Source of the DNA: an uncultured Clostridia bacterium
Lineage (GTDB): Bacteria > Bacillota > Clostridia > Christensenellales > Borkfalkiaceae
Length of the DNA stretch: 64,000 nt
Direction: 5' to 3'
Assembly (NCBI GenBank): GCA_947632505.1
Contig: CANRPN010000001.1
Location: 3,870 to 67,869 of the forward strand
Part shown: positions 1 to 64,000 of the stretch, one piece after another
How the letters are laid out: every line of letters begins with the position of its first letter
Numbering within the stretch: the first letter of the stretch is position 1
Position numbers and translations under genes: made by a program
Notes under the pieces: model-generated
What the model saw: the letters and a program-made list of their open reading frames with translations, nothing else
What the model was told of the DNA's origin: nothing
Database searches by the model: none

Positions 1-1
1 G

Positions 2-82
2 CCTGCGGAAAATTTCGAGGCTCTTCAAGAAGCGGATCTGCTGGCGCGCAGAGCCGCAACCGGGTACATCTATGATAAATGA
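2..82 (+). CDS. 3' end (last 26 codons) of an upstream gene entering the window; possibly dxr
   Basis: Frame 2 is open from base 2 to TGA at 80-82 (PAENFEALQEADLLARRAATGYIYDK*) and overlaps the rseP ATG. The C-terminal EAD..AR pattern and the common dxr-rseP neighbourhood suggest Dxr, but 26 aa is too little to be sure. Confidence 0.3.
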   Translation, partial: PAENFEALQEADLLARRAATGYIYDK

Positions 83-1541
83 TCTTCTGTCGGTATGGAG
101 CACGATCGGCTCCGTCGTGCTTGCAATCCTGATCTTGCTCGTCATGGTCACCATCCATGAGTTCGGGCACTATATCGCCGGCAAACTTCTTCATTTCAAG
201 ATCGACGAATTTTCCGTCGGGTTCGGGCCCGCGATCTTCAAACATACGAGCAAAAAGACGGGAATGCTCTTTGCGGTGCGCGTCATTCCCTTGGGCGGAT
301 ATTGCGCCTTTGCGGGCGAGGACGGCCTTGCGGAGGAAAACGGGCGCGCGGACGCGGAAAAAGACGCGCAGCCGTTTGCCGAACTGTCGTCTCCCGCAGA
401 CGGTACGGCTCCTTCAACGGAGGGAAGCCCTACATCAACGGAGAGCCAAAGATCGAGCCCGCCTTCTGTGTCGAGAGATGTTGTTTCTTGCCCTCCCCCC
501 GCGTCGGAAAAGGGGATCTCTTCTTGCTCTCCCCCCGCGTCGGAAAAGGGGATCTCTTCTTGCTCTCCTCACGCGTCGGGGGGAGAGGTAGGGGAGGGGG
601 GCCGCCCCCGACCCGAACGGACCGCACCGGCCGATACTTCGGGCTATTTCACCAACCGCCCCTGCTGGGCGCGCATCATCGTGCTCGTTTCGGGCGCGCT
701 GATGAACTATCTGCTTGCGCTCGTACTCATCATCGTCGGATTTCTTGCCTACGGGCAGACGATGGTCGCGGTCTATAAAATGGAGGAGGCGGAGGGCGAG
801 TTTGCGGCGTACAGCTTGCAGGATCTCGACATCTTCTTGCAGATCGAGGGGAAAAATCTCTATCTCACGTCGGACATTGCGCAGGCGCTCAACGGCAAGA
901 AGAAGGGCGATCTCGTCACGATGCGCGTTTCCCGCGCATGCGGGTTGCAGTGGGAGGAGGACGAAACCGGCCGGGAGCGTCCCGCTTTCGATCACCGTGA
1001 GGAGACGGACGTCACCGTCATGCTCCGCTCGGACGTGACCGTCAAGAACAGCGCCGATTTCACGAGCGTATGGAACGCGCTCGGCGTCAAATACGACGAA
1101 GGCTCGGAATCATCCTCCGAAGGTTACTATCTCGCCAATGCCGTCTATCGGTTCGGCTTCGGTGAGGCGCTCGGGCGGGCCTTTTTGTACTCTTTCAAGA
1201 TCGCGGGCAGCATCTTCAAGATCATCGGGGAACTGCTCACGGGCAAGCTCGGGCTCTCCGCGTTCGGCGGCCCCGTAACGACCATTCGCATGACTTCCGA
1301 GATCGCCTCGCGCGGTTTCCGCTATTTCCTCGAAATCGCGGGCTATATCGGCGTCAATCTCGCCGTGTTCAATCTGCTGCCCATCCCCGCGCTCGACGGC
1401 AGCAAGGTGGTTTTCACCGCCATCGAATGGGTGCGCGGAAAGCCGATCAGCCGCAAGGTGGAGGCGATCATCCACGCCGTCGGGTTCGTGCTCCTTCTTG
1501 GCTTTGCCGTTCTCGTAGATATTCTTCAATTTGTACTGTAA
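72..1541 (+). CDS. rseP: RIP (site-2) zinc metalloprotease, M50 family (RseP/RasP type), with an unusual ~105-aa low-complexity insert
   Basis: HEFGHY (HExxH) in the first TM helix, GGYCAF re-entrant loop motif, PDZ-like middle region, and C-terminal NLLPIPALDGSKV (LDG motif). Confidence 0.9.
   Translation: MINDLLSVWSTIGSVVLAILILLVMVTIHEFGHYIAGKLLHFKIDEFSVGFGPAIFKHTSKKTGMLFAVRVIPLGGYCAFAGEDGLAEENGRADAEKDAQPFAELSSPADGTAPSTEGSPTSTESQRSSPPSVSRDVVSCPPPASEKGISSCSPPASEKGISSCSPHASGGEVGEGGRPRPERTAPADTSGYFTNRPCWARIIVLVSGALMNYLLALVLIIVGFLAYGQTMVAVYKMEEAEGEFAAYSLQDLDIFLQIEGKNLYLTSDIAQALNGKKKGDLVTMRVSRACGLQWEEDETGRERPAFDHREETDVTVMLRSDVTVKNSADFTSVWNALGVKYDEGSESSSEGYYLANAVYRFGFGEALGRAFLYSFKIAGSIFKIIGELLTGKLGLSAFGGPVTTIRMTSEIASRGFRYFLEIAGYIGVNLAVFNLLPIPALDGSKVVFTAIEWVRGKPISRKVEAIIHAVGFVLLLGFAVLVDILQFVL
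495..566 (+). repeat. Perfect 36-bp x2 in-frame tandem repeat inside rseP (12 aa PPASEKGISSCS x2), with a degenerate third copy after it
   Basis: ccccccgcgtcggaaaaggggatctcttcttgctct occurs identically at 495-530 and 531-566. Confidence 0.95.
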
Positions 1542-1553
1542 CGGAAAAGAAAA

Positions 1554-1594
1554 GCCCGCTCCGCGCAGAATTGCGCGGAGCGGGCGGTTTTTTT
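1554..1594. terminator. Bidirectional intrinsic terminator between convergent rseP and thiT
   Basis: Perfect 14-bp stem (1554-1567 / 1572-1585) with a GAAT loop. An A-run lies upstream and T7 downstream. Confidence 0.8.
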
Positions 1595-1601
1595 ACGCCG
1601 T

Positions 1602-2786
1602 TCAATCGGACGTTTCTTTCACGGAGTTCAATTTTCTCGCTTCCCGCACGAAGGTCTTGGAACTGAACACAAGGATGCCCACCACCACGACGATCGCGAT
1701 GTCCACGAACACAAAGGAATTGTATGCGAGGGAATAGGCCCAGACACTGTCGAGCGTGCTGTATTCGGAGAAGGCGAATACGCCCGAGAGCACATGGGAG
1801 GCGAAGCGGAACAAGCTCCCCAAGATCGTCCCGAGGGCGAATTGGAGCTGCGGCAATTTTTCAAGCGGCTTGAAATGCGCAAACAGTCCCGCAAGCCCGA
1901 TCCCCGCAAAGGCGATGGGGTAGTCGAGCAAGATCTGCGCGGGGTGAATGAGCCACGGGTCCTGCACGATCTGCAAAATGCCGTAGATAAAGCCCGCAAA
2001 GATGCCCTTCTTCACGCCGAACATGTAGGAGTACACGGCGAGGGGAAGGAGGGAGGCGATCGTCACCGAACCGCCCTGCGGAAGCGTCAGCCCTGGAATT
2101 TTCAGATAGGAGAGAGCAAAGCTCATGGCAATACACACCGCAGCATAGGCAATGGATTTGCTGTCGAACCCGCGCTTGTCCTTTCTGCCGAAGAAGAGGG
2201 CTGCAAATAGCAGAATGCCGATGAGCACGAGCGCGCCCACATAAAGACCCACATTCTCGCCCACCGTGATCGTTGCGCCGTTGTTCTCCTCCGCCGATCC
2301 GTTTGCATAGTAAACGCCTATGCAGACGAGCAGGGCGACGAGCGCCGCGCCGACGGCGGAGAGGGAGACGGCTTTTCCGATCCGGAAAGCCTTCTCGCCG
2401 AAGAGATAGCAAAGATAGGTCGCGGCGATCGCGAGCACCACCGTTGCGCCGAGCACCACGGAAGGCTGGAACACAAGATCGAAGATGTAACCCTTCTCCT
2501 GCATCTCCAAAAATTCGAGGGAGAGCATGGCGAGGATCACCGTGGCGGAAAATCCGCATGCGAGCGAGACCGCAACTTTGAGATAGGAGGGAAGCGCCTC
2601 CTCCTTCTTCATGCGGACGGCAATGCCCACCGCGACGAGCAGAACCGCGAGGACGATGGCGGCATAGAAGAAGATGTTTGCAAGATTGTTTTTCGCAAAC
2701 TCCGTCCATACGTCGGGGTAGACATAGCCCTTGCCGTCCGCGGTTTCGATGACTTCCGTGTAGGAAGCCAACAGGGAACCGAACAT
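1602..2786 (-). CDS. thiT: Thiamine transporter ThiT (ECF S-component-like) fused to an extra N-terminal ~200-aa multi-TM region
   Basis: The C-terminal half (YLKIPGLTLPQGGSVTIASLLPLAVYSYMFGVKKG...LLDYPIAFAGIGLAG) matches the ThiT/YuaJ pattern. A TPP riboswitch lies directly upstream. Confidence 0.8.
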   Translation of the reverse strand: MFGSLLASYTEVIETADGKGYVYPDVWTEFAKNNLANIFFYAAIVLAVLLVAVGIAVRMKKEEALPSYLKVAVSLACGFSATVILAMLSLEFLEMQEKGYIFDLVFQPSVVLGATVVLAIAATYLCYLFGEKAFRIGKAVSLSAVGAALVALLVCIGVYYANGSAEENNGATITVGENVGLYVGALVLIGILLFAALFFGRKDKRGFDSKSIAYAAVCIAMSFALSYLKIPGLTLPQGGSVTIASLLPLAVYSYMFGVKKGIFAGFIYGILQIVQDPWLIHPAQILLDYPIAFAGIGLAGLFAHFKPLEKLPQLQFALGTILGSLFRFASHVLSGVFAFSEYSTLDSVWAYSLAYNSFVFVDIAIVVVVGILVFSSKTFVREARKLNSVKETSD

Positions 2787-2814
2787 ACAATTACCTCCTT
2801 TTTTCCGTCTTGGA

Positions 2815-2950
2815 ATGTTTCAAAAGAAACGCCCGCGCAACTTGTTGCGCGGGCGGAAAACTCCTCGAAAAATCCTGTCTTTCGTTCAGGTATTACCCTG
2901 TCCGATTCGAATGGTATGATCTCAGCTTTTTACGGCACCCACGACGGATA
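2815..2950 (-). promoter_or_regulatory. TPP (THI-box) riboswitch with a terminator expression platform, controlling thiT
   Basis: The minus strand reads GGGUGCCGUAAAAAGCUGAGAUCAUACCAUUCGAAUCGGACAGGGUAAUACCUGAACGAAAGA, which carries the CUGAGA, ACC..UCGAAUC and GGGUAAUACC core elements. It is followed by an 11-bp GC hairpin (2830-2855) and a U-rich tract. Confidence 0.8.
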
Positions 2951-2968
2951 TTGAATTTTAATATCTGC

Positions 2969-2974
2969 ATTATA
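2969..2974 (-). promoter_or_regulatory. Probable -10 box (TGaTATAAT, extended) of the thiT riboswitch promoter
   Basis: The minus strand reads tttact-17nt-tataat with a TG motif, about 15-20 nt upstream of the aptamer. Confidence 0.45.
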
Positions 2975-2997
2975 TCACGAAATTTTGCAAAAGTAAA

Positions 2998-3026
2998 TTG
3001 CTTTTTGGGAGAAAATGCGATATAAT
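2998..3026 (+). promoter_or_regulatory. Sigma-A-type promoter (TTGCTT-17-TATAAT) placed for a leaderless yfbR-like mRNA
   Basis: -35 at 2998-3003 and -10 at 3021-3026. The ATG at 3034 lies 7 nt after the -10 box and has no SD. Confidence 0.5.
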
Positions 3027-3033
3027 GTGGACT

Positions 3034-3615
3034 ATGGATAAATTTTACGCTTATATGGATAGAATGAAGTTCATCAAACGCTGGCAGCTCATGCGCTCGG
3101 TGCGCGAGGAGAACATCATGGAGCACTCCCACTCCGTGGCGATCTTGACGCACGCCCTCTGCGTCATCGAAAACAAAGTTTTCGGCGGTAGCGTAGACGT
3201 AAACAAGGCGGTCTTTTACGCCCTCTATCACGAGGTGAGCGAGGTAATGACGGGGGATCTGCCCACTCCCGTGAAATACTTCAACAACAGCATCCACGGC
3301 GAATATGAGAAGCTCGAAACGCTTGCTGTGCAGAAGATCGCGGGGACCCTGCCCGAGGAGATGAGAGAGGAGATCTATCCCTATCTCGAAGCGGATAAAA
3401 CTTCGCGGGAATACCGTCTTACAAAGGCGGCGGACAGGCTCTCGGCCTACATCAAGTGCCTCGAAGAGCTGCGCTCGGGGAACAACGAGTTCGTGCGGGC
3501 CAAGAAGGAGATCGAGGAGTCGCTCGTTGATCTGCACATTCCCGCTGTGGACTATTTCTTCGAGCGCTTCATTCCCGCGTTCGATTTAACGCTCGACGAA
3601 TTGGAAGGATTGTAA
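3034..3615 (+). CDS. HD-domain 5'-deoxynucleotidase (YfbR-like)
   Basis: MDRMKFIKRWQLMR...ENIMEHSHSVAILTHAL...YHEVSEVMTGDLPTP matches the YfbR family pattern. The track ORF starts at TTG 2998, but ATG 3034 is preferred. Confidence 0.85.
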   Translation: MDKFYAYMDRMKFIKRWQLMRSVREENIMEHSHSVAILTHALCVIENKVFGGSVDVNKAVFYALYHEVSEVMTGDLPTPVKYFNNSIHGEYEKLETLAVQKIAGTLPEEMREEIYPYLEADKTSREYRLTKAADRLSAYIKCLEELRSGNNEFVRAKKEIEESLVDLHIPAVDYFFERFIPAFDLTLDELEGL

Positions 3616-3638
3616 AATTTCGATTTGGCAATGAAAAA

Positions 3639-3672
3639 CCGCCCGCCCGCGCTCATATGCGCGGGCGGGCGG
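3639..3672 (-). terminator. Intrinsic terminator downstream of rqcH
   Basis: Perfect 14-bp GC stem (3639-3652 / 3659-3672). On the minus strand it is followed by a U5 tract. Confidence 0.6.
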
Positions 3673-3676
3673 ACGT

Positions 3677-5374
3677 CTATTCCTCGATCGGCTCGGCGAG
3701 AACCGTCTTGAAGTCGGTATAGATGACAAATCCCGCCTTGCTCTTGGGCGGTTTTTTCACGTATTTGATTTTGCAATAGTCCACGGGCACCTTGCCGCCT
3801 CCCTTGGCGTCCGAATAGCGCGCGCAGATCCCCGCCGCATACAGGAGCACTTCGCCCGTGACCTCCCGTCCCTTCGTCTCGATCACGACGTGGCAGGAGT
3901 GATATTTCTGCGTGTGCAGCCAAATGTCCTCGGGAGCGCTCGCCCGTACAAGTTTGTCGTTTTGCAGATTATTTCTGCCCGCACGGATCGAAAACCCTGC
4001 CTTTTCATATTGGCGGAAGCCGATCTCGGGCGGATTTTTGCGCCCGCGCGGTTCCTTGGGCGCTTTCAGCATGCCCGCCGAGAGAAGTTCTTCTTCGAGC
4101 GAGCGCAAATCGTCCGCACTCCCGGCGGCGGAGATCGCGGCGGCAAGGCTCTCCGCATAGTCGAGCTCGGCCGCGGCCTCCTTCTCCTGCGGTTCCAACG
4201 CTTCGAGCGTCCGCTTCTGTTTGTGATATTTTTTGAAATAATTCTGCGCGTTCTGCGAGGGGGTGAGGGTCTCGTCAAGAGAAATTTTCAGTGTCCCGCC
4301 CCTTTCGTCGTAATAGTTAAGAAGCTCGCAGCTCTTCATCCCCCGCGAGAGGGCGTAGAGATTGGCCGTGAGCAGCTCTCCCTTCACGCGGTTCTCCTCC
4401 AAAGAGGCGCATTCCCGCTGTTTGTCGCGGATCTGAAAGAGCCGCTTTTCCGCCTTTTTTCTCACGGTATTGACGGCGGCGGACAGCCTGCGCCGCTCGC
4501 CTTCGATGTGCTTGCGGCTTCGTTTTTTGCCGTAGAAATAGCTCTGCGCCGCGCTCAGGGTGGGGAAGGGACGGGCGCCTTCCCGATGGCGGGCAAAGAA
4601 GTCGGTCGCCTCGCCGTCCCGCTCCATGACGCAGGGAGAGATCTCGTCGGAAAAGATGTAATCATATACATGTTCGGGAAAATTCCCGCCGCGATAAGAG
4701 GAAACGATCTCTTCCGCCGTGCAGGGTGCAAGGCCCGCAACATGCAGAAAGAGAAATCGCGCCATGTCCTCATGCGGGGAAGCAAGCAGGGCGGCGAGGG
4801 CGGCTTTGTCCGAGGGGTTCACCTTGTCCTGCGGGGCGGGCAAAACGTATTTTACGCCGGGAAGAATGGCGCGTTTGCAGTTTTCGTCGAGCATGGTCGT
4901 CTTTAAGGCGCCCAGCACCGTGCCGTTTTCCACGAGAATGATGTTGGAGTACTTGCCCATGATCTCTGCGCGCAGTTCCCGCTCCGTCTCCGAGAAGTCG
5001 GAAAAGCACTTGATGCGGATCACGAGAATGCGCTCAAACCCGTCGAGGGAGACGCCGAGGATCTCCGCGCCCGTGAGGTGTTTTCTGAGCAGCATGCAGA
5101 AATTGGGTGCGACGAGGGGATTTTCACGCTCGTCCCCGGTAAAATAGACCCCGCACTCGGCAGCATTCGCATTTACCGTGAGTTTCACCGTGCGTTTCCC
5201 CGTATAGACGATGAGGGCCAGCTCCTCCTTTTCCGGCTGGTTCACGCGGTTGATCTTGCCCCCGCGCAGGGTTTCGTCAAGCTCCTTTGCAATGAGCCTT
5301 AATGTGAATGTGTCCTGAGGCATGTCTCCATTATAGCCCAAATGCAAGCGTTTGTAAAGAGAAACGGTTCCCAA
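3677..5374 (-). CDS. rqcH: Ribosome quality-control protein RqcH (NFACT / FbpA family)
   Basis: 565 aa with an NFACT-N-like N-terminus, a coiled-coil middle and a C-terminal DUF814-like region (WLHTQKYHSCHVVI...). Confidence 0.85.
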   Translation of the reverse strand: MGTVSLYKRLHLGYNGDMPQDTFTLRLIAKELDETLRGGKINRVNQPEKEELALIVYTGKRTVKLTVNANAAECGVYFTGDERENPLVAPNFCMLLRKHLTGAEILGVSLDGFERILVIRIKCFSDFSETERELRAEIMGKYSNIILVENGTVLGALKTTMLDENCKRAILPGVKYVLPAPQDKVNPSDKAALAALLASPHEDMARFLFLHVAGLAPCTAEEIVSSYRGGNFPEHVYDYIFSDEISPCVMERDGEATDFFARHREGARPFPTLSAAQSYFYGKKRSRKHIEGERRRLSAAVNTVRKKAEKRLFQIRDKQRECASLEENRVKGELLTANLYALSRGMKSCELLNYYDERGGTLKISLDETLTPSQNAQNYFKKYHKQKRTLEALEPQEKEAAAELDYAESLAAAISAAGSADDLRSLEEELLSAGMLKAPKEPRGRKNPPEIGFRQYEKAGFSIRAGRNNLQNDKLVRASAPEDIWLHTQKYHSCHVVIETKGREVTGEVLLYAAGICARYSDAKGGGKVPVDYCKIKYVKKPPKSKAGFVIYTDFKTVLAEPIEE

Positions 5375-5660
5375 GCCTGCATTTTTGTGCGGAGGAGAAA
5401 AGCGACGCCTCAGTCACCTATAAGGGTCACCGTTTGCGCAGCGAATGCGCTTACTCATGTCGCATTGCGCCAACGGTTATCAACCGTTGGCAGAAAGCAG
5501 TGCTCCACCCATAAATGGGGGCAGGTCTGCGTGAGAAAAGAAACGCACAAACAAAGAAAAAATAGCGGAACCGATAAAAATCGCTTTTCTTTTTGACGTC
5601 AATGTGTTAAAATGTAATCTGCGAAATTTTGGAGACGAAAACTTTATCAGGAGATCTGTT

Positions 5661-6965
5661 ATGAAATACGAAGTGAAACCCGCAGAAAAAAGCACAGTGA
5701 AAATCACGATCCATTTCACACCCGAAGAATGGGCGGAGGCAAACAACAAAGCCTATGTGCAAAACAGAAGCAAGTATGCCGTAAACGGCTTCCGCAAGGG
5801 CAAAGCGCCCAAGCATGTGCTCGAAATGTACTACGGGAAGGGCCTCTTCTATGAGGACGCGCTCAATTTGCTCTACTATGAGCATTACGGCAAGATCCTC
5901 GAAGAGGAAAAGGAACACTTCACCGCCGTGGGCGATCCCTCTCTCTCCCTCGGGGAGGATTTTTCGGAGGAGAATATCGTTCTCGTTGCCGACGTTCCCG
6001 TGAAGCCCGAGGTCACGATCGGCAGCTACAAGGGTATAAAAATCACCAAGTATGAGTATACTGTTACGGACGCGGACGTGGAGAAAGAGATCGAAAGCGT
6101 GCGTGAGCGCATCGCCGAGAGCGTGGAAGTCAGCGACCGTCCCGCGCAGATGGGCGATACGGTCAACATTGACTTCGTCGGCAAGACGGACGGCAAGGAG
6201 TTCGACGGCGGCACTGCCGCAGGCTACGACCTCGTGCTCGGCTCCCACTCCTTTATTCCCGGTTTTGAAGAGGGCGTCGTCGGGATGAATCCCGGTGAAG
6301 TCAAGGAGATCGAAGTCACCTTCCCCGAGGACTACCAGGCGGAAGAACTCAAAGGCAAGCCCGCCGTTTTTACGGTCACGCTGCACAAGATCACGGGGAA
6401 ACTGCTTCCCGAACTCAATGAGGAATTTGCGAAGAAGATGGGCAGCGACAGCATGGAGGCCTACACCGCCAAGGTGCGGGAGCGCCTCGAAAAGAATGCC
6501 GCCTCCCGTTCCCTCAACGAAACGGAAAACAGCATCCTCACCGAGATCGCAAAGACGGCCTCTGCGGAGATCCCCCAGATCATGATCGACCGCCAGTGCG
6601 ATGCTTCCCTGCAACGCATGGAGTACAACCTCATGTATCAGGGGATCAAACTCGACGACTATCTCAACTATATCGGCTCCACCCGCGAGGAGTATAAGAA
6701 GAATTTCGAAGAGGAGGCGCGGACGGCCGTTTTGCACCAACTCATCGTGGAAAAGCTCATCGAGCTGGAACACATCGCCGCCTCCGAGGAGGAGATCGCA
6801 GCCAAGGTCGCCGAGCAGGCCGCAAGCGTCGGGAAGGAACCCGAGGAATACAAAAAGACGATGGATCCCCGTCAGCTGGAATACATCGAGAACGACATCA
6901 AGGTAACCAAGCTGTTCGAATTTTTACAGGCAAACAATGAAATGATCCCTGCGGAGGAGAAATAA
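5661..6965 (+). CDS. tig: Trigger factor
   Basis: [17 protein letters not shown]..., GFRKGKAP signature, FKBP-type middle domain; SD caggag upstream; tig-clpP-clpX synteny. Confidence 0.95.
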
Positions 6966-6966
6966 T

Positions 6967-7560
6967 ATGAACGAAAAGAATGTACTCATTCCCTATGTTG
7001 TAGAGCGTACCTCGGGCGGCGAGCGGAGCTATGACCTCTATTCCCGCCTCCTCGAAGACCGTATCGTCTTTTTGAGCGGTGAGATCGACGACGCGACCGC
7101 AAATACCGTCGTAGCGCAGCTCATCTATCTCGAAGGGAAAGACCCCGCCAAGGACATCAGTCTCTATATCAACAGCCCGGGCGGTTCCGTCTCTGCGGGA
7201 CTTGCGATTTACGACACCATGAACTATATCAAGTGCGACGTCTCCACGATCTGCATCGGCATGGCGGCGAGCATGGCGGCCTTCTTGCTCTCTTCGGGAG
7301 CACGCGGAAAGCGCTATGCCCTCAAAAACAGCGAGGTGATGATCCACCAGCCCCTCGGCGGAGCGCAGGGTCAGGCGAGCGACATCCGCATCCAGGCCGA
7401 GCATATTTTGCGGATCAAGCAAAAAATGAATGCCATTCTCGCCCGCAACACGGGCAGAACGGTGCAGGAACTCGAACGCGACACAGACCGAGATAATTAT
7501 CTCACCGCCGATGAGGCACTCCAATACGGACTCATCGACAGAGTGTACGAAAAGCGTTGA
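6967..7560 (+). CDS. clpP: ATP-dependent Clp protease proteolytic subunit
   Basis: [17 protein letters not shown]..., INSPGGSV, and the GMAASMAA catalytic Ser context. Confidence 0.97.
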
Positions 7561-7592
7561 CAAACAGCGCGCAACCATCAGTTAGGAGTGAT

Positions 7593-8825
7593 ATGGCAAA
7601 ATACGAACAAAGCTGTTCCTTCTGCGGGAAGGAAAAATCCAAAACAAGAAAACTCATCGCCGGTCCCGACGGGATCTTTATTTGCGACGAATGCGTGGAA
7701 TTGTGCAAGGACATTCTCGATAAGACGCCTTCCAACGCTCCGGCGGAACAGGTAGAGCTCAAAAAGCCCGCCGAGATCAAGGAAGAACTCGACCAATATA
7801 TCGTCGGCCAGGATAAGGCAAAGAGAGTGCTCTCCGTTGCGGTGTATAACCACTATAAGCGCATCAATTCCATTTTGGCCGGCAAGAAAGATGATGACGT
7901 CGAGATCGAAAAGAGCAATATTTTATTGCTCGGGCCTACGGGCAGCGGAAAAACGCTTCTCGCGCGCACGCTTGCCAAAATTCTCAATGTTCCCTTCGCA
8001 ACCAGCGACGCAACTACGCTCACGGAAGCGGGTTATGTCGGCGAGGACGTGGAAAATATCCTCTTAAAACTCATCCAAAACGCCGATTACGACATCGAAC
8101 GGGCGCAGCGCGGCATTATCTATATTGATGAGATCGATAAAATTGCGCGCAAAGGGGAAAACGTCTCCATCACGCGCGACGTCTCGGGCGAAGGGGTACA
8201 GCAGGCGCTTTTGAAGATCATCGAGAGCACGGTCGCGAACGTTCCCCCGCAGGGCGGCAGAAAACACCCCCAGCAAGACTGCATGCGCATCGACACAACG
8301 AACATCCTCTTTATCTGCGGCGGCGCGTTCGTGGGGCTGGATAAGATCGTGAGCGCAAGAAAAGACGATACGGGACTTGGATTCGGCAGCAAGGTAAAGC
8401 TCGGCGAGAACGAGGTGGACTATACGCTCCTCGACGACGTGAAACCGCAGGATCTCACGAAGTTCGGGCTGATCCCCGAATTTGTTGGGCGCATTCCCAT
8501 TGTGGTGGCGCTGCAAGCGCTCGACGAGGATGCACTCGTGAACATCCTGACCCAGCCCAAGAACGCCATCATCAAGCAATACCAAAAACTCGTCGGATTC
8601 GACGGCGTCAAGCTCACGGTGGAGGACGAGGCTGTGCACGAGATCGCCAATACCGCGATCAGGCTGAAAACGGGCGCGCGGGGCTTACGGACGATCATCG
8701 AGGGTATCATGACGGACATCATGTTCGACATTCCCACCGAGAACAATGTGGAAGAGGTGATCATCACCAAGGACTGCGTGGAAAAGGGCGCCCGTCCCAA
8801 GCTCGTTTATAAGAAGAGCGCATAA
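7593..8825 (+). CDS. clpX: ATP-dependent Clp protease ATP-binding subunit ClpX
   Basis: Zinc-finger CSFCGK...CDEC, Walker A GPTGSGKT, and [12 protein letters not shown] at 7593 follows aggag. Confidence 0.97.
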
Positions 8826-8837
8826 AGAAAATACGCG

Positions 8838-8868
8838 AAAAAAGCAAGCCGAGCGGCTTGCTTTTTTC
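8838..8868 (+). terminator. Intrinsic terminator of the tig-clpP-clpX unit
   Basis: Hairpin gcaagcc-gagc-ggcttgc followed by T6. Confidence 0.8.
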
Positions 8869-9050
8869 GTTTGCTTTTTTCCGTTTCTCGCATTGCCGAA
8901 AGGGGAGGGCAGAGGGGGACTTTCCACGGCCGCGTTTACTAAATGAATGAAATTTTCTTACATATTCAAATATAATACGAATTTTTTAGGGAATTGACGT
9001 GAAATTTTTTTGCATTTGAAACTTTTTTGCATTTTTTTGTTCTATCTCTA

Positions 9051-9079
9051 TTGACAAGAACTCAAATCGGTATTATAAT
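9051..9079 (+). promoter_or_regulatory. Consensus sigma-A promoter (TTGACA-17-TATAAT) for the 9167 lipoprotein gene
   Basis: -35 at 9051-9056 and -10 at 9074-9079. The upstream region is AT-rich and carries the direct repeat TTTTTTGCATTT twice (9005-9035). Confidence 0.6.
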
Positions 9080-9166
9080 AGATTCAAGCGTGGTGGGCGA
9101 TATTTCGGCTTATGCGTCGGTGCGTCGATTGCGCAAAAAAAACGATCAAAATGTGAGGAGGAAACT

Positions 9167-12016
9167 ATGAAGAAGTACATGATCCGTATTCTGACCGTGC
9201 TGTGCCTGGTTTGCTTCGGAGCGGCGATGTTTGTCGGCTGTAAAGAAGAGCCGAAAGAACCGCCCGTAGAAGACACCCAATACACGGTCACTTACGCCGC
9301 AGGCGGCGGTACGGGAACTGCTCCCGCCGTGGAGAAGTACAAAGAGGGCGATACCTTTAAGGTAAAGGAAAATCCTTTCTCCAAAGAGGGCAGCACTTTT
9401 AAGACGTGGAACGACGGTTCCAAGGATTATGCTCCCGGCGCCGATTACACCATGCCCAAGAAGAACGTAACGTTCACTGCGCAGTGGGAAGAAAACGGCA
9501 CGGTCACGCCTGCAACGAAGGTAACCGTTACATATAGCCTCGGCGAAAATTCAACGGGAAAGGCTCCTGATGCGCAAGAGGTCGATAAGGGCGGACAAGT
9601 AACCCTTCCCGCGGCTCCCGCATGGGAAGGCCATACCTTTAAGGGCTGGAAGGTCGGAAACGACGCTACGTTGAAGAAAGCGGGCGATAAGATCACCGTC
9701 AACGAAAACGTCACCGTCACCGCGCAGTGGGAAGTGCAGAAGGAACAAGTCACCGTCACCTTCGATCTCGGCGGCGTGGAACTGCTCAATCCCCAAGACT
9801 CGAAGACTGCATGGACTACGCCTAATCCCGTACAGACCAACAAGGACGAAGAATATACTCTTCCCGCAGCTCCCGCATGGTGGGCAGGCCATATGTTCAC
9901 GGGTTGGAAAGTAGGCGACGGCGAAGTCAAGAAAGCGGGTGAAAAGATCACGCCTACCGCAGATGTCAAGCTCACCGCTCAGTGGAAAGAAGCGCAGAGC
10001 ATCACGGGTGCATCGTTCGAAACGACAGTGGATACGGTTTATGTCGTTGTGGTCGGGACTTATGAAGGCTACACCGACGAAGGAATGCAGAGCGCGCTCG
10101 AAAACTGCAATGAGAGAATTTTGAAATTCAGTATCTGCCAGGCTCATACCCCCTATGATTATTTGGAACCCGATATTGAAGCAGAAGCCGAGAAAGGGAC
10201 TTTCACGATTAAGTTCGACGTGACCGATTTCGAAAACGACTCGTATTTTGTTACCGAAAACAGAAACGGTTATGGCAATGTCAAGGCTGTTACATGCGAA
10301 GAAACCGAGATTTTGGGTGCCAAAAAATATCAGCTCGTCGGTAGCGTCGGGAATGACTTGACACTCACAGTAAGCAATGCAAGTCAGTCGAGAGATCTTA
10401 CCGATATCACATTGACGAAAGAGGGGGATAAGATCTACCTCTCTTACATCGGCACCTTTATGGGCTATACCGATGCAGAGTTGAAGGCCTATCTCGAAGA
10501 TGAAAGCATCTTCTATTTCTGGGGAAATGGCGGTGCGCAGAGCCAAAACCCTGCGAGAGTTGCTACCGTTTCCGCCGGCACATGGACACTCAAATTCGAT
10601 GTCACCGATCTGCCCGACGATAAAGAATATGCGCTTTGCTGGAAAGATTTTACCGGAAAACTCGGTGCTGACTTGGTCCATCCGAAGGCGGACGCGACCG
10701 ATACCACGTTGACTTTGAATAATCGTTCCTATCATCTGATTGTAAAGGCTTGGAATGATGCTTGCCGTCTTGAAATCGGAGCCGCGGCTACCGAACCTCC
10801 CGCAGATCAGACTTGCGTTGTTACCGGATTGGACATTGCAGTCGATGAGACAGCGCAGAAAGTTTATCTTACGGCCAGCGGTACTTTTACGGGCTACACC
10901 GAAGCCGAACTTAAAGCCCTCTTTGAAGGCACCAACAAGATGTATGTCCATTTTTGGGGCGATTCGGCAAAGATGGAAACTCCCGCGAGCACTGTCGTGA
11001 CGACGAGCGAAGGGACCTGGACTGCGAAAAGCGATGTTACCAATCTGAAAGATGACGAACTCCGCAACGTCCTCATCAATGGCGAATTGAAACTTGACAT
11101 TCAAGATAAGACGGTCGTACTCGGTGAAAAGGCATACACGCTTCAAAAGGCAAACGGCTATGGTAACACGGGGCTTAGAGTCGGGGCGAAGTTTGCAAGA
11201 CCTTCTTCCGCTCGGCTTGAACTCACTCCTGACAAGGGCAACGGCACGGACGAGAACTTCAAAAACGACATCGAAAAAGCCTTCTTCGTGATTTCGGGTA
11301 AATATTACAGTGAAGTCACGGAAAGCGAAGCGAAAACTTTCTTCTCGAAAGACAAATATCCTTTCGAGTTCGGTAGCTATAACAGCACCAAAGATCGTAT
11401 CAGAAGGATCTCGATCGACACCACGGCGCACACCTATACCGTGAAGTTCGATGTCAGTTGGCTTCCCGCTGGCGAGCATTATTGCCGCTTCGGCCCGAAG
11501 GGCGGAAACGACGACCTCAGGCTCTCTAAACAGGCTTGTCCCGACAACACCGTGAAATCGGTCGGCAGCACCTATACGCTCACCAATTATAACGGAACGG
11601 ATGACCATTGGGGCTGCATCGTTCTGAAAGTGGAGCGCAACTACGCTGTCACGGGTGTAACCGTTCAAGAAGAAAGCGGCAAACCCACCCTTACCGTCAG
11701 CGGCACGTTCGACAGCGCATTCACGCCCGAACAGATCAAGAAGTTCCTCGAAGACGAGGATATCCGTTCGATGTGCGTCGACCTCTATGGCGAAGGCTGG
11801 AACAAAGTCAAGACCGTCGTCACCACCGAAGCGGGCAAGTTCACCGTGAAGATCGACCTCTCCGAAGTGGCAAACGGAAGTTATATCGTTGCTATCGACG
11901 CCAGCGGCTACGGCAATATCACGATGGAAAGCATCACGGGTACCTTGTCGAGCGGCGGAAAAACTTATACCCTTTCCGTAGACGGAGACAAGAACGTAAA
12001 ACTCACGATCGCATAA
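9167..12016 (+). CDS. Large surface lipoprotein: three Listeria-Bacteroides (Flg_new / InlB B-repeat) domains followed by five copies of an uncharacterised ~135-aa module
   Basis: Signal peptide with lipobox (MFVGC). Three units of the form YTVTY...F.GW...vTAQW. Then five units containing GT(Y/F)xGYT(D/E)AELKA...GTWT.KFDVT(D/N)L. Confidence 0.8.
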   Translation: MKKYMIRILTVLCLVCFGAAMFVGCKEEPKEPPVEDTQYTVTYAAGGGTGTAPAVEKYKEGDTFKVKENPFSKEGSTFKTWNDGSKDYAPGADYTMPKKNVTFTAQWEENGTVTPATKVTVTYSLGENSTGKAPDAQEVDKGGQVTLPAAPAWEGHTFKGWKVGNDATLKKAGDKITVNENVTVTAQWEVQKEQVTVTFDLGGVELLNPQDSKTAWTTPNPVQTNKDEEYTLPAAPAWWAGHMFTGWKVGDGEVKKAGEKITPTADVKLTAQWKEAQSITGASFETTVDTVYVVVVGTYEGYTDEGMQSALENCNERILKFSICQAHTPYDYLEPDIEAEAEKGTFTIKFDVTDFENDSYFVTENRNGYGNVKAVTCEETEILGAKKYQLVGSVGNDLTLTVSNASQSRDLTDITLTKEGDKIYLSYIGTFMGYTDAELKAYLEDESIFYFWGNGGAQSQNPARVATVSAGTWTLKFDVTDLPDDKEYALCWKDFTGKLGADLVHPKADATDTTLTLNNRSYHLIVKAWNDACRLEIGAAATEPPADQTCVVTGLDIAVDETAQKVYLTASGTFTGYTEAELKALFEGTNKMYVHFWGDSAKMETPASTVVTTSEGTWTAKSDVTNLKDDELRNVLINGELKLDIQDKTVVLGEKAYTLQKANGYGNTGLRVGAKFARPSSARLELTPDKGNGTDENFKNDIEKAFFVISGKYYSEVTESEAKTFFSKDKYPFEFGSYNSTKDRIRRISIDTTAHTYTVKFDVSWLPAGEHYCRFGPKGGNDDLRLSKQACPDNTVKSVGSTYTLTNYNGTDDHWGCIVLKVERNYAVTGVTVQEESGKPTLTVSGTFDSAFTPEQIKKFLEDEDIRSMCVDLYGEGWNKVKTVVTTEAGKFTVKIDLSEVANGSYIVAIDASGYGNITMESITGTLSSGGKTYTLSVDGDKNVKLTIA

Positions 12017-12034
12017 CAGATCGCGTATTCTGCG

Positions 12035-12070
12035 TAAAAAAAGGTCACGGCTCTCCGTGGCCTTTTTTTG
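12035..12070 (+). terminator. Intrinsic terminator after the lipoprotein gene
   Basis: 10-bp hairpin (12041-12064) flanked by A7 and T7. A second 14-bp GC hairpin lies at 12089-12120. Confidence 0.75.
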
Positions 12071-12246
12071 CTGCCGTGTCTGCGCTCGCACCCGCCCGCG
12101 CACTTGTGCGCGGGCGGGTGCGCCGCGCTATCTTTCCGCATTGTGCAAAATATACAATCTCACGGGGGATGTTTGTAATAATTGCCTATTGCATTTTCCC
12201 CCGAAAAGATGTAAAATAGTAACAGAAATCGATTTTGGAGGAAATT

Positions 12247-13605
12247 ATGTCCGGTCTTTTACTCAAAGGCATCAACAAAGTTTATCCCGGCGGCAACCAG
12301 GCAGTGTTCAACTTCTGCCTCGAAATCCGCGACAAGGAATTCATGGTATTCGTCGGTCCCTCCGGCTGCGGTAAGTCTACGACCCTTCGTATGATCGCCG
12401 GCCTCGAAGAGATCTCTTCCGGCGAACTTTACATCGACGGTAAGCTCGTCAACGACGTCGTTCCCAAAGACAGAGATATCGCCATGGTCTTCCAGAACTA
12501 CGCGCTTTATCCCCATATGTCCGTGTACGACAACATGGCATTCGGCTTGAAGCTCAGAAAGGTTCCCAAGGAAACCATCGACGAAAAAGTGAAGGCGGCC
12601 GCGGAGATCCTCGGCATCACCGAATATCTCTCCCGTAAACCCAAGGCTTTGTCCGGTGGTCAGCGCCAGCGTGTTGCACTCGGCCGTACTATCGTCCGTG
12701 AGCCCAAGGTATTCCTCCTCGACGAACCTCTGTCGAACTTGGATGCAAAGCTCCGTGCGCAGATGCGTACCGAGATCAGTAAGCTCCATGCCCGTCTTGC
12801 CACGACTTTCATTTACGTCACCCATGACCAGATCGAAGCCATGACGATGGGTACCCGTATCGTTGTCATGAAAGACGGTTTCATGCAGCAGGTAGATACC
12901 CCTCAGAACCTGTACGACTATCCCATCAACCTCTTCGTTGCGGGCTTCATCGGCACCCCTCAGATGAACTTCTTCAAGAACGCTACCCTCACGCAGGAGA
13001 ACGGTAAGGTGTACGTCAATTTCATCGGCGACAACAAGATCGCTCTTCCCAAGACGGTCGTTTCCAAGATCAAGAATCTTGACGAATATGTCAACACCGG
13101 CAAGGAAGTCACCCTCGGCGTCCGCCCCGAAGATATTCACCAGGACGATCTGTTCATCTCCAACTCTCCCGACACCATTGTCAAGGCGAGGATCGACGTC
13201 ATTGAAAAGCTCGGCGCCGAAATGCAGATCTACTGCGATGTCGACTATAAGACCGACAAGACCACGATCGTCGACAGTGTTTCCCAGATGATCGCGAAGA
13301 TCTCTTCCCGTGCTACCGTCTCTCTGGGCGAAGTTGTGGAACTTGCCTTCGACGCAAAGCACATTCATCTCTTTGACGGCTACACCGAAGCGACCATGCT
13401 CGAAAGAGACGAGCACTACGATGTGATCCCCGAGAACGCAGAGGGCGCAGCTTTCGTGCCTCCTACACCTCAGGAGATGCAGGCGCAGATCGAAGCGGCA
13501 AGAGTCATCACCAAAGAAATGAAGAAACAGGCAAAGCGCGACGCCAAGATGGAAGCGAAGCGTGCGTCCGCCGAAAACAACGACGACAAGCCTACCCAGG
13601 AATAA
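12247..13605 (+). CDS. msmX: Sugar-type ABC transporter ATP-binding protein (MalK/MsmX/UgpC family), orphan, with a ~80-aa charged C-terminal tail
   Basis: Walker A GPSGCGKST, LSGGQRQRVALGR, LLDEPLSNLDAKLR and a TOBE-like domain. SD ggagga at 12238. No permease or binding-protein gene is adjacent. Confidence 0.85.
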   Translation: MSGLLLKGINKVYPGGNQAVFNFCLEIRDKEFMVFVGPSGCGKSTTLRMIAGLEEISSGELYIDGKLVNDVVPKDRDIAMVFQNYALYPHMSVYDNMAFGLKLRKVPKETIDEKVKAAAEILGITEYLSRKPKALSGGQRQRVALGRTIVREPKVFLLDEPLSNLDAKLRAQMRTEISKLHARLATTFIYVTHDQIEAMTMGTRIVVMKDGFMQQVDTPQNLYDYPINLFVAGFIGTPQMNFFKNATLTQENGKVYVNFIGDNKIALPKTVVSKIKNLDEYVNTGKEVTLGVRPEDIHQDDLFISNSPDTIVKARIDVIEKLGAEMQIYCDVDYKTDKTTIVDSVSQMIAKISSRATVSLGEVVELAFDAKHIHLFDGYTEATMLERDEHYDVIPENAEGAAFVPPTPQEMQAQIEAARVITKEMKKQAKRDAKMEAKRASAENNDDKPTQE

Positions 13606-13665
13606 TTCAAGAAAGTTACCAAAGAGCGCTCCGAGAGGGGCGCTCTTTCTCTGCCGCGGAAACGG

Positions 13666-13694
13666 TTGACAAACGGCGTAAAAAAGGGTAAGAT
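13666..13694 (+). promoter_or_regulatory. Sigma-A-type promoter (TTGACA-17-TAAGAT)
   Basis: -35 at 13666-13671 and -10 at 13689-13694, 30 nt upstream of the 13724 ATG. Confidence 0.5.
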
Positions 13695-13723
13695 AGAGTA
13701 GATTTTTCAAAGGAGGAACGGAT

Positions 13724-14665
13724 ATGGGCGAAGTTTTTCTCGACGGCTTTTTGGATGCGTTGAAATTGCTGCCTTTTTTGTTTCTCCTCTATATCCTCAT
13801 TGAACTTTTGGAGCACAGAACCGCCATGGGCAAACCCGGGCGGGCGATCACAGGCAAATTTGCCCCGCTCATCGGCGCGGCGGCAGGACTTGTGCCGATG
13901 TGCGGATTTTCGGTGATGGCGAGCAAGCTCTACCAAAGAAAATATCTCACCGTCGGCACCCTGTTCGCCGTGTTGATCGCTACCAGCGACGAGGCGCTTT
14001 TGGTGCTTGCGCTCTCCTCGCTGTCCGTGCTCGAAAAAGTGTACACCATCCTCGCCCTCCTCGGCGTAAAATTTGTGCTCGCGGTGGGGGTAGGATATTT
14101 CATTGACTTCGTCGCAAAAAAGTGCGGTGCCATTCGGCCCGCTCCCGTTCCGCAGTCCGTGCAGGAACATCATGAACATATGCATGGGCATCATGAGCAT
14201 GAGCACGAGCACGACCCCGGGGTAGAGGAGATGTCTGTGTGTGAACACAGGCACGAGAGCAAGTGGACGCTCTATCTTTTTTCGCCTCTTTTGCACGCGC
14301 TTGAAGTGGCGGCGATCGTATTTGGGTTTAACGTTCTATTCGGGTCGCTCTTCTATCTGATCGGGCAGGAGAAGGTGATCGGCTTTTTGCAGGGAGCGGG
14401 ATATTGGTATCAACCGCTCATGGCATCGCTGGTCGGGCTCGTGCCGAATTGTGCGTCGAGCGTGGTGCTCGCCGAAACCTATGCGGTGGGAGGCATCGGC
14501 TTTTCGGCGTTGCTCGGCGGACTTGTCACCAATGCGGGCCTCGGCGTGTTTGTTCTCTTCCGTGAGAGAAAGGAGTGGAAGCGCAATCTGTTGATTTTGG
14601 GTGCAACCCTCGCCCTCGGCGTATTGTTTGGATATGCCGCCGGCGCGGTCGAATTTTTGATATAA
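13724..14665 (+). CDS. Polytopic membrane protein, putative metal-ion exporter (ArsP_2-like) with a His-rich loop
   Basis: About 10 hydrophobic segments. The N-terminal FLDALKLLPFLFLLYILIELLEH resembles the ArsP_2 family (from memory). The central loop is QEHHEHMHGHHEHEHEHD. Confidence 0.6.
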   Translation: MGEVFLDGFLDALKLLPFLFLLYILIELLEHRTAMGKPGRAITGKFAPLIGAAAGLVPMCGFSVMASKLYQRKYLTVGTLFAVLIATSDEALLVLALSSLSVLEKVYTILALLGVKFVLAVGVGYFIDFVAKKCGAIRPAPVPQSVQEHHEHMHGHHEHEHEHDPGVEEMSVCEHRHESKWTLYLFSPLLHALEVAAIVFGFNVLFGSLFYLIGQEKVIGFLQGAGYWYQPLMASLVGLVPNCASSVVLAETYAVGGIGFSALLGGLVTNAGLGVFVLFRERKEWKRNLLILGATLALGVLFGYAAGAVEFLI

Positions 14666-14691
14666 AAAAGCTGATTCAGGGAGGACGGACA

Positions 14692-15765
14692 ATGTGTCTT
14701 GCCGAAAATTCCCAGCCAATGAGTAGCGAAGAGAAGTACGAAGGATTGACATATGCTACGCGATCGGAGGGGGTACGGCAGGCGCTTGCATGTTCGGCCG
14801 GAAAGGTACTGTTGCTTTCGGAGGACGCCTCCCTTTCGGAATTTTCCACCTCGCCGCGCACGATCTCGATGATTTTCGACGGCGACACCCTTCCGTTGTT
14901 TGCCATGCCGGACGGCGTCTCCCGCATCATCGCCTCGGGCGGAAAGAAAGTTCTCTTTGCCGCGCGCTATTTTGCGGATGTGCGGCAGATTCCCTGTACA
15001 TTGTTCCCCGATTCCGCTGCTCTATTCGGCGCGTTTGAGCAGCAGGGCGAAGTCGTGCTCGGCGGTGAGCGCGTTTTGGCCCACCTCGCGGAGGGAGAGT
15101 GCGTGTGCGACAAAGAGCGCATGCTTCCCACCCTTGCAGACGGGTTTTCGCGGCTTCTTCTCACCCGTCTTGCTGCGTTCGAGGCGGAAGCGCTCAATGC
15201 GTTTGGAATTTCCTGCCGCGGGATCGAGGCGGAGCTCCCGGAAACGGCGGAGGGGATCATCGCGGAAAATGCCCGCGTGCGCCGCGCCGAAAGCTGCGGC
15301 GGTTATGGCGGTGAGGGCACGGTGCTCAGCGGCTTTCTCGGAAAAGAAGAATGCCCCGCATGGAGCGCCTATCTCTTGCTGTCATCGCTGTATGCGGCAT
15401 TCTTCGAGAAGGGCAAACCGCGGCGCTACGCAACGCCCGATTACCGCGCAAGAGCGGAACGTGCGGGGGTGGAGCAATGCTCTATCCGCATTCCCACGAG
15501 GGAAGAATATGCGGTGCGCGCCCTCATCTTGGAGCGTACCCGTGCGCACTTTGTGCGGGGTATCTCCTCTCATATCACAAAACGGGAGGAATACTGCGCG
15601 CTTGTTTCCCGTTTGGAAGGAAAACTGCTGCCCATAAAAGGGGGCAATATGGATAAACTTGAAATTTTGCCCGAACATGCGGGAAGCGGGCTCTCCGCGA
15701 TCATCCGCGACTTCGGCCTTATGGAATGGCATCATGACAAAAGAAGCTCTGTTAAATCAAACTGA
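14692..15765 (+). CDS. Hypothetical protein; weak, degenerate resemblance to the DHQS / Fe-ADH / glycerol-1-phosphate dehydrogenase fold
   Basis: SD gggagga precedes the ATG at 14692. KVLLLSED...IIASGGKKVLFAARYFADVRQIPCTLFPDS resembles the GGGxxxDxxK...PxxxVPT nucleotide-binding region, but key residues are substituted. Confidence 0.55.
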   Translation: MCLAENSQPMSSEEKYEGLTYATRSEGVRQALACSAGKVLLLSEDASLSEFSTSPRTISMIFDGDTLPLFAMPDGVSRIIASGGKKVLFAARYFADVRQIPCTLFPDSAALFGAFEQQGEVVLGGERVLAHLAEGECVCDKERMLPTLADGFSRLLLTRLAAFEAEALNAFGISCRGIEAELPETAEGIIAENARVRRAESCGGYGGEGTVLSGFLGKEECPAWSAYLLLSSLYAAFFEKGKPRRYATPDYRARAERAGVEQCSIRIPTREEYAVRALILERTRAHFVRGISSHITKREEYCALVSRLEGKLLPIKGGNMDKLEILPEHAGSGLSAIIRDFGLMEWHHDKRSSVKSN

Positions 15766-16516
15766 TCTGTTCCTGTTGGATCTCGACGGCACCGTCTATC
15801 TCGATGAAACGCCGATCGGCAGCGCAGCTGAGACGCTGCAAGCGCTGCGCGTGCGCGGCAAGCAGCTCGTCTTTCTCACGAACAATTCTTCCAAGACAGA
15901 GGAAGAATATCGCGCAAAGCTCATCCGTATCGGGCTTTGGGGAGAAGGCGACCGCGTGTACACTTCGGGGATGGCGACGATCTCCTATTTGGGCAGACAC
16001 TTTGCGGGAAAGCGGGTCTATCTTGTGGGCACGGAGGCGCTGAAACGCGAGTTTTCGGCGGCGGGCATTGTGCTCGATGAGGAGGACCCCGACCTCTGCG
16101 TGCTTGCCTATGACGTCCAACTCACTTTTGCAAAAATCAAAAAACTGAACGCTTTTTTGAGGGCGGGGAAACCGTTTTTTGCCACCCATCCGGACGACGT
16201 CTGCCCCACAAAAGACGTGCCTATGCCCGACGTCGGCTCCTTCCTTGCCATGTTCGAGCGCTCTTCCGGGAGAAAACCCGATCTGATCATCGGAAAGCCA
16301 TTCACGCCGATGGGAGAGGAACTTGCCTCATTTACGGGAACGCCTCAGGCCAAAATGTGTATGATCGGGGACCGCATGCATACCGACATCCGTTTCGCCG
16401 CAAACAACGGGATGAAGAGCGTGCTCGTCCTCTCGGGTGAGACCACGCGGGAGACGATGAAAAATTTCCCCGATCGGCCCGATTTGGTGCTGGAAACGAT
16501 CAATGAAATTTTATAA
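15734..16516 (+). CDS. HAD-IIA family sugar-phosphate phosphatase (NagD/AraL-like)
   Basis: FLLDLDGTVY (DxDGT motif I), LTNNSS (motif II), GDRMHTDI (motif IV). Overlaps the previous gene by 32 nt. Confidence 0.85.
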   Translation: MTKEALLNQTDLFLLDLDGTVYLDETPIGSAAETLQALRVRGKQLVFLTNNSSKTEEEYRAKLIRIGLWGEGDRVYTSGMATISYLGRHFAGKRVYLVGTEALKREFSAAGIVLDEEDPDLCVLAYDVQLTFAKIKKLNAFLRAGKPFFATHPDDVCPTKDVPMPDVGSFLAMFERSSGRKPDLIIGKPFTPMGEELASFTGTPQAKMCMIGDRMHTDIRFAANNGMKSVLVLSGETTRETMKNFPDRPDLVLETINEIL

Positions 16517-16569
16517 AGCCGTTTGAAAGAATGCGCTTTGGTGGTATAATGAATAAGCGGAGGTCCTGT

Positions 16570-16872
16570 ATGCAAGAAGTAACCATTCTCAAAACCGCGC
16601 CCTTGACTTTTTCTTTGAGCGGGGAAATCGATTCCAAAAATGCCGAGGAGTTTTATGCCGCGGTGCTCGCTGCCTATGAAAAGGAGAAGGGAGATATCGT
16701 GTTCGACTGCGAAACGCTCACTTTCATCGACTCCACCACTTTGGGCACGTTTGTCAAGATCTTGAAGCATGTGCGTTCAGACGGGCACGGCATGAAGCTC
16801 ATCAAAATGCAGCCCCGTTTGAAAAAACTGTTCGTAATTTGCGCACTCGATACGATCATGGAGATAGAATGA
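16570..16872 (+). CDS. STAS-domain anti-sigma-factor antagonist (SpoIIAA/RsbV-like)
   Basis: About 100 aa. FIDSTTLG contains the conserved phosphorylatable Ser context (DSSGLG in SpoIIAA). Confidence 0.85.
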   Translation: MQEVTILKTAPLTFSLSGEIDSKNAEEFYAAVLAAYEKEKGDIVFDCETLTFIDSTTLGTFVKILKHVRSDGHGMKLIKMQPRLKKLFVICALDTIMEIE

Positions 16873-17231
16873 TGCTGATGAACATGGAATTTCCCCTCGA
16901 TCGGGAGATTATGACGACGGTGCGTTTGGCAACGGGCGGGATCTGCTCTCTCGCCGGATTCGGCTTGGATGCCTCCGAGGACTGCAAGGTATGCATTACC
17001 GAAAGCCTTCTCCTGCTGCTGCACGCCGGCTGTAAAAGAGCCAAACTCGGCTTTTTTCGTGAGGAAGGGCTGAGGATCGAACTGCTGGGAGAGGGCGGCG
17101 TTCCCTCCGAAGAAAAGACGACGGAAGAGGAGATCTCCGTTGCGCTTCTTACCGCTCTTGTAGACGGCCTTTCCATTGAGAGCACAGCAGGAGGCACCCG
17201 AATTTCTTTTGCTTTTAAGGACGCGGAATGA
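16869..17231 (+). CDS. Truncated, apparently degenerate SpoIIAB/RsbW-like anti-sigma protein (no recognisable ATP-binding boxes)
   Basis: Sits in the SpoIIAB position and aligns with its N-terminal region (MEFPLDREIMTTVRLATGG...ITESLLLLLHAG). The N-box Asn, the DxGxG box and the GxGxG box are absent. Its ATG overlaps the upstream stop (ATGA). Confidence 0.6.
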   Translation: MMLMNMEFPLDREIMTTVRLATGGICSLAGFGLDASEDCKVCITESLLLLLHAGCKRAKLGFFREEGLRIELLGEGGVPSEEKTTEEEISVALLTALVDGLSIESTAGGTRISFAFKDAE

Positions 17232-17953
17232 ACGAGAGTGAACTGTTCGCAACCTATCGCGCAAGCGGTGATCTCGCGGTCCGCAACAAGATCGTGGAAC
17301 AATATCTCCCCGTCGCGGCAATGATCGCCAAAAAGTTTGTGGGACGCGGAGTGGAGTTTGACGATCTCTATCAGATCGCGTCTCTTGCGCTCATAAAGGG
17401 AGTCGACCGCTTTGACGAGACGAAAGGGGTCAAATTTTCCACGTTCATCACGCCGACGATCGCGGGCGAGATCAAAAATTACTTCCGCGACCGTTCCCGT
17501 CTCATTCATCTGCCGCGAAGAGTTTCCGAGCTCCGCCACAGCGCGCGCAAAACGGCCGACCGCATTTTAGCGGAGACGGGCAAGAATCCCTCTCCGCGAG
17601 AGATCGCAGCCGAATTGGGGGTGTCGGAAGAGGACCTCGTTACGGCAATGGAGTCCGGGAGCGTCGTATCCCTCGACCGTCCCGCCGAGGACGGGGAAGG
17701 CGGGAGCTATTATGACGTGATCGCCGCTCCCGCAGACGATTTCGAATTTTTAGAGCGGACGGATGCGGTGCACGCGGCGCTCGGCGATCTTACAGAGGAG
17801 GAGCGCAAGATCGTCGATCTCCGTTTCGGCAAAGAGCTCTCCCAGGCGGAGACCGCGCAGCGGCTGAACACCACGCAAATGCATATCTCCCGCATGGAAC
17901 ATAAAATTTTGGAAAAACTGAAAGAGAACCTCAAAAAGAGTGCGGTAGACTGA
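17228..17953 (+). CDS. Sigma-70 family sigma factor, SigB/SigF/SigG subgroup
   Basis: Region 2 (DDLYQIASLALIKGVDRFD, TFITPTIAGEIKNYFRD) and region 4 HTH (LSQAETAQRLNTTQMHISRMEHKIL). Operon context with the STAS gene. Confidence 0.9.
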   Translation: MNESELFATYRASGDLAVRNKIVEQYLPVAAMIAKKFVGRGVEFDDLYQIASLALIKGVDRFDETKGVKFSTFITPTIAGEIKNYFRDRSRLIHLPRRVSELRHSARKTADRILAETGKNPSPREIAAELGVSEEDLVTAMESGSVVSLDRPAEDGEGGSYYDVIAAPADDFEFLERTDAVHAALGDLTEEERKIVDLRFGKELSQAETAQRLNTTQMHISRMEHKILEKLKENLKKSAVD

Positions 17954-18309
17954 TGTACTTCGAAATCGACGATTACAACGCGCTGCGAAATGCGCTGCAA
18001 AAGATGAGCCTCGCCTTTCAAAAGGAATTTTCCGAAGAGACGATCTTCAACAGTAAATTGGTGGCGACCGAGCTCTTGTCCAATGTGTTACAGCACGGCG
18101 GGGGACGGGCGCAGTTCCGCGTAGAACGCAGGGGAGACGAGATCTGCATCTGCGTCCAATGCGACAAGAAATTCCGTCCTCCCGAAAAGAGCGCCTGTGC
18201 CGATCTTTATGCCGAATGCGGGCGTGGGCTCTTCCTCGTGGATGCTTTCTGTGAGCGCCGCACTTATACCGAAGAAGAGGGGATCACCGTCTTTCTCAAA
18301 GTACAATAA
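17953..18309 (+). CDS. Small HATPase_c_2-like anti-sigma/Ser-kinase-like protein (118 aa)
   Basis: N-box-like ATELLSNVLQHGGG and G2-like GRGLFLVDAF. Its start overlaps the sigma-gene stop (TGATG). Confidence 0.65.
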   Translation: MYFEIDDYNALRNALQKMSLAFQKEFSEETIFNSKLVATELLSNVLQHGGGRAQFRVERRGDEICICVQCDKKFRPPEKSACADLYAECGRGLFLVDAFCERRTYTEEEGITVFLKVQ

Positions 18310-18333
18310 AACCGCACACAAAGTGCGGTTTTA
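18307..18333. terminator. Bidirectional intrinsic terminator
   Basis: aaaaccgcac-acaaa-gtgcggtttt between convergent genes. Confidence 0.7.
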
Positions 18334-18341
18334 TCGATTTT

Positions 18342-19508
18342 TCAGCGTTCTGTCTCTTCCGCCTGCTCCTGTCCCGGTTCCTGCCCGTCTGTCTCTACGG
18401 ACGGCACTTCGGGGAGCGCCTCCTGTTCGGGTTCCGGGGAAACATCGGGCTTGACTTTCGGAACTTCCTCGGGCTCTTCGGTAAGAGCCGCCATGCGTTC
18501 GGATGCGCGCGCTTCGGGGAGGGCGTCGCGCCGGAGAGGCTCCTTGCGTTCGAAAGTGTGTGCGAAAATCGACACAAGCATGGCGCATAGGGGCGAGAGC
18601 AACAGAAAGAGGGAGGCGAGGGGTTGTTGCATAAAGAAATCCAAAATGGTCCCCTCCGCAAGATAGGCGGCCGCAACGCCCAAAGCCGCCGCAAACTGTA
18701 CGGCGAATCGGAAAATATCGACCGCCTGCGTGCGGGGCCGCTCCAACCGCAGGACGGAGAGGAGCATATTTGCGATCGTGATGATCAGATAGAAATCGAG
18801 GATCAGACGCTTTCCCACGCCGATGTTTCCGGTCGCGATAGAATTGAGGTCGGAAAGGAGGGGCGTCTGCGGAAAAATGAATGCGCACACGGAGAGGGCG
18901 CCCAAAAAAAGCAGGAGCACATTCACCATTCCTCTCGCCCCGCGGTGGGCGACCGCCATTCCCGAAAAAATACAGAAGGCGAGGAGCGCCGCGGTGAGGG
19001 AGGGAAGATCGAGCTGTCTCCAAGAGTACATCTCCTGCCGGATGGAGCCGAGCAGTACCGCCGCCACGCAGAGGGCGCCGTAAACAAAGAGGGTAAGAAA
19101 ACCGTTCAGAGTACAGAAAACACGCGCCGATCTGCCTTTCACGAAGGTGCAGACGGCAAGGACAAGCGAGAGCAGACTTTCCGCGGCAAGCACATAGATC
19201 ATGAAATAGAGAAAAACGGGCAACAGGGAGGATAGCTCTGCACTCTCCGCTTTGGGGAGAGCAATGCTCCCGCGGAACACTTCCACGATCACTCCGAGAA
19301 AGGAGCCGTGCAGAATGGGTTCCCCGCCCGCGATGAGGGCGCCCACCGACCCGCGCATAAAAAAGCCGAGGAAGAGCCCCAGCAGGGAGATCGCGCAAAA
19401 AAGTGCGGAGCAGACCATATAGAAAGGCGCGCGCAAGGTGCGTCCCGCGTTTTTTTTCTCTTTGGTTCGTTCGGACAGAAGGCTACCTGTTGCGGCGTCG
19501 ATCCTCAT
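18342..19508 (-). CDS. Polytopic membrane protein of unknown function with an acidic Pro/Glu-rich C-terminal tail
   Basis: This frame gives about 9 hydrophobic helices, whereas the competing frame (18331-19398) is Arg/Pro-rich junk. The start is moved to ATG 19508, which follows gggggtgaagga. Confidence 0.6.
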   Translation of the reverse strand: MRIDAATGSLLSERTKEKKNAGRTLRAPFYMVCSALFCAISLLGLFLGFFMRGSVGALIAGGEPILHGSFLGVIVEVFRGSIALPKAESAELSSLLPVFLYFMIYVLAAESLLSLVLAVCTFVKGRSARVFCTLNGFLTLFVYGALCVAAVLLGSIRQEMYSWRQLDLPSLTAALLAFCIFSGMAVAHRGARGMVNVLLLFLGALSVCAFIFPQTPLLSDLNSIATGNIGVGKRLILDFYLIITIANMLLSVLRLERPRTQAVDIFRFAVQFAAALGVAAAYLAEGTILDFFMQQPLASLFLLLSPLCAMLVSIFAHTFERKEPLRRDALPEARASERMAALTEEPEEVPKVKPDVSPEPEQEALPEVPSVETDGQEPGQEQAEETER

Positions 19509-19644
19509 TCCTTCACCCCCCGAAGGCTTTTTTGTTCCCTCATTATAGCACTTCGAAAGGGCGGGTGTCAACAGCTCGCCGTGGGGGAAAGGGGTCGTAT
19601 TTTGGAAATTTGAGAATGAGTTTGTGCCGAATTTGTGAAAATCC

Positions 19645-19673
19645 TTGAAAAAGAATTTTTCTCATGTTATAAT
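19645..19673 (+). promoter_or_regulatory. Sigma-A promoter (TTGAAA-17-TGtTATAAT) for the PucR-like gene
   Basis: -35 at 19645-19650 and an extended -10 at 19665-19673. Confidence 0.55.
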
Positions 19674-19730
19674 ATCCGCAGATATGGCGGGATCGCCGCC
19701 TTAAAGTACGGTCACAACAGGGAGAAGAAT

Positions 19731-20684
19731 ATGAGCGGAGAAAGTACGGAGCTGAATCTGATCTTAAATGACATCTATGAAAAGACGGGGGTGCAGGTGC
19801 GCCTTACGCCGAACGGCGGCGAGGAAACGGAGTTTTCCGTGGAATATTGCGGCGAGAAATACCGCGCATTTCTCAGCGGAAAGGGCGAACAGGCGGAAAG
19901 AGCGGCCAAGCTCATTTCCTATCTCGTGGAAAACGCCGATGCGCAGCTTCTGCCCGACAAAAACGCCTATCTCAAAAACATTTTGCTCGGCGAAGGCAGC
20001 CGCCGCTATCTCTATCGGTTCATGGCCAAGTATAACGTACAGGACGCTCCTTGTTATGCGCTGGACATCATTGTGGACAAGCGTATTTCGGAGGCGATCG
20101 CGCACGTGGAAAATTGTCTCTCCGAGACGGGAGCGCTCGCCGTGGGAATGGATGAGACCCGTCTTGCAGCCGCGGTTTTCGAGGACGACTCACAGCTGCC
20201 CGTGGAACTTGCGAATTTTCTCGTGCAGTCCCTCTATGAGGAGCTGGGCGTAAAGGCAAGCGTGGGCATCGGCTGTACGGTCAAGAGTTTTACGGAGATC
20301 GCCGAATCCTATCATCAGGCGGCGACTGCCGTCCGAATGAGCGGACTTTTGAAATCAAAGGGAGAGGTCCATACTTACAGGGAGTATCTTCTCATCAAAA
20401 TGCTCGAAGACCTGCCCGAGGGAAAGCGGAAAGAGTACATGGAGCAGTTCCACATTACGGGCGCGAAAGAAGTGTTCGCCGATGAGGAGATGATCGGTAC
20501 CGCAGAGGAATTTCTTGAAAACAGTCTCAATCTTTCCGAGACTTCCCGCAATCTCTACATGCACCGCAACACGCTCATGTACCGTCTCGATAAAATTGAG
20601 CGGCTCACGGGTCTGAATATCCGAAAATTTTCGGACGCGGTGACCTTCCGTGTCATCACGATCCTCTATAAATTAATGCAATAA
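19731..20684 (+). CDS. PucR/CdaR-family transcriptional regulator
   Basis: C-terminal PucR-type HTH (SETSRNLYMHRNTLMYRLDKIERLTGLNI). SD gggagaag before ATG 19731. Confidence 0.8.
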   Translation: MSGESTELNLILNDIYEKTGVQVRLTPNGGEETEFSVEYCGEKYRAFLSGKGEQAERAAKLISYLVENADAQLLPDKNAYLKNILLGEGSRRYLYRFMAKYNVQDAPCYALDIIVDKRISEAIAHVENCLSETGALAVGMDETRLAAAVFEDDSQLPVELANFLVQSLYEELGVKASVGIGCTVKSFTEIAESYHQAATAVRMSGLLKSKGEVHTYREYLLIKMLEDLPEGKRKEYMEQFHITGAKEVFADEEMIGTAEEFLENSLNLSETSRNLYMHRNTLMYRLDKIERLTGLNIRKFSDAVTFRVITILYKLMQ

Positions 20685-20694
20685 AGGAGCTTTT

Positions 20695-22083
20695 ATGGAT
20701 AATAACGAAAGGGATGAATTTTTCGATCCGCCCATGTCTCCCGCGCCGCCCGCAGGCTCGGACGGCCAAGCCCCTGCACGTGCGGGCGAAAAGAGCAAGG
20801 CGGTGCGCATCGCCGCCATTGTATTGGGCGCGATCCTCATCGCGGTAGCGGCCTTTCTCGGCGGCTGGTACGGACGATATTTCTCTCTCGATCATGAGGT
20901 GCGCGACTACCTTTGGGCGAAGTCGATGCTCGAAAAAAATTACTATCAGCCTTTGGACGACGCGGAGCTCTATCAAAGAATGTTTGAGTCCCTTTCCGTC
21001 GACTCCTATACCAAATATTATTCGCCCGCAGACTACGAAAAATATTTGAAGGAAGGCGCGGGGGACAACACCGACCCCGGGATCTCCATCTATATCGGGC
21101 AGAATTGGGATGAGATCACGCATATCTTCGAGGTGACGGAGAACTCTCCCGCCTGCCTTGCGGGGCTGAAAAAAGGCATGTATGTCCTTGCCTTCGGGCC
21201 GTCGGAAAACGAACTGACAGAAGGCGACTATCGCGCGTTCAGGCAGTTTCTGTCCTCGTGGAGCGGAGAATTTACGATCCGCTGCGGATACGACGTGAAT
21301 GGGTCGGATGCCGCATGCTATACCTTGAAGAGCGCACCCTACCAGGCGTCTTTCCTCGTCTATCGCGACAGCGGAACGAGCTATGCCTTCCGCGGAGAAG
21401 GCGATGTTCTCGATCTCACCCAAACGAACGAACCCTTGAAAGGTCTCAACGAAAAAACGGCCTATATCCGTCTCAACGAGTTCAGCGGCGGCAATACCGC
21501 CTCGGAATTTGTCTCTCTCTTAAAGACGATGAAGGAGCGCGGCAGGACCGACCTCATTCTCGACCTTCGCTCCAACGGAGGCGGCTACATGGATCTTTTC
21601 GGGAGCATCGCTTCCCACCTCATGCGCAATGCCGAGGATAAGTATCCCGTCGTGGCCGTCACAAAGACGCGCAGCGGACAGACGACCCGTTACGTCTGCG
21701 TCGAAAATGATTTTGACAGCTATTTCGAGCCCGATTCGAAAATTTACGTGCTCGCCGACGAACATACCGCCTCGGCCTCGGAGTGTCTGATCGGCGTGCT
21801 CGTAGATTACGGCACCTGCGATTTTTCGGACATCTATCTGCGCGAGAATGAGAGCGGGATCGCCAAGACATACGGAAAGGGGATCATGCAGAGCAGTTAT
21901 ACCGCTTCGAACGGGGCGGCGATGAAGATGACGACCGCCACCGTCAACTGGCCGCTTTCGGGACGCTGTATCCACGGCGTGGGCGTGACCCCTGCGGACG
22001 GCGCCATCGCGGTCCCCGGCCCCTTGAATTGGGGCGAGTCCGACCCCATGCTCGAAACGCTGCTTTCACGCCTATCCGCTTAA
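20695..22083 (+). CDS. S41-family (C-terminal processing / tail-specific) peptidase, membrane-anchored
   Basis: N-terminal TM segment, LILDLRSNGGGY, and ADEHTASASECLIG (catalytic Ser context). Confidence 0.85.
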   Translation: MDNNERDEFFDPPMSPAPPAGSDGQAPARAGEKSKAVRIAAIVLGAILIAVAAFLGGWYGRYFSLDHEVRDYLWAKSMLEKNYYQPLDDAELYQRMFESLSVDSYTKYYSPADYEKYLKEGAGDNTDPGISIYIGQNWDEITHIFEVTENSPACLAGLKKGMYVLAFGPSENELTEGDYRAFRQFLSSWSGEFTIRCGYDVNGSDAACYTLKSAPYQASFLVYRDSGTSYAFRGEGDVLDLTQTNEPLKGLNEKTAYIRLNEFSGGNTASEFVSLLKTMKERGRTDLILDLRSNGGGYMDLFGSIASHLMRNAEDKYPVVAVTKTRSGQTTRYVCVENDFDSYFEPDSKIYVLADEHTASASECLIGVLVDYGTCDFSDIYLRENESGIAKTYGKGIMQSSYTASNGAAMKMTTATVNWPLSGRCIHGVGVTPADGAIAVPGPLNWGESDPMLETLLSRLSA

Positions 22084-22334
22084 ACTCTCTTCAAAAATTC
22101 TTCCAAGACATGCAAATTCTCTCCTCCGTCAGGGGGAGAACTTTTTTGTGCCTGTTCGCTTTCTGCCGCAGCGCTTTCTGTCCGATTTGTTTCCGCAGTC
22201 TGTCCGTGTCCCGAGAGCGCCAGAAACAGTTCGCGGTTTTCGCGATAAAAGGAGAGAACGCCGAGCAGCCGTTTTTTAAATTCCCCGTCTTTTTCCGCAT
22301 AGGTTAGTAAAAGGAGTATCATGAGCATTTCCAT
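22080..22334 (-). CDS. Hypothetical small protein (84 aa)
   Basis: ORF only; plausible composition but no clear SD. Overlaps the convergent peptidase stop by 4 nt. Confidence 0.3.
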   Translation of the reverse strand: MEMLMILLLLTYAEKDGEFKKRLLGVLSFYRENRELFLALSGHGQTAETNRTESAAAESEQAQKSSPPDGGENLHVLEEFLKRV

Positions 22335-22400
22335 GTTCTTATCTTATGCCGTGCGCAAAAGAGAGGGTTCCTTTCATATAATGGGGCAGTGAGGTGTTAT

Positions 22401-22661
22401 ATGGACGACTTTGCAAGCTACTCTCAAAAGCAGCAGCAGACCGATTGGACAAAAGAGGCGCAGAACATTGCCGCGAATTACAATGGCAAGAACGAAAACG
22501 AGCTCACGCGGGAGATCTTCGCCCGAGCCGCAGAGGGCAAAAAGAACGGGAGCCTCACCAATGAGCAGATCGATCTCTTTTACGCGCAATTCGCCCCCAT
22601 GCTCGACGGCGTTAAACGCAAAAAACTAAAAAAGCTCATAGAACAGCTCAAAAGCATGTAA
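22401..22661 (+). CDS. Hypothetical small protein (86 aa)
   Basis: SD gaggtg sits 5 nt before ATG 22401. Hydrophilic helical composition; no recognised family. Confidence 0.5.
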   Translation: MDDFASYSQKQQQTDWTKEAQNIAANYNGKNENELTREIFARAAEGKKNGSLTNEQIDLFYAQFAPMLDGVKRKKLKKLIEQLKSM

Positions 22662-23769
22662 TTTCTTTGAGTGCGCGTGCGAGAATATCCACCTCTTTCA
22701 AAGATTGCGCAGGAGAGAAGGACGCGCGTACGAGCCCGTCCGGAAAGGTCCCGAGCGCCTTGTGAACGAGCGGCGCGCAGTGCAGGCCGCCCCGTACGGC
22801 GATGTCATACTTCTCCGAAAGAATGCCCGCAAGCTCTTCCGAGGAGATTTTTTCATATGAGAAAGCGGCGATTCCGCAGGGATTGGGGACAAAGTAGAGT
22901 TTACAGCCGTTGAGCGGCGTCAACGCGGCATGGAGCACGGCCGTGAGCTCGAACAGCCGCTCCGCATCCTCCTTGCGGTGCGCCTTTACAATGAGTGCAC
23001 CCTCATAGAGCGAGCAGATCGCAGGATAGGAGAGGGTACCGGCTTCCAAGCGATCGGGATAGAAAGAGGGCATTCCGAGCCGAAAGCTCTCGCTGCCCGT
23101 TCCGCCGAAGAGGAGGGGACGGGGCTCCATACGCTCGGAAAAGAGGAGCGCGGCCGCACCCTGTATGGCGTGCAGACCCTTATGCCCCGCGAGAGCAAGC
23201 GCATCCAGCCCCCATTCCCGCATATGAATGGGAAGATGCCCGCCTCCCTGTGCGCCGTCGGCTACGAGGAGCACGCGCTCGGGCAGATGTTTTCTGATCT
23301 CTTTCAGATCGGGAGCTTCACCCGTTACGTTGGAAGCCGTCGTCACCACGCACATGCGGGTGTTCTTTTTCACAAGGGAAGAGATCGAAGCAGGGTCAAT
23401 GTGTCCGTTTTTAAGGGGAACGACGTCGTAGGAGATGACGCCCGCTTCTTGAAGCACATGGAGCGGACGAAGCACGGAATTGTGTTCAAGACAGGTCGTG
23501 ATCACATGGTCGCCCTTTTCGAGGACGCCGATGAGGGCGAGGTTGAGCGCTTCGGTACAGCTTCGGGTAAAGGCGACGCGTTCATAGCCGTAGCCGCCAA
23601 AGAGATCTGAAAGGAGTTCGCGGCAGGCAAGCACCCGTTCCGCGCAGGCGAGGGAGAGGCGATGTCCGCTCCTTCCCGGGTTGGCGCAAACTTTCATCGC
23701 GGCAAGAACGGCGCTTTGCACGGCGGCGGGCTTATAGCCCTCGGTGGCGGCATTATCGAGATAGATCAT
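22648..23769 (-). CDS. Class V aminotransferase / cysteine desulfurase family protein (NifS-like)
   Basis: MIYLDNAAT..., TTCLEHNS, and the PLP-lysine context LAGHKGLHAIQG. Confidence 0.85.
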   Translation of the reverse strand: MIYLDNAATEGYKPAAVQSAVLAAMKVCANPGRSGHRLSLACAERVLACRELLSDLFGGYGYERVAFTRSCTEALNLALIGVLEKGDHVITTCLEHNSVLRPLHVLQEAGVISYDVVPLKNGHIDPASISSLVKKNTRMCVVTTASNVTGEAPDLKEIRKHLPERVLLVADGAQGGGHLPIHMREWGLDALALAGHKGLHAIQGAAALLFSERMEPRPLLFGGTGSESFRLGMPSFYPDRLEAGTLSYPAICSLYEGALIVKAHRKEDAERLFELTAVLHAALTPLNGCKLYFVPNPCGIAAFSYEKISSEELAGILSEKYDIAVRGGLHCAPLVHKALGTFPDGLVRASFSPAQSLKEVDILARALKEITCF

Positions 23770-23822
23770 AGCATTCTCCGAAAAATGAAATCAAAGTATT
23801 TTACGAAGGCAGGAGACAAAAC

Positions 23823-24065
23823 ATGACAATGATTGCGGTTTTTCGTTCTCGGGCGCAGGCGCTCGAATACATTTCCGTGCTGCAAAAGGGGGGTGTGCCC
23901 GCGCAGGCGGTAAATACTCCCAAGGAGGCGGGGGTCGGCTGCGGAATTTCGGCGAAGTTCGAAGATACCTTTTTGCCCCGCGCCCGTGCCTGTCTTGCAA
24001 AGCGGAAGTATTCCTCCTTTTCGGGCTTCATGCGCGTAAACGGAGGACGGTTCGGATATTTGTGA
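23823..24065 (+). CDS. DUF3343-like small protein (putative Se/S carrier-like)
   Basis: 80 aa (IAVFRSRAQALEYISVLQKGGVPAQAVNTPKE...GCGIS), typical of DUF3343. Divergent from a desulfurase gene, a common pairing. Confidence 0.65.
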   Translation: MTMIAVFRSRAQALEYISVLQKGGVPAQAVNTPKEAGVGCGISAKFEDTFLPRARACLAKRKYSSFSGFMRVNGGRFGYL

Positions 24066-24105
24066 GCCGCTTGCCAAATGGACGCAAATATGGTATAATG
24101 CAGGC

Positions 24106-24735
24106 ATGGACAGAAATACGGAAATTTTGCGGGAGCTCGAACGGCTCTATTTCGGCGCCAAGCCTGCGCTCTTGTACAAGACCCCATACGAACTTTTGGT
24201 AGCGGTCATCCTTTCCGCACAGTGCACGGACGAACGGGTCAATAAAGTGACGGAAGTGCTCTTTCAAGAGCACAATACCCCCGAAAGCATGCTCGCGCTC
24301 TCGCAGGAAGAGCTCGAAAAGTACATCTTCTCCTGCGGATTTTATCGCAACAAGGCGGCTCACATTCTCTCCGCCTCGCGCGATATTATCCAAAAATTCG
24401 GCGGACAAGTTCCCGATCGTCTGGAAGAATTGCAAAGCCTCGCGGGCGTGGGGAGAAAGACGGCCAACGTCGTTTATGCGGTCGCCTTCGGCGGGGATGC
24501 GATCGCCGTCGATACGCACGTGTTCCGCGTTGCGAACAGAACGGGGCTTGCCGTCGGGAAAACGCCCGAAAAGGTGGAAGAGGGGCTCATGAAGGTCATC
24601 CCCAAGGAAAAATGGTCGCAGGCGCACCACTGGCTCATTTGGCACGGAAGAAAAGTTTGTCATTCCCAAAAGCCCGACTGCGCCCATTGCACCCTCGCGC
24701 CGTGGTGTCCTTCCGCCTTCAAAATCGGCAAATAG
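24106..24735 (+). CDS. nth: Endonuclease III
   Basis: HhH-GPD motif (LQSLAGVGRKTANVV), catalytic Lys/Asp region, and the C-terminal 4Fe-4S cluster CHSQKPDCAHCTLAPWC. Confidence 0.95.
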   Translation: MDRNTEILRELERLYFGAKPALLYKTPYELLVAVILSAQCTDERVNKVTEVLFQEHNTPESMLALSQEELEKYIFSCGFYRNKAAHILSASRDIIQKFGGQVPDRLEELQSLAGVGRKTANVVYAVAFGGDAIAVDTHVFRVANRTGLAVGKTPEKVEEGLMKVIPKEKWSQAHHWLIWHGRKVCHSQKPDCAHCTLAPWCPSAFKIGK

Positions 24736-24825
24736 CGCAAAACGCAACCCAAAGTTGACAAATCGCAACGCCGAAATGGTGGCGGACTTGCCGCGTTTTT
24801 GCTAAAATAGCCGTAAGGAGGACTT

Positions 24826-25528
24826 ATGACGACAGGAGAAATCATTTTCGAATATCGCAAAAAAGCGGGTCTTACGCAGGAGGAACTTGCGGACAGGCTC
24901 GGCGTGTCCCGTCAGGCGGTGAGTAAATGGGAGCAGGACGCGGCGTTCCCCGAAAACGGAGAAGATCCTCGAACTGTGCAAACTCTTCTCCGTTTCCGCA
25001 GACGAGCTGCTGTTCGGCAGAAAGAACGCGGGCGACGCTTCCGCGCCCGCGGAAGCGTCGCCCGCGGAAGAGGCCCCCGCGGACCCCTCGGTTGCGGAAT
25101 ATGCGATCGCGGCGGAAGAAGAACCGCAGCCCGCGACCGAACCGACGGTACATAGCGAACTTTCGGAAGCGCCGCCGAAGCCCAAGAAGGACGTTTCCAA
25201 AAAGTGGAATCTTCTCTGTTTTTTGGGGTTCTTGTTTGCCGCGGTCTCGGCCGGGATCATCATAATCGGGATATTTTTACCTCTTTTCAGGAACGATCCC
25301 GAGCTCGATATCCCCAAGTCCCGCCCTCTTTTTGCGCTTGTCTGCATGGGGCTGGGGTTTCTCCTCTCCGTCGCGGGACTGTGCACGAGGAGGTGGCTGG
25401 GCAGAAGGGGCGCCTTCTTTGCGGTCTTGGGGATCGTCATCCTCGCCGTCATGGTCACCGTGTTCTTCATGCTTTGGTTTTTCGTCGCTTCCATCTTTGG
25501 TGGGATCTGGCTCCTTTTGTTCGGTTGA
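24826..25528 (+). pseudogene. XRE-family HTH membrane protein interrupted by a +1 frameshift at an A4 run (24953-24956)
   Basis: Frame 1 encodes LTQEELADRLGVSRQAVSKWEQDAAFPE and then runs into junk. The +1 frame continues with the expected TEKILELCKLFSVSADELLFG, a Pro/Ala/Glu linker and TM helices, ending at 25528. Confidence 0.7.
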
Positions 25529-25542
25529 TCGGGAGGGGGAAA

Positions 25543-26118
25543 ATGAAAAAGAAAATTTTTGTTTTTGCGCTTTCGGCAGCGTTGCTGTTTTCGGGAACGC
25601 TCTGCGGCTGTTCCCGCCTTTACCCTTGGAAAACAAAGCCGAGCAAAGACGCTTTTTTTGCGCAGAATGTGCTCGATAACGCGCGCGTGCCCGATCTGCC
25701 GCGCATTGTCTGCGAGGCGGGGGTCAAGGAATACGGGAAGATCTATCACTTCCGCTCCACGGAGGAGGACTATAAAAACTATCTCGAAACGGTCTATCAA
25801 TATCTCGGTTCCCGCGGGTTTGAATATTTCGGATATGAGGGAGAGGAGGTGAGCAGCTTTTTCGGCGCCATGCCCCAGTATGAACTGCTTGCGGACAGAG
25901 GGCAGCTCTCCGACTATCAGACGGGATATGAGGGAGGTTACGTTTTCGTGTGGGGGGATGCGATCGATGAGGACGGGGACTTGCTCGGCGGGGAACGGAT
26001 AGAGATCCGCTACACGGATACCTACTTTACCTTTCATGGGTTGGAGTGCAATGTAACGATCGATTTCGGTTTCGCGATCGTGGGCCATTGGGTCGCCCAA
26101 GAGGAACCGTCCGAATAA
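25543..26118 (+). CDS. Lipoprotein of unknown function
   Basis: MKKKIFVFALSAALLFSGTLCGC lipobox. SD gggaggggg before ATG 25543. The longer track ORF (from 25204) overlaps the XRE tail and is rejected. Confidence 0.7.
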   Translation: MKKKIFVFALSAALLFSGTLCGCSRLYPWKTKPSKDAFFAQNVLDNARVPDLPRIVCEAGVKEYGKIYHFRSTEEDYKNYLETVYQYLGSRGFEYFGYEGEEVSSFFGAMPQYELLADRGQLSDYQTGYEGGYVFVWGDAIDEDGDLLGGERIEIRYTDTYFTFHGLECNVTIDFGFAIVGHWVAQEEPSE

Positions 26119-26217
26119 TGTTCGCGCGCGCCCGCCGCAATTTTGCGGCGGGCGCGCGCAGGCTTTTCTTGTATAAATGCCGCCTCCTTCGGCAATAACA
26201 GCCGCAGGAGGTTTTTT

Positions 26218-26412
26218 ATGACCAATTTGACGGCCAAAGATTTAGATGTGCTCACGCATGTACTCACGGCGGAAGAAATGGCGTGCAAAAAGGCGAGAAT
26301 TTACGCCAACACGCTCACGGATGCGGCGCTCGCGCAGGAGATGGAGGCGATCGCAGGCGCACACGCAGAGCGTTTCAACGCGCTCTATGCCATTTTGGGA
26401 GGGAAATCATGA
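26218..26412 (+). CDS. Small spore-coat-associated protein (partner of the CotF-like protein)
   Basis: 64 aa. SD ggagg before ATG 26218, and an ATGA overlap with the next gene. Confidence 0.5.
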   Translation: MTNLTAKDLDVLTHVLTAEEMACKKARIYANTLTDAALAQEMEAIAGAHAERFNALYAILGGKS

Positions 26413-26699
26413 AACAGAGCAAACAGGACACCACGCTTAACGAAAAAGACGCGCTTCAAGATATGCTCGATACCGAAAAGCTGCTCATGAGTTACTATTC
26501 TGTCGCGCTCGTAGAGGGGAGCTGTCAGCCTTTCCGCAAGGCGATCCTCAAAAATTACACTTCGAGCGCGGAGACGCAGTTCAACGTGTTCGAGCAGATG
26601 CTCTCGCGCGGCTACTATCAGGTAATGCCCGCCGAAAAGATGCTCATCGACCAAAAGACGGAGACGTTTTCCAAAGTCCAAAAGCAGATCGCACAGTGA
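26409..26699 (+). CDS. Coat F domain (CotF-like) spore coat protein
   Basis: LNEKDALQDMLDTEKLLMSYYSVALVEGSCQPFRKAILKNY...FNVFEQMLSRGYY matches the Coat_F pattern. Confidence 0.75.
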   Translation: MKQSKQDTTLNEKDALQDMLDTEKLLMSYYSVALVEGSCQPFRKAILKNYTSSAETQFNVFEQMLSRGYYQVMPAEKMLIDQKTETFSKVQKQIAQ

Positions 26700-26705
26700 G
26701 GCTCG

Positions 26706-26856
26706 TCCCATAAGCGGCGCAATACGGTGTCGCGCTGCGTTTTCCTCGGTCATGTACGACCGGGTACACTCCCGTCGGAAAGCCTCGCGCTCCTTGTCTT
26801 GCTTGCTTTTGGAACGAGCGATCGGCAGCTATGTTGCCCATAAGAGGCGCAATACG
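26706..26856 (+). repeat. Two direct copies of the ~21-nt motif CCCATAAGnGGCGCAATACG
   Basis: tcccataagcggcgcaatacg at 26706-26726 and tgcccataagaggcgcaatacg at 26835-26856. Confidence 0.9.
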
Positions 26857-26868
26857 TCGCATATTTCG

Positions 26869-26913
26869 CCCTCCCCCGCGCGGAACGCGCGGGGGAGGGG
26901 TAGGGGAGGGGGT
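26869..26913 (+). repeat. REP-like GC hairpin (CCCTCCCCCGCGCG-gaa-CGCGCGGGGGAGGG) with a G-tract tail (GGGGGAGGGGTAGGGGAGGGGG)
   Basis: 14-bp stem at 26869-26899. The four-run G-tract at 26891-26912 fits a G-quadruplex pattern. Related copies lie at 487-606 and 54240-54275. Confidence 0.85.
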
Positions 26914-27058
26914 ATATCTTGGTACGTTTGGGTTGGTTTTGAACGTGCCTTAATTTAGCAAGATTCCCTCGGAGAATTTCCGTGTCGGACTTTGTAATAA
27001 CCGCTACGGCTCGGAATGACGCGCTTCCATCTCGCGCATACTGAAAGGGGAGGGGAAT

Positions 27059-27202
27059 ATGCCGAAGAAAGTCAAACGCAACAACAGCGGCAAGGGAGAG
27101 CGGGACAACACGGGCTATGCACACAATCCGCGCTACTGCATGATTTTGCCCGACGCCGCCGAGCCCGACGAGGACAACATTGCCTCATCAAGCGAATCGT
27201 AA
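27059..27202 (+). CDS. Possible small protein (47 aa, MPKKVKRNNSGKGERDNTGYAHNPRYCMILPDAAEPDEDNIASSSES)
   Basis: Strong SD aggggagggg 4-8 nt upstream of the ATG, and an intrinsic terminator 24 nt downstream. Too short to appear in the ORF track. Confidence 0.35.
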   Translation: MPKKVKRNNSGKGERDNTGYAHNPRYCMILPDAAEPDEDNIASSSES

Positions 27203-27225
27203 ACAGCTTTTTCAGGGGAAAGAGA

Positions 27226-27265
27226 GCCGCCCGCGGACATGTCCGCGGGCGGCAATTTTGTTTTT
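27226..27265 (+). terminator. Intrinsic terminator
   Basis: 13-bp GC stem (27226-27253) followed by aattttgttttt. Confidence 0.7.
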
Positions 27266-27300
27266 CTCGCTTTTTGTCATTTTTTCGGGGTGTTCTTGAT

Positions 27301-27345
27301 TTGTCATTTCGACCAAGCCGCGATAGCGGCGCGTGGAGAAATCTC
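27301..27345 (+). repeat. Copy of the dispersed element TGTCATTTCGACCAAGCCGCG..AGCGGCGCGTGGAGAAATCTC
   Basis: Over the 44-nt core tgtcatttcga...atctc (27302-27345), 42 of 44 nt match the reverse complement of the copy near 40641-40684. Confidence 0.9.
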
Positions 27346-27436
27346 ACCCTAATGTCTCCATGCGCTGTGCTTAGTCGAAGAGAGAGCCAAGGGTGGCGCG
27401 AGCAAAGAATTGTGCGAAACCAACTGCGTGAATTTT

Positions 27437-28537
27437 TTACACATTAAATCTGAACAGCACGACGTCTCCGTCCTTCATCACATAATCCTTGCCCTCGGAG
27501 CGCACCTTGCCCTTTTCGCGCGCGCCCGCAAGACCGCCGCATTCGAGCAGCGTCTCCCATTCCACGACTTCGGCGCGGATGAAGCCCTTTTCAAAGTCGG
27601 TATGGATCTTTCCTGCGGCCTGCGGCGCTTTGGTGCCTTTCACGATCGTCCAGGCCCGCGTCTCCTTTTCGCCCGCCGTGAGGTAGGAGATGAGCCCCAG
27701 AAGGGAATAGCTCGCCTTGATGAGTTTCGAAAGGCCGCTCTCTTTCAGCCCAAATTCTTCGAGGAACATTGCCCTGTCCTCTTCCTCCATCTGCGAAAGT
27801 TCCTCCTCCGTCTTGGCACAGATGACGATGACCCCCGCATGATGCTTTGCGGCATATTCCTTTACGGCGACCACAAAGGGGATCTTGTCCTCATCCTCGC
27901 CCATGTCCTTTTCGGCGATGTTCGCGCAGTAGATCACGGGTTTTGACGAGAGCAAGAACAAATTGTCGAGCATGGGCTGTTCTTCCTCGGAACAGGGGTA
28001 ACTGCTTGCGGGTTTTTCCGCTTCGAGGTGGGGAAGCAACTTTTCGAGGAAGGCGTATTCTGCTGCGGCGTTCTTGTCCGCGCCCCCCCGCGCCGCGCTG
28101 CGGATGCGGTCCTGCTTCTTCTGCACCGCTTCGATGTCGGCCAAAATGAGCTCCAAATTGATCGTCTCAATGTCCCGCACGGGATCGACGGAATTTTCGA
28201 CATGGGTGACGTTTTCGTCCTCGAAACAGCGCACGACATGCACAATGGCGTCCACTTCGCGGATGTGGGAGAGGAACTTGTTTCCCAAGCCCTCGCCGCG
28301 GCTCGCGCCCTTTACGAGGCCTGCGATGTCTACAAATTCCACGACGGCGGGGGTGATCTTCTTACTCGAATAAAGCGCCGCAAGTTTATCAAGCCGCTCG
28401 TCGGGAACGGCGACCACGCCCACGTTGGGTTCGATCGTACAGAAGGGGTAGTTTGCGGCTTCCGCCCCCGCATGGGTGATTGCATTGAACAGAGTTGACT
28501 TACCGACGTTGGGAAGTCCGACGACACCTAATTTCAT
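27437..28537 (-). CDS. ychF: Redox-regulated ribosome-binding ATPase YchF
   Basis: MKLGVVGLPNVGKSTLFNA..., TGS-like C-terminus (KDYVMKDGDVVLFRFNV). Confidence 0.95.
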   Translation of the reverse strand: MKLGVVGLPNVGKSTLFNAITHAGAEAANYPFCTIEPNVGVVAVPDERLDKLAALYSSKKITPAVVEFVDIAGLVKGASRGEGLGNKFLSHIREVDAIVHVVRCFEDENVTHVENSVDPVRDIETINLELILADIEAVQKKQDRIRSAARGGADKNAAAEYAFLEKLLPHLEAEKPASSYPCSEEEQPMLDNLFLLSSKPVIYCANIAEKDMGEDEDKIPFVVAVKEYAAKHHAGVIVICAKTEEELSQMEEEDRAMFLEEFGLKESGLSKLIKASYSLLGLISYLTAGEKETRAWTIVKGTKAPQAAGKIHTDFEKGFIRAEVVEWETLLECGGLAGAREKGKVRSEGKDYVMKDGDVVLFRFNV

Positions 28538-28616
28538 ATTGATCTCCTACGGTTTCTCGTTTTGCAAATCTTGTATTCATTATAAAACATTTCCCCGCAA
28601 ACTTCAACTCTTTCGG

Positions 28617-28645
28617 TTGCTTAAATTGCAAAATTATGGTAGAAT
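28617..28645 (+). promoter_or_regulatory. Sigma-A promoter (TTGCTT-17-TAGAAT) for argS
   Basis: -35 at 28617-28622 and -10 at 28640-28645, 21 nt before the ATG. Confidence 0.5.
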
Positions 28646-28666
28646 AGCCGGGAAAGGAAGTGTAAC

Positions 28667-30343
28667 ATGGATTATAAGACCTACATTGCAGAGCGCCTGC
28701 CCATAGAGGGCATGAGCAGAGAAGAGATCGCGGAGAGCATTGCCGTTCCTCCCGATACCACCCTCGGCGACTATGCGCTCCCCTGCTTCAAATTCGCAAA
28801 ACTTTTGCATAAATCCCCCGTGCTCATCGCACAGGAGCTTGCAGCGGCCTATCCCTCGGACGGCGTGATCTCGGAGGCGACCGCCCTCAACGGCTATCTC
28901 AACTTTAAGGTCGGCCGCAGAGGACTTGCGGAGGAGACCCTCGCCCGCATCGAGCGGGAGGGGGAAAAATACGGCTCCTCTACGCTCGGCGCGGGCAAGA
29001 CGGTGTGCATCGACTATTCCTCGGTGAACATCGCCAAGCCTTTCCACATCGGGCACCTTTCCACCACGGTATTGGGCGGCGCACTCTACCGCATTTATCG
29101 ATCTCTCGGCTACCGCGTCGTGGGGATCAACCATCTCGGCGACTACGGTACCCAATTCGGGAAGCTCATCTCTGCCTACAAGCATTGGGGGAACAGAGCG
29201 GACGTGCAAAAAGGCGGTATCCATGCGATCAACGATCTCTATGTGCGCTTCAACAACGAGGCGACCGAAGAGATGGAGACAGAGGCGCGCGAGTATTTCC
29301 GTCTCATCGAGAGCGGAGATAAAGAGGCCGTGGCGCTTTTTGATTGGTTCAAACAGCTCACGCTCGACTATGTGCAGCAAATTTACGCAAAACTTCACGT
29401 CACCTTCGACAGCTACGCAGGCGAAAGTTTTTACATTGACAAAATGGAGCCCGTCATCGGCGAATTGAAGGAGAAAGGGCTGCTCGTAGAGAGCCGCGGG
29501 GCGCAGGTCGTCGATCTCGAACCCTATGGCATGACGCCCTTTATCGTCCTTCGTTCGGACGGCGCCTCTCTCTACGGTACCCGCGATCTTGCGGCGGCGT
29601 TCTACCGCAAACAGACCTACGACTTCGACAAGTGCCTCTATGTCGTGGCCTACCAGCAGAATCTGCACTTCAAGCAACTCTTCAAGGTCATCGAACTCAT
29701 GGGCGAGCCCTGGGCAAAGGATCTCGTGCATGTCGCCTACGGCATGGTTTCCCTCGAAGACGGCGCAATGTCCACACGGCAAGGGAAAGTCGTTTGGCTC
29801 GAAGATGTGCTAAACCGCTGCGTCGAAAAGGCGCTCTCCATCATCACCGAGAAAAATCCCGCGCTGGAAAATAAGGAAGAGGTCGCCGAAAAGGTGGGCG
29901 TGGGCGCGGTGATGTTCGGCGCGCTCTACAACAATAAGATCAAAGACATCGTCTTTTCCTATGACAAAGCGCTCAATTTCGACGGCGAGACGAGCGTCTA
30001 CGTGCAATATACCTGCGCCCGCGCAGCCTCCGTCCTGTCCAAAGCAGAGATCGGGAAAGCGACGGTCGCAGAGCCTTGCGCGCAGGAATACGAACTGATC
30101 AAGGCGCTTGCGGACTTCCCCGACACGGTCCGCGCGGCGGCGGAGAAATACGAGCCCAGCGTTATCGCCCGCTATGCAGTGGATACGGCGCAGAAATTCA
30201 ATAAATTTTATTTCGATTGTAAAATTTTGCAGGCGGAGAGCGAGCAGCTCAAAAACTTCCGCCTTGCGCTCACCAAGGCGACTTTGACGACGCTGAAAAA
30301 CGCGCTCACCCTGCTCGGCATCGGCGTTCCGGAGAAAATGTGA
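28667..30343 (+). CDS. argS: Arginine--tRNA ligase
   Basis: NIAKPFHIGHL (HIGH motif), class I fold, and a C-terminal DALR anticodon-binding region. Confidence 0.97.
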   Translation: MDYKTYIAERLPIEGMSREEIAESIAVPPDTTLGDYALPCFKFAKLLHKSPVLIAQELAAAYPSDGVISEATALNGYLNFKVGRRGLAEETLARIEREGEKYGSSTLGAGKTVCIDYSSVNIAKPFHIGHLSTTVLGGALYRIYRSLGYRVVGINHLGDYGTQFGKLISAYKHWGNRADVQKGGIHAINDLYVRFNNEATEEMETEAREYFRLIESGDKEAVALFDWFKQLTLDYVQQIYAKLHVTFDSYAGESFYIDKMEPVIGELKEKGLLVESRGAQVVDLEPYGMTPFIVLRSDGASLYGTRDLAAAFYRKQTYDFDKCLYVVAYQQNLHFKQLFKVIELMGEPWAKDLVHVAYGMVSLEDGAMSTRQGKVVWLEDVLNRCVEKALSIITEKNPALENKEEVAEKVGVGAVMFGALYNNKIKDIVFSYDKALNFDGETSVYVQYTCARAASVLSKAEIGKATVAEPCAQEYELIKALADFPDTVRAAAEKYEPSVIARYAVDTAQKFNKFYFDCKILQAESEQLKNFRLALTKATLTTLKNALTLLGIGVPEKM

Positions 30344-30978
30344 TGAAGGCGATCTTTTTCGATCTCGACGGCACGATCTGCAATACTCTCGCCGATATTC
30401 GCTTTCACGTCAACCAAATGCTGCGCTCGCGCGGCTATCCCGAAATTTCCGAGCAGCAGACAAAGGCATTCGTAGGGGACGGCGCGAAAAAGCTCATCGA
30501 GCGGTCTCTCCCCGCGGACGCAGAGGACGCGGAAGGATGTTTTGAGCAGTTCCTCGAAAGTTTTTCACACAGCGACGGTGCCCTTCTCTCCCTGTACGAT
30601 GGAGAGCGGGAGGCGCTCTCCGCATGGAAGGAGGAGGGGCGGCGGCTTGCGGTCATCACCAACAAACCGCAGGAGGCGACGCGGCGTACGCTTGCGAAAT
30701 TTTTCCCCGAGGACTTTTTCGACTTCGTGGGCGGGGACAGCGGCATGTTCCCCGTAAAGCCCGATCCGTCGCTTACGCGCTATGCAGCGCTCTCGCTGCG
30801 GGTCTCGCCGAAGGACTGTGTGTTCGTCGGAGACGGAGAGCAGGACGTGCGCACGGCAAAATCTGCGGGAATGCGCGGGATCGCGGCTCTGTGGGGGTAT
30901 CGCACCAGACAGCAGCTCGCCGCAGCGGGTGCGACCGAATTTGCGGAAAATTTTTCCGAGCTGCGAAAAATTTTATAA
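30343..30978 (+). CDS. HAD-superfamily hydrolase (phosphoglycolate phosphatase-like)
   Basis: IFFDLDGTICNT (motif I), ITNKPQ (motif II), VGDGEQDVRTAKSAGM (motif IV). Starts within or next to the argS stop. Confidence 0.8.
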   Translation: MKAIFFDLDGTICNTLADIRFHVNQMLRSRGYPEISEQQTKAFVGDGAKKLIERSLPADAEDAEGCFEQFLESFSHSDGALLSLYDGEREALSAWKEEGRRLAVITNKPQEATRRTLAKFFPEDFFDFVGGDSGMFPVKPDPSLTRYAALSLRVSPKDCVFVGDGEQDVRTAKSAGMRGIAALWGYRTRQQLAAAGATEFAENFSELRKIL

Positions 30979-31065
30979 AGCCGTAAAATATTTCCGAAAA
31001 AATTCTTGAAAAACCTTTCCGTGTGTGATATAATACGGGCGAAAATCTTTATGGAGGAAAACGAA

Positions 31066-31584
31066 ATGAAAAGATGTGCGGTTTGCGGCGAGATCGTCGC
31101 AGATGATGTGGAGGTCTGCCCCGTTTGCAAGGCGACCAAATTTGTGCCCATTGAGGAGGCGAAATTTGCCTGCGAGCATCATGTCGGCGACGGCGTGGTA
31201 GAGGACAAGGAAGTGATGGACGGACTTCGCGCCAATTTCCAGGGAGAATGCTGCGAGGTGGGTATGTATCTTGCGATGGCGCGGGTCGCCGAACGCGAGG
31301 GCTATCCCGAGATCGCTGAGGCCTATAAGCGCTATGCGTTCGAGGAAGCGGAACATGCTTCCAAGTTCGCGGAACTTCTCGGCGAAGTCGTCACCGATTC
31401 CACCAAAAAGAATCTCGAACTCCGCGCGGCGGCGGAAGCGGGCGCGTGCGAGGGCAAGCTCATGCTCGCCAAGCGGGCGAAGGAGCTCGGTTACGACGCC
31501 ATCCACGATACCGTTCACGAAATGGCCAAGGACGAAGCGCGCCACGGCGCGGGCTTCAAGGGCCTCCTGAAACGTTATTTCTGA
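31066..31584 (+). CDS. Rubrerythrin-family protein with an N-terminal rubredoxin-like Cys4 domain (reverse rubrerythrin arrangement)
   Basis: CAVCG...CPVCK followed by a ferritin-like domain with EEAEH and DEARH diiron motifs. SD ggagg before ATG 31066. Confidence 0.9.
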
Positions 31585-31616
31585 CCCTTTTTGCAAAAGA
31601 AATACCAAAGAAAAAG

Positions 31617-31648
31617 AGGACAGGCACGCCGCCTGTCCTTTCGGTTTT
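31617..31648. terminator. Bidirectional intrinsic terminator
   Basis: ggacaggc-acgcc-gcctgtcc flanked by an A-run and by tttcggtttt. Confidence 0.7.
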
Positions 31649-31659
31649 ATCGGGTAGAG

Positions 31660-32199
31660 TTATTTTTTGTATTTGGGCAGGAGCAGACACACGATATGCA
31701 CGAGCGCAAACACGATCGTAAAAGAGAGTATGAGCGCAGGCGCCGCTCCTGCGCCGCCGAACATCGAGGCGGCGCCCGTCAGCGAGCAGGCGAGGGAATA
31801 GAGGAGAAAGTAGAAAAAGAGAGGCAACACCCGTGCGATCTTTCCGAGGAGGGGAGGGATCCTTTTTCCGGGCGCAAAGACGGGAAGCAATCCGATCGCA
31901 AGCACGAACAACGAGGCCGCGAGGGAAAGCGCGGCAAACACGATGAGCGCCGTGCAGATCCCGAGTCCGGCTTGATACACATTTACGGAGATATTGCCGA
32001 AACCCGAGTATGAGAGCTTCTCCACAGAAGCGAGAAAGAGCAAAAACAAGAGCAGAGAATAGAGCGTAAAAGTGCATGCGGAAATGCGGGAAAGCAGCCG
32101 AAAGAGGCGGCCGTTTTCTCCGTCCTGTGAAAGATCGCCGCGTCCCGCCTCCTGCGGCGGCTCTTCGCGCGCAGGGATGCCGTTGCCGTAATCGTCCAT
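31660..32199 (-). CDS. Membrane protein of unknown function (179 aa, ~5 TM)
   Basis: Hydrophobic-helix composition in this frame; the overlapping frames are Arg-rich junk. Confidence 0.55.
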   Translation of the reverse strand: MDDYGNGIPAREEPPQEAGRGDLSQDGENGRLFRLLSRISACTFTLYSLLLFLLFLASVEKLSYSGFGNISVNVYQAGLGICTALIVFAALSLAASLFVLAIGLLPVFAPGKRIPPLLGKIARVLPLFFYFLLYSLACSLTGAASMFGGAGAAPALILSFTIVFALVHIVCLLLPKYKK

Positions 32200-32484
32200 A
32201 AAAAACTCCTATCATTCATTTTCTTTGATTATAGCACGGCCGAAAAGAGCTGTCAAGGAGTGTACAACAAAAAAAGGAGGCTTGTGCGAAAAAAATAATG
32301 ACCTTTCCCATGGGGAAAAGCCATTATAATAGGAGAGTATCAAACGCCGAAGCTGGGACTTCGGACATTCGCAAGGGAAGCGGCAGCCTTTGTTTGCACA
32401 CCTGCCTATGAGCGTATTATAAAAAAAGCCGAAAAGAAAAACAACCTATTTTTTGAAAATTTCACTCTATCCGTTTCATTTGAC

Positions 32485-32515
32485 AGAGTAGAGTTAAAAA
32501 AATTCACTCTACTCT
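32485..32515 (+). promoter_or_regulatory. Inverted repeat AGAGTAGAGT-N11-ACTCTACTCT (candidate operator) upstream of the XRE gene promoter
   Basis: Perfect 10-bp arms at 32485-32494 and 32506-32515, plus a further direct copy of TTCACTCTA at 32461-32469. Confidence 0.45.
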
Positions 32516-32526
32516 CAGTAGAATCA

Positions 32527-32554
32527 TTGACTTCTCTTCAAAATTTGCTATAAT
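32527..32554 (+). promoter_or_regulatory. Near-consensus promoter (TTGACT-16-TGcTATAAT) placed for a leaderless XRE mRNA
   Basis: -35 at 32527-32532 and -10 at 32549-32554. The ATG at 32562 is 7 nt after the -10 box and has no SD. Confidence 0.6.
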
Positions 32555-32561
32555 AGATGGT

Positions 32562-33176
32562 ATGGAAGAAACGATTTTAGCGGAGGTTATCGGAAAAAAT
32601 ATCACCCGTCTGAGAAAGCTGGCGAATATGACCCAGCTCGAACTTGCGGAAAAGCTCAATTATTCCGATAAGTCTATCTCCAAATGGGAACAGGGGAACG
32701 GCATTCCCGATGTTCGCATTTTGGTACAGCTTGCCGAACTCTTCGGAGTGACGCTCGATGACCTCGTGCACGAACATGTGGATAAAGAAGTGCTTCCCAA
32801 GAGCACCAAACGGCGCAACCGCTTCGTCATCACGCTTTGCTCCGTGGGGCTTTGCTGGTGCGCCGCCGTTGTCTGTTTTGTCCTTATGGGGCTGCTCGGC
32901 CCGGAACTCAGATATAAATGGCTCGCCTTTCTCTTTGCCGTGCCGGCTTCGGCGATCGTTGTGCTTGTGTTCAGCTGCATTTGGCATTGGAAATGGATCC
33001 GTATCATCTCCATCTCCGTGCTCATCTGGACGGTGATCGGGTGTGTCTATCTCGTGATCCTCGCCCTGACGGGAGGGACGCAGAATCTTTGGTTCCTGTT
33101 CCTCATCGGCATTCCGTTGCAGCTGCTTACGCTTGTCTATTTCATGTGGCGGCGCGGAGTTCGCTTTAAGAGGTGA
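32562..33176 (+). CDS. XRE-family HTH regulator fused to a 4-TM membrane domain
   Basis: LRKLANMTQLELAEKLNYSDKSISKWEQGNGIPD followed by four hydrophobic helices. Confidence 0.8.
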   Translation: MEETILAEVIGKNITRLRKLANMTQLELAEKLNYSDKSISKWEQGNGIPDVRILVQLAELFGVTLDDLVHEHVDKEVLPKSTKRRNRFVITLCSVGLCWCAAVVCFVLMGLLGPELRYKWLAFLFAVPASAIVVLVFSCIWHWKWIRIISISVLIWTVIGCVYLVILALTGGTQNLWFLFLIGIPLQLLTLVYFMWRRGVRFKR

Positions 33177-33179
33177 ACC

Positions 33180-34187
33180 ATGCAAGAGAGCAAATATTGT
33201 CACTTTCACAAAAAATTATGGGAGACGTTGGGTTGGGGCTGCATAGTTCTTGCCGTCCTTCTCATGGCGGGGCTCGTGGTCTCCCTCATCATGATGGGGC
33301 TCGGAAGCGTGCATGTGCCCTATTTCGGGATCCTCTGCGGCGCATTTGCGGGCGGAGCGATTCTCTTCGGGCTTGCTGGCCTTTTTGCCGTACGGCGGGG
33401 AGAAATTTGGAGCGGACGGGAGCTCGACGCTTTGGAGCGTGCCGACAGCGAAGAGAGTTTCTTCGTCGGGGAAGATACCATTGCCACGTTCCGGGAGGAG
33501 GGCATCCTGCTTCATAACCGTGAGCGCAGTGTCTCTGTTCCTTACGGGGAAATGCGTTTTATCTCCGTCTGCACCCGCCGGAAAGCGCAGGAAAAGGGGG
33601 AATGGAGCGTTCTCATGGAAGTTCCCGCCTCCTATGTCATGAAAAAAGCGAAGAAGGGGGAACCGCCTGTGCTGATCCAGGCGGAAGGTAAAACGAGGCT
33701 GTATGATACTTTGCGCAAGCATGGGCTCGTTTTGCTCGGTGAACAGCGCAAAGAAGAGAGCCCGCTTCCGTTTACCCGTATGCGGAAATTTGATCTGCCC
33801 GACAGGACAAAGCGCAAACGCGCGCTCCTGTTTTTGCTGCTCGGCGTCGTTTTGGCGGGCGGCGGCGTGGGATTGCTCTTTTATATGTCGGCGATCGGCG
33901 CTCCCATTATCGTGGTGGGAGGTTATGTCGCCCTGCGGGCGATCGTCTCCTATTGGAGAGCCAAACGGGTGCTCGCCGTTTACCGTGAGGGGATGTATTT
34001 CGCAGAGCTCTCCTTGCAGGACAGTTTCTTCCTGAAATGGGAGGAAATGGAGAGCCTTGTGCCTGCCGAGTCGGAAAAACAGAAAGTGATCCGTGCGAAC
34101 TGCCTCTATGGCGCATATGATTTTCCCCGTCCCCAAGGGGCATATGAATACATCAAAGAGCACTTCCCCGAAAAATGTGAGGATTAA
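33180..34187 (+). CDS. Membrane protein of unknown function (two TM hairpins, each followed by a soluble domain)
   Basis: ATG lies 3 nt after the XRE gene stop. Composition is typical of a coding frame; no recognised family. Confidence 0.65.
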   Translation: MQESKYCHFHKKLWETLGWGCIVLAVLLMAGLVVSLIMMGLGSVHVPYFGILCGAFAGGAILFGLAGLFAVRRGEIWSGRELDALERADSEESFFVGEDTIATFREEGILLHNRERSVSVPYGEMRFISVCTRRKAQEKGEWSVLMEVPASYVMKKAKKGEPPVLIQAEGKTRLYDTLRKHGLVLLGEQRKEESPLPFTRMRKFDLPDRTKRKRALLFLLLGVVLAGGGVGLLFYMSAIGAPIIVVGGYVALRAIVSYWRAKRVLAVYREGMYFAELSLQDSFFLKWEEMESLVPAESEKQKVIRANCLYGAYDFPRPQGAYEYIKEHFPEKCED

Positions 34188-34203
34188 ATAAGGAAATCAA
34201 GGA

Positions 34204-34236
34204 CCGCCTGCTTTGCGCTTCCCGCAAAGCAGGCGG
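34204..34236 (+). terminator. Strong GC hairpin (14-bp stem) without a U-tract; attenuator or REP-like rather than a clear terminator
   Basis: ccgcctgctttgcg-cttcc-cgcaaagcaggcgg followed by gtgaaaaaagg. Confidence 0.4.
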
Positions 34237-34255
34237 GTGAAAAAAGGCTGAGCGC

Positions 34256-34489
34256 ATGAGAGAATTGAAGATCCACGGCGTGTACCGCCACTTTAAGGGG
34301 AAATATTACTATGTGGAGGGGGTCGCTACCCACTCCGAAACGCGCGAGCAGCTTGTAGTGTACCGCGCGCTCTATGGCGATCGGCAGCTCTATGTCCGTC
34401 CGCTCGAAATGTTCCTCTCTCCCGTGGACCGAGAAAAATATCCCGACGCCAAACAAGTCTATCGTTTTGAAGAAACAGAGAATGGATAA
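34256..34489 (+). CDS. DUF1653 domain protein
   Basis: [44 protein letters not shown] matches the DUF1653 pattern. Confidence 0.8.
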
Positions 34490-34805
34490 GATGACCGTTT
34501 GTCCCCGCTGCGGGACGACAATCGATGACTTTCGCCGCACCGGTCTGTTGGGCTGTGCGGAGTGTTACCGTGTCTTTCGCGAGGAGATCCTTCTGACTTT
34601 GCGCCGCGTGCAGGGCAACCATACCCGCCACGAGGGCGGCATTCCCGCCGCTTCTGAGGAAAAATATTCCTTCATGCTCGAACGGCAGCACCTCAAAGAA
34701 GAGATCGAGCGGGCCATGCGCGAGGGCAGGTATGCGGAGGCGGAGGAGTTGCAGCAGCGGCTCAAAGAGAGCAACCGAACCCGCCGCAGGGAGGAACAAT
34801 CATGA
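34482..34805 (+). CDS. mcsA: McsA-like protein (zinc finger plus UVR motif; protein arginine kinase activator)
   Basis: CPRCG...CAECY zinc finger and a C-terminal UVR-like helix ([21 protein letters not shown]). Directly precedes mcsB. The start could be 34482 or 34491. Confidence 0.75.
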
Positions 34806-35899
34806 AGGAGCGCGCAATTTGCTATGAAAACGTCGCCGTCTCCACCCGCATCCGTCTGGCGCGAAATTTCGCAGATTACCCTTTTCCCGGCCGTCTCGGC
34901 AGAGCCGCGGCGCGGGAGATCGTCAGCATTGTCTCGGCCGCACTGCGTGAGGTGGATGCCTTTGAGCTCCGCTATATGGACAGTCTTTCCGAGGAACAGG
35001 CCGAACTATACATCGAACGCTATCTCATCAGCCGCGACCTTTGGAAAAACCGTGCCATTTCCGCCGTGCTACTCTCCCGTCCCGGCGGCCCCAGCCGCAC
35101 GTTCGAAAAGGAACTCTCGGATATTCTCGCGGAAAATACCTCCATTATGATCAATGAGGAGGACCACATCCGCGAACAGTACTTCGTGCGGGGCTTTGAC
35201 TTGGAGCGGGGCTATGAGCGGCTCTCGGGCATTGACGAGATCATTGCCGAGACCATTCCCTTCGCCTGCGACGGGGAGCTCGGTTATCTCACCGCCTGTC
35301 CCACCAATGTGGGGACGGGGCTGCGTGCTTCTGTCATGCTCTTTCTGCCCGCGCTTTCGCGCAGCGGAAGAATGCGTGAGATCGCACCCGAGCTTCGCCG
35401 TATCGGCCTGACCGTGCGCGGCATGTTCGGGGAAGGGAGCGGAGCCGAAGGCGATCTCTATCAGATCAGCAACGAGCGCACCCTCGGTTCCCGCGATACG
35501 GAGATCCTCGCCGTCGTCGAACGAAAGGTGAACGAACTTGTGGAGGATGAGATCGTCGAGCGCGACATTCTGCTGCATGAGGGCGGGATGGCGCTCACCG
35601 ACCGCATTCTGCGTTCTTACGGCATTCTCACCAACTGTGCGCAGATCGATGCGCATGAATTTTTGGAGCGCCTTTCGGATGTCAAGCTCGGCGTTGCGCT
35701 CGGTATGCTCGATGGGGAAATGAGCGATCTCGATATGCTGCTCGTTTCCACCCGCCCTGCGAATCTGCGAACGCTTGCGGAAAGGCCTCTCACCGAGGAA
35801 GAACAGGACATCTTTCGCGCGCAGTACGCCGGCAGAGCGCTTCGGCGCTTCGGAATGCTCGACGAAGAGTTGCGCGGCAATATTTTCCGGAAGGAGTAA
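34802..35899 (+). CDS. mcsB: Protein arginine kinase McsB
   Basis: ATP:guanido phosphotransferase signature (YLTACPTNVGTGLRASVMLFLPAL). ATGA overlap with mcsA. Confidence 0.92.
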   Translation: MKERAICYENVAVSTRIRLARNFADYPFPGRLGRAAAREIVSIVSAALREVDAFELRYMDSLSEEQAELYIERYLISRDLWKNRAISAVLLSRPGGPSRTFEKELSDILAENTSIMINEEDHIREQYFVRGFDLERGYERLSGIDEIIAETIPFACDGELGYLTACPTNVGTGLRASVMLFLPALSRSGRMREIAPELRRIGLTVRGMFGEGSGAEGDLYQISNERTLGSRDTEILAVVERKVNELVEDEIVERDILLHEGGMALTDRILRSYGILTNCAQIDAHEFLERLSDVKLGVALGMLDGEMSDLDMLLVSTRPANLRTLAERPLTEEEQDIFRAQYAGRALRRFGMLDEELRGNIFRKE

Positions 35900-35904
35900 A
35901 AAAT

Positions 35905-38409
35905 ATGGATACATCACATTATTCCGATCATCTTCGCGAAGCGCTCGAACTTGCCAATGAGCTGGAACGCACTTGCCAAACGGGCTATATCGGCAGTGAG
36001 CATCTTATGATCGGACTCATTGCCGTGGAGGACAGCGCCGCAGGCAGATTGCTCACGGAAGTCGGCGTCGATAAAAACCAATACGTTGCCATTTTCAAGC
36101 GCAGCATTGACAGAAACGCGCGCATCCACGGCTACACGCCCCGCACCAAACGGGTGTTGGAGCTCGCCACCGAGCTGAGCGTGCAGGGAGGCAATTATAA
36201 GGTCCTTACGGGGACCGAGCATGTATTGCTTGCCATTCTCATGATGGAGGACTGTCTCGCCGTCAGGATCCTGAAAATGATGGGCGTGGACATCGCCGAT
36301 CTGAAAAACCGTGCCAAGGAGCTCGCGGCGCCCACAAACGAACAGGGGGAACGCATTCCGCTCAAAGAGATCCCGCGCGCTGCGGCTCGCTTCGGCTTTG
36401 AGACCCAGGATCGTCCGGCCCAGCAAGATCGGGCGCATGGCGCTCAGCAGGGGCCGCTTTCGGAGGAGATCATGCGCTATGGAGACGACCTCACCAAAAA
36501 AGCGCGCGAGGGGAAGCTGGATCCCGTGATCGGGCGGGTGAACGAAATCGAAAAGGTCATTCAAATTCTCTCTCGCAGAACAAAAAACAACCCCGTGCTC
36601 GTCGGCGAGCCGGGCGTCGGTAAGAGCGCTGTGGTGGAGGGACTTGCCCGTGCGATCGTCGCGGGAGAGGTCCCCGAGCCCCTGCGCGACAAGACGGTGT
36701 TCTCGCTCAACATCACGAGTATGCTCGCAGGGGCAAAATATCGCGGGGAGTTTGAGGAACGCATCAAAAAAGTCATTGACGAAATCGCTTCCAGCCGAGA
36801 CATCATTCTCTTCATCGACGAGATCCATACCATTGTCGGTGCGGGAGCCTCTGCGGAGAGCCCGCTCGATGCGTCCAATATCTTAAAGCCCATGCTCGCC
36901 CGCGGAGAGTTGCAGACCATCGGTGCTACGACGCTGGAAGAATATCGCAAATTCATCGAAAAGGACCCCGCGCTTGAACGCCGCTTTACGCCCGTCACGG
37001 TGGACCAGCCGAGCGTGGAGGATACCATCACCATTCTGCACGGCTTAAAGGATAAATACGAAGCGCACCACGGCATCGTCATCACGGATGAAGCGATCGA
37101 AGCGGCGGCGCGGCTCTCCGACCGCTACATCACCGATCGCTTCCTGCCCGACAAGGCGATCGATCTCATTGACGAGGCTGCCTCTCATCAGCGGCTTCTC
37201 GCCTATACGGGGCCGAGCGAACTGAGAGAAAAGGAGGAACAGCTCTCCCGTGCGACCGCCGAGCGGGACAAGGCCGCGGGATGGAAGGACTATGCGCGGG
37301 CGGCGGAATTTTCCCGCCAAATCGACGCACTCACCGCCGAGATCGGGGAGATCAAGGAAACTTGGAGCGCCGAGCGCAATTCGTCCCATCTCTCTATCGG
37401 CGCGGAAGAGATCGCCGCCATTGTATCGAGCTGGACGGGCGTTCCCGTTGTCAAGCTCACCGAGGCGGAGAGCGAGCGGCTCATGCACCTCGAAGCGGAA
37501 CTGCATGAGCGCATCGTGGGCCAAGAGGAAGCCGTCACGGCCGTAGCGAAGGCCATCCGACGCGCAAGAGCGGGTCTGAAAGATCCCAACCGTCCCATCG
37601 GTTCGTTTATCTTTGTCGGTCCCACGGGCGTGGGCAAGACCGACCTTTGCAAGGCGCTCGCCGAAAGCCTCTTCGGCGATGAGCGGCTGATGATCCGCCT
37701 CGATATGTCAGAGTATATGGAGAAACACTCCACCTCGAAACTCATCGGCGCGCCTCCCGGTTACGTCGGCTATGAGGACACATCGGGTACTCTTACCGAG
37801 CGCATCCGCAAAAAGCCGTATGCTGTCGTCTTGTTTGACGAGATCGAGAAGGCGCATCCCGACGTATTCAATATTCTATTACAGATCCTCGACGACGGAC
37901 GGCTCACGGACAGCAAGGGCAGGGTCGTCTCCTTCAAAAACACCGTACTCATCATGACGAGCAACGTCGGCGCGCACCAGGTAAAGGAAGTGGGCGTTTT
38001 GGGCTTCCGCACGGCCGAGGAGGAGAGCGAATACGAGAACATGAAGGAGAATATACAGGACGCCTTGAAGCAGAAGTTCCGCCCCGAGTTCTTGAACCGT
38101 TTGGACGAGACGATCATCTTTCACAAGCTCTCCAAGGAGGACGCGGCGCGCATCTGCGACAAGATCATACAGGGTCTGCAAAGGCAGCTCAAAGAGCGGG
38201 AGATCAACATCAAAGTGAGCAACCGCGCCCGCAACAGGCTGGTGGACGAGGGATACAGTGAGGAATACGGCGCGCGGCCTTTGAAGCGCACCGTAAGAAA
38301 GCTCATCGAGGACCGCCTCTCCGAAGAAATTTTGCAGGGTCACCTTCCCGTCGGCGGCACCGTCATCATCGACGAGGTCAACGGCGAACTCACCTTTACC
38401 GAAGAATAA
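35905..38409 (+). CDS. clpC: ATP-dependent Clp protease ATP-binding subunit ClpC
   Basis: Clp_N repeats, two AAA+ modules (GEPGVGKSA and GPTGVGKTD), a UVR-like linker, and mcsA-mcsB-clpC synteny. Confidence 0.95.
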
Positions 38410-38421
38410 ACAAATAAAACG

Positions 38422-38453
38422 GCGCCGCCCGAGACAAAAGTCTCGGGCGGCGC
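38422..38453. terminator. Intrinsic terminator between convergent clpC and the SGNH gene
   Basis: Perfect 14-bp stem gcgccgcccgagac-aaaa-gtctcgggcggcgc. Confidence 0.7.
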
Positions 38454-38468
38454 TTCCTGTCGTTTGGG

Positions 38469-39383
38469 TCAAAGTTCGAGATTGTTCAAAAGGAACGCCT
38501 CGAAGTAGGGAGTCCACCAATTCAGGTAGCCCGCTTTCTTGGGGTGAATAGCGTCGCTCGTGCACCACTTATAATATTCGTCCGTCACAGCTGCGTTGAG
38601 CGATTCGTCGCCGTAGAGGTCGATGACCTTGACTTCATAGCCGTCGTCGTACCATTTTTTGGCGATCTCCTTCACTTGTTCGACCAGCTTCCCGTATTCC
38701 GACCCCTTGGGATCGGAATTTGCGCGCGTGCCGCTGTCGCCGAAATAGGACCCGGAGTAGAAATACACGGGGCACCCCCACGTATCGAGCGCATAGCGGA
38801 TGATGTATTCCACACCGCCGAGGGTCGTCCCGCGGTCGCAGTCCTGGATATAATCGGGAACGTAGCTGAGCATTTCCCCTCGCTTGGAAAGTCGGGCGTT
38901 GGTGCAGTCGTTGGTGGAGATCTGGCAGATGAACGCGTCGGGACGGGCTTCCTTGTCGAACACCGTGCTGTTTATCATGCGGCGGGTATAGGATTTTGCC
39001 CCCGAATCGCCGTTTCCGCCGTCGTCGAAGATCGTCGTGCCCGAAACCGCTTCTTTCACGCTCGTGCAGCCCGTGAGCGCCGCAAGATATTCCGCCATGC
39101 TCTCGCCATCCGAGGCCGCGCCGTAGGTGACGGACGAGCCGAGCCAATAGAAGAGTTTGCCGCTCAGCGGGCTGTTCTCCCTCTTTTTCACTGCGGAAGC
39201 AACATACGTTTCGCCGTTTGCATCCAAGGAGAGATCGCTTTCCGAGACCGTGTATTGCGGCTCTGCCGCCGTCTTTTCGGGGGGAGTGGGAGCAGGGGGC
39301 TCCTGTTCCTTTTCGCCGCAGGCGCAGCAGAGCGAAAGGGCGGCAAGCAGTACGGCGGCCGCAAGCGATGCGCGTTTTTTCAT
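38469..39383 (-). CDS. SGNH/GDSL-type hydrolase lipoprotein
   Basis: Signal peptide with Cys (LSLCCACG), a GSS..YG block I-like motif (WLGSSVTYG), and C-terminal DAIHP (block V DxxH). Confidence 0.7.
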   Translation of the reverse strand: MKKRASLAAAVLLAALSLCCACGEKEQEPPAPTPPEKTAAEPQYTVSESDLSLDANGETYVASAVKKRENSPLSGKLFYWLGSSVTYGAASDGESMAEYLAALTGCTSVKEAVSGTTIFDDGGNGDSGAKSYTRRMINSTVFDKEARPDAFICQISTNDCTNARLSKRGEMLSYVPDYIQDCDRGTTLGGVEYIIRYALDTWGCPVYFYSGSYFGDSGTRANSDPKGSEYGKLVEQVKEIAKKWYDDGYEVKVIDLYGDESLNAAVTDEYYKWCTSDAIHPKKAGYLNWWTPYFEAFLLNNLEL

Positions 39384-39393
39384 AACATTCCTC

Positions 39394-40062
39394 CTATTCG
39401 TTCAAATTCCAATCGACGGGAGCGATCCCGTGCGATTCAAGATATTGATTTGTTTTGGAATAGTGCCTGCACCCGAAGAACCCGTTGAAGGCCGAGAGGG
39501 GAGAGGGGTGGGCGCATTCCAAGACGAGGTGTTTGCTCTTGTCGATGAGGGGAACTTTCTTGCGCGCATTCCCGCCCCATAAAAGAAATACAAGGTGCTC
39601 CTTTTGTTTGCTCAAAAGCTCGATCACGCTGTCGGTGAACCAGCTCCACCCGCAGTTTGCGTGCGAGTTCGCCTGATGTTCCCGCACCGAAAGGGAAGTA
39701 TTGAGCAGAAGCACGCCCTCTTTGGCCCACTTGGTGAGGTTGCCCGATCTCGGCGGGTCGAATCCCAAGTCGTCGTGGAGCTCTTTGAGCATATTTTCGA
39801 GCGACGGCGGCTTTCTCACGCCGTCTTTCACCGAAAAGCACAGTCCGTGCGCCTGCCCCGGCTCGTGGTAGGGGTCCTGTCCGAGGAGCACGGCTTTCAC
39901 ATTCGCATAGGGCGTAAAGCGGAAACAGTTGTAGAGGTCGTACATGTCGGGATAGACGATGTAGTGGGAGTATTCGTACTTCAAAAATTCCCGTATTTTC
40001 AAATAGCGGCCGTCCTCGAAAAGAGGTTTTAGCACTTCGTTCCAATCGCCCAAATCTATCAT
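39394..40062 (-). CDS. ung: Uracil-DNA glycosylase (family 1)
   Basis: LLGQDPYH, GVLLLN, and HPSPLSA motifs. Confidence 0.95.
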   Translation of the reverse strand: MIDLGDWNEVLKPLFEDGRYLKIREFLKYEYSHYIVYPDMYDLYNCFRFTPYANVKAVLLGQDPYHEPGQAHGLCFSVKDGVRKPPSLENMLKELHDDLGFDPPRSGNLTKWAKEGVLLLNTSLSVREHQANSHANCGWSWFTDSVIELLSKQKEHLVFLLWGGNARKKVPLIDKSKHLVLECAHPSPLSAFNGFFGCRHYSKTNQYLESHGIAPVDWNLNE

Positions 40063-40095
40063 ATGTTCTCCAAGCGAACCGCCTATGCGGTTGTG

Positions 40096-40527
40096 TTAAT
40101 CTATATTGTTTAATATCGTCAAATACTTTTCAAGCTCTTCCTTCGCGCCTAAAAGATCGTGCGCGAGGTAATTCCCGCACTCCTCCCGCTTTGCGCCCGG
40201 CACTTCTTCGAGAGCAAGGGCCGTGGGAATGCACTCTTTGAGGAGCGCCAGCACTTCTGTATAACTCAAATTCACGGTGAGAAGATAAAATCCCGTGCGG
40301 CACCCCATCGGGCCGAAGTAGACGATGTTCTCCTTTTCGCGGCTGTTGCGCAGCACTGTCGCCATCATGTGCTCGATCGAGTGGAGCGCGTCGGGGGTGA
40401 GATAGTCCCCCGCGTTGGGCTTTTTGAACCTTAAATCGAAGGTCGTCACATGATTTGCGGGCGGAAAGGCATGCAACCCCGGTTGCAGCACGTCGTGATT
40501 TTTTTGAAAGGAAGCAATTTTTTCCAT
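40096..40527 (-). CDS. luxS: S-ribosylhomocysteine lyase
   Basis: HSIEHMMA (HxxEH metal motif), GPMGCRTGFY, about 143 aa. Confidence 0.95.
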   Translation of the reverse strand: MEKIASFQKNHDVLQPGLHAFPPANHVTTFDLRFKKPNAGDYLTPDALHSIEHMMATVLRNSREKENIVYFGPMGCRTGFYLLTVNLSYTEVLALLKECIPTALALEEVPGAKREECGNYLAHDLLGAKEELEKYLTILNNID

Positions 40528-40581
40528 ATGGTTTTGTCCTTGCGCTTTTCACTTGTCAGTTTGTCCACGTTGATTCCGATT

Positions 40582-40684
40582 TGTCATTTTGAGCGGAACG
40601 AAGTGGAGCCGAGAAATCTCAACATTTTTATAATGTGGTAGAGATTTCTCCACGCGCCGCTCACGCGGCTTGGTCGAAATGACA
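40582..40684. repeat. Inverted pair of REP/MITE-like elements (GTCATTT[T/C]GA...GAGAAATCTC) between mtnN and luxS
   Basis: Left arm 40582-40620 and right arm 40641-40684. The outer 11 nt and inner 10 nt are reverse-complementary. The right arm is the same element as at 27301-27345. Confidence 0.85.
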
Positions 40685-40821
40685 GTTTGGGAAAGTATTG
40701 CATTTGCCTCTTGCTGTCCTTAAAGGGAAAGTGGCGAGCGAAGCGAGCCAAAGGGTTCTCGAAAACCCCTCAGTCACTTCGTGACAGCTCCCCTAATAGG
40801 GGCGCAAGGTGACCTACCATC

Positions 40822-41475
40822 TTACTCCAAACTCTCCAAAATTTCTTTGAGGTGGGCTTTTAGGTTGAGCAGGGCAAAGGCGCAGTTCTTGCGGAATTGT
40901 TCTGTCGTCGAACCCGAACCGTACACGTCGGAGATCGCCTTCACACTCACAAAGGGCACGCCCGCGTACTTGCACACTTCTGCGATCGCTCCCGCCTCCA
41001 TTTCGCGGATGTCGCAGCCGAGCGAGAGAAGGAGCGCGTGATCGGTCGGCGAATCATTGAACCTGTCGCCCGTGCCCAAAGCGCGGCGGGGATAGGGGAG
41101 CGGCGGGCAAAAGAGGGGCAGGAAGTTTTCCGTCTCGCCGTCGAGGGTGCCCACGGGCAGCCCGTTGAGCTGAGTGCAGTCGAAATCATATTGCACCGCC
41201 TTGTCGATGAGATACACTTCGGTAAGTGCGGTACGGTCGGAGAGCCCTCCCGCTGCGCCGAAGTTCAAAACGACGTCCGCGCCCATCTGAATGGCGGCGC
41301 ATGCGCCCGCTGCTGCATTCACTTTCCCCACGCCGCAGGTGACGAGAACGACATCCTTTCCGAACGCTTTCCCGCTATGCACCGTCTTTCCGAATACCGT
41401 CTTACTGTTTTCGATCTCCATTTGATCGAGCAAAATTTTCGCTTCGCTGTCCGTGGCAATGACGCAACCGATCAT
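40822..41475 (-). CDS. mtnN: 5'-methylthioadenosine/S-adenosylhomocysteine nucleosidase
   Basis: PNP_UDP_1-fold pattern (IGCVIATDSEA..., GVGKVNAAA, REMEAGAIA). Lies upstream of luxS in the same orientation. Confidence 0.9.
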   Translation of the reverse strand: MIGCVIATDSEAKILLDQMEIENSKTVFGKTVHSGKAFGKDVVLVTCGVGKVNAAAGACAAIQMGADVVLNFGAAGGLSDRTALTEVYLIDKAVQYDFDCTQLNGLPVGTLDGETENFLPLFCPPLPYPRRALGTGDRFNDSPTDHALLLSLGCDIREMEAGAIAEVCKYAGVPFVSVKAISDVYGSGSTTEQFRKNCAFALLNLKAHLKEILESLE

Positions 41476-41529
41476 AATACACCTCTTTTTCTATTATAAC
41501 TCATAATACACCTCTTTTTCTATTATAAC
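41472..41529 (-). repeat. Perfect 29-bp x2 tandem duplication spanning the SD and start codon of mtnN
   Basis: tcataatacacctctttttctattataac at 41472-41500 and again at 41501-41529. Confidence 0.95.
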
Positions 41530-41606
41530 AAGTTTTTTGCGTTTTGGCAAGCGGAGGAATACTTCTTTTCGGAACGGTCTAAAACATATTCCAAAAGGAG
41601 GATGGA

Positions 41607-42857
41607 ATGAATCCGTTTGAAGTAAAGCCGCAAAAAGCGGACAAGATTTTTACAGGTTGGAATAAAGTGCTCGTAAAGCCCTACGACAAGAACACCGTAG
41701 ACCCCTACACCCGTTTGAGGGTCATTCTCATGAACGGCACCGAATTTGAGAGCGTGCGCTGCGGGCATGCCTTCCACCGCATGTGCGCCAACAACGACGT
41801 AAGGCGGCGTCTCGCCTACATGCGCAGGGGAGAACAGATCCAACAAAAGCGCATTGCGAGCTTGAAGCCCGCGAATGAGACCATTTTGGAGCACACGATC
41901 GGCTATGAACAGCTCGCAGTAGACCTCACCGCCGCGCTCGCGATCACCGAGAAGAACAGCTACGTCAAAAAGCAGCTTGACTTCGCCCTTTTGGAAGACT
42001 TCGACCACCTCTACCGCTACTCCGACCTCATGGAGCTCGAAAAGGGCGGAGACCCCGCGCGGCTCGTCGGCGACTACACCGAGATCATGCCAGGCCGTCC
42101 CACCGTTGCGGAGTACCGCCACCCCTACGACGATGTGGACTTCTATATCAACTGCTACCTCAACGACCTCAAAACCAAGCTCAACATCAACATCATCACG
42201 GCGGCGGAGCAGCAGACGATGAACTTCTATATGAACGTCGGCGACCTGTACGCGACCAATCTCGGCAGAAAACTCTATAACGAGATCGCGATGATCGAGG
42301 AACAGCACGTCACGGGGTACGGCGCGCTCAAAGACCCCTGCTTGACCCCGTTTGAAAATCTGCTCATGAACGAGTACACCGAGTGCTATCTCTATTACTC
42401 CTGCTACGAGGACGAAAAGGACGAGCGGATCAAGGCCATTTGGGAGATGCACTTCGAGGAGGAGGTCGCACATCTCCACGAGGCCGCCGATCTTCTCAAA
42501 ACGTACGAGGGCAAGGTCTGGCAGCAGGTATTGCCCGAGGGAGGGGAGTTCCCCGAACTGCTCAAATTCCGCCCGCAGAAGGAATATGTGCGCGAAATTT
42601 TGAAGAGCGTGCGCCTCACGGGCGTGGAAGAGGGCTGGGAAGAGCTCGACAAAGTACCCGATTCCTTCCGCTTCTTCTCCTACAATTCCCGCATTCACGG
42701 CGGCAAGCCCGAAACTCACGGCACCCATCTCTGCGTCGAAAAGCTCATCGGCGAACGGGGACAGGATTACCGCATCCAAAACAAGGAGCACCCTGTAAAG
42801 GCGCTTTCGGACAGAAAAAAGGACAACCTCGACGTCGCAAGGGTCAAGGGGAAATAA
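41607..42857 (+). CDS. Ferritin-like (diiron-carboxylate type) domain protein of unknown function, 416 aa
   Basis: SD aaggagga before the ATG. Candidate metal ligands are LEDFDH, IEEQH and EEEVAHLHE (ExxH pairs). The long antisense ORF is a shadow. Confidence 0.6.
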   Translation: MNPFEVKPQKADKIFTGWNKVLVKPYDKNTVDPYTRLRVILMNGTEFESVRCGHAFHRMCANNDVRRRLAYMRRGEQIQQKRIASLKPANETILEHTIGYEQLAVDLTAALAITEKNSYVKKQLDFALLEDFDHLYRYSDLMELEKGGDPARLVGDYTEIMPGRPTVAEYRHPYDDVDFYINCYLNDLKTKLNINIITAAEQQTMNFYMNVGDLYATNLGRKLYNEIAMIEEQHVTGYGALKDPCLTPFENLLMNEYTECYLYYSCYEDEKDERIKAIWEMHFEEEVAHLHEAADLLKTYEGKVWQQVLPEGGEFPELLKFRPQKEYVREILKSVRLTGVEEGWEELDKVPDSFRFFSYNSRIHGGKPETHGTHLCVEKLIGERGQDYRIQNKEHPVKALSDRKKDNLDVARVKGK

Positions 42858-42878
42858 ACGTTCGATGAACAATTTCAT

Positions 42879-42955
42879 TGCGCCGCCGCGCCGCGAACTT
42901 CGCGGCGCGGCGGCGCATTCTTCTTCTCCCGCAAACAGGCGGGAATTTTTTTACT
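42879..42955 (+). terminator. Long GC palindrome (~17 bp arms) followed by a short hairpin and T7; terminator region
   Basis: tgcgccgccgcgccgcgaa / ttcgcggcgcggcggcgca, then cccgc-aaacag-gcggg-aattttttt. Confidence 0.6.
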
Positions 42956-43004
42956 GCTAATTTTTTTCAAGTCAACCATAATAAGAGTAACCATAGGAGA
43001 AATA

Positions 43005-46000
43005 ATGAAAAAATTCTTGTGTTTGGGTCTTGGGCTCTGCCTTCTCTTTGCTCTTGCGGGGTGCTCCGGCGCGCGCAGCTATACGGTCACTTTCAAAAAC
43101 GGTGAGAGCGTGGTAAAGACGCTCGAAGCAAAAGCAGGGGAACAGCTCGACCTGCGTTACTGCGTCAAGGCGCCCGAAAAAGAGGCGGACGAATCCTACA
43201 TTTATACCTTTTCGGGTTGGACTTTGGAAGAGGGCGGCGAAGCGGTCATCCATCATACGGTGAGGGGGAACGCCGTCTTTTATGCACAGTTTCAAGCGGA
43301 GAAACGGGAGCCTCAGCCTCCCGCGCCTCCCGAAAAGCGGGAATTTACGCTCTATCTGCATGTTTTGGAGGAGACGGAGGAGCAAAAGATCGTCGAAGGG
43401 GACGCGCTCCCGCTCGCAGCTCCCGAGCTTCCTGCCCTCATCGCCTTCGAGGCGTGGTGTACAGACGAGGAGCGAACGCAAGAGACGGAACTTGAAGAAA
43501 TGCCCTCGCGCGATCTGCACCTCTATGCAAAGTGCGGCTTGGATCTGCCGCAGGGCAGCCTCGTACAAGAGGGCGGTTTTGTCTACGGCGAGCAAAATAC
43601 CGTCCGCGTGAGCGGCCTTACGCAGGCCGAAGGGCTCTCCTATGCCTATACATGGCAGGGAGCGGAGGGAGAAGGCGACAGCGTAACGCTTACCGAAGCG
43701 GGGGAACACGCGCTTTCCGTGGAGATCGTTGCCTCCTACCGCGGGTTGAGCGCAACACAGACCCTTTCGCAGACGTTTTCCGTGCGGAAGCGCGCCTTGC
43801 AGGCGTTTGTGTCGGGTCAAAGTTCCTATGTGTACGGCGAGACGGTCTCTCCCGCGCTGCACTGCGAGGGCCTTGTGCACGGAGACAGCGCAAATTCTCT
43901 CGGCGCGCGGTTTGTCTTTGCGAAAAACGGCGTCCCCGTTCCGCAAAACAGCAGGCTTCCGGCGGGCGATTACACGGTGACGGCCGAATTTCCGCCTCTG
44001 AAAAATTACGAGCTTGCGCCCATCTCCCCCGCATCGTTCACGATGACAAAGCGGCCCGTTTCGGCCGTCGTGACCGTCTCGGACATCACCTATGGCGAGG
44101 AACCGTCCCCGCAAATTGCATGGAGCGGAATTTTGGAGGATGAGAGCGCGCCGTCCGCCGGGGAAGCCTATGTCTATCTGAAAGGCGGCGAACCGCATAC
44201 GGGCCGCTTTACGCCCGGGAGCTACACTCTCGAAGTGAACGCCAACGCGATCTCCATGGAGAATTATTCCCTCGGCGAGGTCAATTCCTGCACCTTCACG
44301 GTAAAGAAGGCGCCTCTGACGGGTACGATCTCTCTCCAAAAGGAGAGCGTCGTCTATGGCGAAGCGCCCGCTCCCGCACTTGTCGCGGAGGGGTTCGTCT
44401 ATGGCGAGAGCGCGGACCTTGCGCCCGTGTTCCGCTATCTCGGCGAAAAGCAGGGCGATCCGCTGCCTGCCGGGGAGTATGAAGTCACGGCGGAGCTGCG
44501 CGTGCCCGAATATTACACGCTTGCGTCCCTCCGCACGGCGCATCTTACGGTGGAAAAACGTACGCTCACGCCCGTCGTTGCCGTTCAAACAGAATTTACC
44601 TACGGAGAGACCCCCGCGCCCACGCTTGAATTTTCGGGTTTTGCCGCAGGCGAGGGAAAGCCGCAGCTTACAATTTCGGGCAGCGGGATCGTCTACACGC
44701 GGAACGGCGCTCCGCACGAGGGCAACCGTTTCCCCGCGGGGAATTATACGGCCGCGGCGGACCTCGCGGCGCTCTCTGCGGAAAATTATACGTTTGCCGA
44801 GGGCAACCGTGCGGAGTTTTCGGTCAAGAAGGCGCAGGGGACCCTCGACGTGAGCGGCGTGCAGCGGGAATACACCTACACGGGCAGTTTGCAGACGGTC
44901 TCGGGCGGCGCAACGACCAATAATTCGGAGGACGGCGTCATCACGTACACGAACAATACCTTTACGACGGTCGCCGAAGGGGAAGCGCTCATCGTCACCG
45001 TCACCCTATCGGAGGGCGAGAATTACATGGGCGCGACGGCAACGGCGGATGGATTCACCGTGCATAAACAGACCCTCACGCGCCTGCCTGTGGAGGCTCC
45101 CGTTCTCTCCGAGCAAGTGAACAAGATCGGAAAAACGCTCGCGGACATATCAATTTCCGACCCGCGCTTTACGTGGAAATCGGGAGGGGAACCTCTTGTG
45201 CTCGGACGGCACGGGTATGAAGCTGTCTACGACGGCGATCCCGACAATGTCTTTCCGTTCGAAACGTCGCTCTCCTTTTCCACGCGGAAAGAGGTATTTG
45301 ACCTTTCCGTAATGGGTGGGGAAGGAGACTATGAGGCAAACGCCGCGGTTTCGGGGCTCACCCTTGCAAGCTACACGCTCACCGACGAGGCGGGTCTGCC
45401 CTGCGGCGAAACCGTAAAAACGTATGTCAAGTTCACGCCGACGGCCACGCTCACGCTCTCTGTGGGCGGAACCTATCCCGTGCAGTGGACGTTCGTTCTC
45501 ACCGAAAACGATTATTTCAAGGTGCGCTATTCGGAAGAGACGACGGGGGAGACTCTGCACGAATTTTCGGGCAAAGCTCCCTTCAAATGGAAGTCGGTCG
45601 AGCTGGGCGGCGCCCTCTATACCGCAGAGGATGCGCTCGCCGCCCTATTGCCGCAGCAGACGGCGACGGTGAAGTACGACACCTCTTTCTGCGCGGAAGA
45701 TTTTTACCGCGGAGACGAATTTTACACCGTCAAGAGCGGCGCCGCGCTGCTCGTTCCCTTTGGGGAGGAGGACACGGGGGTCACGGAACAGCTCACGCCC
45801 AACCGTTCGTATGAGGCGGTCGCGCCCGAGGGGTACCTCACGCTCTCGCTCCCCAAAGGAACGCTTGCCGTGGAGGGAAAGTTGATCGTCAACGCCGACC
45901 GCGTATCAAATTCCAATCAGACGAGCAACGTCCGCGGCGGCGCGTATGCGACGCTGAATATCGGAAAGGATGCGCAGGTGGTCGTCAAACACGGGGGCGT

Positions 46001-46985
46001 GTTCGAGAGCATGGGCTTCACCTGCGGCGAGGGGAGCGTGAAAGCGGAGGACGGCGCAACCGTATACGAGCCCTTTGCGATGCCCGGCTGGAAGGGCGGC
46101 ACCGTCTCTACGGGGATCCGCGGCACCGTGTTTCCCGTCAACCAATTCACGGCGAGCAGCCTCATCGCAAAGACGGAACTCGAAGCGGGGGCGACCTATT
46201 CTCTGCGGGTCGCGGTAACGGCAAGTTCGAGCGCGCAGAACGGGCTCATCAACTTTGTCGGAAAGGAGAACGCGCTCATGCTTCTGCAAACGGGAAAAAT
46301 CACGAAATATGTGGACGAAATGCGCGGCAGAGTGCATTTCGACATCGCGGGAGAGGTGACATTCGGCAACGTCTCCATTGCGGTGAGCGTGGGCAGCGCG
46401 AGCACGGCGGGCTTGCAGGTGCCCCTGCCCGGACATTTCTGCCTCGCGCTCAAAGAGGGCAGCGTCACCGTTCCCGATACCGTGGGGCTGAAACTTCTGC
46501 CGGGTGCGGAGTTTACAAGCGAGGCGGGCACGTCTTTCACCGTCAAAGGGGGCGGCGCGCTCTATGCCTACGGGCAGGAAAACCACACCTTTACGGAGGT
46601 CTCCGCCTTTCAGGACGGCAATCTCGGCGGGCTGAAAGCCTATCCCAACGGATATGTTTCGGGGTGCTACCGCAAATCTCCCGCACTCGGCTATACCGCT
46701 TCGACGCCCGCGCGGGTGAACATCGGCGGAACGTTCACGGCCGAGGAAGGGGCCCGCATCGGCGTTAAATTTACGGGCAAGGAGGGCGCGCGTCTGTCCC
46801 TTGCCGAGGGCGGGCACTATGAGAATACCGTGAAGGAGGATTTCAGCACCACAAACGACATCGGCGGATTTATGAACTCCCTCCTCGGCACAGGCGGGAA
46901 ATTCTTTCAAACTTCCTTTACTTGTGCGGACCTTTCTGCCGGGAATTACACCTTTACGGACGGGAATTGGAGCAGAGAGGAATAA
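43005..46985 (+). CDS. Large surface lipoprotein (1,326 aa): Flg_new-like N-terminus, multiple MBG-type repeats, beta-helix-like C-terminal region
   Basis: Lipobox LFALAGC. Repeated motifs Y(V/T)YGE(T/A/E)P.P...G(L/F)V.G(D/E)S and ...NYT... typical of MBG domains. Gly/Asn/Thr-rich C-terminal third. Confidence 0.85.
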   Translation: MKKFLCLGLGLCLLFALAGCSGARSYTVTFKNGESVVKTLEAKAGEQLDLRYCVKAPEKEADESYIYTFSGWTLEEGGEAVIHHTVRGNAVFYAQFQAEKREPQPPAPPEKREFTLYLHVLEETEEQKIVEGDALPLAAPELPALIAFEAWCTDEERTQETELEEMPSRDLHLYAKCGLDLPQGSLVQEGGFVYGEQNTVRVSGLTQAEGLSYAYTWQGAEGEGDSVTLTEAGEHALSVEIVASYRGLSATQTLSQTFSVRKRALQAFVSGQSSYVYGETVSPALHCEGLVHGDSANSLGARFVFAKNGVPVPQNSRLPAGDYTVTAEFPPLKNYELAPISPASFTMTKRPVSAVVTVSDITYGEEPSPQIAWSGILEDESAPSAGEAYVYLKGGEPHTGRFTPGSYTLEVNANAISMENYSLGEVNSCTFTVKKAPLTGTISLQKESVVYGEAPAPALVAEGFVYGESADLAPVFRYLGEKQGDPLPAGEYEVTAELRVPEYYTLASLRTAHLTVEKRTLTPVVAVQTEFTYGETPAPTLEFSGFAAGEGKPQLTISGSGIVYTRNGAPHEGNRFPAGNYTAAADLAALSAENYTFAEGNRAEFSVKKAQGTLDVSGVQREYTYTGSLQTVSGGATTNNSEDGVITYTNNTFTTVAEGEALIVTVTLSEGENYMGATATADGFTVHKQTLTRLPVEAPVLSEQVNKIGKTLADISISDPRFTWKSGGEPLVLGRHGYEAVYDGDPDNVFPFETSLSFSTRKEVFDLSVMGGEGDYEANAAVSGLTLASYTLTDEAGLPCGETVKTYVKFTPTATLTLSVGGTYPVQWTFVLTENDYFKVRYSEETTGETLHEFSGKAPFKWKSVELGGALYTAEDALAALLPQQTATVKYDTSFCAEDFYRGDEFYTVKSGAALLVPFGEEDTGVTEQLTPNRSYEAVAPEGYLTLSLPKGTLAVEGKLIVNADRVSNSNQTSNVRGGAYATLNIGKDAQVVVKHGGVFESMGFTCGEGSVKAEDGATVYEPFAMPGWKGGTVSTGIRGTVFPVNQFTASSLIAKTELEAGATYSLRVAVTASSSAQNGLINFVGKENALMLLQTGKITKYVDEMRGRVHFDIAGEVTFGNVSIAVSVGSASTAGLQVPLPGHFCLALKEGSVTVPDTVGLKLLPGAEFTSEAGTSFTVKGGGALYAYGQENHTFTEVSAFQDGNLGGLKAYPNGYVSGCYRKSPALGYTASTPARVNIGGTFTAEEGARIGVKFTGKEGARLSLAEGGHYENTVKEDFSTTNDIGGFMNSLLGTGGKFFQTSFTCADLSAGNYTFTDGNWSREE

Positions 46986-47708
46986 ATGGAAGCGGTTTTA
47001 CGGGTAGAAAATCTCTGTAAACGCTACCGTAAGCGGGAAAAGTATGCCGTCGAGGGCGTCTCCTTTACCTGCGGAGCGGGGGAGATCGTCGGCCTTGTGG
47101 GCCACAACGGCGCAGGTAAATCCACCACGATCAAGTGTCTCGAAGGAATGCTCCCCTACGACGGGGGCCGTGTGGAGATCTGCGGCTTCGATCTGAAAAA
47201 AAAGCCGCTCTCCGCCAAGGCGAATTTCGGATTTGTCACCGACGATCACGCCGCCTTCGTCCGCATGACCGGCAGAGGGTATCTGGCATTCATGGCGGAC
47301 GTGTATGGCGTTCCCACGCGGGAGAGAAAGCAAAGATACGAGGAGCTCGAAACAGTGCTCCGCCTCGGGGACGCCGTCGACCGTCTCATCTCTTCCTATT
47401 CTCACGGCATGCGGCAGAAGATCTGTATGATGGGGTCTTTAATGCACCGTCCCGGGCTTTGGATCCTTGATGAGCCCATGACCGGTCTCGACCCCCTCAC
47501 GATGCGCTCGGTAAAGGAATTTATGCGCAATTATGCGGCGGAAGGGCATGCGATCCTGTTCTCCTCGCACGATCTTCCCGCCGTCGCCGAGCTGTGCGAC
47601 CGCGCGGTCCTGCTCAAACAGGGGAAACAGGTGGACACGTTGTCTCTGAAATCTTCGGGGACCGAGGGAAAAGAAGCGTTGGAGGAACGGTATTTCGATG
47701 AAACTTAG
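46986..47708 (+). CDS. ABC transporter ATP-binding protein (ABC-2 exporter type)
   Basis: Walker A GHNGAGKST, signature YSHGMRQK, Walker B LWILDEP. Starts 1 nt after the upstream stop. Confidence 0.9.
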   Translation: MEAVLRVENLCKRYRKREKYAVEGVSFTCGAGEIVGLVGHNGAGKSTTIKCLEGMLPYDGGRVEICGFDLKKKPLSAKANFGFVTDDHAAFVRMTGRGYLAFMADVYGVPTRERKQRYEELETVLRLGDAVDRLISSYSHGMRQKICMMGSLMHRPGLWILDEPMTGLDPLTMRSVKEFMRNYAAEGHAILFSSHDLPAVAELCDRAVLLKQGKQVDTLSLKSSGTEGKEALEERYFDET

Positions 47709-49308
47709 GTTATTTTTGGTTCTCTTCCGAAAGGAAGTCGTGGAACGCTTCCGCGGAATGGGCGTCGCACTGTGCGTTCAGTTCCTCTTGTATGGGGGGC
47801 TTGGCGTGGCGTTCATTTGGTTTTACATGAAATTTTCGGCCGTCTATCTCGGGATCGGCGGGGACGCTGCGGCGCGCTTTTTCGAGCTGTTGTCCCTCTC
47901 TCTTGCCGTACTGCTCGCCCTTACGACGGTCGGCGCCGCCGTATCCATTGTCCGTTCCGTCCGCCTTGCCGAGGACATGCGCCTCTTTGCGGCTTTGCCC
48001 GTTTCTCCGCGCATTTTGCTTGCTGCAAAACTTGCCGATATTGTCCTTTGGCAGCTGCTTCTCGCCGCCGCGGCGGTATCCGTTTTTGCCTTTGTGCCGA
48101 ACGGCGCCGAAATACCGTGGTATTTTTTTGTGCTCGTCATCCTTTCGCTGCCTGCGCTTTCTCTGGCGCTCGGTGTGATCCTTGCCTTTCCCGTTCATGC
48201 GCTGGTGCGCTTTCTGCGCGGAAAATTTTTGTTCTCTTTCTTGATGGGGACCGCGCTCTTCGGAGCGCTGCTGTATCTCTATTCGTTCGCGCTCGGAGGC
48301 GTGAAAGAACTTCTGCTCGGCGGCGATCTCAAATACTTTTTCGGGGAAAAGGTTTTGCGCGGCATCGGTCTTGCGGCGCGGTATTCCTATCCGTCAAGCA
48401 TGCTTGCGCAGCTCCTTATCGGGGGAAGAGCGGGGTTGTATGCCCCGCTTACGGCGGGGATCGTTCTGATCGCTCCGTTCGTTTGCTTTTTTCTCTCGAA
48501 AAATTTTCTCAAAGACGCGCTCGCACAGAAGCCCGCGGGACGGTCGCCCCGTCTTACCGCCCGCACGACTCGAAAACCTAAGTTTTTTGCCTTGCTCACC
48601 AAGGAATTTGTGCAGATATTCCGCACGCCCGCCTATGCATTTTCCTATTTTTCGGTCGCGGTCGTGATGCCGCTCATGATCTATTTCTGCATGTCGGTCG
48701 GAGACTCCCTGCTCGAACAGCTGCTCGGGGTGAGCTGTTCGTTCGAACTCTCCGTCTTTCTCACGTTGCTTTACAGCGCGCTGACAAACGTGTTCTGCAC
48801 GACCAATGTGAGCCGCGAGGGACGGATGTTTTCTGTTTTGAAGGCGTTTCCCGTCAGCGCGGGGCAGGTTTTTTCGGCAAAGATTTTTTTGAGCATGCTC
48901 ACCGTATCCCTCTCCCTGTTTGCTTCGTCCGTTGCGCAATGGGCGGCGAACTTTCTCACCTTTCCCGCCGCGCTTGCCGTATTTGCGATCGGGCTTGTCT
49001 TTTCCTTTGCGCAGGTTTGTTTTGCAACGCGGTATGACTTTACGCACCCCCGTTTCTCCGCGGAGACGGACGGAGAGGTGGGAGAGGGGGACGGCGTTTC
49101 TTTGCTTTGGCTCGCACTCTCTTTGCTGCTCGGCGGGGGACTTCTCGTGGGAAAACTGTTCGCGACTTTGCGGTTTGGAAGTTTTCCCGCCCTGTACACC
49201 GTCCTCTTTGCGGGCGGAGTCTCCCTCCTGGCGGCGGTCTTTTCCGTATTCCGCCTCTTTTTCGGTTTGCAAAAGAGATATGAACGTTTTTCGGGAGGGA
49301 CCGTATGA
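47698..49308 (+). CDS. Polytopic membrane protein, probable permease partner of the ABC ATPase (536 aa, >10 TM)
   Basis: Overlaps the ATPase gene by 11 nt and is hydrophobic throughout. No specific family recognised. Confidence 0.7.
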   Translation: MKLRLFLVLFRKEVVERFRGMGVALCVQFLLYGGLGVAFIWFYMKFSAVYLGIGGDAAARFFELLSLSLAVLLALTTVGAAVSIVRSVRLAEDMRLFAALPVSPRILLAAKLADIVLWQLLLAAAAVSVFAFVPNGAEIPWYFFVLVILSLPALSLALGVILAFPVHALVRFLRGKFLFSFLMGTALFGALLYLYSFALGGVKELLLGGDLKYFFGEKVLRGIGLAARYSYPSSMLAQLLIGGRAGLYAPLTAGIVLIAPFVCFFLSKNFLKDALAQKPAGRSPRLTARTTRKPKFFALLTKEFVQIFRTPAYAFSYFSVAVVMPLMIYFCMSVGDSLLEQLLGVSCSFELSVFLTLLYSALTNVFCTTNVSREGRMFSVLKAFPVSAGQVFSAKIFLSMLTVSLSLFASSVAQWAANFLTFPAALAVFAIGLVFSFAQVCFATRYDFTHPRFSAETDGEVGEGDGVSLLWLALSLLLGGGLLVGKLFATLRFGSFPALYTVLFAGGVSLLAAVFSVFRLFFGLQKRYERFSGGTV

Positions 49309-52301
49309 GAAAAAATATTTTTGCGCTCTCCCTGATTTTGCCCCTCTTGTTTCTCTTCTCCGTGTTCTCCACCGCCAAGACGGTTGCCCTCGGCGTGCAG
49401 ATCTCGGCAAACGGCATTGAGCTTGTCGACGTTCCGCAAAACGGTTACCGCATCGACATTTCGGAGAAGCAAGAGGAAATCATTCTAAGAGCGAAAGTGC
49501 TTCCCGAAGCGGCCACCGAGCGCGGCTATTTTTTCCGTGTTGCGGGCGACGCCGTCTCGGTGGACGAAAAAGGGCGTCTGCACGCGGAGAAAACGGGTGA
49601 GGCGGTCGTTTCCGCGGTCTCCCGGGATGGGGGATTCGAGGATAGCGTCAAGGTCACGGTTTATGCCTCCGCTCCGTACGACCTCCTTTTTTCGCTCCGC
49701 GATCCCGTCTCGGGGGAGGAGTTGCTTTCCCCGACCGCGGAGGGCTATGCCGCCGCGCTTCCCACAGGAATGTATGCGTTCGAGGCGAGAACGGTCCCGG
49801 GCGGCGCCCCGGCGATTTCATCCTCCGGCTTCGCTCTTGCAGATAACGTTGCAGGCACCCTCTTTCTGCCGTTCGGCGGCCGTCATACCCTCGAACTTTC
49901 GGCCGACGGCCGATGGAAAGGAGAGAAAAGGCGATTGCATAAAACGGTCGTACTGACTGCCGAAACATATGTCACGCAGTCGGGGTTTGTCGTCAACGGA
50001 GGAAACCCCGTGCTTGTTGTGGAGAGAGCGAGCAGAAGCGCCTCTTTCTTCATCGAAGGAGAGGAGCCGAGGATAGAAGCGTGTCCCGAAATCACGGCAA
50101 GCAGTGTGGAAGCGTTGGGCGGGAACCGCTACCGTGCGCAAATTTCTTTTGCGTCGGCGGAGGATTTTTCCTTTTTTGTGACAGACGAAAGGGGGGAAAA
50201 GAGAGAGGAAGTGCAGCTCACTTTTGCCGACTTCGACTTCACGGTTCGCGCCGGACTTCCCGTGCAAACGGATCGGCCGAGCATCCTCGTCGGCGAGCCC
50301 GTCTCCTTTTATGCTGTGCCCGCCGTTCCGGCAGAGGGGGTCTCCTATGAGTGGGAGACGGAGGGGAATGCCGCCGCGGAACCGCGGGACGGGGAATGCG
50401 TCGTTACCGCCTCGGAGGCGGGCGAGCTCGCGCTGCATGTCAGAGCGGTCCGCGGCGGAAGCGTTCTGGCCGAAAAAACCCTTCCCGTCGATGCCGTGCG
50501 CAGGGTACGGACGGTACAGTTTGCCGGTAAAACGGATTTGGGGCTTGCGCGCTGTCTTGTGATCGGGGGCAAGCGTTTTTCGGGGAACGAACTGACCAAA
50601 AACGCTTATTCTCTCCATCCCGTGCTTTCGGACGGGAAAAATGAACTCTCGGGGACGGAGGATATCGCCTTTTCGGTGTCGGAAGAAGAGGCCGCGGCGC
50701 TGACTTTCGAGGAGGGAACTCCCTGCCTGTTGCCCAAGGGCAAGGGAAAAGTCAAGGTAGTGGCGGAATGGCGCGGCAACGGGTCCTACGGAGAAGACGT
50801 GCGCTCCTCGCTCGAAGTTTATGTTGTGAGCGACGGGGTAGAAGTGCGCACGAGTGAAGAGCTCTTCCGTGCGGCGGACGAGGGGCGGGAGGTCGTTCTT
50901 GCGGCCGACATTCTGCTCGGGACCGACGGGGAAGGGGCTCCGCTCTCGGCCGAAGCGCGGGCAAAACTCCTCCGCGAAATGCCCTCGACCTACAACACCG
51001 AATATTACAAAAATGCCTCCGGAGAACGGCCCGAAAATGCCAAGGTGAAATATGTGTTCGAATTTAAGAACGACGTTTACGGCAACGGATATGAACTGAA
51101 CGCAGGTCTCTTTACCGCGGAGCGGGACGGTGCGGCGCCCCGTTTTTTCCGCGGTCCTCTTTGCTTTGTCCGCTTCGGACAGCTTGCCTCCGTCGCCGCG
51201 CAGGACAACATTTCCTTCCTCGTCCGCACGGACGGCGTTACCCTCCACAATCTCGGTCTCCTCGGCTGCGGAGATGAACTGTTGCAGACGGAAAACGGCT
51301 ACGATCTTTCGAAACTGAACACGGTGGGCACGGTGCTCGAAGTGAACGCCGATTGCAGCCTTCTCAACTGCCGCCTGCGCAACGGCAGAACGGTCGCACG
51401 GGTTTACGGCGGAAACCGGGATGGAAATCGCTATTTCGCGCCCCGCCCCGCAGAGGAGGAACGCATCCATGTGCGCATGGAAGGCTGCCGTCTCTCGCAG
51501 GGAAGGGAATTTCTTCTGAAACTCGGCGCGAACGCCGCTGTCCGCTCCACAGCCGGAAACGCAGAGCCCGACCTATTTGGATATTCCGTGGAAAAAGAGC
51601 ACGGGGACGACAACTTTTATCGTGACTGCGTGTTTACCGACGTCGTGCTCAAAGACAGCGTACTCGAAACGAGCGGTCTCTTTTGTATCGGCGTGGAGAG
51701 CAATTTTTCGGGGCCGCTCCTGGCCGAAGGCGGGAGCGGGGGAGCGTTCGACGGTTGGGCGGGGACGGGCGGCACCTCCTATGCCTCCGTCCTGCGCCTT
51801 GCGGGCGATGTCCGTCTTTACGATTGGAAGGATATTTCCCTGATCGACAGTTCCACGCTCATCGAAACGGAGCTGGCAGAACTCAAACTTGACATCGCCG
51901 CCATGCTCCTGTTCGTCGCATCGCGGGAGCCCGAAAAGTATGGCGACTTGCTCGAAGCAGATGGGGATGCCCGCTTTGTGCACGGCGGCATTGCCTTTTA
52001 CGGCGGCGGGAAAAATTATTCGGTCCTTCAAGATGGGCTCGTGTCCTCCGGGCTGCGGGAGTATCGCGTCGATCTTTCGGTGCTCGGGGAGGCGGAGGGC
52101 AGCACCGGATACCAGGGGCAGATCCTGCCTTCCGCGGCGGGCACGCAGGCGTTTCGGTTCTTTCTCTATGACGCAAAGGGAAGCCGCAACCGCGCTGCCC
52201 AGCAGAAAGAAGCGCAGGAGGGGAAAAAGTATGAGTGTATTTCGCCGCTGTCGCCTTTTTCGTCGAAAAAAATCGAGGAAAATTCAAAATTTTTTGCATG
52301 A
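49305..52301 (+). CDS. Large secreted or anchored protein (998 aa) with a Big_2-like Ig domain and a right-handed beta-helix-like region
   Basis: N-terminal signal/anchor. LRAKVLPEAATERGYFFRVAGDAVSVDEKGRLHAEKTGEAVVSAV resembles Big_2. ATGA overlap with the permease gene. Confidence 0.8.
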   Translation: MRKNIFALSLILPLLFLFSVFSTAKTVALGVQISANGIELVDVPQNGYRIDISEKQEEIILRAKVLPEAATERGYFFRVAGDAVSVDEKGRLHAEKTGEAVVSAVSRDGGFEDSVKVTVYASAPYDLLFSLRDPVSGEELLSPTAEGYAAALPTGMYAFEARTVPGGAPAISSSGFALADNVAGTLFLPFGGRHTLELSADGRWKGEKRRLHKTVVLTAETYVTQSGFVVNGGNPVLVVERASRSASFFIEGEEPRIEACPEITASSVEALGGNRYRAQISFASAEDFSFFVTDERGEKREEVQLTFADFDFTVRAGLPVQTDRPSILVGEPVSFYAVPAVPAEGVSYEWETEGNAAAEPRDGECVVTASEAGELALHVRAVRGGSVLAEKTLPVDAVRRVRTVQFAGKTDLGLARCLVIGGKRFSGNELTKNAYSLHPVLSDGKNELSGTEDIAFSVSEEEAAALTFEEGTPCLLPKGKGKVKVVAEWRGNGSYGEDVRSSLEVYVVSDGVEVRTSEELFRAADEGREVVLAADILLGTDGEGAPLSAEARAKLLREMPSTYNTEYYKNASGERPENAKVKYVFEFKNDVYGNGYELNAGLFTAERDGAAPRFFRGPLCFVRFGQLASVAAQDNISFLVRTDGVTLHNLGLLGCGDELLQTENGYDLSKLNTVGTVLEVNADCSLLNCRLRNGRTVARVYGGNRDGNRYFAPRPAEEERIHVRMEGCRLSQGREFLLKLGANAAVRSTAGNAEPDLFGYSVEKEHGDDNFYRDCVFTDVVLKDSVLETSGLFCIGVESNFSGPLLAEGGSGGAFDGWAGTGGTSYASVLRLAGDVRLYDWKDISLIDSSTLIETELAELKLDIAAMLLFVASREPEKYGDLLEADGDARFVHGGIAFYGGGKNYSVLQDGLVSSGLREYRVDLSVLGEAEGSTGYQGQILPSAAGTQAFRFFLYDAKGSRNRAAQQKEAQEGKKYECISPLSPFSSKKIEENSKFFA

Positions 52302-52316
52302 AGGTGAGCAACGTGT

Positions 52317-52345
52317 TTGCAATGCGCGGAACAAAATGCTATAAT
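52317..52345 (+). promoter_or_regulatory. Near-consensus promoter (TTGCAA-17-TGcTATAAT) with a ~135-nt leader before the MBL-fold gene
   Basis: -35 at 52317-52322 and -10 at 52340-52345. Confidence 0.5.
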
Positions 52346-52486
52346 AGGATTCGCGAAAAAATCAGATGGGCAGATTTCTTCTTGTTTTTGCGGACGGACG
52401 GCCAACGTCCCGGCGCCGCAGCGGGAGGGATTTGTTCTTTGAACGCCGCAAGACGCGCAGTACACCCTATTTGGAGCGTATCATAC

Positions 52487-53269
52487 ATGAGAATCAAGTG
52501 GTACGGCACGGCGTCCCTTCTTATCGAAGCGGGTAAAACCCGTATTCTCGTCGATCCGTATTTGAAAAAATACAACCCCGCGCTGCCTCCCATTCCCGTG
52601 GAAGAGGCGGCGGGTGCGGATGCAGCGTTCATTACCCACCCGCATCTCGACCACTTTGCGGACATCGGCGCTTTTCTCGACGCCGGGCTCAAAAAGGTAT
52701 TTGTTTCGCAGCGGGGGATCGAGATCGCGCAACATAACGGCATTCCCGACGGAAGGATGATTCCGCTGGAAGCAAATGAGAAGATCACGGTGGGGGACAT
52801 TACCGTGCAGACCTTTCACAGCCGCCACTGCAAATTCGACGCGGCTACCGTCCTCTCCGTGGCGCTCAATCCCTCCACCTATCTCTTTCATTTCAAGGAC
52901 GGCGTGCGCATTCTCAAAGAGACCAAACGCTTCAAGATCGCGCCCGATGAGATCTTGGCGTTCGAATTTTCCGCGGACGGCAAAAAGCTCATGGTGCTCG
53001 GCTCCGCGGGCTTTGAAGAGAGCACGGAATATCCCGACGGCGCGGACTTGTTTGTGTTTCCCTTCCAGGGGCGGGCGCGCATGCATCGGTACATGGTGCC
53101 TTTTTTGAAAGAATTTGCACCCAAGGCAGTTATGATCGACCATTTTGACAATGCTTTTCCCCCGCTCACGCATGCGGTCAAGACGGGGAAAGTCCCCGCA
53201 ACGGTGCAAAGATATCTTCCGGGGGCAAGGTCGATCGTGCCCGTAGAGGGGGAGTGGTACGAGATATGA
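52487..53269 (+). CDS. MBL-fold metallo-hydrolase
   Basis: MRIKWYGTASLLIEAG... and FITHPHLDHF (HxHxDH). SD ggagcg before ATG 52487. Confidence 0.85.
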   Translation: MRIKWYGTASLLIEAGKTRILVDPYLKKYNPALPPIPVEEAAGADAAFITHPHLDHFADIGAFLDAGLKKVFVSQRGIEIAQHNGIPDGRMIPLEANEKITVGDITVQTFHSRHCKFDAATVLSVALNPSTYLFHFKDGVRILKETKRFKIAPDEILAFEFSADGKKLMVLGSAGFEESTEYPDGADLFVFPFQGRARMHRYMVPFLKEFAPKAVMIDHFDNAFPPLTHAVKTGKVPATVQRYLPGARSIVPVEGEWYEI

Positions 53270-53709
53270 CGCGCGCGGAGCAGGCCAAACAAAATTTTCT
53301 CGGCGGATACACCTGCGCGCAGGCGGTGCTGCTTGCGTTTGCGGACGCGCTCGCGGACGATGCGGAGACGCTGAAAAAGATCTCCCGTCCTTTCGGCGGG
53401 GGAATGGGGCGGCTTCGGCTCACCTGCGGAGGGGTCTCGGGCGGGGTAATGGCGCTCGGGCTGTTTTTTCCCGATCTTTCCAAGAGCGAGCTTTACGCCC
53501 TTGTGCAGGAGTATGCGAGGCGATATGCGGCGCGGTTCGGGAGCTGTATCTGCGGCGAGTTGTTGTCGGGCGCGGGCGTTCAGGCGGACTGTTCTCCGCA
53601 GGCGGAGGCGCGCACGCCCGAATACTACCGAAAGAGGCCCTGTCCCGAGTTGGTTTACGGCGCGGCGGAGATCCTCGAAACGCTCTTGAAAGAGCGCGGA
53701 AAACTTTAA
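53266..53709 (+). CDS. C_GCAxxG_C_C family (putative redox-active) protein
   Basis: GGYTCAQAV, CGGVSGGVMALG, CGELL and CPELV Cys motifs. ATGA overlap with the MBL gene. Confidence 0.8.
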   Translation: MTRAEQAKQNFLGGYTCAQAVLLAFADALADDAETLKKISRPFGGGMGRLRLTCGGVSGGVMALGLFFPDLSKSELYALVQEYARRYAARFGSCICGELLSGAGVQADCSPQAEARTPEYYRKRPCPELVYGAAEILETLLKERGKL

Positions 53710-53733
53710 CGCGGAACGAACTTTGGGGTTTCG

Positions 53734-53777
53734 GCGCGGCGCGCGCTGTTTTCGGCAGCGCGCGCCGCGCTTTTTTC
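53734..53777 (+). terminator. Intrinsic terminator
   Basis: 15-bp GC stem (53734-53748 / 53756-53770) followed by T6. Confidence 0.8.
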
Positions 53778-53817
53778 GGGTAAAATAAAAGCGGTTTTCA
53801 TTGCGCAAACTGTATTT

Positions 53818-54216
53818 ATGAAAAAAATATTGTGTATTTTTGCGCTATGTTGCACTTTGATTTTCAGCGGCTGCAAGGTGGAAGAGATGAGCACCCTGCG
53901 CGATATATCCCGTCCGTATGCGGGGGAATACAAGTGCAGGAAGCTGACGCTCGGCGGGCAAGATCTGCTCGGCCGCTTTGACTATCTCAAACTGAACTTA
54001 AATTATTTCGGAAAATTTCGGCTGACCTATGCCGAGGTGTCGGCGGGGGAAGGGGAGTATAGCGGCACGTACGAGGCGGGGGAAGAAGAGATTGCGTTCT
54101 GCGCTTCGGCGGGCGGGGAAAAGAAGCGTTACGTCTTTCCCTATGAGAGCGGCACGGTGCGCGTGGAGTTGCTTTTGGGTGAAAAGCTGCTTTACGCCGA
54201 ATTTTCCGCGCTCTGA
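53818..54216 (+). CDS. Small lipoprotein of unknown function
   Basis: MKKILCIFALCCTLIFSGC lipobox; 132 aa. Confidence 0.65.
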   Translation: MKKILCIFALCCTLIFSGCKVEEMSTLRDISRPYAGEYKCRKLTLGGQDLLGRFDYLKLNLNYFGKFRLTYAEVSAGEGEYSGTYEAGEEEIAFCASAGGEKKRYVFPYESGTVRVELLLGEKLLYAEFSAL

Positions 54217-54239
54217 CTGAGTTGTATTATTGCCTGTAT

Positions 54240-54281
54240 CGCCCCTCCCCCGCGCTTATGCGCGGGGGAGGGGCGTTTTTT
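54240..54281 (+). terminator. Intrinsic terminator built from the CCTCCCCCGCGC hairpin family
   Basis: Perfect 16-bp stem cgcccctcccccgcgc-ttat-gcgcgggggaggggcg followed by T6. Confidence 0.85.
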
Positions 54282-54326
54282 GCATAAGGAAAGGGACGGC
54301 GGCATAAAATGCGGATTAAAATGGCG

Positions 54327-54403
54327 CAATACGTATTGACAAAAAAATTTTTATAAAAAATTTGCAGGAAAGGGAAAAAACGGGGAAAACGCAATACGTA
54401 TTG
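54327..54403. promoter_or_regulatory. Two copies of the 12-bp perfect palindrome CAATACGTATTG (candidate dimeric-regulator sites)
   Basis: Copies at 54327-54338 and 54392-54403, centres 65 bp apart, in an AT-rich region about 100-170 bp upstream of the giant-gene promoter. Confidence 0.5.
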
Positions 54404-54498
54404 CATTTTAAGGGGCTGTGAAGGGCAAAAAAGCCGAAAATCGGGCACAAAAGGAAATTTTTGCTCAAAAAATTTTCAATAAGAACGGTTTCAAACGC

Positions 54499-54526
54499 TT
54501 GACAAATAAAATAAATAGAGTATAAT
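54499..54526 (+). promoter_or_regulatory. Consensus-hexamer promoter (TTGACA-16-TATAAT) for the giant surface-protein gene, followed by a ~195-nt structured leader
   Basis: -35 at 54499-54504 and -10 at 54521-54526. The leader contains a 13-bp GC hairpin at 54611-54641. Confidence 0.55.
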
Positions 54527-54728
54527 GGTGCCAAAAATAGTGAAAATGCGCGTATTATGTCGAGAACGCGCGCGCATAGGGGAAAGCTCGCCCCCTTTGC
54601 TACGCCAAGGGCGCCGCCGCCTCGGAATGAGGCGGCGGCGCAACGGAGCGGCCGCAAGAAGCGTACTCTTAAAAAACTTATTAAGAGCAGCGAGCGTCAG
54701 AAATTAGAATTTTTTTTGGAGGAAGACC

Positions 54729-57700
54729 ATGAAAAATACCGAGCGAAAGGGGTGGAAAACTTTTTTTGCAGAAATGGGCAGAGGAAGGAAAACAGCGGTC
54801 ATAGGGCTGTCGGCAATTCTTGTGGCGGCGCTTGCAACGGGCGTTGCACTGCCTTTTGTAAACAGAGCAGCCAACATGCGGGAGCTTACAGCGCAAGCGG
54901 CAAGTTACAGCACCGTGCTCAATTCAAACATCGGTCTGCACCCGAAGCTGAAATTGAATGCCGATTCCGGTGTTTATGTTGAAATCAAGAATCAAGATAT
55001 TGCAACGGCAGCCGAGGAAATTGTCTATGAACAAGCCAATGCCTATGTTCTTCCCGAGCAATATGCCGGGAATAACTATCAGTTTACGAATGTACCGCAG
55101 ACTGGTACTTTTAAGGAACTCGGCTATTCGGATGACTCTGTGGAAGAAATTTTTAACCGAATTGTAGAAAAATACAAGCTGGTCGTCGGGCAGCCCGTGG
55201 TCTTCTATGCAGACGATGAATTTGACATTGCCGAAACTTGGGCAGACGCGGTGGTCTTTTCTCTCATTACAGGCGTGGGCCGAGAAACGGGTATCTCGGG
55301 AGGGAAAACGTTTTACGGCAATTTCTTTGCGGATCCTTCTCAAAATAGTGCCGCTGGGCAATATGTTACCGTGCGGCTCGAATATGATTGGACGGCGCAG
55401 GACATTACAGGAGACCTTATGGGCACCGGGAATATTACTTCCACGACCTTCCACTACGCAAGCGTTGCTTCCGGGCGTACATTGGAAGGTTTCCAAGGTG
55501 TCACAGAAGCAAATCACAAGAGTTATGCCGTCGCCTACGACCGCCCCATGTGCGCCATCGCGGCGAGCGGAACCGACTATATGCAGGCGTTCTCCTTCGG
55601 ACGGATCAATGTGCCTGCCGGCTGCTATATCGTGCTCGATCTGAATGGGCACACCGTAGACCGCGGGCTCTCCGTGGAGACGGGCGAGTTCGGCTATACT
55701 TCTGAGTCGTTCAACGATTTGAATGATAACCAGCCGAGCGACAGCGGCATTCACGACAGCTTGAAGATCAAGGATCAGACGTACTCCAACGCGGCGCTGA
55801 ATTATGGCTCGGTGTTCAATGTGGAGAGCAATGCCCGCCTTGAAATTTATGACAGCACAGCATACGAAAACGCCTCCTACAACCGCATTACGGGCGTAAC
55901 CGACGGTAAGACCGCGCTTGAAAAAAATGTCCAAAGTCTTGCGACCAACCATGCGGGCACCATCAAGGGTACTTGGACGGAGAATATCGACGCTGGAAAG
56001 TATGCAGTCTCATCCTCCGGGCAGTATGACACGTTCCGAGGCGGAGCCGTCCATCAGGCGCAGCGCTCGGAGGTCACCCTTCACAGCGGCACCATCCGCG
56101 GCAACGGCGGCTATACCACCGGCGGCGCAATCATGATCTCGGGCGTTGCCGTGTTCACCATGTTCGATGGCTATTTGCTCAACAATTACGCGGGACATCC
56201 CGCAAGCGGCAATGGCGGTGCGGGCGGCGCGGTTTATGCGGGCAACGGCTCTCTCGCTACGTTCACCATGCAAGACGGCGTCATCGCCTACAACACAGGG
56301 AAGACCAATCAAACCTATCTTGGTGATCAGGCGTTCGGCGGTGGCGGCGTGCAGATCGGTTGGGGAGACTATTTCATTCTGCACGGCGGCGAAATTTCGG
56401 GCAACATCGCCCCCCGCGGCGGCGGCATCAATATCGTCTATTCGGCAAGATGTATCATCGACGGCGTCACTTTGACCGACAACATTGCGGCGAGCAAATA
56501 TACGGGACACAATGAGCCTAAGGGCGGCGGTATCTTTATGCCCGCTCGTCTTGCTGCCGGACACGGAAGAGCGACAGGCGCGAGCACTGCCGAGGGTTAC
56601 ATGCAGAGCGGAAATTTAGTGGGGCGTGTAAAAATTGCAGGCGCTTTACAGGTTTACGAAAATAAAGCATTGCATAGCGGTGCTTCTATTGAAAATAATA
56701 TTCATTTGGAAAATTCCAAGCAGCAGCCGAGCAATTCGTTGAATAGTGATACTACGCACTGGCCAAGTTGGAATCCAACCAATAGTGGGGGGGTTTATGC
56801 TTATCTTGAAATCGTAGGCTCGTTGGTCTCCAACGGGATCACTGCGCATATCGGCCTTACTCTGGACGGCACGTCCGACTGGGCGGGCAGAGGTCGTTTC
56901 ACCGAAGGATATTCGTTGCATAGCCATAATCTTTCGCCCGATAAATTCTTCTTCGTAGACGGAACTACGACCGACGTCTTGCAAACGCTTACAAGCAACG
57001 AGGCGCAAATCGGCGCTGTGCAAACCACTCCCACTCAGCTCACTTGGGTGGTGAGCGGCTTTGGCACTGCGCTCGTGCACGCGGTGTCCTCGGTAGATAG
57101 TGAAACTTCGGGCGGTTATCCTTATATCCCGGTTAAAGGACAAGAGCAGAAAGAGGGCGATCCCACCGGCGATTATTACTATCAATATGCCGCAAGCGAG
57201 ACGGGCGGCACCGGCGTAGACGGAAAGGAACACAAGGCAATCAAAGACGATATTTCCGGTAAATATATCATCGACCAAAACAACGACGGTATCATCAACG
57301 ATCTCGATAGGCTGCTCTACGGCTATGTGGCGACGGATATTCCCATTACAATATGTTGCTATGATAACGGCACTATAACCTACGGCACGGATGGCGTGCT
57401 CGGTACAGGAAAATCAAAGGTCACGGGGCATAACTTTGACGTCAAGTATGAGTTGCTCTATGCTTCGCAGTCCGGGATCCAGTATTCCTATTCGGGGCTC
57501 TCTTTCGAATACACAATGCTCAAAGTGAACTCCGTTTCGGCATATAGCGGGAAGTACATAACGACCCCTGCCGCCAGCGTCAGTCCCTTAATTTCTTGGA
57601 AAATCGGTGAGGGCGGTAAGGTCACCTCTACGGGAACTTTCGTTACGAGCTTTAAGCTCCTCGAAGGCACCTCTCACGAAACCGATTGGTCGGAAAACAA

Positions 57701-60700
57701 GACTGAGACAAATACGATCCTCGGCGCAACGGAAGATACCATTTCCTATGCGGGCGACTACGGTTTTGTTATGGGTGGGAACACGATGTACGCTAACGCC
57801 ACCTTTAATATCACTATCAACCGTATCGGGATCGACGCGTCAAGCCGGAAATATTTCAACGGAACGAGCGTGACTGAACTCGGTTGGATCGGTGAGGTGA
57901 ATTACGGCACGGAAGACAGTCCCGACAAAGTGGCAAACGAGGAATATTTCCATTATGCGGGCAAAGATTTCGAGCCCAAGCTCGAAACGGAATACGCAGA
58001 AATGGACGCTGCTACAAAGAACGCCTTTTCGGGTTATGTGCTTGTATTCAAATATGCAAACGTAGAATATTTTGGTGATACATATTTCCAATTTGACGCA
58101 AGAGGCGGTACTTACAATACCACGCACAGAGAACCCGGTCAAAGCACCGATCAGGGCGTTCCCGTGAGCGCCGTTCGTAACGCCGGTTATTACAGCATTC
58201 AGTTCACACCCGGTACGGATGCAGGCGACAATGCGGCAGGAGTAAACTTTGCTTCCAACAACTTTGCATTTTCTTCCAGATTGCGCGTGTATGTCCGTGA
58301 GGCGGACGTGCAGGTCACGCTAACCGAGAATGCAAAAGAACGCACCGATAAAACAGGTTATTCGAACCTCGAATACACATCTACCCCTTATACCAACGAG
58401 GCAATCATCGGCTTTAACAACAATAGCCGTTCGGAGATCATCCCTCACAGCGACGGCACGGCAAATATCTTCTTCTTCACCTATGCCGACTTTGAATCTG
58501 CCGTTAAAAATAGTTCTTCCAGTGAAGAACTTATGAAGCATAGCACGCAGGTTATCCATGCGGGACGTTATGTCGTGCTCGTGGAGCAGACAAAAGTCGA
58601 AGGGTACGACCAATATAATTATACCTTTACGCAGGATTCAAACGGCGCTTTGACGGGAGCAAGTAAGGAATTTGACGGCCATTCCGTCGACGACTATATA
58701 AAAACACTTGATGGCGTTGATTTTGCCTTTGAGTTTTATGTCAATCCCATTGATCTCGGTGAAAATCCGTTCGACGAAGATGGAAACCAAACGAACACAA
58801 ACTTTAAGGGCCAGATGAATACGAGCTCGCTTTCCCGTATATACACAGGGGCTCCCGTGGCAGATACTTTCGAAATCAGCTATACTAACGCCAGCGGAGT
58901 TCCTTTGGTCCCCAATAAATATGACCCGGAAGCAAAAACGGGCGACTATGTGGTGTACTTTACCAATAAGGTCGACGATACGACTAAGGGCGACAGCGGT
59001 CTCACCTACTATGCCGTAAGCGCGAAACATCCTGCCCCTACCGATGCGGGCACTTATTTCGTTGCAATTTATTTCGGCGATTATAAGCCAGACGACGGCA
59101 CTCCCACCCAATATGGCACAGCGAAAAAATTTACCTCGCAAGACGAGTTGCAAGACTTTATCGGCGCATGGTACGGCAAATTTACCATTTCGCCCGTTCA
59201 GGTTACCGTGACCGCGACGATCGAAATGACCTATAACGGCGAGCTGAGCGCCGAGGGCGAAGTAAGAACACAGGACACAGAGTATCAAGACAAAAGCTAT
59301 AGTACGCACACCTACTTCGAGCCGTTGGTCCTTCTTCGTACCAACAACACTGTGTCCGCCAAGAAGGAAATATTCGGCATTTACACCACCTCCTCCACCA
59401 CGACAAATTTCTCTTACAACGATGAGAAGTTCATAGATAAAGGGGTGAAGGTGGGCATCAGCGTGTATTATTACCGCCTCGACAATGCGAACATCGGAAA
59501 TCATACCCTGAGTACCATTTCGGCATTCACAAAGCCCACCTTGGCCGCAACGGCAAACCCCGAGAGCGGTTATTCGACGAGCTGGAAGGTAACGGCTGCG
59601 GACGGCGGCAATGTCTCTGCGGATACGCAAGGGGTAATTTGGCACATTTCATACACCGGTGGTGGCGCAACAGGCCAACCTGCGGGTCTCAACAGCGACT
59701 TTAACGGGAACTTTGTCGTCACTAATAGCTCTACCTTGAACGTAAACATTCAGGCGAAGAGCATTACACCTTATGAAGGTACAAAGGCAGATACTGCTGA
59801 TGAGAACAACTATTATTATACCGATACCGAGACGACCAAGAAGACCCCTTGGCAGGACTTCGGATATACAGCAAACGGCAAGAACAGTCTTTCAACTGGG
59901 TTAACAGTAGGCGGCAACAATAGCACAGCCTATAAGTTGCTCCGCAAGGAGGGCGAAGTCCGCATTTCGATCAAAGAGACTAACTACTATATTATAAAGA
60001 ATGAAGGCGGCAGTTATAAGCTCTTGAAGGAGGACGGCTCGGATGTTACGACGGTCGATTTGGACCTTATCTACAACGGCCAAGAGCAGACCTTCGACAA
60101 CGACATCAATCTGACCTATGAGACGATTGCCTGCGTTTACCGCAACAGACATGACACGGGAAGCACGATCAATGCATGGGACTATACTTTCGGCAAAACG
60201 CTAACCTTGAACGACCCCGCAACAAAACCCACAACCCCAGACTATTCTGTCGCTTACACGAATAACGTCAACGCGGGCAAAGCCGCCACACTTACGATCA
60301 CAGGCACGGGCAACTACACGGGCTCCATTACAATTACATTCGAAATCGACCCTGCAAAGGTCTATCTCGACGAAAAATCAAGCAAGGAATATAATTATAC
60401 CGGCAGCGATCAGCGTTCTGCAATGCAGGAAGACTTGTTCGCATCGCTCGTACATAACTATGACGAAAAGAACACTGCAGTGCCCACCGCGAGCGAATGC
60501 ACGGTCACGTTCGATTATGTTGTAGGGGAAAACACCAAAACAAATACCGAGGCGATCAACGCAGGCGAATACACGGCAAATGTTACCTTAACGAGCAATA
60601 ACTTTGTGTTTGTCGAAGGCAAGGACAGCGACAAGTTGGTTGAGACGGACGGAAAGAAGGATACTGCCCAATTTACCATTTCTCCCGCGCAAGTCGAAGT

Positions 60701-63700
60701 ATCCAAGCTGAGCATTACTTCCGTTCAGTACGACGGCAAAGATTACGCCGGCCGTGTTACGCCGACTTTTACGTCCCTTACCTCCGGTACGGAAGCAACG
60801 CCCGTCGGTTACGACCAAGGCAACGGCTACACCTATCTCTTTGAAAAGGGTGGGAGCAAGGCGTCTGAGGTAAAAGACGTCGGGACGTACATTGTTACCG
60901 TAGTGCTTAAACCTCTGACAGTTACCTTTGACAATGGGAAGACGGCAGACGTCTACAACTTCAAATTCTATAATGGCCAAGATAAGGATGCGACGACTGA
61001 AACGAATTTGAACACTCTCGGTGAGCAGATCATCTTTGAGATCACGCCTGCCATTGTTACGGCGTTGGTCACGATTCTCACGGGCCTTTGGTACGATCCG
61101 TTTGTCGACCGCTTTAAGTTCCGCGTGGAAGTAAATTCGAGCCTCAATAACGGTATCGCGCTCGACAGAGACGAATACTTCGTCATGTTCAACGAAAAAA
61201 GCTCGCCCGATGTACACTATCAGGATGAGCCCGATGATAGCGGAGAAAAGGATTACTACTATCTTGATACCAGCCGTGGCGCGTTCCCGCATATCGGCAA
61301 ACACAAGATCCGCATTGCCTTGAAAGATGACAGCAACTATGCGTTTGTGGATGCGGCGGATACGAAGTCCGAAACGACACGGCAATATGATTATCCTTTC
61401 GCGATCGAAAAGGATAACCGCCATACCGTGGAATATGTGAGCGGCTTCGAAAACGATGAGGATGTAGTGATCACGGGCGGTAATTTCTCCTCCGTTACCA
61501 ACTATTCCTATGGCGACGCGTTGGCGCTCGAAACCGAGTACAGTATGATCGATAAGGACGGTACGCATTACATCCTGATCGGCTGGACGCTGAATGCGCC
61601 GGAGGGGGGCTACTACAAGCTCGGCCTGAACAATCATACGACGATCAGCAACCTCACTTCCGCGTTTTGGGTAAAAGGGGTCAACGGCGCAAACGATGTC
61701 CCGTATTACTACTTCGGCCGTCGCTTCGAATACGATAATACGAATAATCAGCTCACATGGCCGGATAAAGACGATTGGGAGACGTACGGCGACATCTATT
61801 GGGATTTCGATGAGCACCGCGATCAGCTCATGCAGAACGAGCAAGATTGGAGCGCAACGGCCACCTTCTACGCAATTTGGGCGATCGACAAAGACAACAG
61901 CGAAATCCCCGACTGGATCGAAGAGTTTACGTTGAAGTACGACGCAGGCGTAGATCTTGAAAATGATTTTGCATACGAAGGGCAACCACTTCCCGTTGGC
62001 CCGAACCGTGCTCCCAACGGAGTAGCGAATTATAAGTACTACGCAGGGGAAACGGCAGAGCTCGAACAGCGTACCCTTTCGGACGGAACTTTTTATTGGA
62101 TCACCCGCAAAGAAGCTATTCAGGGCGTGGCGTTGGATTCTGTGGAATCAGTTTACAACACCTATGTGCTCTACGGCTGGACGGTGACAAGGCCACAAGG
62201 CGATTATGCGGAAGGTTACTTTATCGACAGCGCTGAAATGCTTGCCAAGCTCTATACCGACCTCAACTATCTTGATAAAAAGTATATGGTGAGGTCGGCA
62301 GACGACATGAACGACGGCGTTATAAACGGCACGATCACTTTGTACGCAATTTGGGCGCAGGACAACAATAAGAACGGCGACCCTGAGCTGAATACTACGT
62401 ACTATACCGTATCTTATAGAGATGATACGCCCGGCTCAACCATGCCCGAAGCAAAAGCAGGCCTTCACGGCACCCGTGTGGCGCAAGACAAAATGCCTGT
62501 TCCCACCACAGGGTTAACGGATGAGAACGGCGACAATGTCTTTAAGATGTTCGACGGCCGCAGGTATGTATTCAAGGGGTGGACGCTTCTTTCTGATAAG
62601 GTAGGTTCCGAGGGCAACTCCTATGTCTGCGAAAAAAAGACCGCTCTTGAAGCCTTTGGAACGCTTTACATCGGACAAACAATTTACCAGATCGACGCCG
62701 AGGACGATAAGAAGTATTCCGAAGACGGTAGCGAGGATGGCACGATCATTCTCCACGCCGTTTGGGCGCTCGATGAAAACGGCAGCGGCACGCCCGACTG
62801 GGACGAATCGCCCTACACCCTCACCTATCAAAACAGTGTGGGAGGAACGGTCACAGTTGATACGAGCTATCGTTATGCGATGCAAAATTTCAGCGGCAAT
62901 TCCGGCAGTACGTGGAATGTGAGATTCTCGTCGTTTGCAAATGGCTCCGTGACCGACCATGTGCTCGGCGGCAAGACCATTCAACTGCCCGGCGGAACTT
63001 CGGGTGCTGCCGGAAATTACCCCGTCAAGCTCACGCGGGACGGAAAAACCTACCTCCTGATCGGTTGGACGTCGGTCGCCGGAACAACCACGCAGGACTA
63101 CTATATTTTCCAATACAGCGAGGATTACAAGAATCCCGCACTCTATTATGGGGCCGATAAGTACTATTCGGTAGGCGGTAACTACACCACGCCGAAAGAA
63201 AACGCGTCTTTGTATGCAGTGTGGGCCGCGGACGAAAACAACAACGGCATTCCCGACTATTTGCAGGACTTCACCGTCGTCTTCAAGCTCGACGAGACCA
63301 CTGCCGCCGCCGCCAACGCCAACGGCAACAGACTTACGGTCAGCCCGCCCTGGGCGGATGTGGAGTATAGCAACCAGCGGATCGGCGCATCCGTTGCGGT
63401 TCGTGCGAACACTTATACCATTACCACTACCCAGGGAGGGAAAGAGACGAAGTATGTCCTCGTCGGCTTTACCAATGCAAAGCCGCAGGGTGGAAATAGC
63501 ATCTACTTTACGAGCACCGACCCCACGTCAGTAGAAAATAAAGCAAAATATAAGACCTTTGTCACGGCGGCGACAGGCTACACCGTCAAGGCCGCCGACG
63601 ACATTACCGAAGGTGAAACCAGCGGTGACTGCACGATTGAATTCTTCGCCGTTTGGGGCATCGATGTAAATGGGGACGGCGATCCCGATTGGAACAATAC

Positions 63701-64000
63701 AACTTATGAAGTTTTCTTCGAGCTCGGCGATGAGAACGAACTCCAAAACGCAAAGGACATAAAGACGCATCTTCCCACAGCGGTTTACGATAAAAAGAAA
63801 CCGGAAACGGGTTGGGCGGACAACGACGTTGTGGAGCAGGTCGCTATCGGCGATACGATCTATTGGGAAAATGCCGCGCAGCTTTGGAGCAGAGATGTAG
63901 AAAACTTCGGTGTGACGGGCGCGGACGGCAAGCATTATATGCTAATCGGCTGGACGACTTCCACTGACCTTACGACCTACCTTTTCAACACCGCGCCGAG
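54729..64000 (+). CDS. Giant cell-surface protein, 5' portion (>3,090 codons, open at the window end): signal-anchor, PMP-like GGA(I/V) beta-helix, MBG-type repeats, then tandem Flg_new-like modules
   Basis: SD GGAGGA at 54718-54723, ATG at 54729, upstream in-frame TAG at 54705-54707. I read every codon of this frame to base 64000 and found no stop. The ORF is absent from the track because it has no stop in the window. Motifs: GGAVHQA/GGAIMIS/GGAVYAG; YNGQEQTF and NAGKAATLTITGTGNYTGSITITFEI; repeated LIGWT...YA(I/V)WA.D.N..G.PDW. Confidence 0.9.
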   Translation, partial: MKNTERKGWKTFFAEMGRGRKTAVIGLSAILVAALATGVALPFVNRAANMRELTAQAASYSTVLNSNIGLHPKLKLNADSGVYVEIKNQDIATAAEEIVYEQANAYVLPEQYAGNNYQFTNVPQTGTFKELGYSDDSVEEIFNRIVEKYKLVVGQPVVFYADDEFDIAETWADAVVFSLITGVGRETGISGGKTFYGNFFADPSQNSAAGQYVTVRLEYDWTAQDITGDLMGTGNITSTTFHYASVASGRTLEGFQGVTEANHKSYAVAYDRPMCAIAASGTDYMQAFSFGRINVPAGCYIVLDLNGHTVDRGLSVETGEFGYTSESFNDLNDNQPSDSGIHDSLKIKDQTYSNAALNYGSVFNVESNARLEIYDSTAYENASYNRITGVTDGKTALEKNVQSLATNHAGTIKGTWTENIDAGKYAVSSSGQYDTFRGGAVHQAQRSEVTLHSGTIRGNGGYTTGGAIMISGVAVFTMFDGYLLNNYAGHPASGNGGAGGAVYAGNGSLATFTMQDGVIAYNTGKTNQTYLGDQAFGGGGVQIGWGDYFILHGGEISGNIAPRGGGINIVYSARCIIDGVTLTDNIAASKYTGHNEPKGGGIFMPARLAAGHGRATGASTAEGYMQSGNLVGRVKIAGALQVYENKALHSGASIENNIHLENSKQQPSNSLNSDTTHWPSWNPTNSGGVYAYLEIVGSLVSNGITAHIGLTLDGTSDWAGRGRFTEGYSLHSHNLSPDKFFFVDGTTTDVLQTLTSNEAQIGAVQTTPTQLTWVVSGFGTALVHAVSSVDSETSGGYPYIPVKGQEQKEGDPTGDYYYQYAASETGGTGVDGKEHKAIKDDISGKYIIDQNNDGIINDLDRLLYGYVATDIPITICCYDNGTITYGTDGVLGTGKSKVTGHNFDVKYELLYASQSGIQYSYSGLSFEYTMLKVNSVSAYSGKYITTPAASVSPLISWKIGEGGKVTSTGTFVTSFKLLEGTSHETDWSENKTETNTILGATEDTISYAGDYGFVMGGNTMYANATFNITINRIGIDASSRKYFNGTSVTELGWIGEVNYGTEDSPDKVANEEYFHYAGKDFEPKLETEYAEMDAATKNAFSGYVLVFKYANVEYFGDTYFQFDARGGTYNTTHREPGQSTDQGVPVSAVRNAGYYSIQFTPGTDAGDNAAGVNFASNNFAFSSRLRVYVREADVQVTLTENAKERTDKTGYSNLEYTSTPYTNEAIIGFNNNSRSEIIPHSDGTANIFFFTYADFESAVKNSSSSEELMKHSTQVIHAGRYVVLVEQTKVEGYDQYNYTFTQDSNGALTGASKEFDGHSVDDYIKTLDGVDFAFEFYVNPIDLGENPFDEDGNQTNTNFKGQMNTSSLSRIYTGAPVADTFEISYTNASGVPLVPNKYDPEAKTGDYVVYFTNKVDDTTKGDSGLTYYAVSAKHPAPTDAGTYFVAIYFGDYKPDDGTPTQYGTAKKFTSQDELQDFIGAWYGKFTISPVQVTVTATIEMTYNGELSAEGEVRTQDTEYQDKSYSTHTYFEPLVLLRTNNTVSAKKEIFGIYTTSSTTTNFSYNDEKFIDKGVKVGISVYYYRLDNANIGNHTLSTISAFTKPTLAATANPESGYSTSWKVTAADGGNVSADTQGVIWHISYTGGGATGQPAGLNSDFNGNFVVTNSSTLNVNIQAKSITPYEGTKADTADENNYYYTDTETTKKTPWQDFGYTANGKNSLSTGLTVGGNNSTAYKLLRKEGEVRISIKETNYYIIKNEGGSYKLLKEDGSDVTTVDLDLIYNGQEQTFDNDINLTYETIACVYRNRHDTGSTINAWDYTFGKTLTLNDPATKPTTPDYSVAYTNNVNAGKAATLTITGTGNYTGSITITFEIDPAKVYLDEKSSKEYNYTGSDQRSAMQEDLFASLVHNYDEKNTAVPTASECTVTFDYVVGENTKTNTEAINAGEYTANVTLTSNNFVFVEGKDSDKLVETDGKKDTAQFTISPAQVEVSKLSITSVQYDGKDYAGRVTPTFTSLTSGTEATPVGYDQGNGYTYLFEKGGSKASEVKDVGTYIVTVVLKPLTVTFDNGKTADVYNFKFYNGQDKDATTETNLNTLGEQIIFEITPAIVTALVTILTGLWYDPFVDRFKFRVEVNSSLNNGIALDRDEYFVMFNEKSSPDVHYQDEPDDSGEKDYYYLDTSRGAFPHIGKHKIRIALKDDSNYAFVDAADTKSETTRQYDYPFAIEKDNRHTVEYVSGFENDEDVVITGGNFSSVTNYSYGDALALETEYSMIDKDGTHYILIGWTLNAPEGGYYKLGLNNHTTISNLTSAFWVKGVNGANDVPYYYFGRRFEYDNTNNQLTWPDKDDWETYGDIYWDFDEHRDQLMQNEQDWSATATFYAIWAIDKDNSEIPDWIEEFTLKYDAGVDLENDFAYEGQPLPVGPNRAPNGVANYKYYAGETAELEQRTLSDGTFYWITRKEAIQGVALDSVESVYNTYVLYGWTVTRPQGDYAEGYFIDSAEMLAKLYTDLNYLDKKYMVRSADDMNDGVINGTITLYAIWAQDNNKNGDPELNTTYYTVSYRDDTPGSTMPEAKAGLHGTRVAQDKMPVPTTGLTDENGDNVFKMFDGRRYVFKGWTLLSDKVGSEGNSYVCEKKTALEAFGTLYIGQTIYQIDAEDDKKYSEDGSEDGTIILHAVWALDENGSGTPDWDESPYTLTYQNSVGGTVTVDTSYRYAMQNFSGNSGSTWNVRFSSFANGSVTDHVLGGKTIQLPGGTSGAAGNYPVKLTRDGKTYLLIGWTSVAGTTTQDYYIFQYSEDYKNPALYYGADKYYSVGGNYTTPKENASLYAVWAADENNNGIPDYLQDFTVVFKLDETTAAAANANGNRLTVSPPWADVEYSNQRIGASVAVRANTYTITTTQGGKETKYVLVGFTNAKPQGGNSIYFTSTDPTSVENKAKYKTFVTAATGYTVKAADDITEGETSGDCTIEFFAVWGIDVNGDGDPDWNNTTYEVFFELGDENELQNAKDIKTHLPTAVYDKKKPETGWADNDVVEQVAIGDTIYWENAAQLWSRDVENFGVTGADGKHYMLIGWTTSTDLTTYLFNTAP

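Follow-up and report, generated by a model that had tools for sequence, protein, structure and literature searches.

The operon and its transcription

Four genes follow one another on the + strand of the window, the 64 kb stretch of DNA that was analysed, and ORF analysis shows that each overlaps the next. The first, the STAS gene (16570-16872, +), encodes an RsbV/SpoIIAA-like anti-sigma antagonist of 100 aa. The second gene, P2 (16869-17231, +), encodes a 120 aa pseudokinase of the RsbW/SpoIIAB/UsfX fold, probably a stoichiometric anti-sigma factor. The third (17228-17953, +) encodes a 241 aa sigma factor, apparently of group 3 and akin to SigB, SigF and SigG, and the fourth, P4 (17953-18309, +), a mini HATPase_c_2 protein of 118 aa with an N-box and a G2 box and no G1 box. 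The genes meet in ATGA at 16869-16872 (STAS/P2), ATGA at 17228-17231 (P2/sigma) and TGATG at 17951-17955 (sigma/P4). An initial annotation, made from the sequence, had described these four reading frames and their overlaps, and public gene calls agree with it, giving identical products of 100, 120, 241 and 118 aa.

A Shine-Dalgarno sequence, GGAGG (16559-16563, +), lies 6 nt 5' of the STAS start codon, and (C)GGAGG is kept before the STAS ATG in nearly all of the related loci. The start was placed at 16570 on the strength of this site; the alternative ATG at 16531 falls between the -35 and -10 elements of the promoter-like motif described below. At the other end, a terminator scan found an intrinsic terminator (18306-18344, +), a 12-bp stem with a T-run, directly after the P4 stop codon. 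RNA contigs of two metatranscriptomes span all four genes. Cover by the X20 contig is confined to 16546-18429, so that it drops past about 18430, beyond the terminator, and in gut metatranscriptome contigs the operon is covered and the flanking genes are not.

The same arrangement was sought in related genomes. The order STAS-P2-sigma-P4 was found in 80/80 loci recovered from species-level MAGs, and the junctions overlap or abut across these loci. P4 is present in 78 of the 80, both exceptions being contig ends, and a relative whose P4 has only 31% identity carries the identical four-gene order; the downstream gene is thus well conserved, as the initial annotation needed it to be. Median dN/dS is 0.23-0.40 over all four genes, which indicates purifying selection. 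Given the invariant order, the tight junctions, the dN/dS values and the RNA contig cover, the four-gene unit is not a chance arrangement. The four translationally coupled genes are one conserved, transcribed unit, and the proposal that this is a partner-switching operon holds, with genes for a STAS protein, an RsbW-fold protein and a sigma factor in that unit.

No PP2C phosphatase gene adjoins the operon, and Pfam or precomputed Pfam scans of 34 other ORFs in the window gave none either, which counts against the mechanism proposed below. The same scans of the operon's four genes and those 34 ORFs returned no further STAS, HATPase or sigma paralogues, and six-frame HMM searches returned no paralogues of the operon genes.

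The antagonist

The STAS protein scores 62.8 bits against Pfam STAS (PF01740) and 66.6 bits against TIGR00377, above the latter's cut-off of 53.45. Its Ser55, in the motif FIDSTTLG, is invariant in 80/80 sequences, as are the rest of D54-S55-T56, L58 and G59. With a Ser in a D-S-x-x-L-G loop and scores above curated cut-offs, the protein qualifies as an RsbV/SpoIIAA antagonist, and the phosphorylatable Ser context reported for it earlier is fully kept. In the alignment Ser55 corresponds to SpoIIAA S58 and RsbV S56. The invariance of this Ser implies that some kinase exists, and P4 is the sole candidate within the conserved unit.

The sigma factor and the promoter

The sigma factor has Pfam regions 2, 3 and 4. 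Its best model, TIGR02980 (SigBFG), gives 213.4 bits where the cut-off is 234.35, and the equivalog models give less: 161 against a cut-off of 321 for SigF (TIGR02885), 153.8 against 315 for SigB, and a score far below cut-off for SigG. A profile of the sigma family scores B. subtilis SigB at 194.7, SigF at 178.6 and SigG at 158. The segments HLPRR and SQM(Y/H)VSR are SigB-like, and other positions are SigF/G-like. By its sequence the protein appears to belong to the group-3 sigma factors, in the family of SigB, SigF and SigG, and the scores give no firm assignment to SigB over SigF.

Upstream of the STAS gene lies a conserved promoter-like motif, GTTTGA-N16-GGTATA (16521-16550, +). It occurs once in the 64 kb window, where chance would give 0-0.04 occurrences. 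Of 80 sequences compared (the window and 79 loci), 69 have the form GTTT[GC]A-N15-16-G[GT]TA 5' of STAS, and a stricter version occurs 57 times at the STAS-upstream site versus 3 times elsewhere (881 kb, both strands). The motif is compatible with the consensus sequences of C. difficile sigB, WGWTT-N13-17-(G/T)GGTAWA (PMC7482061), and mycobacterial SigF, GGWWT-N16-17-GGGTAY (PMC7693655). This match to sigB-type consensus sequences suggests that the operon is autoregulated.

The same stretch can be read as a sigmaA promoter, TTGAAA (16523-16528)-N16-TGgTATAAT (16545-16550), and a promoter scan of the window returned one sigma-70-type site (11/12, with a TG extension). Plain sigmaA as the sole reading fits the window, yet it was dropped because half of the orthologous promoters are without the -7 T (present in only 32/65 sequences) while the flanking Gs, at the motif's unconstrained positions, are retained in 63/65 and 64/65. 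The extended -10 sigmaA reading in the window is a point against the explanation preferred below. So is the X20 RNA contig, whose first position, 16546, falls within the -10 element instead of some 7 nt downstream of it.

The first three genes also stand in the order of spoIIAA-spoIIAB-sigF, and the operon could be a divergent sporulation spoIIA operon in which P2 is the SpoIIAB orthologue, the sigma factor is forespore sigmaF and P4 has been added. Such an identity, which would be compatible with every mechanism considered below, seems to us rather improbable. SigF is nominally the best equivalog model, ahead of SigB, although its score is half of the cut-off; the family profile ranks SigB first, SigF second and SigG last, and the SigB-like segments HLPRR and SQM.VSR point the same way. 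The B. subtilis spoIIA promoter is of the sigmaH/Spo0A type, and the conserved promoter here, of the GTTT-N-GGTAT (sigB) type, is unlike it. The genomic setting gives some encouragement, since one carrier of the four-gene unit has the sporulation genes yqfC(YabP-like)/yqfD 5 kb away and the window itself holds a Coat_F ORF at 26283-26699, but spoVA and dacF are absent from the neighbourhoods examined, and the gut metatranscriptome contigs that cover the operon leave out the genes around it. Predictions for Christensenellales MAGs make some of them spore-formers, family CAG-74 among these, and most of them non-sporulating (PMC12536801). The operon further differs from spoIIA in having a fourth gene and in P2, which is without the kinase motifs of SpoIIAB, an active kinase.

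P2, a pseudokinase in the SpoIIAB/RsbW position

P2 reaches 14.6 bits against HATPase_c_2, under the cut-off of 27.4, and has no Pfam match over cut-off; it does match the N-terminus of RsbW with 24 bits. A P2 profile matches B. subtilis RsbW (6m36) with E 2e-6 and M. tuberculosis UsfX (8jzt/8ih8) with E 3e-3. In the alignment with 6m36, a near-invariant L49 occupies the position of the N-box Asn, a near-invariant G74 that of the G1 Asp, and E-I-S replaces the Gly-x-Gly of G2, and these replacements are conserved over 118 sequences. The AlphaFold2 model has a pLDDT of 92.7, and the best Foldseek matches are RsbW, UsfX and SpoIIAB with TM 0.65-0.83 (6m36, 8ih8, 1th8, 1l0o and 8jzt, all with probability 1.00). 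The protein therefore has the Bergerat-fold alpha/beta sandwich of RsbW and SpoIIAB without the N-box Asn, the G1 box or the G2 box, which makes it a pseudokinase. The initial annotation had read the three motifs as missing and would have been undone by intact Bergerat motifs in this product; the profile alignment shows none, and model and Foldseek search agree.

What P2 has kept is the alpha1-alpha2 signature of RsbW (IRLTLSGV/VRLATGGV and EDLKIAVSE/EDCKVCVTE match). Its invariant residues are T16, R19, L20, G23, G24, E37, D38, K40, C42, T44 and E45. R19 aligns with R20 of SpoIIAB, a residue required for sigmaF and SpoIIAA binding. From this retained signature, R19 included, we infer that P2 would bind the sigma factor. 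P2 also has an invariant CxxC (C39/C42) plus C26.

Clustered at 90% identity, the P2 family falls into at least 1122 clusters. The clusters listed are all about 116-124 aa long and unannotated, and the only source name found, for one cluster, was 'hypothetical protein'. A literature search found no paper connecting Christensenellaceae with RsbW.

P4, a mini HATPase after the sigma gene

P4 scores 34.6 bits against HATPase_c_2, above the cut-off that P2 misses, and 39.8 bits against the C-terminal domain of RsbA_anti_sig. Its AlphaFold2 model (pLDDT 90.7) has RsbW and SpoIIAB as best Foldseek matches. Among 160 unique sequences, E40, N44, A53, G90, R91 and G92 are invariant, D97 and R103 are found in 159/160, and H48/Y, G49 and G50 are near-invariant. 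P4 thus has the fold, an N-box (ExxxNxxxH) and a G2 box (GxGL). The earlier account of its motifs stood in this respect and had overlooked one thing, the missing DxGxG box.

In place of the G1 box there is no DxGxG and no conserved adenine-contacting Asp. Position 70 is G/S/C, position 71 varies (E 86, D 10, A 25, S 17, T 7), the segment is without the G1 Gly residues, and positions 70-73 contain no acidic residue in 35/160 members. DxGxGF is present in more distant P4 relatives. A deletion of the whole G1 segment was considered and dropped, since alignment with those relatives shows that the segment is still there in degenerate form, one residue shorter at the most. In GHKL ATPases the G1 Asp normally contacts adenine, so ATP binding by P4 may be weak or lost. 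Kinase activity remains plausible from the conserved motifs, and P4 is a candidate STAS kinase or nucleotide-dependent modulator. It has no conserved Arg in the helix corresponding to that of P2 R19, and it gives only a weak match to solved kinases.

The P4 family has 96 clusters at 50% identity (E<=1e-10). Those listed are mostly about 115-126 aa, fragments aside, and the source name of one is 'ATP-binding protein'. A 4044-aa match from the P4 search, P0241, with 19 matched stretches, was judged spurious because it is a repetitive surface protein of actinobacterial type.

The degenerate G1 box and the weak match to solved kinases would suit a P4 without catalytic activity that is expressed from the sigma-dependent transcript and modulates the switch by binding P2 or sigma, as a feedback booster like RsbW3 of M. 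smegmatis or as a second, weaker anti-sigma factor; phosphorylation of the STAS protein would in that case fall to an unlinked kinase or not occur. A precedent is the paralogue RsbW3, which is kinase-negative, belongs to the SigF regulon and antagonises RsbW1 (PMC7693655). We think this role unlikely. The invariance of E40, N44 and G90-R91-G92, with H48/Y, G49, G50, D97 and R103 close behind, would be difficult to account for if there were no nucleotide/Mg site, and the invariant STAS Ser implies a kinase for which the conserved unit offers only P4.

Relationship between P2 and P4

P2 and P4 share the fold of the dimeric RsbW and SpoIIAB, co-occur strictly, are translationally coupled and have lost complementary motifs. 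An obligate P2-P4 heterodimer might accordingly stand in for the SpoIIAB/RsbW homodimer, as a subfunctionalised form of an asymmetric homodimer in which one subunit grips sigma and STAS and the other keeps the nucleotide site for affinity or phosphotransfer. An interaction of RsbW1 with RsbW3 and a proposed heterodimer, both reported in M. smegmatis, lend this some support (PMC7693655). The two profiles are barely alignable, though: in a profile-profile comparison (hhalign) they match with a probability of 5.6%, in register at the N-box helix, which points to an old duplication. In the models the first strand is also far shorter in P4 (E2-5) than in P2 (E2-9). Mirror-tree partial correlations were 0.49 for P2-sigma, 0.28 for P4-sigma and 0.14, the lowest, for P2-P4, in a test that is uninformative on co-evolution of the paralogues with sigma because control pairs with flanking housekeeping genes span -0.12 to 0.72. 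On balance the heterodimer is doubtful.

Comparison with known systems

One close parallel is the mycobacterial SigF system of M. smegmatis and M. tuberculosis, with RsbW1/UsfX, RsbW2, RsbW3 and RsfA/RsfB. In M. smegmatis, RsbW1 is a kinase-negative anti-SigF factor, RsbW2 is the kinase of RsfB and does not bind SigF, and RsbW3 is a third, kinase-negative paralogue (PMC7693655). A split of anti-sigma and kinase functions between RsbW paralogues is thus already known, the idea is less novel than the initial annotation implied, and a switch with two mini anti-sigma proteins is unusual but not unprecedented. In both systems a kinase-negative RsbW-fold anti-sigma protein (RsbW1/UsfX there, probably P2 here) adjoins a group-3 sigma gene, and P2 matches the mycobacterial UsfX structures 8jzt and 8ih8 by profile and by model. 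A separate RsbW paralogue phosphorylates the STAS antagonist on a conserved Ser in mycobacteria, a role for which P4 is the candidate here. In mycobacteria a further paralogue can act via paralogue-paralogue binding, and the autoregulatory promoter is of the GTTT-N16-17-GGGTAY type, resembling the motif here (PMC7693655).

The P2 side of the comparison fits. On the other side, all three motifs (N, G1 and G2) are present in mycobacterial RsbW2, while P4, a candidate kinase, is without G1. In mycobacteria the kinase is encoded together with RsfB away from the sigma gene, next to genes for a histidine kinase and a PP2C phosphatase, whereas here there is one coupled operon. The mycobacterial proteins are 138-194 aa long against about 120 aa for P2 and P4, and their host is an actinobacterium, whereas the lineage here is a clostridial one.

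The rsbV-rsbW-sigB(-rsbX) operon of B. subtilis and the sigB operon of C. difficile share the order antagonist, anti-sigma, sigma, the sigB-type promoter and the conserved STAS Ser. In B. subtilis a fourth gene, the feedback gene rsbX, follows sigB; it encodes a PP2C phosphatase, whereas P4 is a HATPase_c_2 protein. In structure and in sequence P2 is matched best by B. subtilis RsbW, yet RsbW is an active Ser kinase of 160 aa with N, G1 and G2 motifs, none of which P2 has, and the sigma factor here stays under the SigB equivalog cut-off, as it does for SigF. The SpoIIAB structures 1th8, 1l0o and 1tid are strong fold matches of P2 (TM up to 0.83) and of P4.

Proposed mechanism

We read the operon, with a probability of roughly 45%, as a partner-switching module for a sigB-type sigma factor in which two small paralogues, strongly diverged, take the place of the usual bifunctional RsbW. 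P2 would be the stoichiometric anti-sigma factor, gripping sigma via its kept alpha1-alpha2 region (R19, ED-K-V-TE), and would be displaced from it by unphosphorylated STAS. P4 would not sequester sigma; it would phosphorylate STAS Ser55, or act on the complex in some other nucleotide-dependent way, and so return the system to its off state. Since P4 is encoded on the operon transcript, which is probably sigma-dependent, the switch would have built-in negative feedback. Reactivation of STAS would fall to an unlinked PP2C phosphatase.

A bolder version of this module is speculative. It would be a clade-wide sigB/F-type switch run by an obligate pair of miniaturised RsbW paralogues, where P2 only sequesters sigma, perhaps also sensing redox or metal through C39/C42 and C26, and P4, G1-less and about 118 aa long, binds nucleotide and phosphorylates STAS. 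If that were true, P4 would be the smallest known, non-canonical Bergerat-fold Ser kinase, and in a lineage that sporulates the switch might even be that of sigmaF.

Significance

In the textbook form of partner-switching signalling, a single anti-sigma kinase does both jobs. In this operon, a compact experiment of nature, binding and nucleotide functions seem to be divided between two proteins of about 120 aa whose genes flank that for sigma, in a four-gene arrangement kept over at least 80 species-level genomes. P2 offers a minimal pseudokinase anti-sigma factor for structural work, and P4 a test case for ATP binding and kinase activity in a GHKL domain that has no G1 Asp. The operon also gives a handle on stress, and possibly developmental, regulation in abundant uncultured gut bacteria resembling Christensenellales.

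Operon architecture and conservation

Four plus-strand genes follow one another in the window: an RsbV/SpoIIAA-like anti-sigma antagonist gene (STAS, 16570-16872, 100 aa), a gene in the SpoIIAB/RsbW position (P2, 16869-17231, 120 aa), a sigma factor gene (17228-17953, 241 aa) and a last small gene (P4, 17953-18309, 118 aa). The coordinates and the overlapping junctions (STAS/P2 ATGA, P2/sigma ATGA, sigma/P4 TGATG) are exactly those of the initial annotation, which proposed a partner-switching operon with two small anti-sigma paralogues, and products of 100, 120, 241 and 118 aa were also called by gene callers in independent public assemblies. Its STAS start is correct, because GGAGG (16559-16563) lies six bases 5' of the ATG at 16570 and the alternative ATG at 16531 falls between the -35 and -10 of the sole good promoter-like site. 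Directly 3' of the P4 stop is a 12-bp hairpin with a T-run (18306-18344). Contigs from two metatranscriptome runs, X18 and X20, cover all four genes; between 15600 and 19700, the X20 contigs are limited to 16546-18429 and leave the flanking genes without any cover. The first X20 contig begins within the predicted -10 element, not 3' of it.

The four-gene feature is real and strongly conserved. A scan with the P2 profile, limited to a single genome for each species, gave 80 loci, all from MAGs of uncultured Clostridia, 'Christensenellaceae' or Candidatus Gallimonas in rabbit, chicken, mouse and other guts; P2 was chosen as the query to keep the check for P4 unbiased. The order STAS-P2-sigma-P4 on a single strand was found in 80/80. 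P4, on whose conservation the initial annotation had staked its proposal, is present in 78, and both exceptions are contigs ending within the sigma gene. Overlapping or abutting junctions are kept across loci (STAS to P2, -4 in 63 and -1 in 11; P2 to sigma, -4 or -1 in 56; sigma to P4, -1 in 45 and -4 in 20), and median pairwise dN/dS is 0.23-0.40 over all four genes. GCA_022508245.1 carries a P4 relative of only 31% identity within the same four-gene unit, with shared PucR and S41-peptidase neighbours, so the architecture predates the 80-locus clade. P2 and P4 each form their own family, with members of about 116-125 aa. Clustering at 90% identity leaves at least 1122 clusters in the P2 family, with no Pfam domain among the members listed and 'hypothetical protein' as the sole name found; for P4, 50% identity and E<=1e-10 give 96 clusters, beyond which the family merges gradually into the general HATPase_c_2 superfamily.

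Elsewhere in the window are three very large plus-strand ORFs which may encode surface proteins: 9167-12016 and 43005-46985 (949 and 1326 aa, both containing Listeria-Bacteroides repeat (Flg_new) domains) and 54729-64000 (at least 3090 aa, continuing past the window end). Judged by eye, 34802-35899 and then 35905-38409 (+) may encode a McsB-type arginine kinase and ClpC, 7557-8825 a ClpX-like protein and 5604-6965 a trigger-factor-like protein.

The two small HATPase-like proteins

Both small proteins were compared with HATPase_c_2 (gathering score 27.4 bits), as the initial annotation had proposed; P4 passes with 34.6 bits and P2 falls below with 14.6. P2 also has a 24-bit match to RsbW, limited to RsbW's first 50 residues, and its profile matches the structures of B. 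subtilis RsbW (6m36, E 2e-6) and M. tuberculosis UsfX/RsbW (8jzt and 8ih8, E 3e-3). In the profile alignment to RsbW, the N-box Asn is replaced by a near-invariant L49, the G1 Asp by a near-invariant G74 and the G2 Gly-x-Gly by E-I-S, and a loop of about 9 residues remains of the ATP lid, which bears out the earlier claim that the protein in the SpoIIAB position lacks intact ATP-binding motifs. Conservation is highest in the two N-terminal helices, where VRLATGGV resembles RsbW IRLTLSGV and EDCKVCVTE resembles EDLKIAVSE. R19 is invariant in the family and corresponds to SpoIIAB R20, a residue on which the binding of sigmaF and that of SpoIIAA both depend. AlphaFold models P2 with confidence (pLDDT 92.7), and the best Foldseek matches of the model are RsbW, UsfX and SpoIIAB (TM 0.65-0.83). 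P2 is accordingly a pseudokinase with the RsbW fold.

Cysteines C26, C39 and C42 of P2 are invariant or near-invariant, the latter two forming a CxxC (SEDC39KVC42VTE) within helix alpha2 at positions that are Leu and Ala in RsbW. Helix alpha1, which holds an invariant G23-G24, may lie packed on this site. The cysteines could help the helices to pack together, or could give an anaerobe's anti-sigma factor a redox or metal switch.

The P4 model is also confident (pLDDT 90.7) and again best matches RsbW and SpoIIAB. Among 160 unique members, E40, N44, A53, G90, R91 and G92 never vary, D97 and R103 occur in 159, and position 48 is H or Y. Strand 63-70 is followed in the family by V-R-[GSC]-[EASDT]-N-x-[FY]-R-P-P, without the Gly pair; position 71 is acidic in only 60% of members, and in 35 of the 160 none of the residues from 70 to 73 is acidic. 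P4 keeps two of the three ATP-binding motifs, the N-box and G2, as had been noted before, and is without the G1 box, which had been missed. More distant relatives from the same search have DxGxGF at this place, so the box is degenerated, not deleted. No conserved Arg was found in P4 helix 1.

A 4044-aa protein from the representative search, P0241, gave 19 stretches of similarity to P4 positions 63-113 (E 1.7e-35); its sequence is that of a repetitive surface-type protein, and its reading as a HATPase array was rejected as a repeat/composition artefact.

The P2 and P4 profiles align weakly, yet in register at the N-box helix. A P2:P4 heterodimer in place of the RsbW homodimer is an unlikely arrangement.

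The sigma factor, the anti-sigma antagonist and the promoter

The STAS protein reaches 62.8 bits with its Pfam model and 66.6 with TIGR00377 (cut-off 53.45). Its loop F-I-D-S-T-T-L-G is nearly invariant and Ser55 is kept in 80/80, so the phosphorylatable Ser context described earlier holds, and we argue from this invariant acceptor that phosphorylation still matters. Ser55 aligns with SpoIIAA S58 and RsbV S56.

Regions 2, 3 and 4 are all present in the sigma factor. The model that fits it best is that of the SigB/SigF/SigG subfamily, at 213.4 bits just below the cut-off of 234.35, and the protein scores 161, 153.8 and 133 bits against the SigF, SigB and SigG equivalogs, each far under its own cut-off. 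The family has HLPRR and the recognition helix SQM(Y/H)VSR in common with SigB; at other positions it agrees with SigF/G. The family profile ranks B. subtilis SigB above SigF above SigG, with modest gaps.

The promoter-like site 5' of STAS is TTGAAA-N16-TGgTATAAT (11/12), and possibly the window promoter itself is a sigmaA promoter. Across loci, GTTT[GC]A-N15-16-G[GT]TA precedes STAS in 69/80 sequences. In a loosely anchored alignment of 65, a G precedes TTT in 63 and lies two bases 5' of TA in 64; the T at -7, which sigmaA promoters require, is found in only 32. A stricter motif occurs 57 times 5' of STAS and only 3 times elsewhere (881 kb, both strands), and the window holds one occurrence against 0-0.04 expected by chance. 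The motif is compatible with the C. difficile sigB consensus WGWTT-N13-17-(G/T)GGTAWA (PMC7482061) and the mycobacterial SigF consensus GGWWT-N16-17-GGGTAY (PMC7693655). From its conservation and this fit, we think that the sigma autoregulates its operon.

In 40 of the 80 loci, a GC-rich leader hairpin (MFE <= -10 kcal/mol) lies within the 45 nt before the STAS start and ends at or overlaps GGAGG. It is absent from the window and its nearest relatives, and could control translation or mRNA stability.

A question of identity, not mechanism, is whether this is the lineage's spoIIA/sigF operon, which seems quite improbable: the promoter and sigma determinants are sigB-like, the SigF score is low and sporulation neighbours are absent. 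Consistent with it are a yqfC(YabP-like)-yqfD-phoH-7TM_HD-ybeY-era cluster, encoding the sporulation proteins YqfC and YqfD, 5 kb from the unit in one carrier (GCA_022508245.1, locus L086, 15346-16474), and a Coat_F (spore coat protein F) ORF in the window (26283-26699, +; 44.7 bits, cut-off 25.7), which hints that the organism has or formerly had sporulation genes. Some Christensenellales MAGs are also predicted spore-formers (PMC12536801).

A proposed divided partner switch

The best-supported reading, with a probability of roughly 0.45, is a sigB-type partner switch with labour divided between P2 and P4. P2 would sequester sigma stoichiometrically, unphosphorylated STAS would remove P2 from sigma, and P4, made from the same transcript, would reset STAS by phosphorylating Ser55 or by another nucleotide-dependent action, with input from an unlinked PP2C phosphatase. 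What is established of this scheme is its anatomy, motif status, folds, conservation and transcription; the interactions and the kinase activity are our inference. The initial interpretation is supported in part.

In B. subtilis rsbV-rsbW-sigB-rsbX the fourth, feedback position is a PP2C phosphatase, whereas here it is a HATPase_c_2 protein. The nearest known parallel is SigF control in M. smegmatis. Its anti-SigF, RsbW1 (orthologous to UsfX), is kinase-negative; the antagonist RsfB is phosphorylated by RsbW2 alone, which itself does not bind SigF; and RsbW3, another kinase-negative paralogue, binds RsbW1 and boosts SigF (PMC7693655). The principle proposed in the initial annotation was therefore already known. 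P4 might likewise be a non-catalytic, RsbW3-like modulator, or a second anti-sigma, though we hold this to be doubtful. Unlike the M. smegmatis system, the proposed divided switch is here a single translationally coupled operon in a Clostridia lineage; its second paralogue is encoded 3' of sigma, each paralogue is miniaturised, at about 120 aa, and the putative kinase, P4, is without G1. The operon would be of greater interest if P4 were an active G1-less kinase, if the conserved P2 cysteines were a redox switch, or if it were the sigmaF switch of a spore-forming lineage.

Follow-up and report, generated by a model that had tools for sequence, protein, structure and literature searches.

The last 9.3 kb of the window, meaning the whole 64,000-nucleotide stretch of DNA analysed here, raise the question of whether a single very large gene, missing from the supplied track of open reading frames (ORFs), occupies this region, and what kind of protein it would encode. 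A sequence-only reading had proposed a giant ORF whose product begins with a signal-anchor, continues through a Gly-rich region, MBG-type repeats and Flg_new-like modules, and serves as an adhesin or cell-envelope fibre. The giant ORF, its omission as an edge artefact, the export segment and the Gly-rich rungs have been borne out by the present analysis, whereas most of the domain labels and the suggested anchors have not.

An open frame running off the window

In-frame translation from ATG 54729 to position 64000 (+ strand) yields 3,090 codons with no stop, and the frame is still open at the window edge, which places the C-terminal end of the product outside the window, as had been anticipated. 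The base composition of the region predicts a stop in 4.7% of codons, and a stop-free run of this length would therefore arise by chance with a probability of about 1e-64. The other five frames of 54729-64000 contain 20-179 stops, and the GC content by codon position is coding-like and uniform along the entire ORF. The giant ORF is a real gene with a product of more than 3,090 aa. Its absence from the ORF track is explained by the track leaving out ORFs that run off either end, in agreement with the earlier suggestion that only closed ORFs were reported. None of the listed + strand ORFs from 54557 to 63534 lies in the giant-ORF frame, as worked out arithmetically from their listed coordinates, and the same had been stated before for those between 54958 and 63534. 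The long minus-strand ORFs (54924-55952, 56010-56564, 56646-57278, 58638-59645 and 60588-61985) had been described as antisense shadows; this is what they are, because all of them fall in the antisense frame that is codon-aligned with the giant ORF and contains just 20 stops.

Two ENA contigs contain the same start region, with 99.9% identity over window positions 53440-55503 (L004) and 100% identity over 53541-54806 (L006), and independent sequence support for the assembly reaches position 55503. The samples ERZ27249559 and ERZ27249567 contain the allele of the query. The GC content at third codon positions (GC3) of the giant ORF is 0.60, lower than that of the neighbouring genes. In the search for the 3' end, exact look-up of the upstream neighbour gave only contigs of at most 5.3 kb, the only match in the GTDB representative genomes was one of 24% identity in an Oscillospiraceae MAG, and scans of JGI metagenomes gave no match. 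Within the window, no paralogues of the N-terminal head or of the C-terminal modules described below were found.

Transcription unit and strain-variable slot

The upstream 132-aa gene is closed by an intrinsic terminator (54240..54275, + strand; a 16-bp GC-rich stem followed by a T-run), which makes the giant gene a separate transcription unit. A sigma-70-type promoter that agrees at 12/12 positions (TTGACA-16 nt-TATAAT) is located at 54499..54526 (+), followed by a 5' leader of about 195 nt containing a 13-bp GC-rich hairpin at 54611..54641 (+). No T-run follows the stem of this hairpin, and a known riboswitch or leader element was ruled out, as the Rfam matches were at chance level only. The start itself is marked by the in-frame TAG at 54705-54707, upstream of the ATG, and by the Shine-Dalgarno sequence GGAGGA at 54718..54723 (+), which ends 5 nt before the ATG; both signals had been noted from the sequence and are present. 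The giant ORF then extends over 54729..64000 (+).

Comparison with other strains shows that this locus is a slot whose surface-protein gene varies between strains. Identity to contigs L001 and L002 is about 99% up to position 54687, persists as a weak residual over the Shine-Dalgarno sequence, the ATG and the signal-peptide codons, and then disappears, defining a 5' boundary zone of the variable cassette at 54688..54870 (+). Strains that are 96-99% identical in the flanking DNA thus carry the same promoter and leader to about 54687, followed by an unrelated giant of the BspA type with leucine-rich repeats (LRR; LRR_5 at E=7.7e-31). The promoter hexamers are the same in the strains with this other allele, two spacer positions being the sole differences, and the hairpin stem is invariant between the alleles, with only its loop varying (GGAAT vs ATTAA). 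The BspA-type LRR allele (PF13306) and the query therefore share promoter, leader and a weakly similar signal peptide, whereas their mature proteins are unrelated and give no BLASTP match.

Export signal and probable membrane anchoring

The first 57 aa (54729..54899, +) have the features of an export signal, with a basic n-region, a long hydrophobic stretch at aa 21-48 (Kyte-Doolittle mean 2.38) and an AQA/A site directly before the conserved motif NxNIGxHP. Cleavage would fall near aa 57/58. The AxA site lies 12-14 aa beyond the hydrophobic core, a spacing that is long and atypical for signal peptidase I. A small-x-small site just before the first conserved motif occurs in the query and in 5/6 aligned relatives, the remaining one (P0003) having DIG at this position. 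At the other end of the protein, eight of the nine giant head homologues examined finish with a transmembrane helix and a basic (RRKK-type) tail, and no LPXTG was found in the last 80 aa of the giant relatives examined. By analogy, the query is probably anchored beyond the window by a transmembrane helix and basic tail at its C-terminus, rather than by the LPXTG, SLH or CWB anchor that had been suggested. The C-terminal helix of the relatives, together with the AxA-type site, suggests that the signal peptide is cleaved off and that the opposite end of the protein provides the anchor. Hence the hydrophobic N-terminal segment proposed earlier is upheld as an export segment, whereas its role as an anchor is doubtful.

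A conserved head shared by a rare family of giants

The segment aa 58-1255 (54900..58493, +) constitutes a conserved family "head", colinear with P0002-P0007 and P0012-P0014 at 27-39% identity. The motifs AFSxGRINVPxGxYIVLDLNGHxxDRxL and AYENA are invariant and GVxFAxNNFAF is strongly conserved, with 119 invariant columns in the alignment (A3). In BLASTP, colinear homologues cover aa 13-1255, 1276-1689 and 1822-2206, while the head relatives reach phmmer E values of 4e-65 to 4e-55. Among 1.84e9 representative proteins, phmmer retrieved 43 at E<=1e-3 and 7 at E<=1e-30; about ten are colinear with the first ~1,250 aa, and all of these are giants of 3.6-6.6 kaa. By this colinear head with its invariant motifs, the query appears to be a member of the same family, which consists of giant proteins from Clostridia gut MAGs (e.g., GCA_947589555.1, GCA_947625225.1 and GCA_947632195.1). 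An N-terminal export signal, the ~1,250-aa head, MBG-like units after the head and giant size are common to the query and its relatives. In contrast, the last ~860 aa of the query, comprising six tandem modules, have no counterpart in the relatives, and the gene neighbourhoods differ. As these modules are absent from the relatives, the end of the query may also differ from theirs. An ABC ATPase with a membrane protein of ~537 aa was considered as a family partner and rejected, being found near the giant in L008 and not in L009 or L010. The genes for P0002 and P0006 are each followed by one for a membrane protein of ~570 aa.

Searches of Pfam and NCBIfam with the whole protein, ten 400-aa pieces and eight short pieces returned nothing above threshold. 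Genuine Flg_new proteins encoded in the same window served as positive controls and scored well (1e-20 and 6e-8), which indicates that the profile-search method works here. The PDB sequences likewise gave no match, whether searched with the whole protein or with profiles built from the head and from the modules. The domain assignments discussed below have no direct support from Pfam, NCBIfam or PDB sequence matches.

A probable beta-helix within the head

The Gly-rich repeats reported earlier as GGA(I/V) are present as six GG[AG][ILV] rungs at aa 438-602, three of them GGA[IV] and three GGG[IV], a count reached in 0/2,000 shuffles. The region around them, aa ~430-760 (56016..57008, +), is most probably a right-handed beta-helix, for which support is indirect. 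Weak matches at aa 430-600 are to proteins that Pfam calls Beta_helix (PF13229), and a partial AlphaFold2 (AF2) model shows periodic strands in a core of pLDDT 70-81, the mean pLDDT of the models being about 52. In Foldseek, all 50 of the 50 listed matches are beta-helix proteins, none of them significant (best E=0.1), and no direct profile match to PF13229 or to a pectin-lyase-like fold was found in the query. Many of these fold neighbours are polysaccharide lyases or epimerases, an observation that speaks against an adhesin; the head could be an enzyme.

Chlam_PMP had been named as a Pfam family to check, and membership fails: PF02415 gave no match at E<=10 with the whole protein or its pieces, and the FxxN tetrapeptide is absent from aa 251-800, against six GG[AG][ILV] motifs. 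The likeness to chlamydial PMPs and to autotransporter passengers such as pertactin and Ag43, both among the listed fold neighbours of the query, lies in the GGA(I/V)-type rungs, the probable right-handed beta-helix and a surface-adhesin logic. Unlike these proteins, the query has neither PF02415 nor FxxN and belongs to a Gram-positive-type context, and the C-terminus of its relatives is a single transmembrane helix instead of a beta-barrel.

MBG-like units and C-terminal tandem modules

From aa 1485, the middle region (aa 1256-2231; 58494..61421, +) contains units with an FxIxPAxV...Y(D/N)G junction strand at each boundary, and aa 1822-2206 match repeats in P0001, P0002, P0012 and P0014. The hydrophobic stretch at aa 2099-2121 is one of these junction strands and keeps exact register with the others (FxIxPAxV...YDG), so that an internal transmembrane helix was ruled out here. 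The layout of MBG domains (an IxPxxLxV strand, Y-x-G, AGxY and a closing FxIxP) was seen in the units at aa 1485, 1871, 1982 and 2103, as judged by inspection against the MBG_2 domain of P0002, a resemblance rather than a proof of homology. Neither MBG_2 (PF18676) nor MBG_3 (PF18887) reached the gathering threshold, the best match being to MBG_3 (13.2 bits, E=0.096, aa 1873-1994), while the aligned stretch of homologue P0005 scored 24.9 bits against the MBG cut-off of 25. The MBG-type repeats proposed earlier are therefore retained as a motif layout with sub-threshold profile scores.

The remaining ~860 aa consist of six tandem modules of 137-167 aa each on the + strand: M1 (aa 2232-2398; 61422..61922), M2 (aa 2399-2556; 61923..62396), M3 (aa 2557-2693; 62397..62807), M4 (aa 2694-2846; 62808..63266), M5 (aa 2847-2990; 63267..63698) and M6 (aa 2991 onward; 63699..64000), the last being cut by the window edge. 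The repeats were detected only by windowed phmmer, with pairwise E-values down to 1e-9, and went unseen by self-BLASTP at E<=1e-3. The modules are joined by linkers of the form D-x-N-x-N-G-x-P-D-W, which resemble calcium-binding loops. No homologues were found by single-sequence or profile search among 5.8 billion protein clusters or PDB sequences. The AF2 model of M5 is of low confidence (pLDDT 52.6), and its Foldseek matches are meaningless. With Flg_new (Listeria-Bacteroides repeat, PF09479; InlB B-repeat), the modules share the same order of "YTVTF", "Y-x-F/L-x-G-W" and "LYA-x-W". However, Flg_new domains measure ~65 aa, so that the query modules are twice their length, no profile match to PF09479 or PF18998 was obtained on the modules, and hhalign against true Flg_new domains gave 9% probability with the last strand alone aligned. 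The Flg_new part of the earlier label is not confirmed.

Alternative interpretations

A chimeric assembly or a decaying pseudogene, affecting either the entire ORF or its C-terminal 860 aa, is a highly improbable alternative to a single intact gene. Such a view could draw on the extent of the independent contigs, which back the sequence only to 55503, on C-terminal modules with no homologue in any search, and on a GC3 below that of the neighbouring genes. Nevertheless, no stop interrupts the 9.27 kb of the ORF, and for the 860 codons of the module region alone such an absence has a chance probability of about 1e-18; the codon-position GC does not shift along the gene, the modules belong to one coherent family repeated in tandem and in frame, and the relatives are colinear to about aa 2200. 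Somewhat less remote, yet still distinctly unlikely, is an uncleaved N-terminal signal-anchor with the rest of the protein facing outward, perhaps tethered at both ends. The length of the hydrophobic stretch at aa 21-48 and the position of the putative AxA site, 12-14 residues past it, would suit this arrangement, while the separate C-terminal transmembrane helix and basic tail of the relatives and the recurrent small-x-small site (all aligned relatives except P0003) argue for a cleaved signal peptide.

The remaining alternative concerns function. The head might be a surface-displayed polysaccharide-active enzyme (a beta-helix of lyase, epimerase or hydrolase type), in which case the giant would serve chiefly to break down glycans while tethered to the cell. 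Among the highest-ranking Foldseek neighbours are the AlgE4 epimerase, PL6 alginate lyases, a capsule lyase, tailspike depolymerases and pectate lyases, and within the family it is the head that is conserved, with invariant charged and polar residues as in LDLNGHxxDRxL and AYENA. On the other hand, the fold matches fall short of significance, adhesin beta-helices (Ag43, pertactin and the IgA1 protease passenger) stand in the same Foldseek list, and the search identified neither a CAZy-type Pfam match nor a catalytic constellation. An enzymatic head is regarded as unlikely.

Overall interpretation and significance

On balance, 54729-64000 probably represents the first 9.3 kb of an authentic gene with its own transcription unit that encodes a giant surface protein of a gut Clostridia-type bacterium, a Sec-exported and membrane-tethered adhesin-like fibre encoded in a strain-variable slot. 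The surface fibre or adhesin suggested earlier remains plausible. The protein would be exported by Sec through its N-terminal signal and, judging from its relatives, tethered to the membrane by a C-terminal transmembrane helix and basic tail. With this topology, the ~1,200-aa N-terminal head, including the predicted right-handed beta-helix, would form the distal, working end, carried by a stalk in which MBG-like beta units precede at least six lineage-specific modules of ~150 aa. The protein may adhere to glycans or other cell surfaces, and swapping in an unrelated giant behind a kept promoter and leader would diversify the cell surface at the population level. A bolder proposal is offered tentatively, as a possibility that we would not yet back: that the last ~860 aa represent a previously undescribed family of ~150-aa repeat domains with calcium-loop-like linkers, and that the locus is at the same time a dedicated expression slot (fixed perfect promoter, structured leader and signal peptide) into which strains of the same species insert unrelated giants, switching their surface by cassette replacement.

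Giants of the Ebh type in Staphylococcus aureus begin with a signal at the N-terminus, extend through a very long stretch of extracellular repeats and end in a membrane span with a positive tail in place of LPXTG. The Ebh repeats are helical (FIVAR/GA type), whereas the query is predicted to be beta-rich; no sequence similarity between the two was found, and the likeness is one of topology as deduced from the relatives of the query.

Altogether, these results do not overturn current understanding, giant Clostridia gut proteins with adhesion-type repeats having already been described (bioRxiv 10.1101/2023.11.21.568195); they provide a useful annotation and a lead for work on structure and strain variation. 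They also illustrate that ORF tracks dropping edge-truncated frames can conceal the largest gene of a window. Annotation is largely lacking for the giant surface proteins of uncultured gut Clostridia, and the present family, with about ten members in 1.84 billion representatives, is covered by no curated library; its hallmarks are a conserved head of 1,200 aa and what is likely a type-I membrane topology. Such giants probably determine how the cells attach to host mucus, dietary particles or other microbes. That a single conserved promoter and leader can precede either of two unrelated giants is relevant to niche and immune differences among strains.

Open reading frame and expression signals

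Translation in frame from the ATG at 54729 on the forward strand yields 3,090 codons without a stop up to base 64000, where the window ends. From the base composition of the region, stops should make up 4.7% of codons, and the chance of an open run of this length is about 1e-64. The other five frames contain between 20 and 179 stops; the codon-aligned antisense frame is the one with 20, and all long minus-strand ORFs of this stretch lie in it, as expected of the shadows that the sequence-only reading had taken them for. An in-frame TAG (54705-54707) and a Shine-Dalgarno sequence GGAGGA (54718-54723, ending 5 nt before the ATG) are present as that reading described, and none of the listed plus-strand ORFs shares the frame of the giant gene. 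Its absence from the ORF track is a reporting artefact, as the sequence-only reading had supposed, since the tool, by its own description, omits ORFs that extend past an end of the source.

Upstream, a strong intrinsic terminator (54240-54275) ends a 132-aa gene, followed by a sigma-70 promoter, TTGACA-16-TATAAT, at 54499-54526 (12/12 match) and a leader of ~195 nt that matched no Rfam family. The leader contains a 13-bp GC-rich hairpin (54611-54641) with no T-run after the stem, a candidate mRNA stabiliser or regulatory site. Between two alleles of the locus its stem is invariant, and the loop reads GGAAT in one and ATTAA in the other. Codon-position GC (0.50/0.42/0.60) is coding-like and uniform along the frame. 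By these features the giant gene is genuine and has signals of its own. The terminator hairpin has a near-identical palindromic copy ~27 kb away (26869-26900, found among blastn side matches), and may be a dispersed terminator or a REP-like element.

A rare family with a conserved head

The sequence-only reading had proposed a Pfam profile search; the whole giant protein matched nothing in Pfam or NCBIfam, its overlapping pieces gave only sub-threshold noise, and PDB sequences held no match. A word-seeded search of 5.8 billion clusters returned only seven relatives, all giants of 3,638-5,393 aa with 27-38% identity. An exhaustive phmmer search with aa 1-1200 against 1.84 billion representatives gave 43 proteins at E<=1e-3, seven of which reached E<=1e-30 and were all 3,638-6,619 aa long. 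Six of the seven cluster-search relatives (P0002-P0007) are colinear with aa ~13-1255 and also possess the repeat units found around aa 1822-2206. The remaining cluster, P0001, is more distant, matches in those repeat units only, and is listed at NCBI as a Coprococcus fibronectin type III domain-containing protein. Across aa 190-830 the alignment has a mean column identity of 51% and 119 invariant columns, with the motifs AFSxGRINVPxGxYIVLDLNGHxxDRxL, YGSVFxxxSxARLExxDxxAYENAS, HSGTIxxN and FDGYxLxNxA; another motif, GVxFAxNNFAFSS, is found later in the head. Known members come from the metagenome-assembled genomes GCA_947589555.1, GCA_947625225.1 and GCA_947632195.1, and Spo0A, encoded at one family-member locus, indicates Firmicutes/Clostridia. 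By these searches, the head-bearing giants are a rare, uncurated family.

The weak phmmer matches all align to aa ~430-600; a Pfam scan of ten such proteins found Beta_helix (PF13229) in three and sub-threshold Chlam_PMP repeats in two. Between aa 438 and 602 the motif GG[AG][ILV] occurs six times at spacings of 26-39 aa, a count reached by none of 2,000 shuffles. An AlphaFold2 model of aa 190-830, built from a seven-sequence family alignment, had a mean pLDDT of 51.9 and a pTM of 0.62, with short periodic strands in a core (aa ~439-609) at pLDDT 70-81. Foldseek found no significant match to this model in the PDB (best E=0.1); all 50 neighbours listed, none of them significant, were right-handed beta-helix proteins (epimerase, lyases, tailspikes, Ag43, pertactin). 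The head therefore probably contains a right-handed beta-helix, in keeping with the glycine-rich, GGA(I/V)-repeat region read from the sequence. Membership of the PMP family was rejected: no PF02415 match was obtained, and of the two PMP signatures GG[AG][ILV] is present but FxxN is absent (aa 251-800).

Middle region and C-terminal modules

Junction strands reading FxIxPAxV...Y(D/N)G occur at aa 1485, 1871, 1982 and 2103, with AGxY and N(F/Y)xF motifs after them. From aa 1485 onward this layout is that of MBG domains, as judged against the Pfam-scored MBG_2 of P0002. For the MBG-type repeats claimed earlier, the motif layout is a resemblance and the direct evidence is weak: MBG_3 matched aa 1873-1994 at 13.2 bits (E=0.096), and the P0005 stretch aligned to aa 1838-1989 reached 24.9 bits where the cut-off is 25. 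Residues 2099-2121, which are hydrophobic, were considered as a membrane helix; this was rejected, because they form a junction strand in exact register with the others.

Residues 2232-3090 are made up of six modules in tandem, 137-167 aa long, of which the sixth is truncated by the window edge. Their anchors are, in order, a YTVxF first strand, Y-V-L-I-G-W-T and T-I-x-L-Y-A-V-W-A, and a D-x-N-x-N-G-x-P-D-W linker follows. They are true repeats (pairwise E-values to 1e-9, windowed phmmer), and an HMM built from them matched nothing else in the window. No relative was detectable in 5.8 billion clusters (single-sequence and profile searches), PDB sequences or the family relatives. The order of the three anchors is similar to that in Flg_new, but the modules are twice as long. 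They gave no Flg_new match in Pfam, where two genuine Flg_new proteins of the window score 1e-20 and 6e-8, and hhalign against those genuine domains aligned the last strand only, at a probability of 9%. The AlphaFold2 model of one module (pLDDT 52.6) was too weak for a fold test. The term 'Flg_new-like' would accordingly denote a resemblance. The linker motif, together with a sub-threshold FG-GAP match, suggests a possible calcium loop.

Strain variation and neighbouring genes

Two Logan contigs from other samples, L001 and L002, are 95.8-98.6% identical to the window over the upstream genes and ~99% identical over the promoter and most of the leader, up to ~54687 (compared spans: window 54480-54900, L001 1070-5274, L002 3322-3709). 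Past this point only weak similarity remains across the Shine-Dalgarno sequence, ATG and signal-peptide codons, and none after ~54870. L001 then encodes an open 1,319-aa product, a BspA-type LRR protein (LRR_5, E=7.7e-31) with no BLASTP match to the giant protein. Closely related strains thus use one expression context for giant surface proteins that are unrelated to each other. At 50.9%, the GC content of the giant gene is below the 54.8% of the window, and the gene's GC3 of 0.60 is below the 0.67-0.73 of four other window genes, three of them immediate neighbours. The lower GC3 fits acquisition by recombination, weakly so because another surface-protein gene, which encodes an Flg_new protein (9167-12016), shares this value (0.60); amino-acid composition, expression level or foreign origin could each account for the lower GC and GC3.

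Genes for an ABC ATPase (45% identity) and for a polytopic membrane protein of ~537 aa (24% identity, E=1e-15) are found near giant surface-protein genes in the window (46986-49308) and at the P0006 locus (L008, 17516-19970). Neither the P0007 nor the P0002 locus has the pair, which was therefore rejected as a partner of the family in general. The P0006 and P0002 giant genes are each directly followed downstream by one for a protein of ~563-585 aa whose N-terminus has a membrane helix (L008 15246-17003; L010 15180-16871; 43% identity, E=2e-67). Two large window proteins (43005-46985 and 9167-12016) have lipoprotein-like N-termini and genuine Flg_new domains; in the 1,326-aa Flg_new protein many MBG-like junctions (FxVxKxxL...YGE) are visible by eye, none of them reported by Pfam at E<=1e-3. 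ORFs 49305-52301 (998 aa) and 47698-49308 (536 aa) had no Pfam match at E<=1e-3, and the 998-aa product showed no relation to the P0006-locus partner protein.

Export, function and alternative explanations

The N-terminus comprises a basic n-region and a hydrophobic stretch (aa 21-48), followed by an AQA|A site directly ahead of NxNIGxHP, the earliest of the conserved motifs; a comparable small-x-small site occupies this position in most aligned relatives. Among nine giant head relatives examined, eight end in a hydrophobic helix of ~23 aa with an RRKK-type tail, and none has LPXTG in its last 80 aa. The C-terminus of the giant protein itself lies beyond the window, as previously noted, the frame being open at base 64000; the 3' end of the gene was not found in the contig index (matching contigs <=5.3 kb), GTDB representatives or JGI metagenomes. 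From the AQA|A site and the C-terminal features of the relatives we infer cleavage of the Sec signal and membrane tethering through the C-terminus, an arrangement that would place the head at the distal end. Tethering by an N-terminal signal-anchor, as first proposed, is quite unlikely. A chimeric assembly or a pseudogene is less probable still. Up to window position 55503 the allele recurs in two ENA metagenome contigs (99.9-100% identity); past that position, only the continuous frame and homologue colinearity to ~aa 2200 support the integrity of the gene.

The adhesin or cell-envelope fibre of the sequence-only reading is, on balance, favoured in the form of a fibre with a binding head. The protein would leave the cell by Sec, remain tethered in the membrane and bind through its conserved beta-helix head; its stalk would consist of MBG-like units and lineage-specific modules, and the gene would be exchanged between strains by cassette replacement. 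That the head is instead a surface-tethered glycan-active enzyme is unlikely, although many of its fold neighbours are lyases or epimerases.

Very large Clostridia proteins with Listeria-Bacteroides repeats and similar binding domains have been described from mammalian-gut metagenomes (bioRxiv 10.1101/2023.11.21.568195), and this kind of protein is therefore already known. The giant protein is a member of a very rare uncurated family, has an apparently orphan repeat module and is encoded at a strain-variable locus; as a tentative proposal, the module may represent a new domain family and the locus a dedicated cassette slot.
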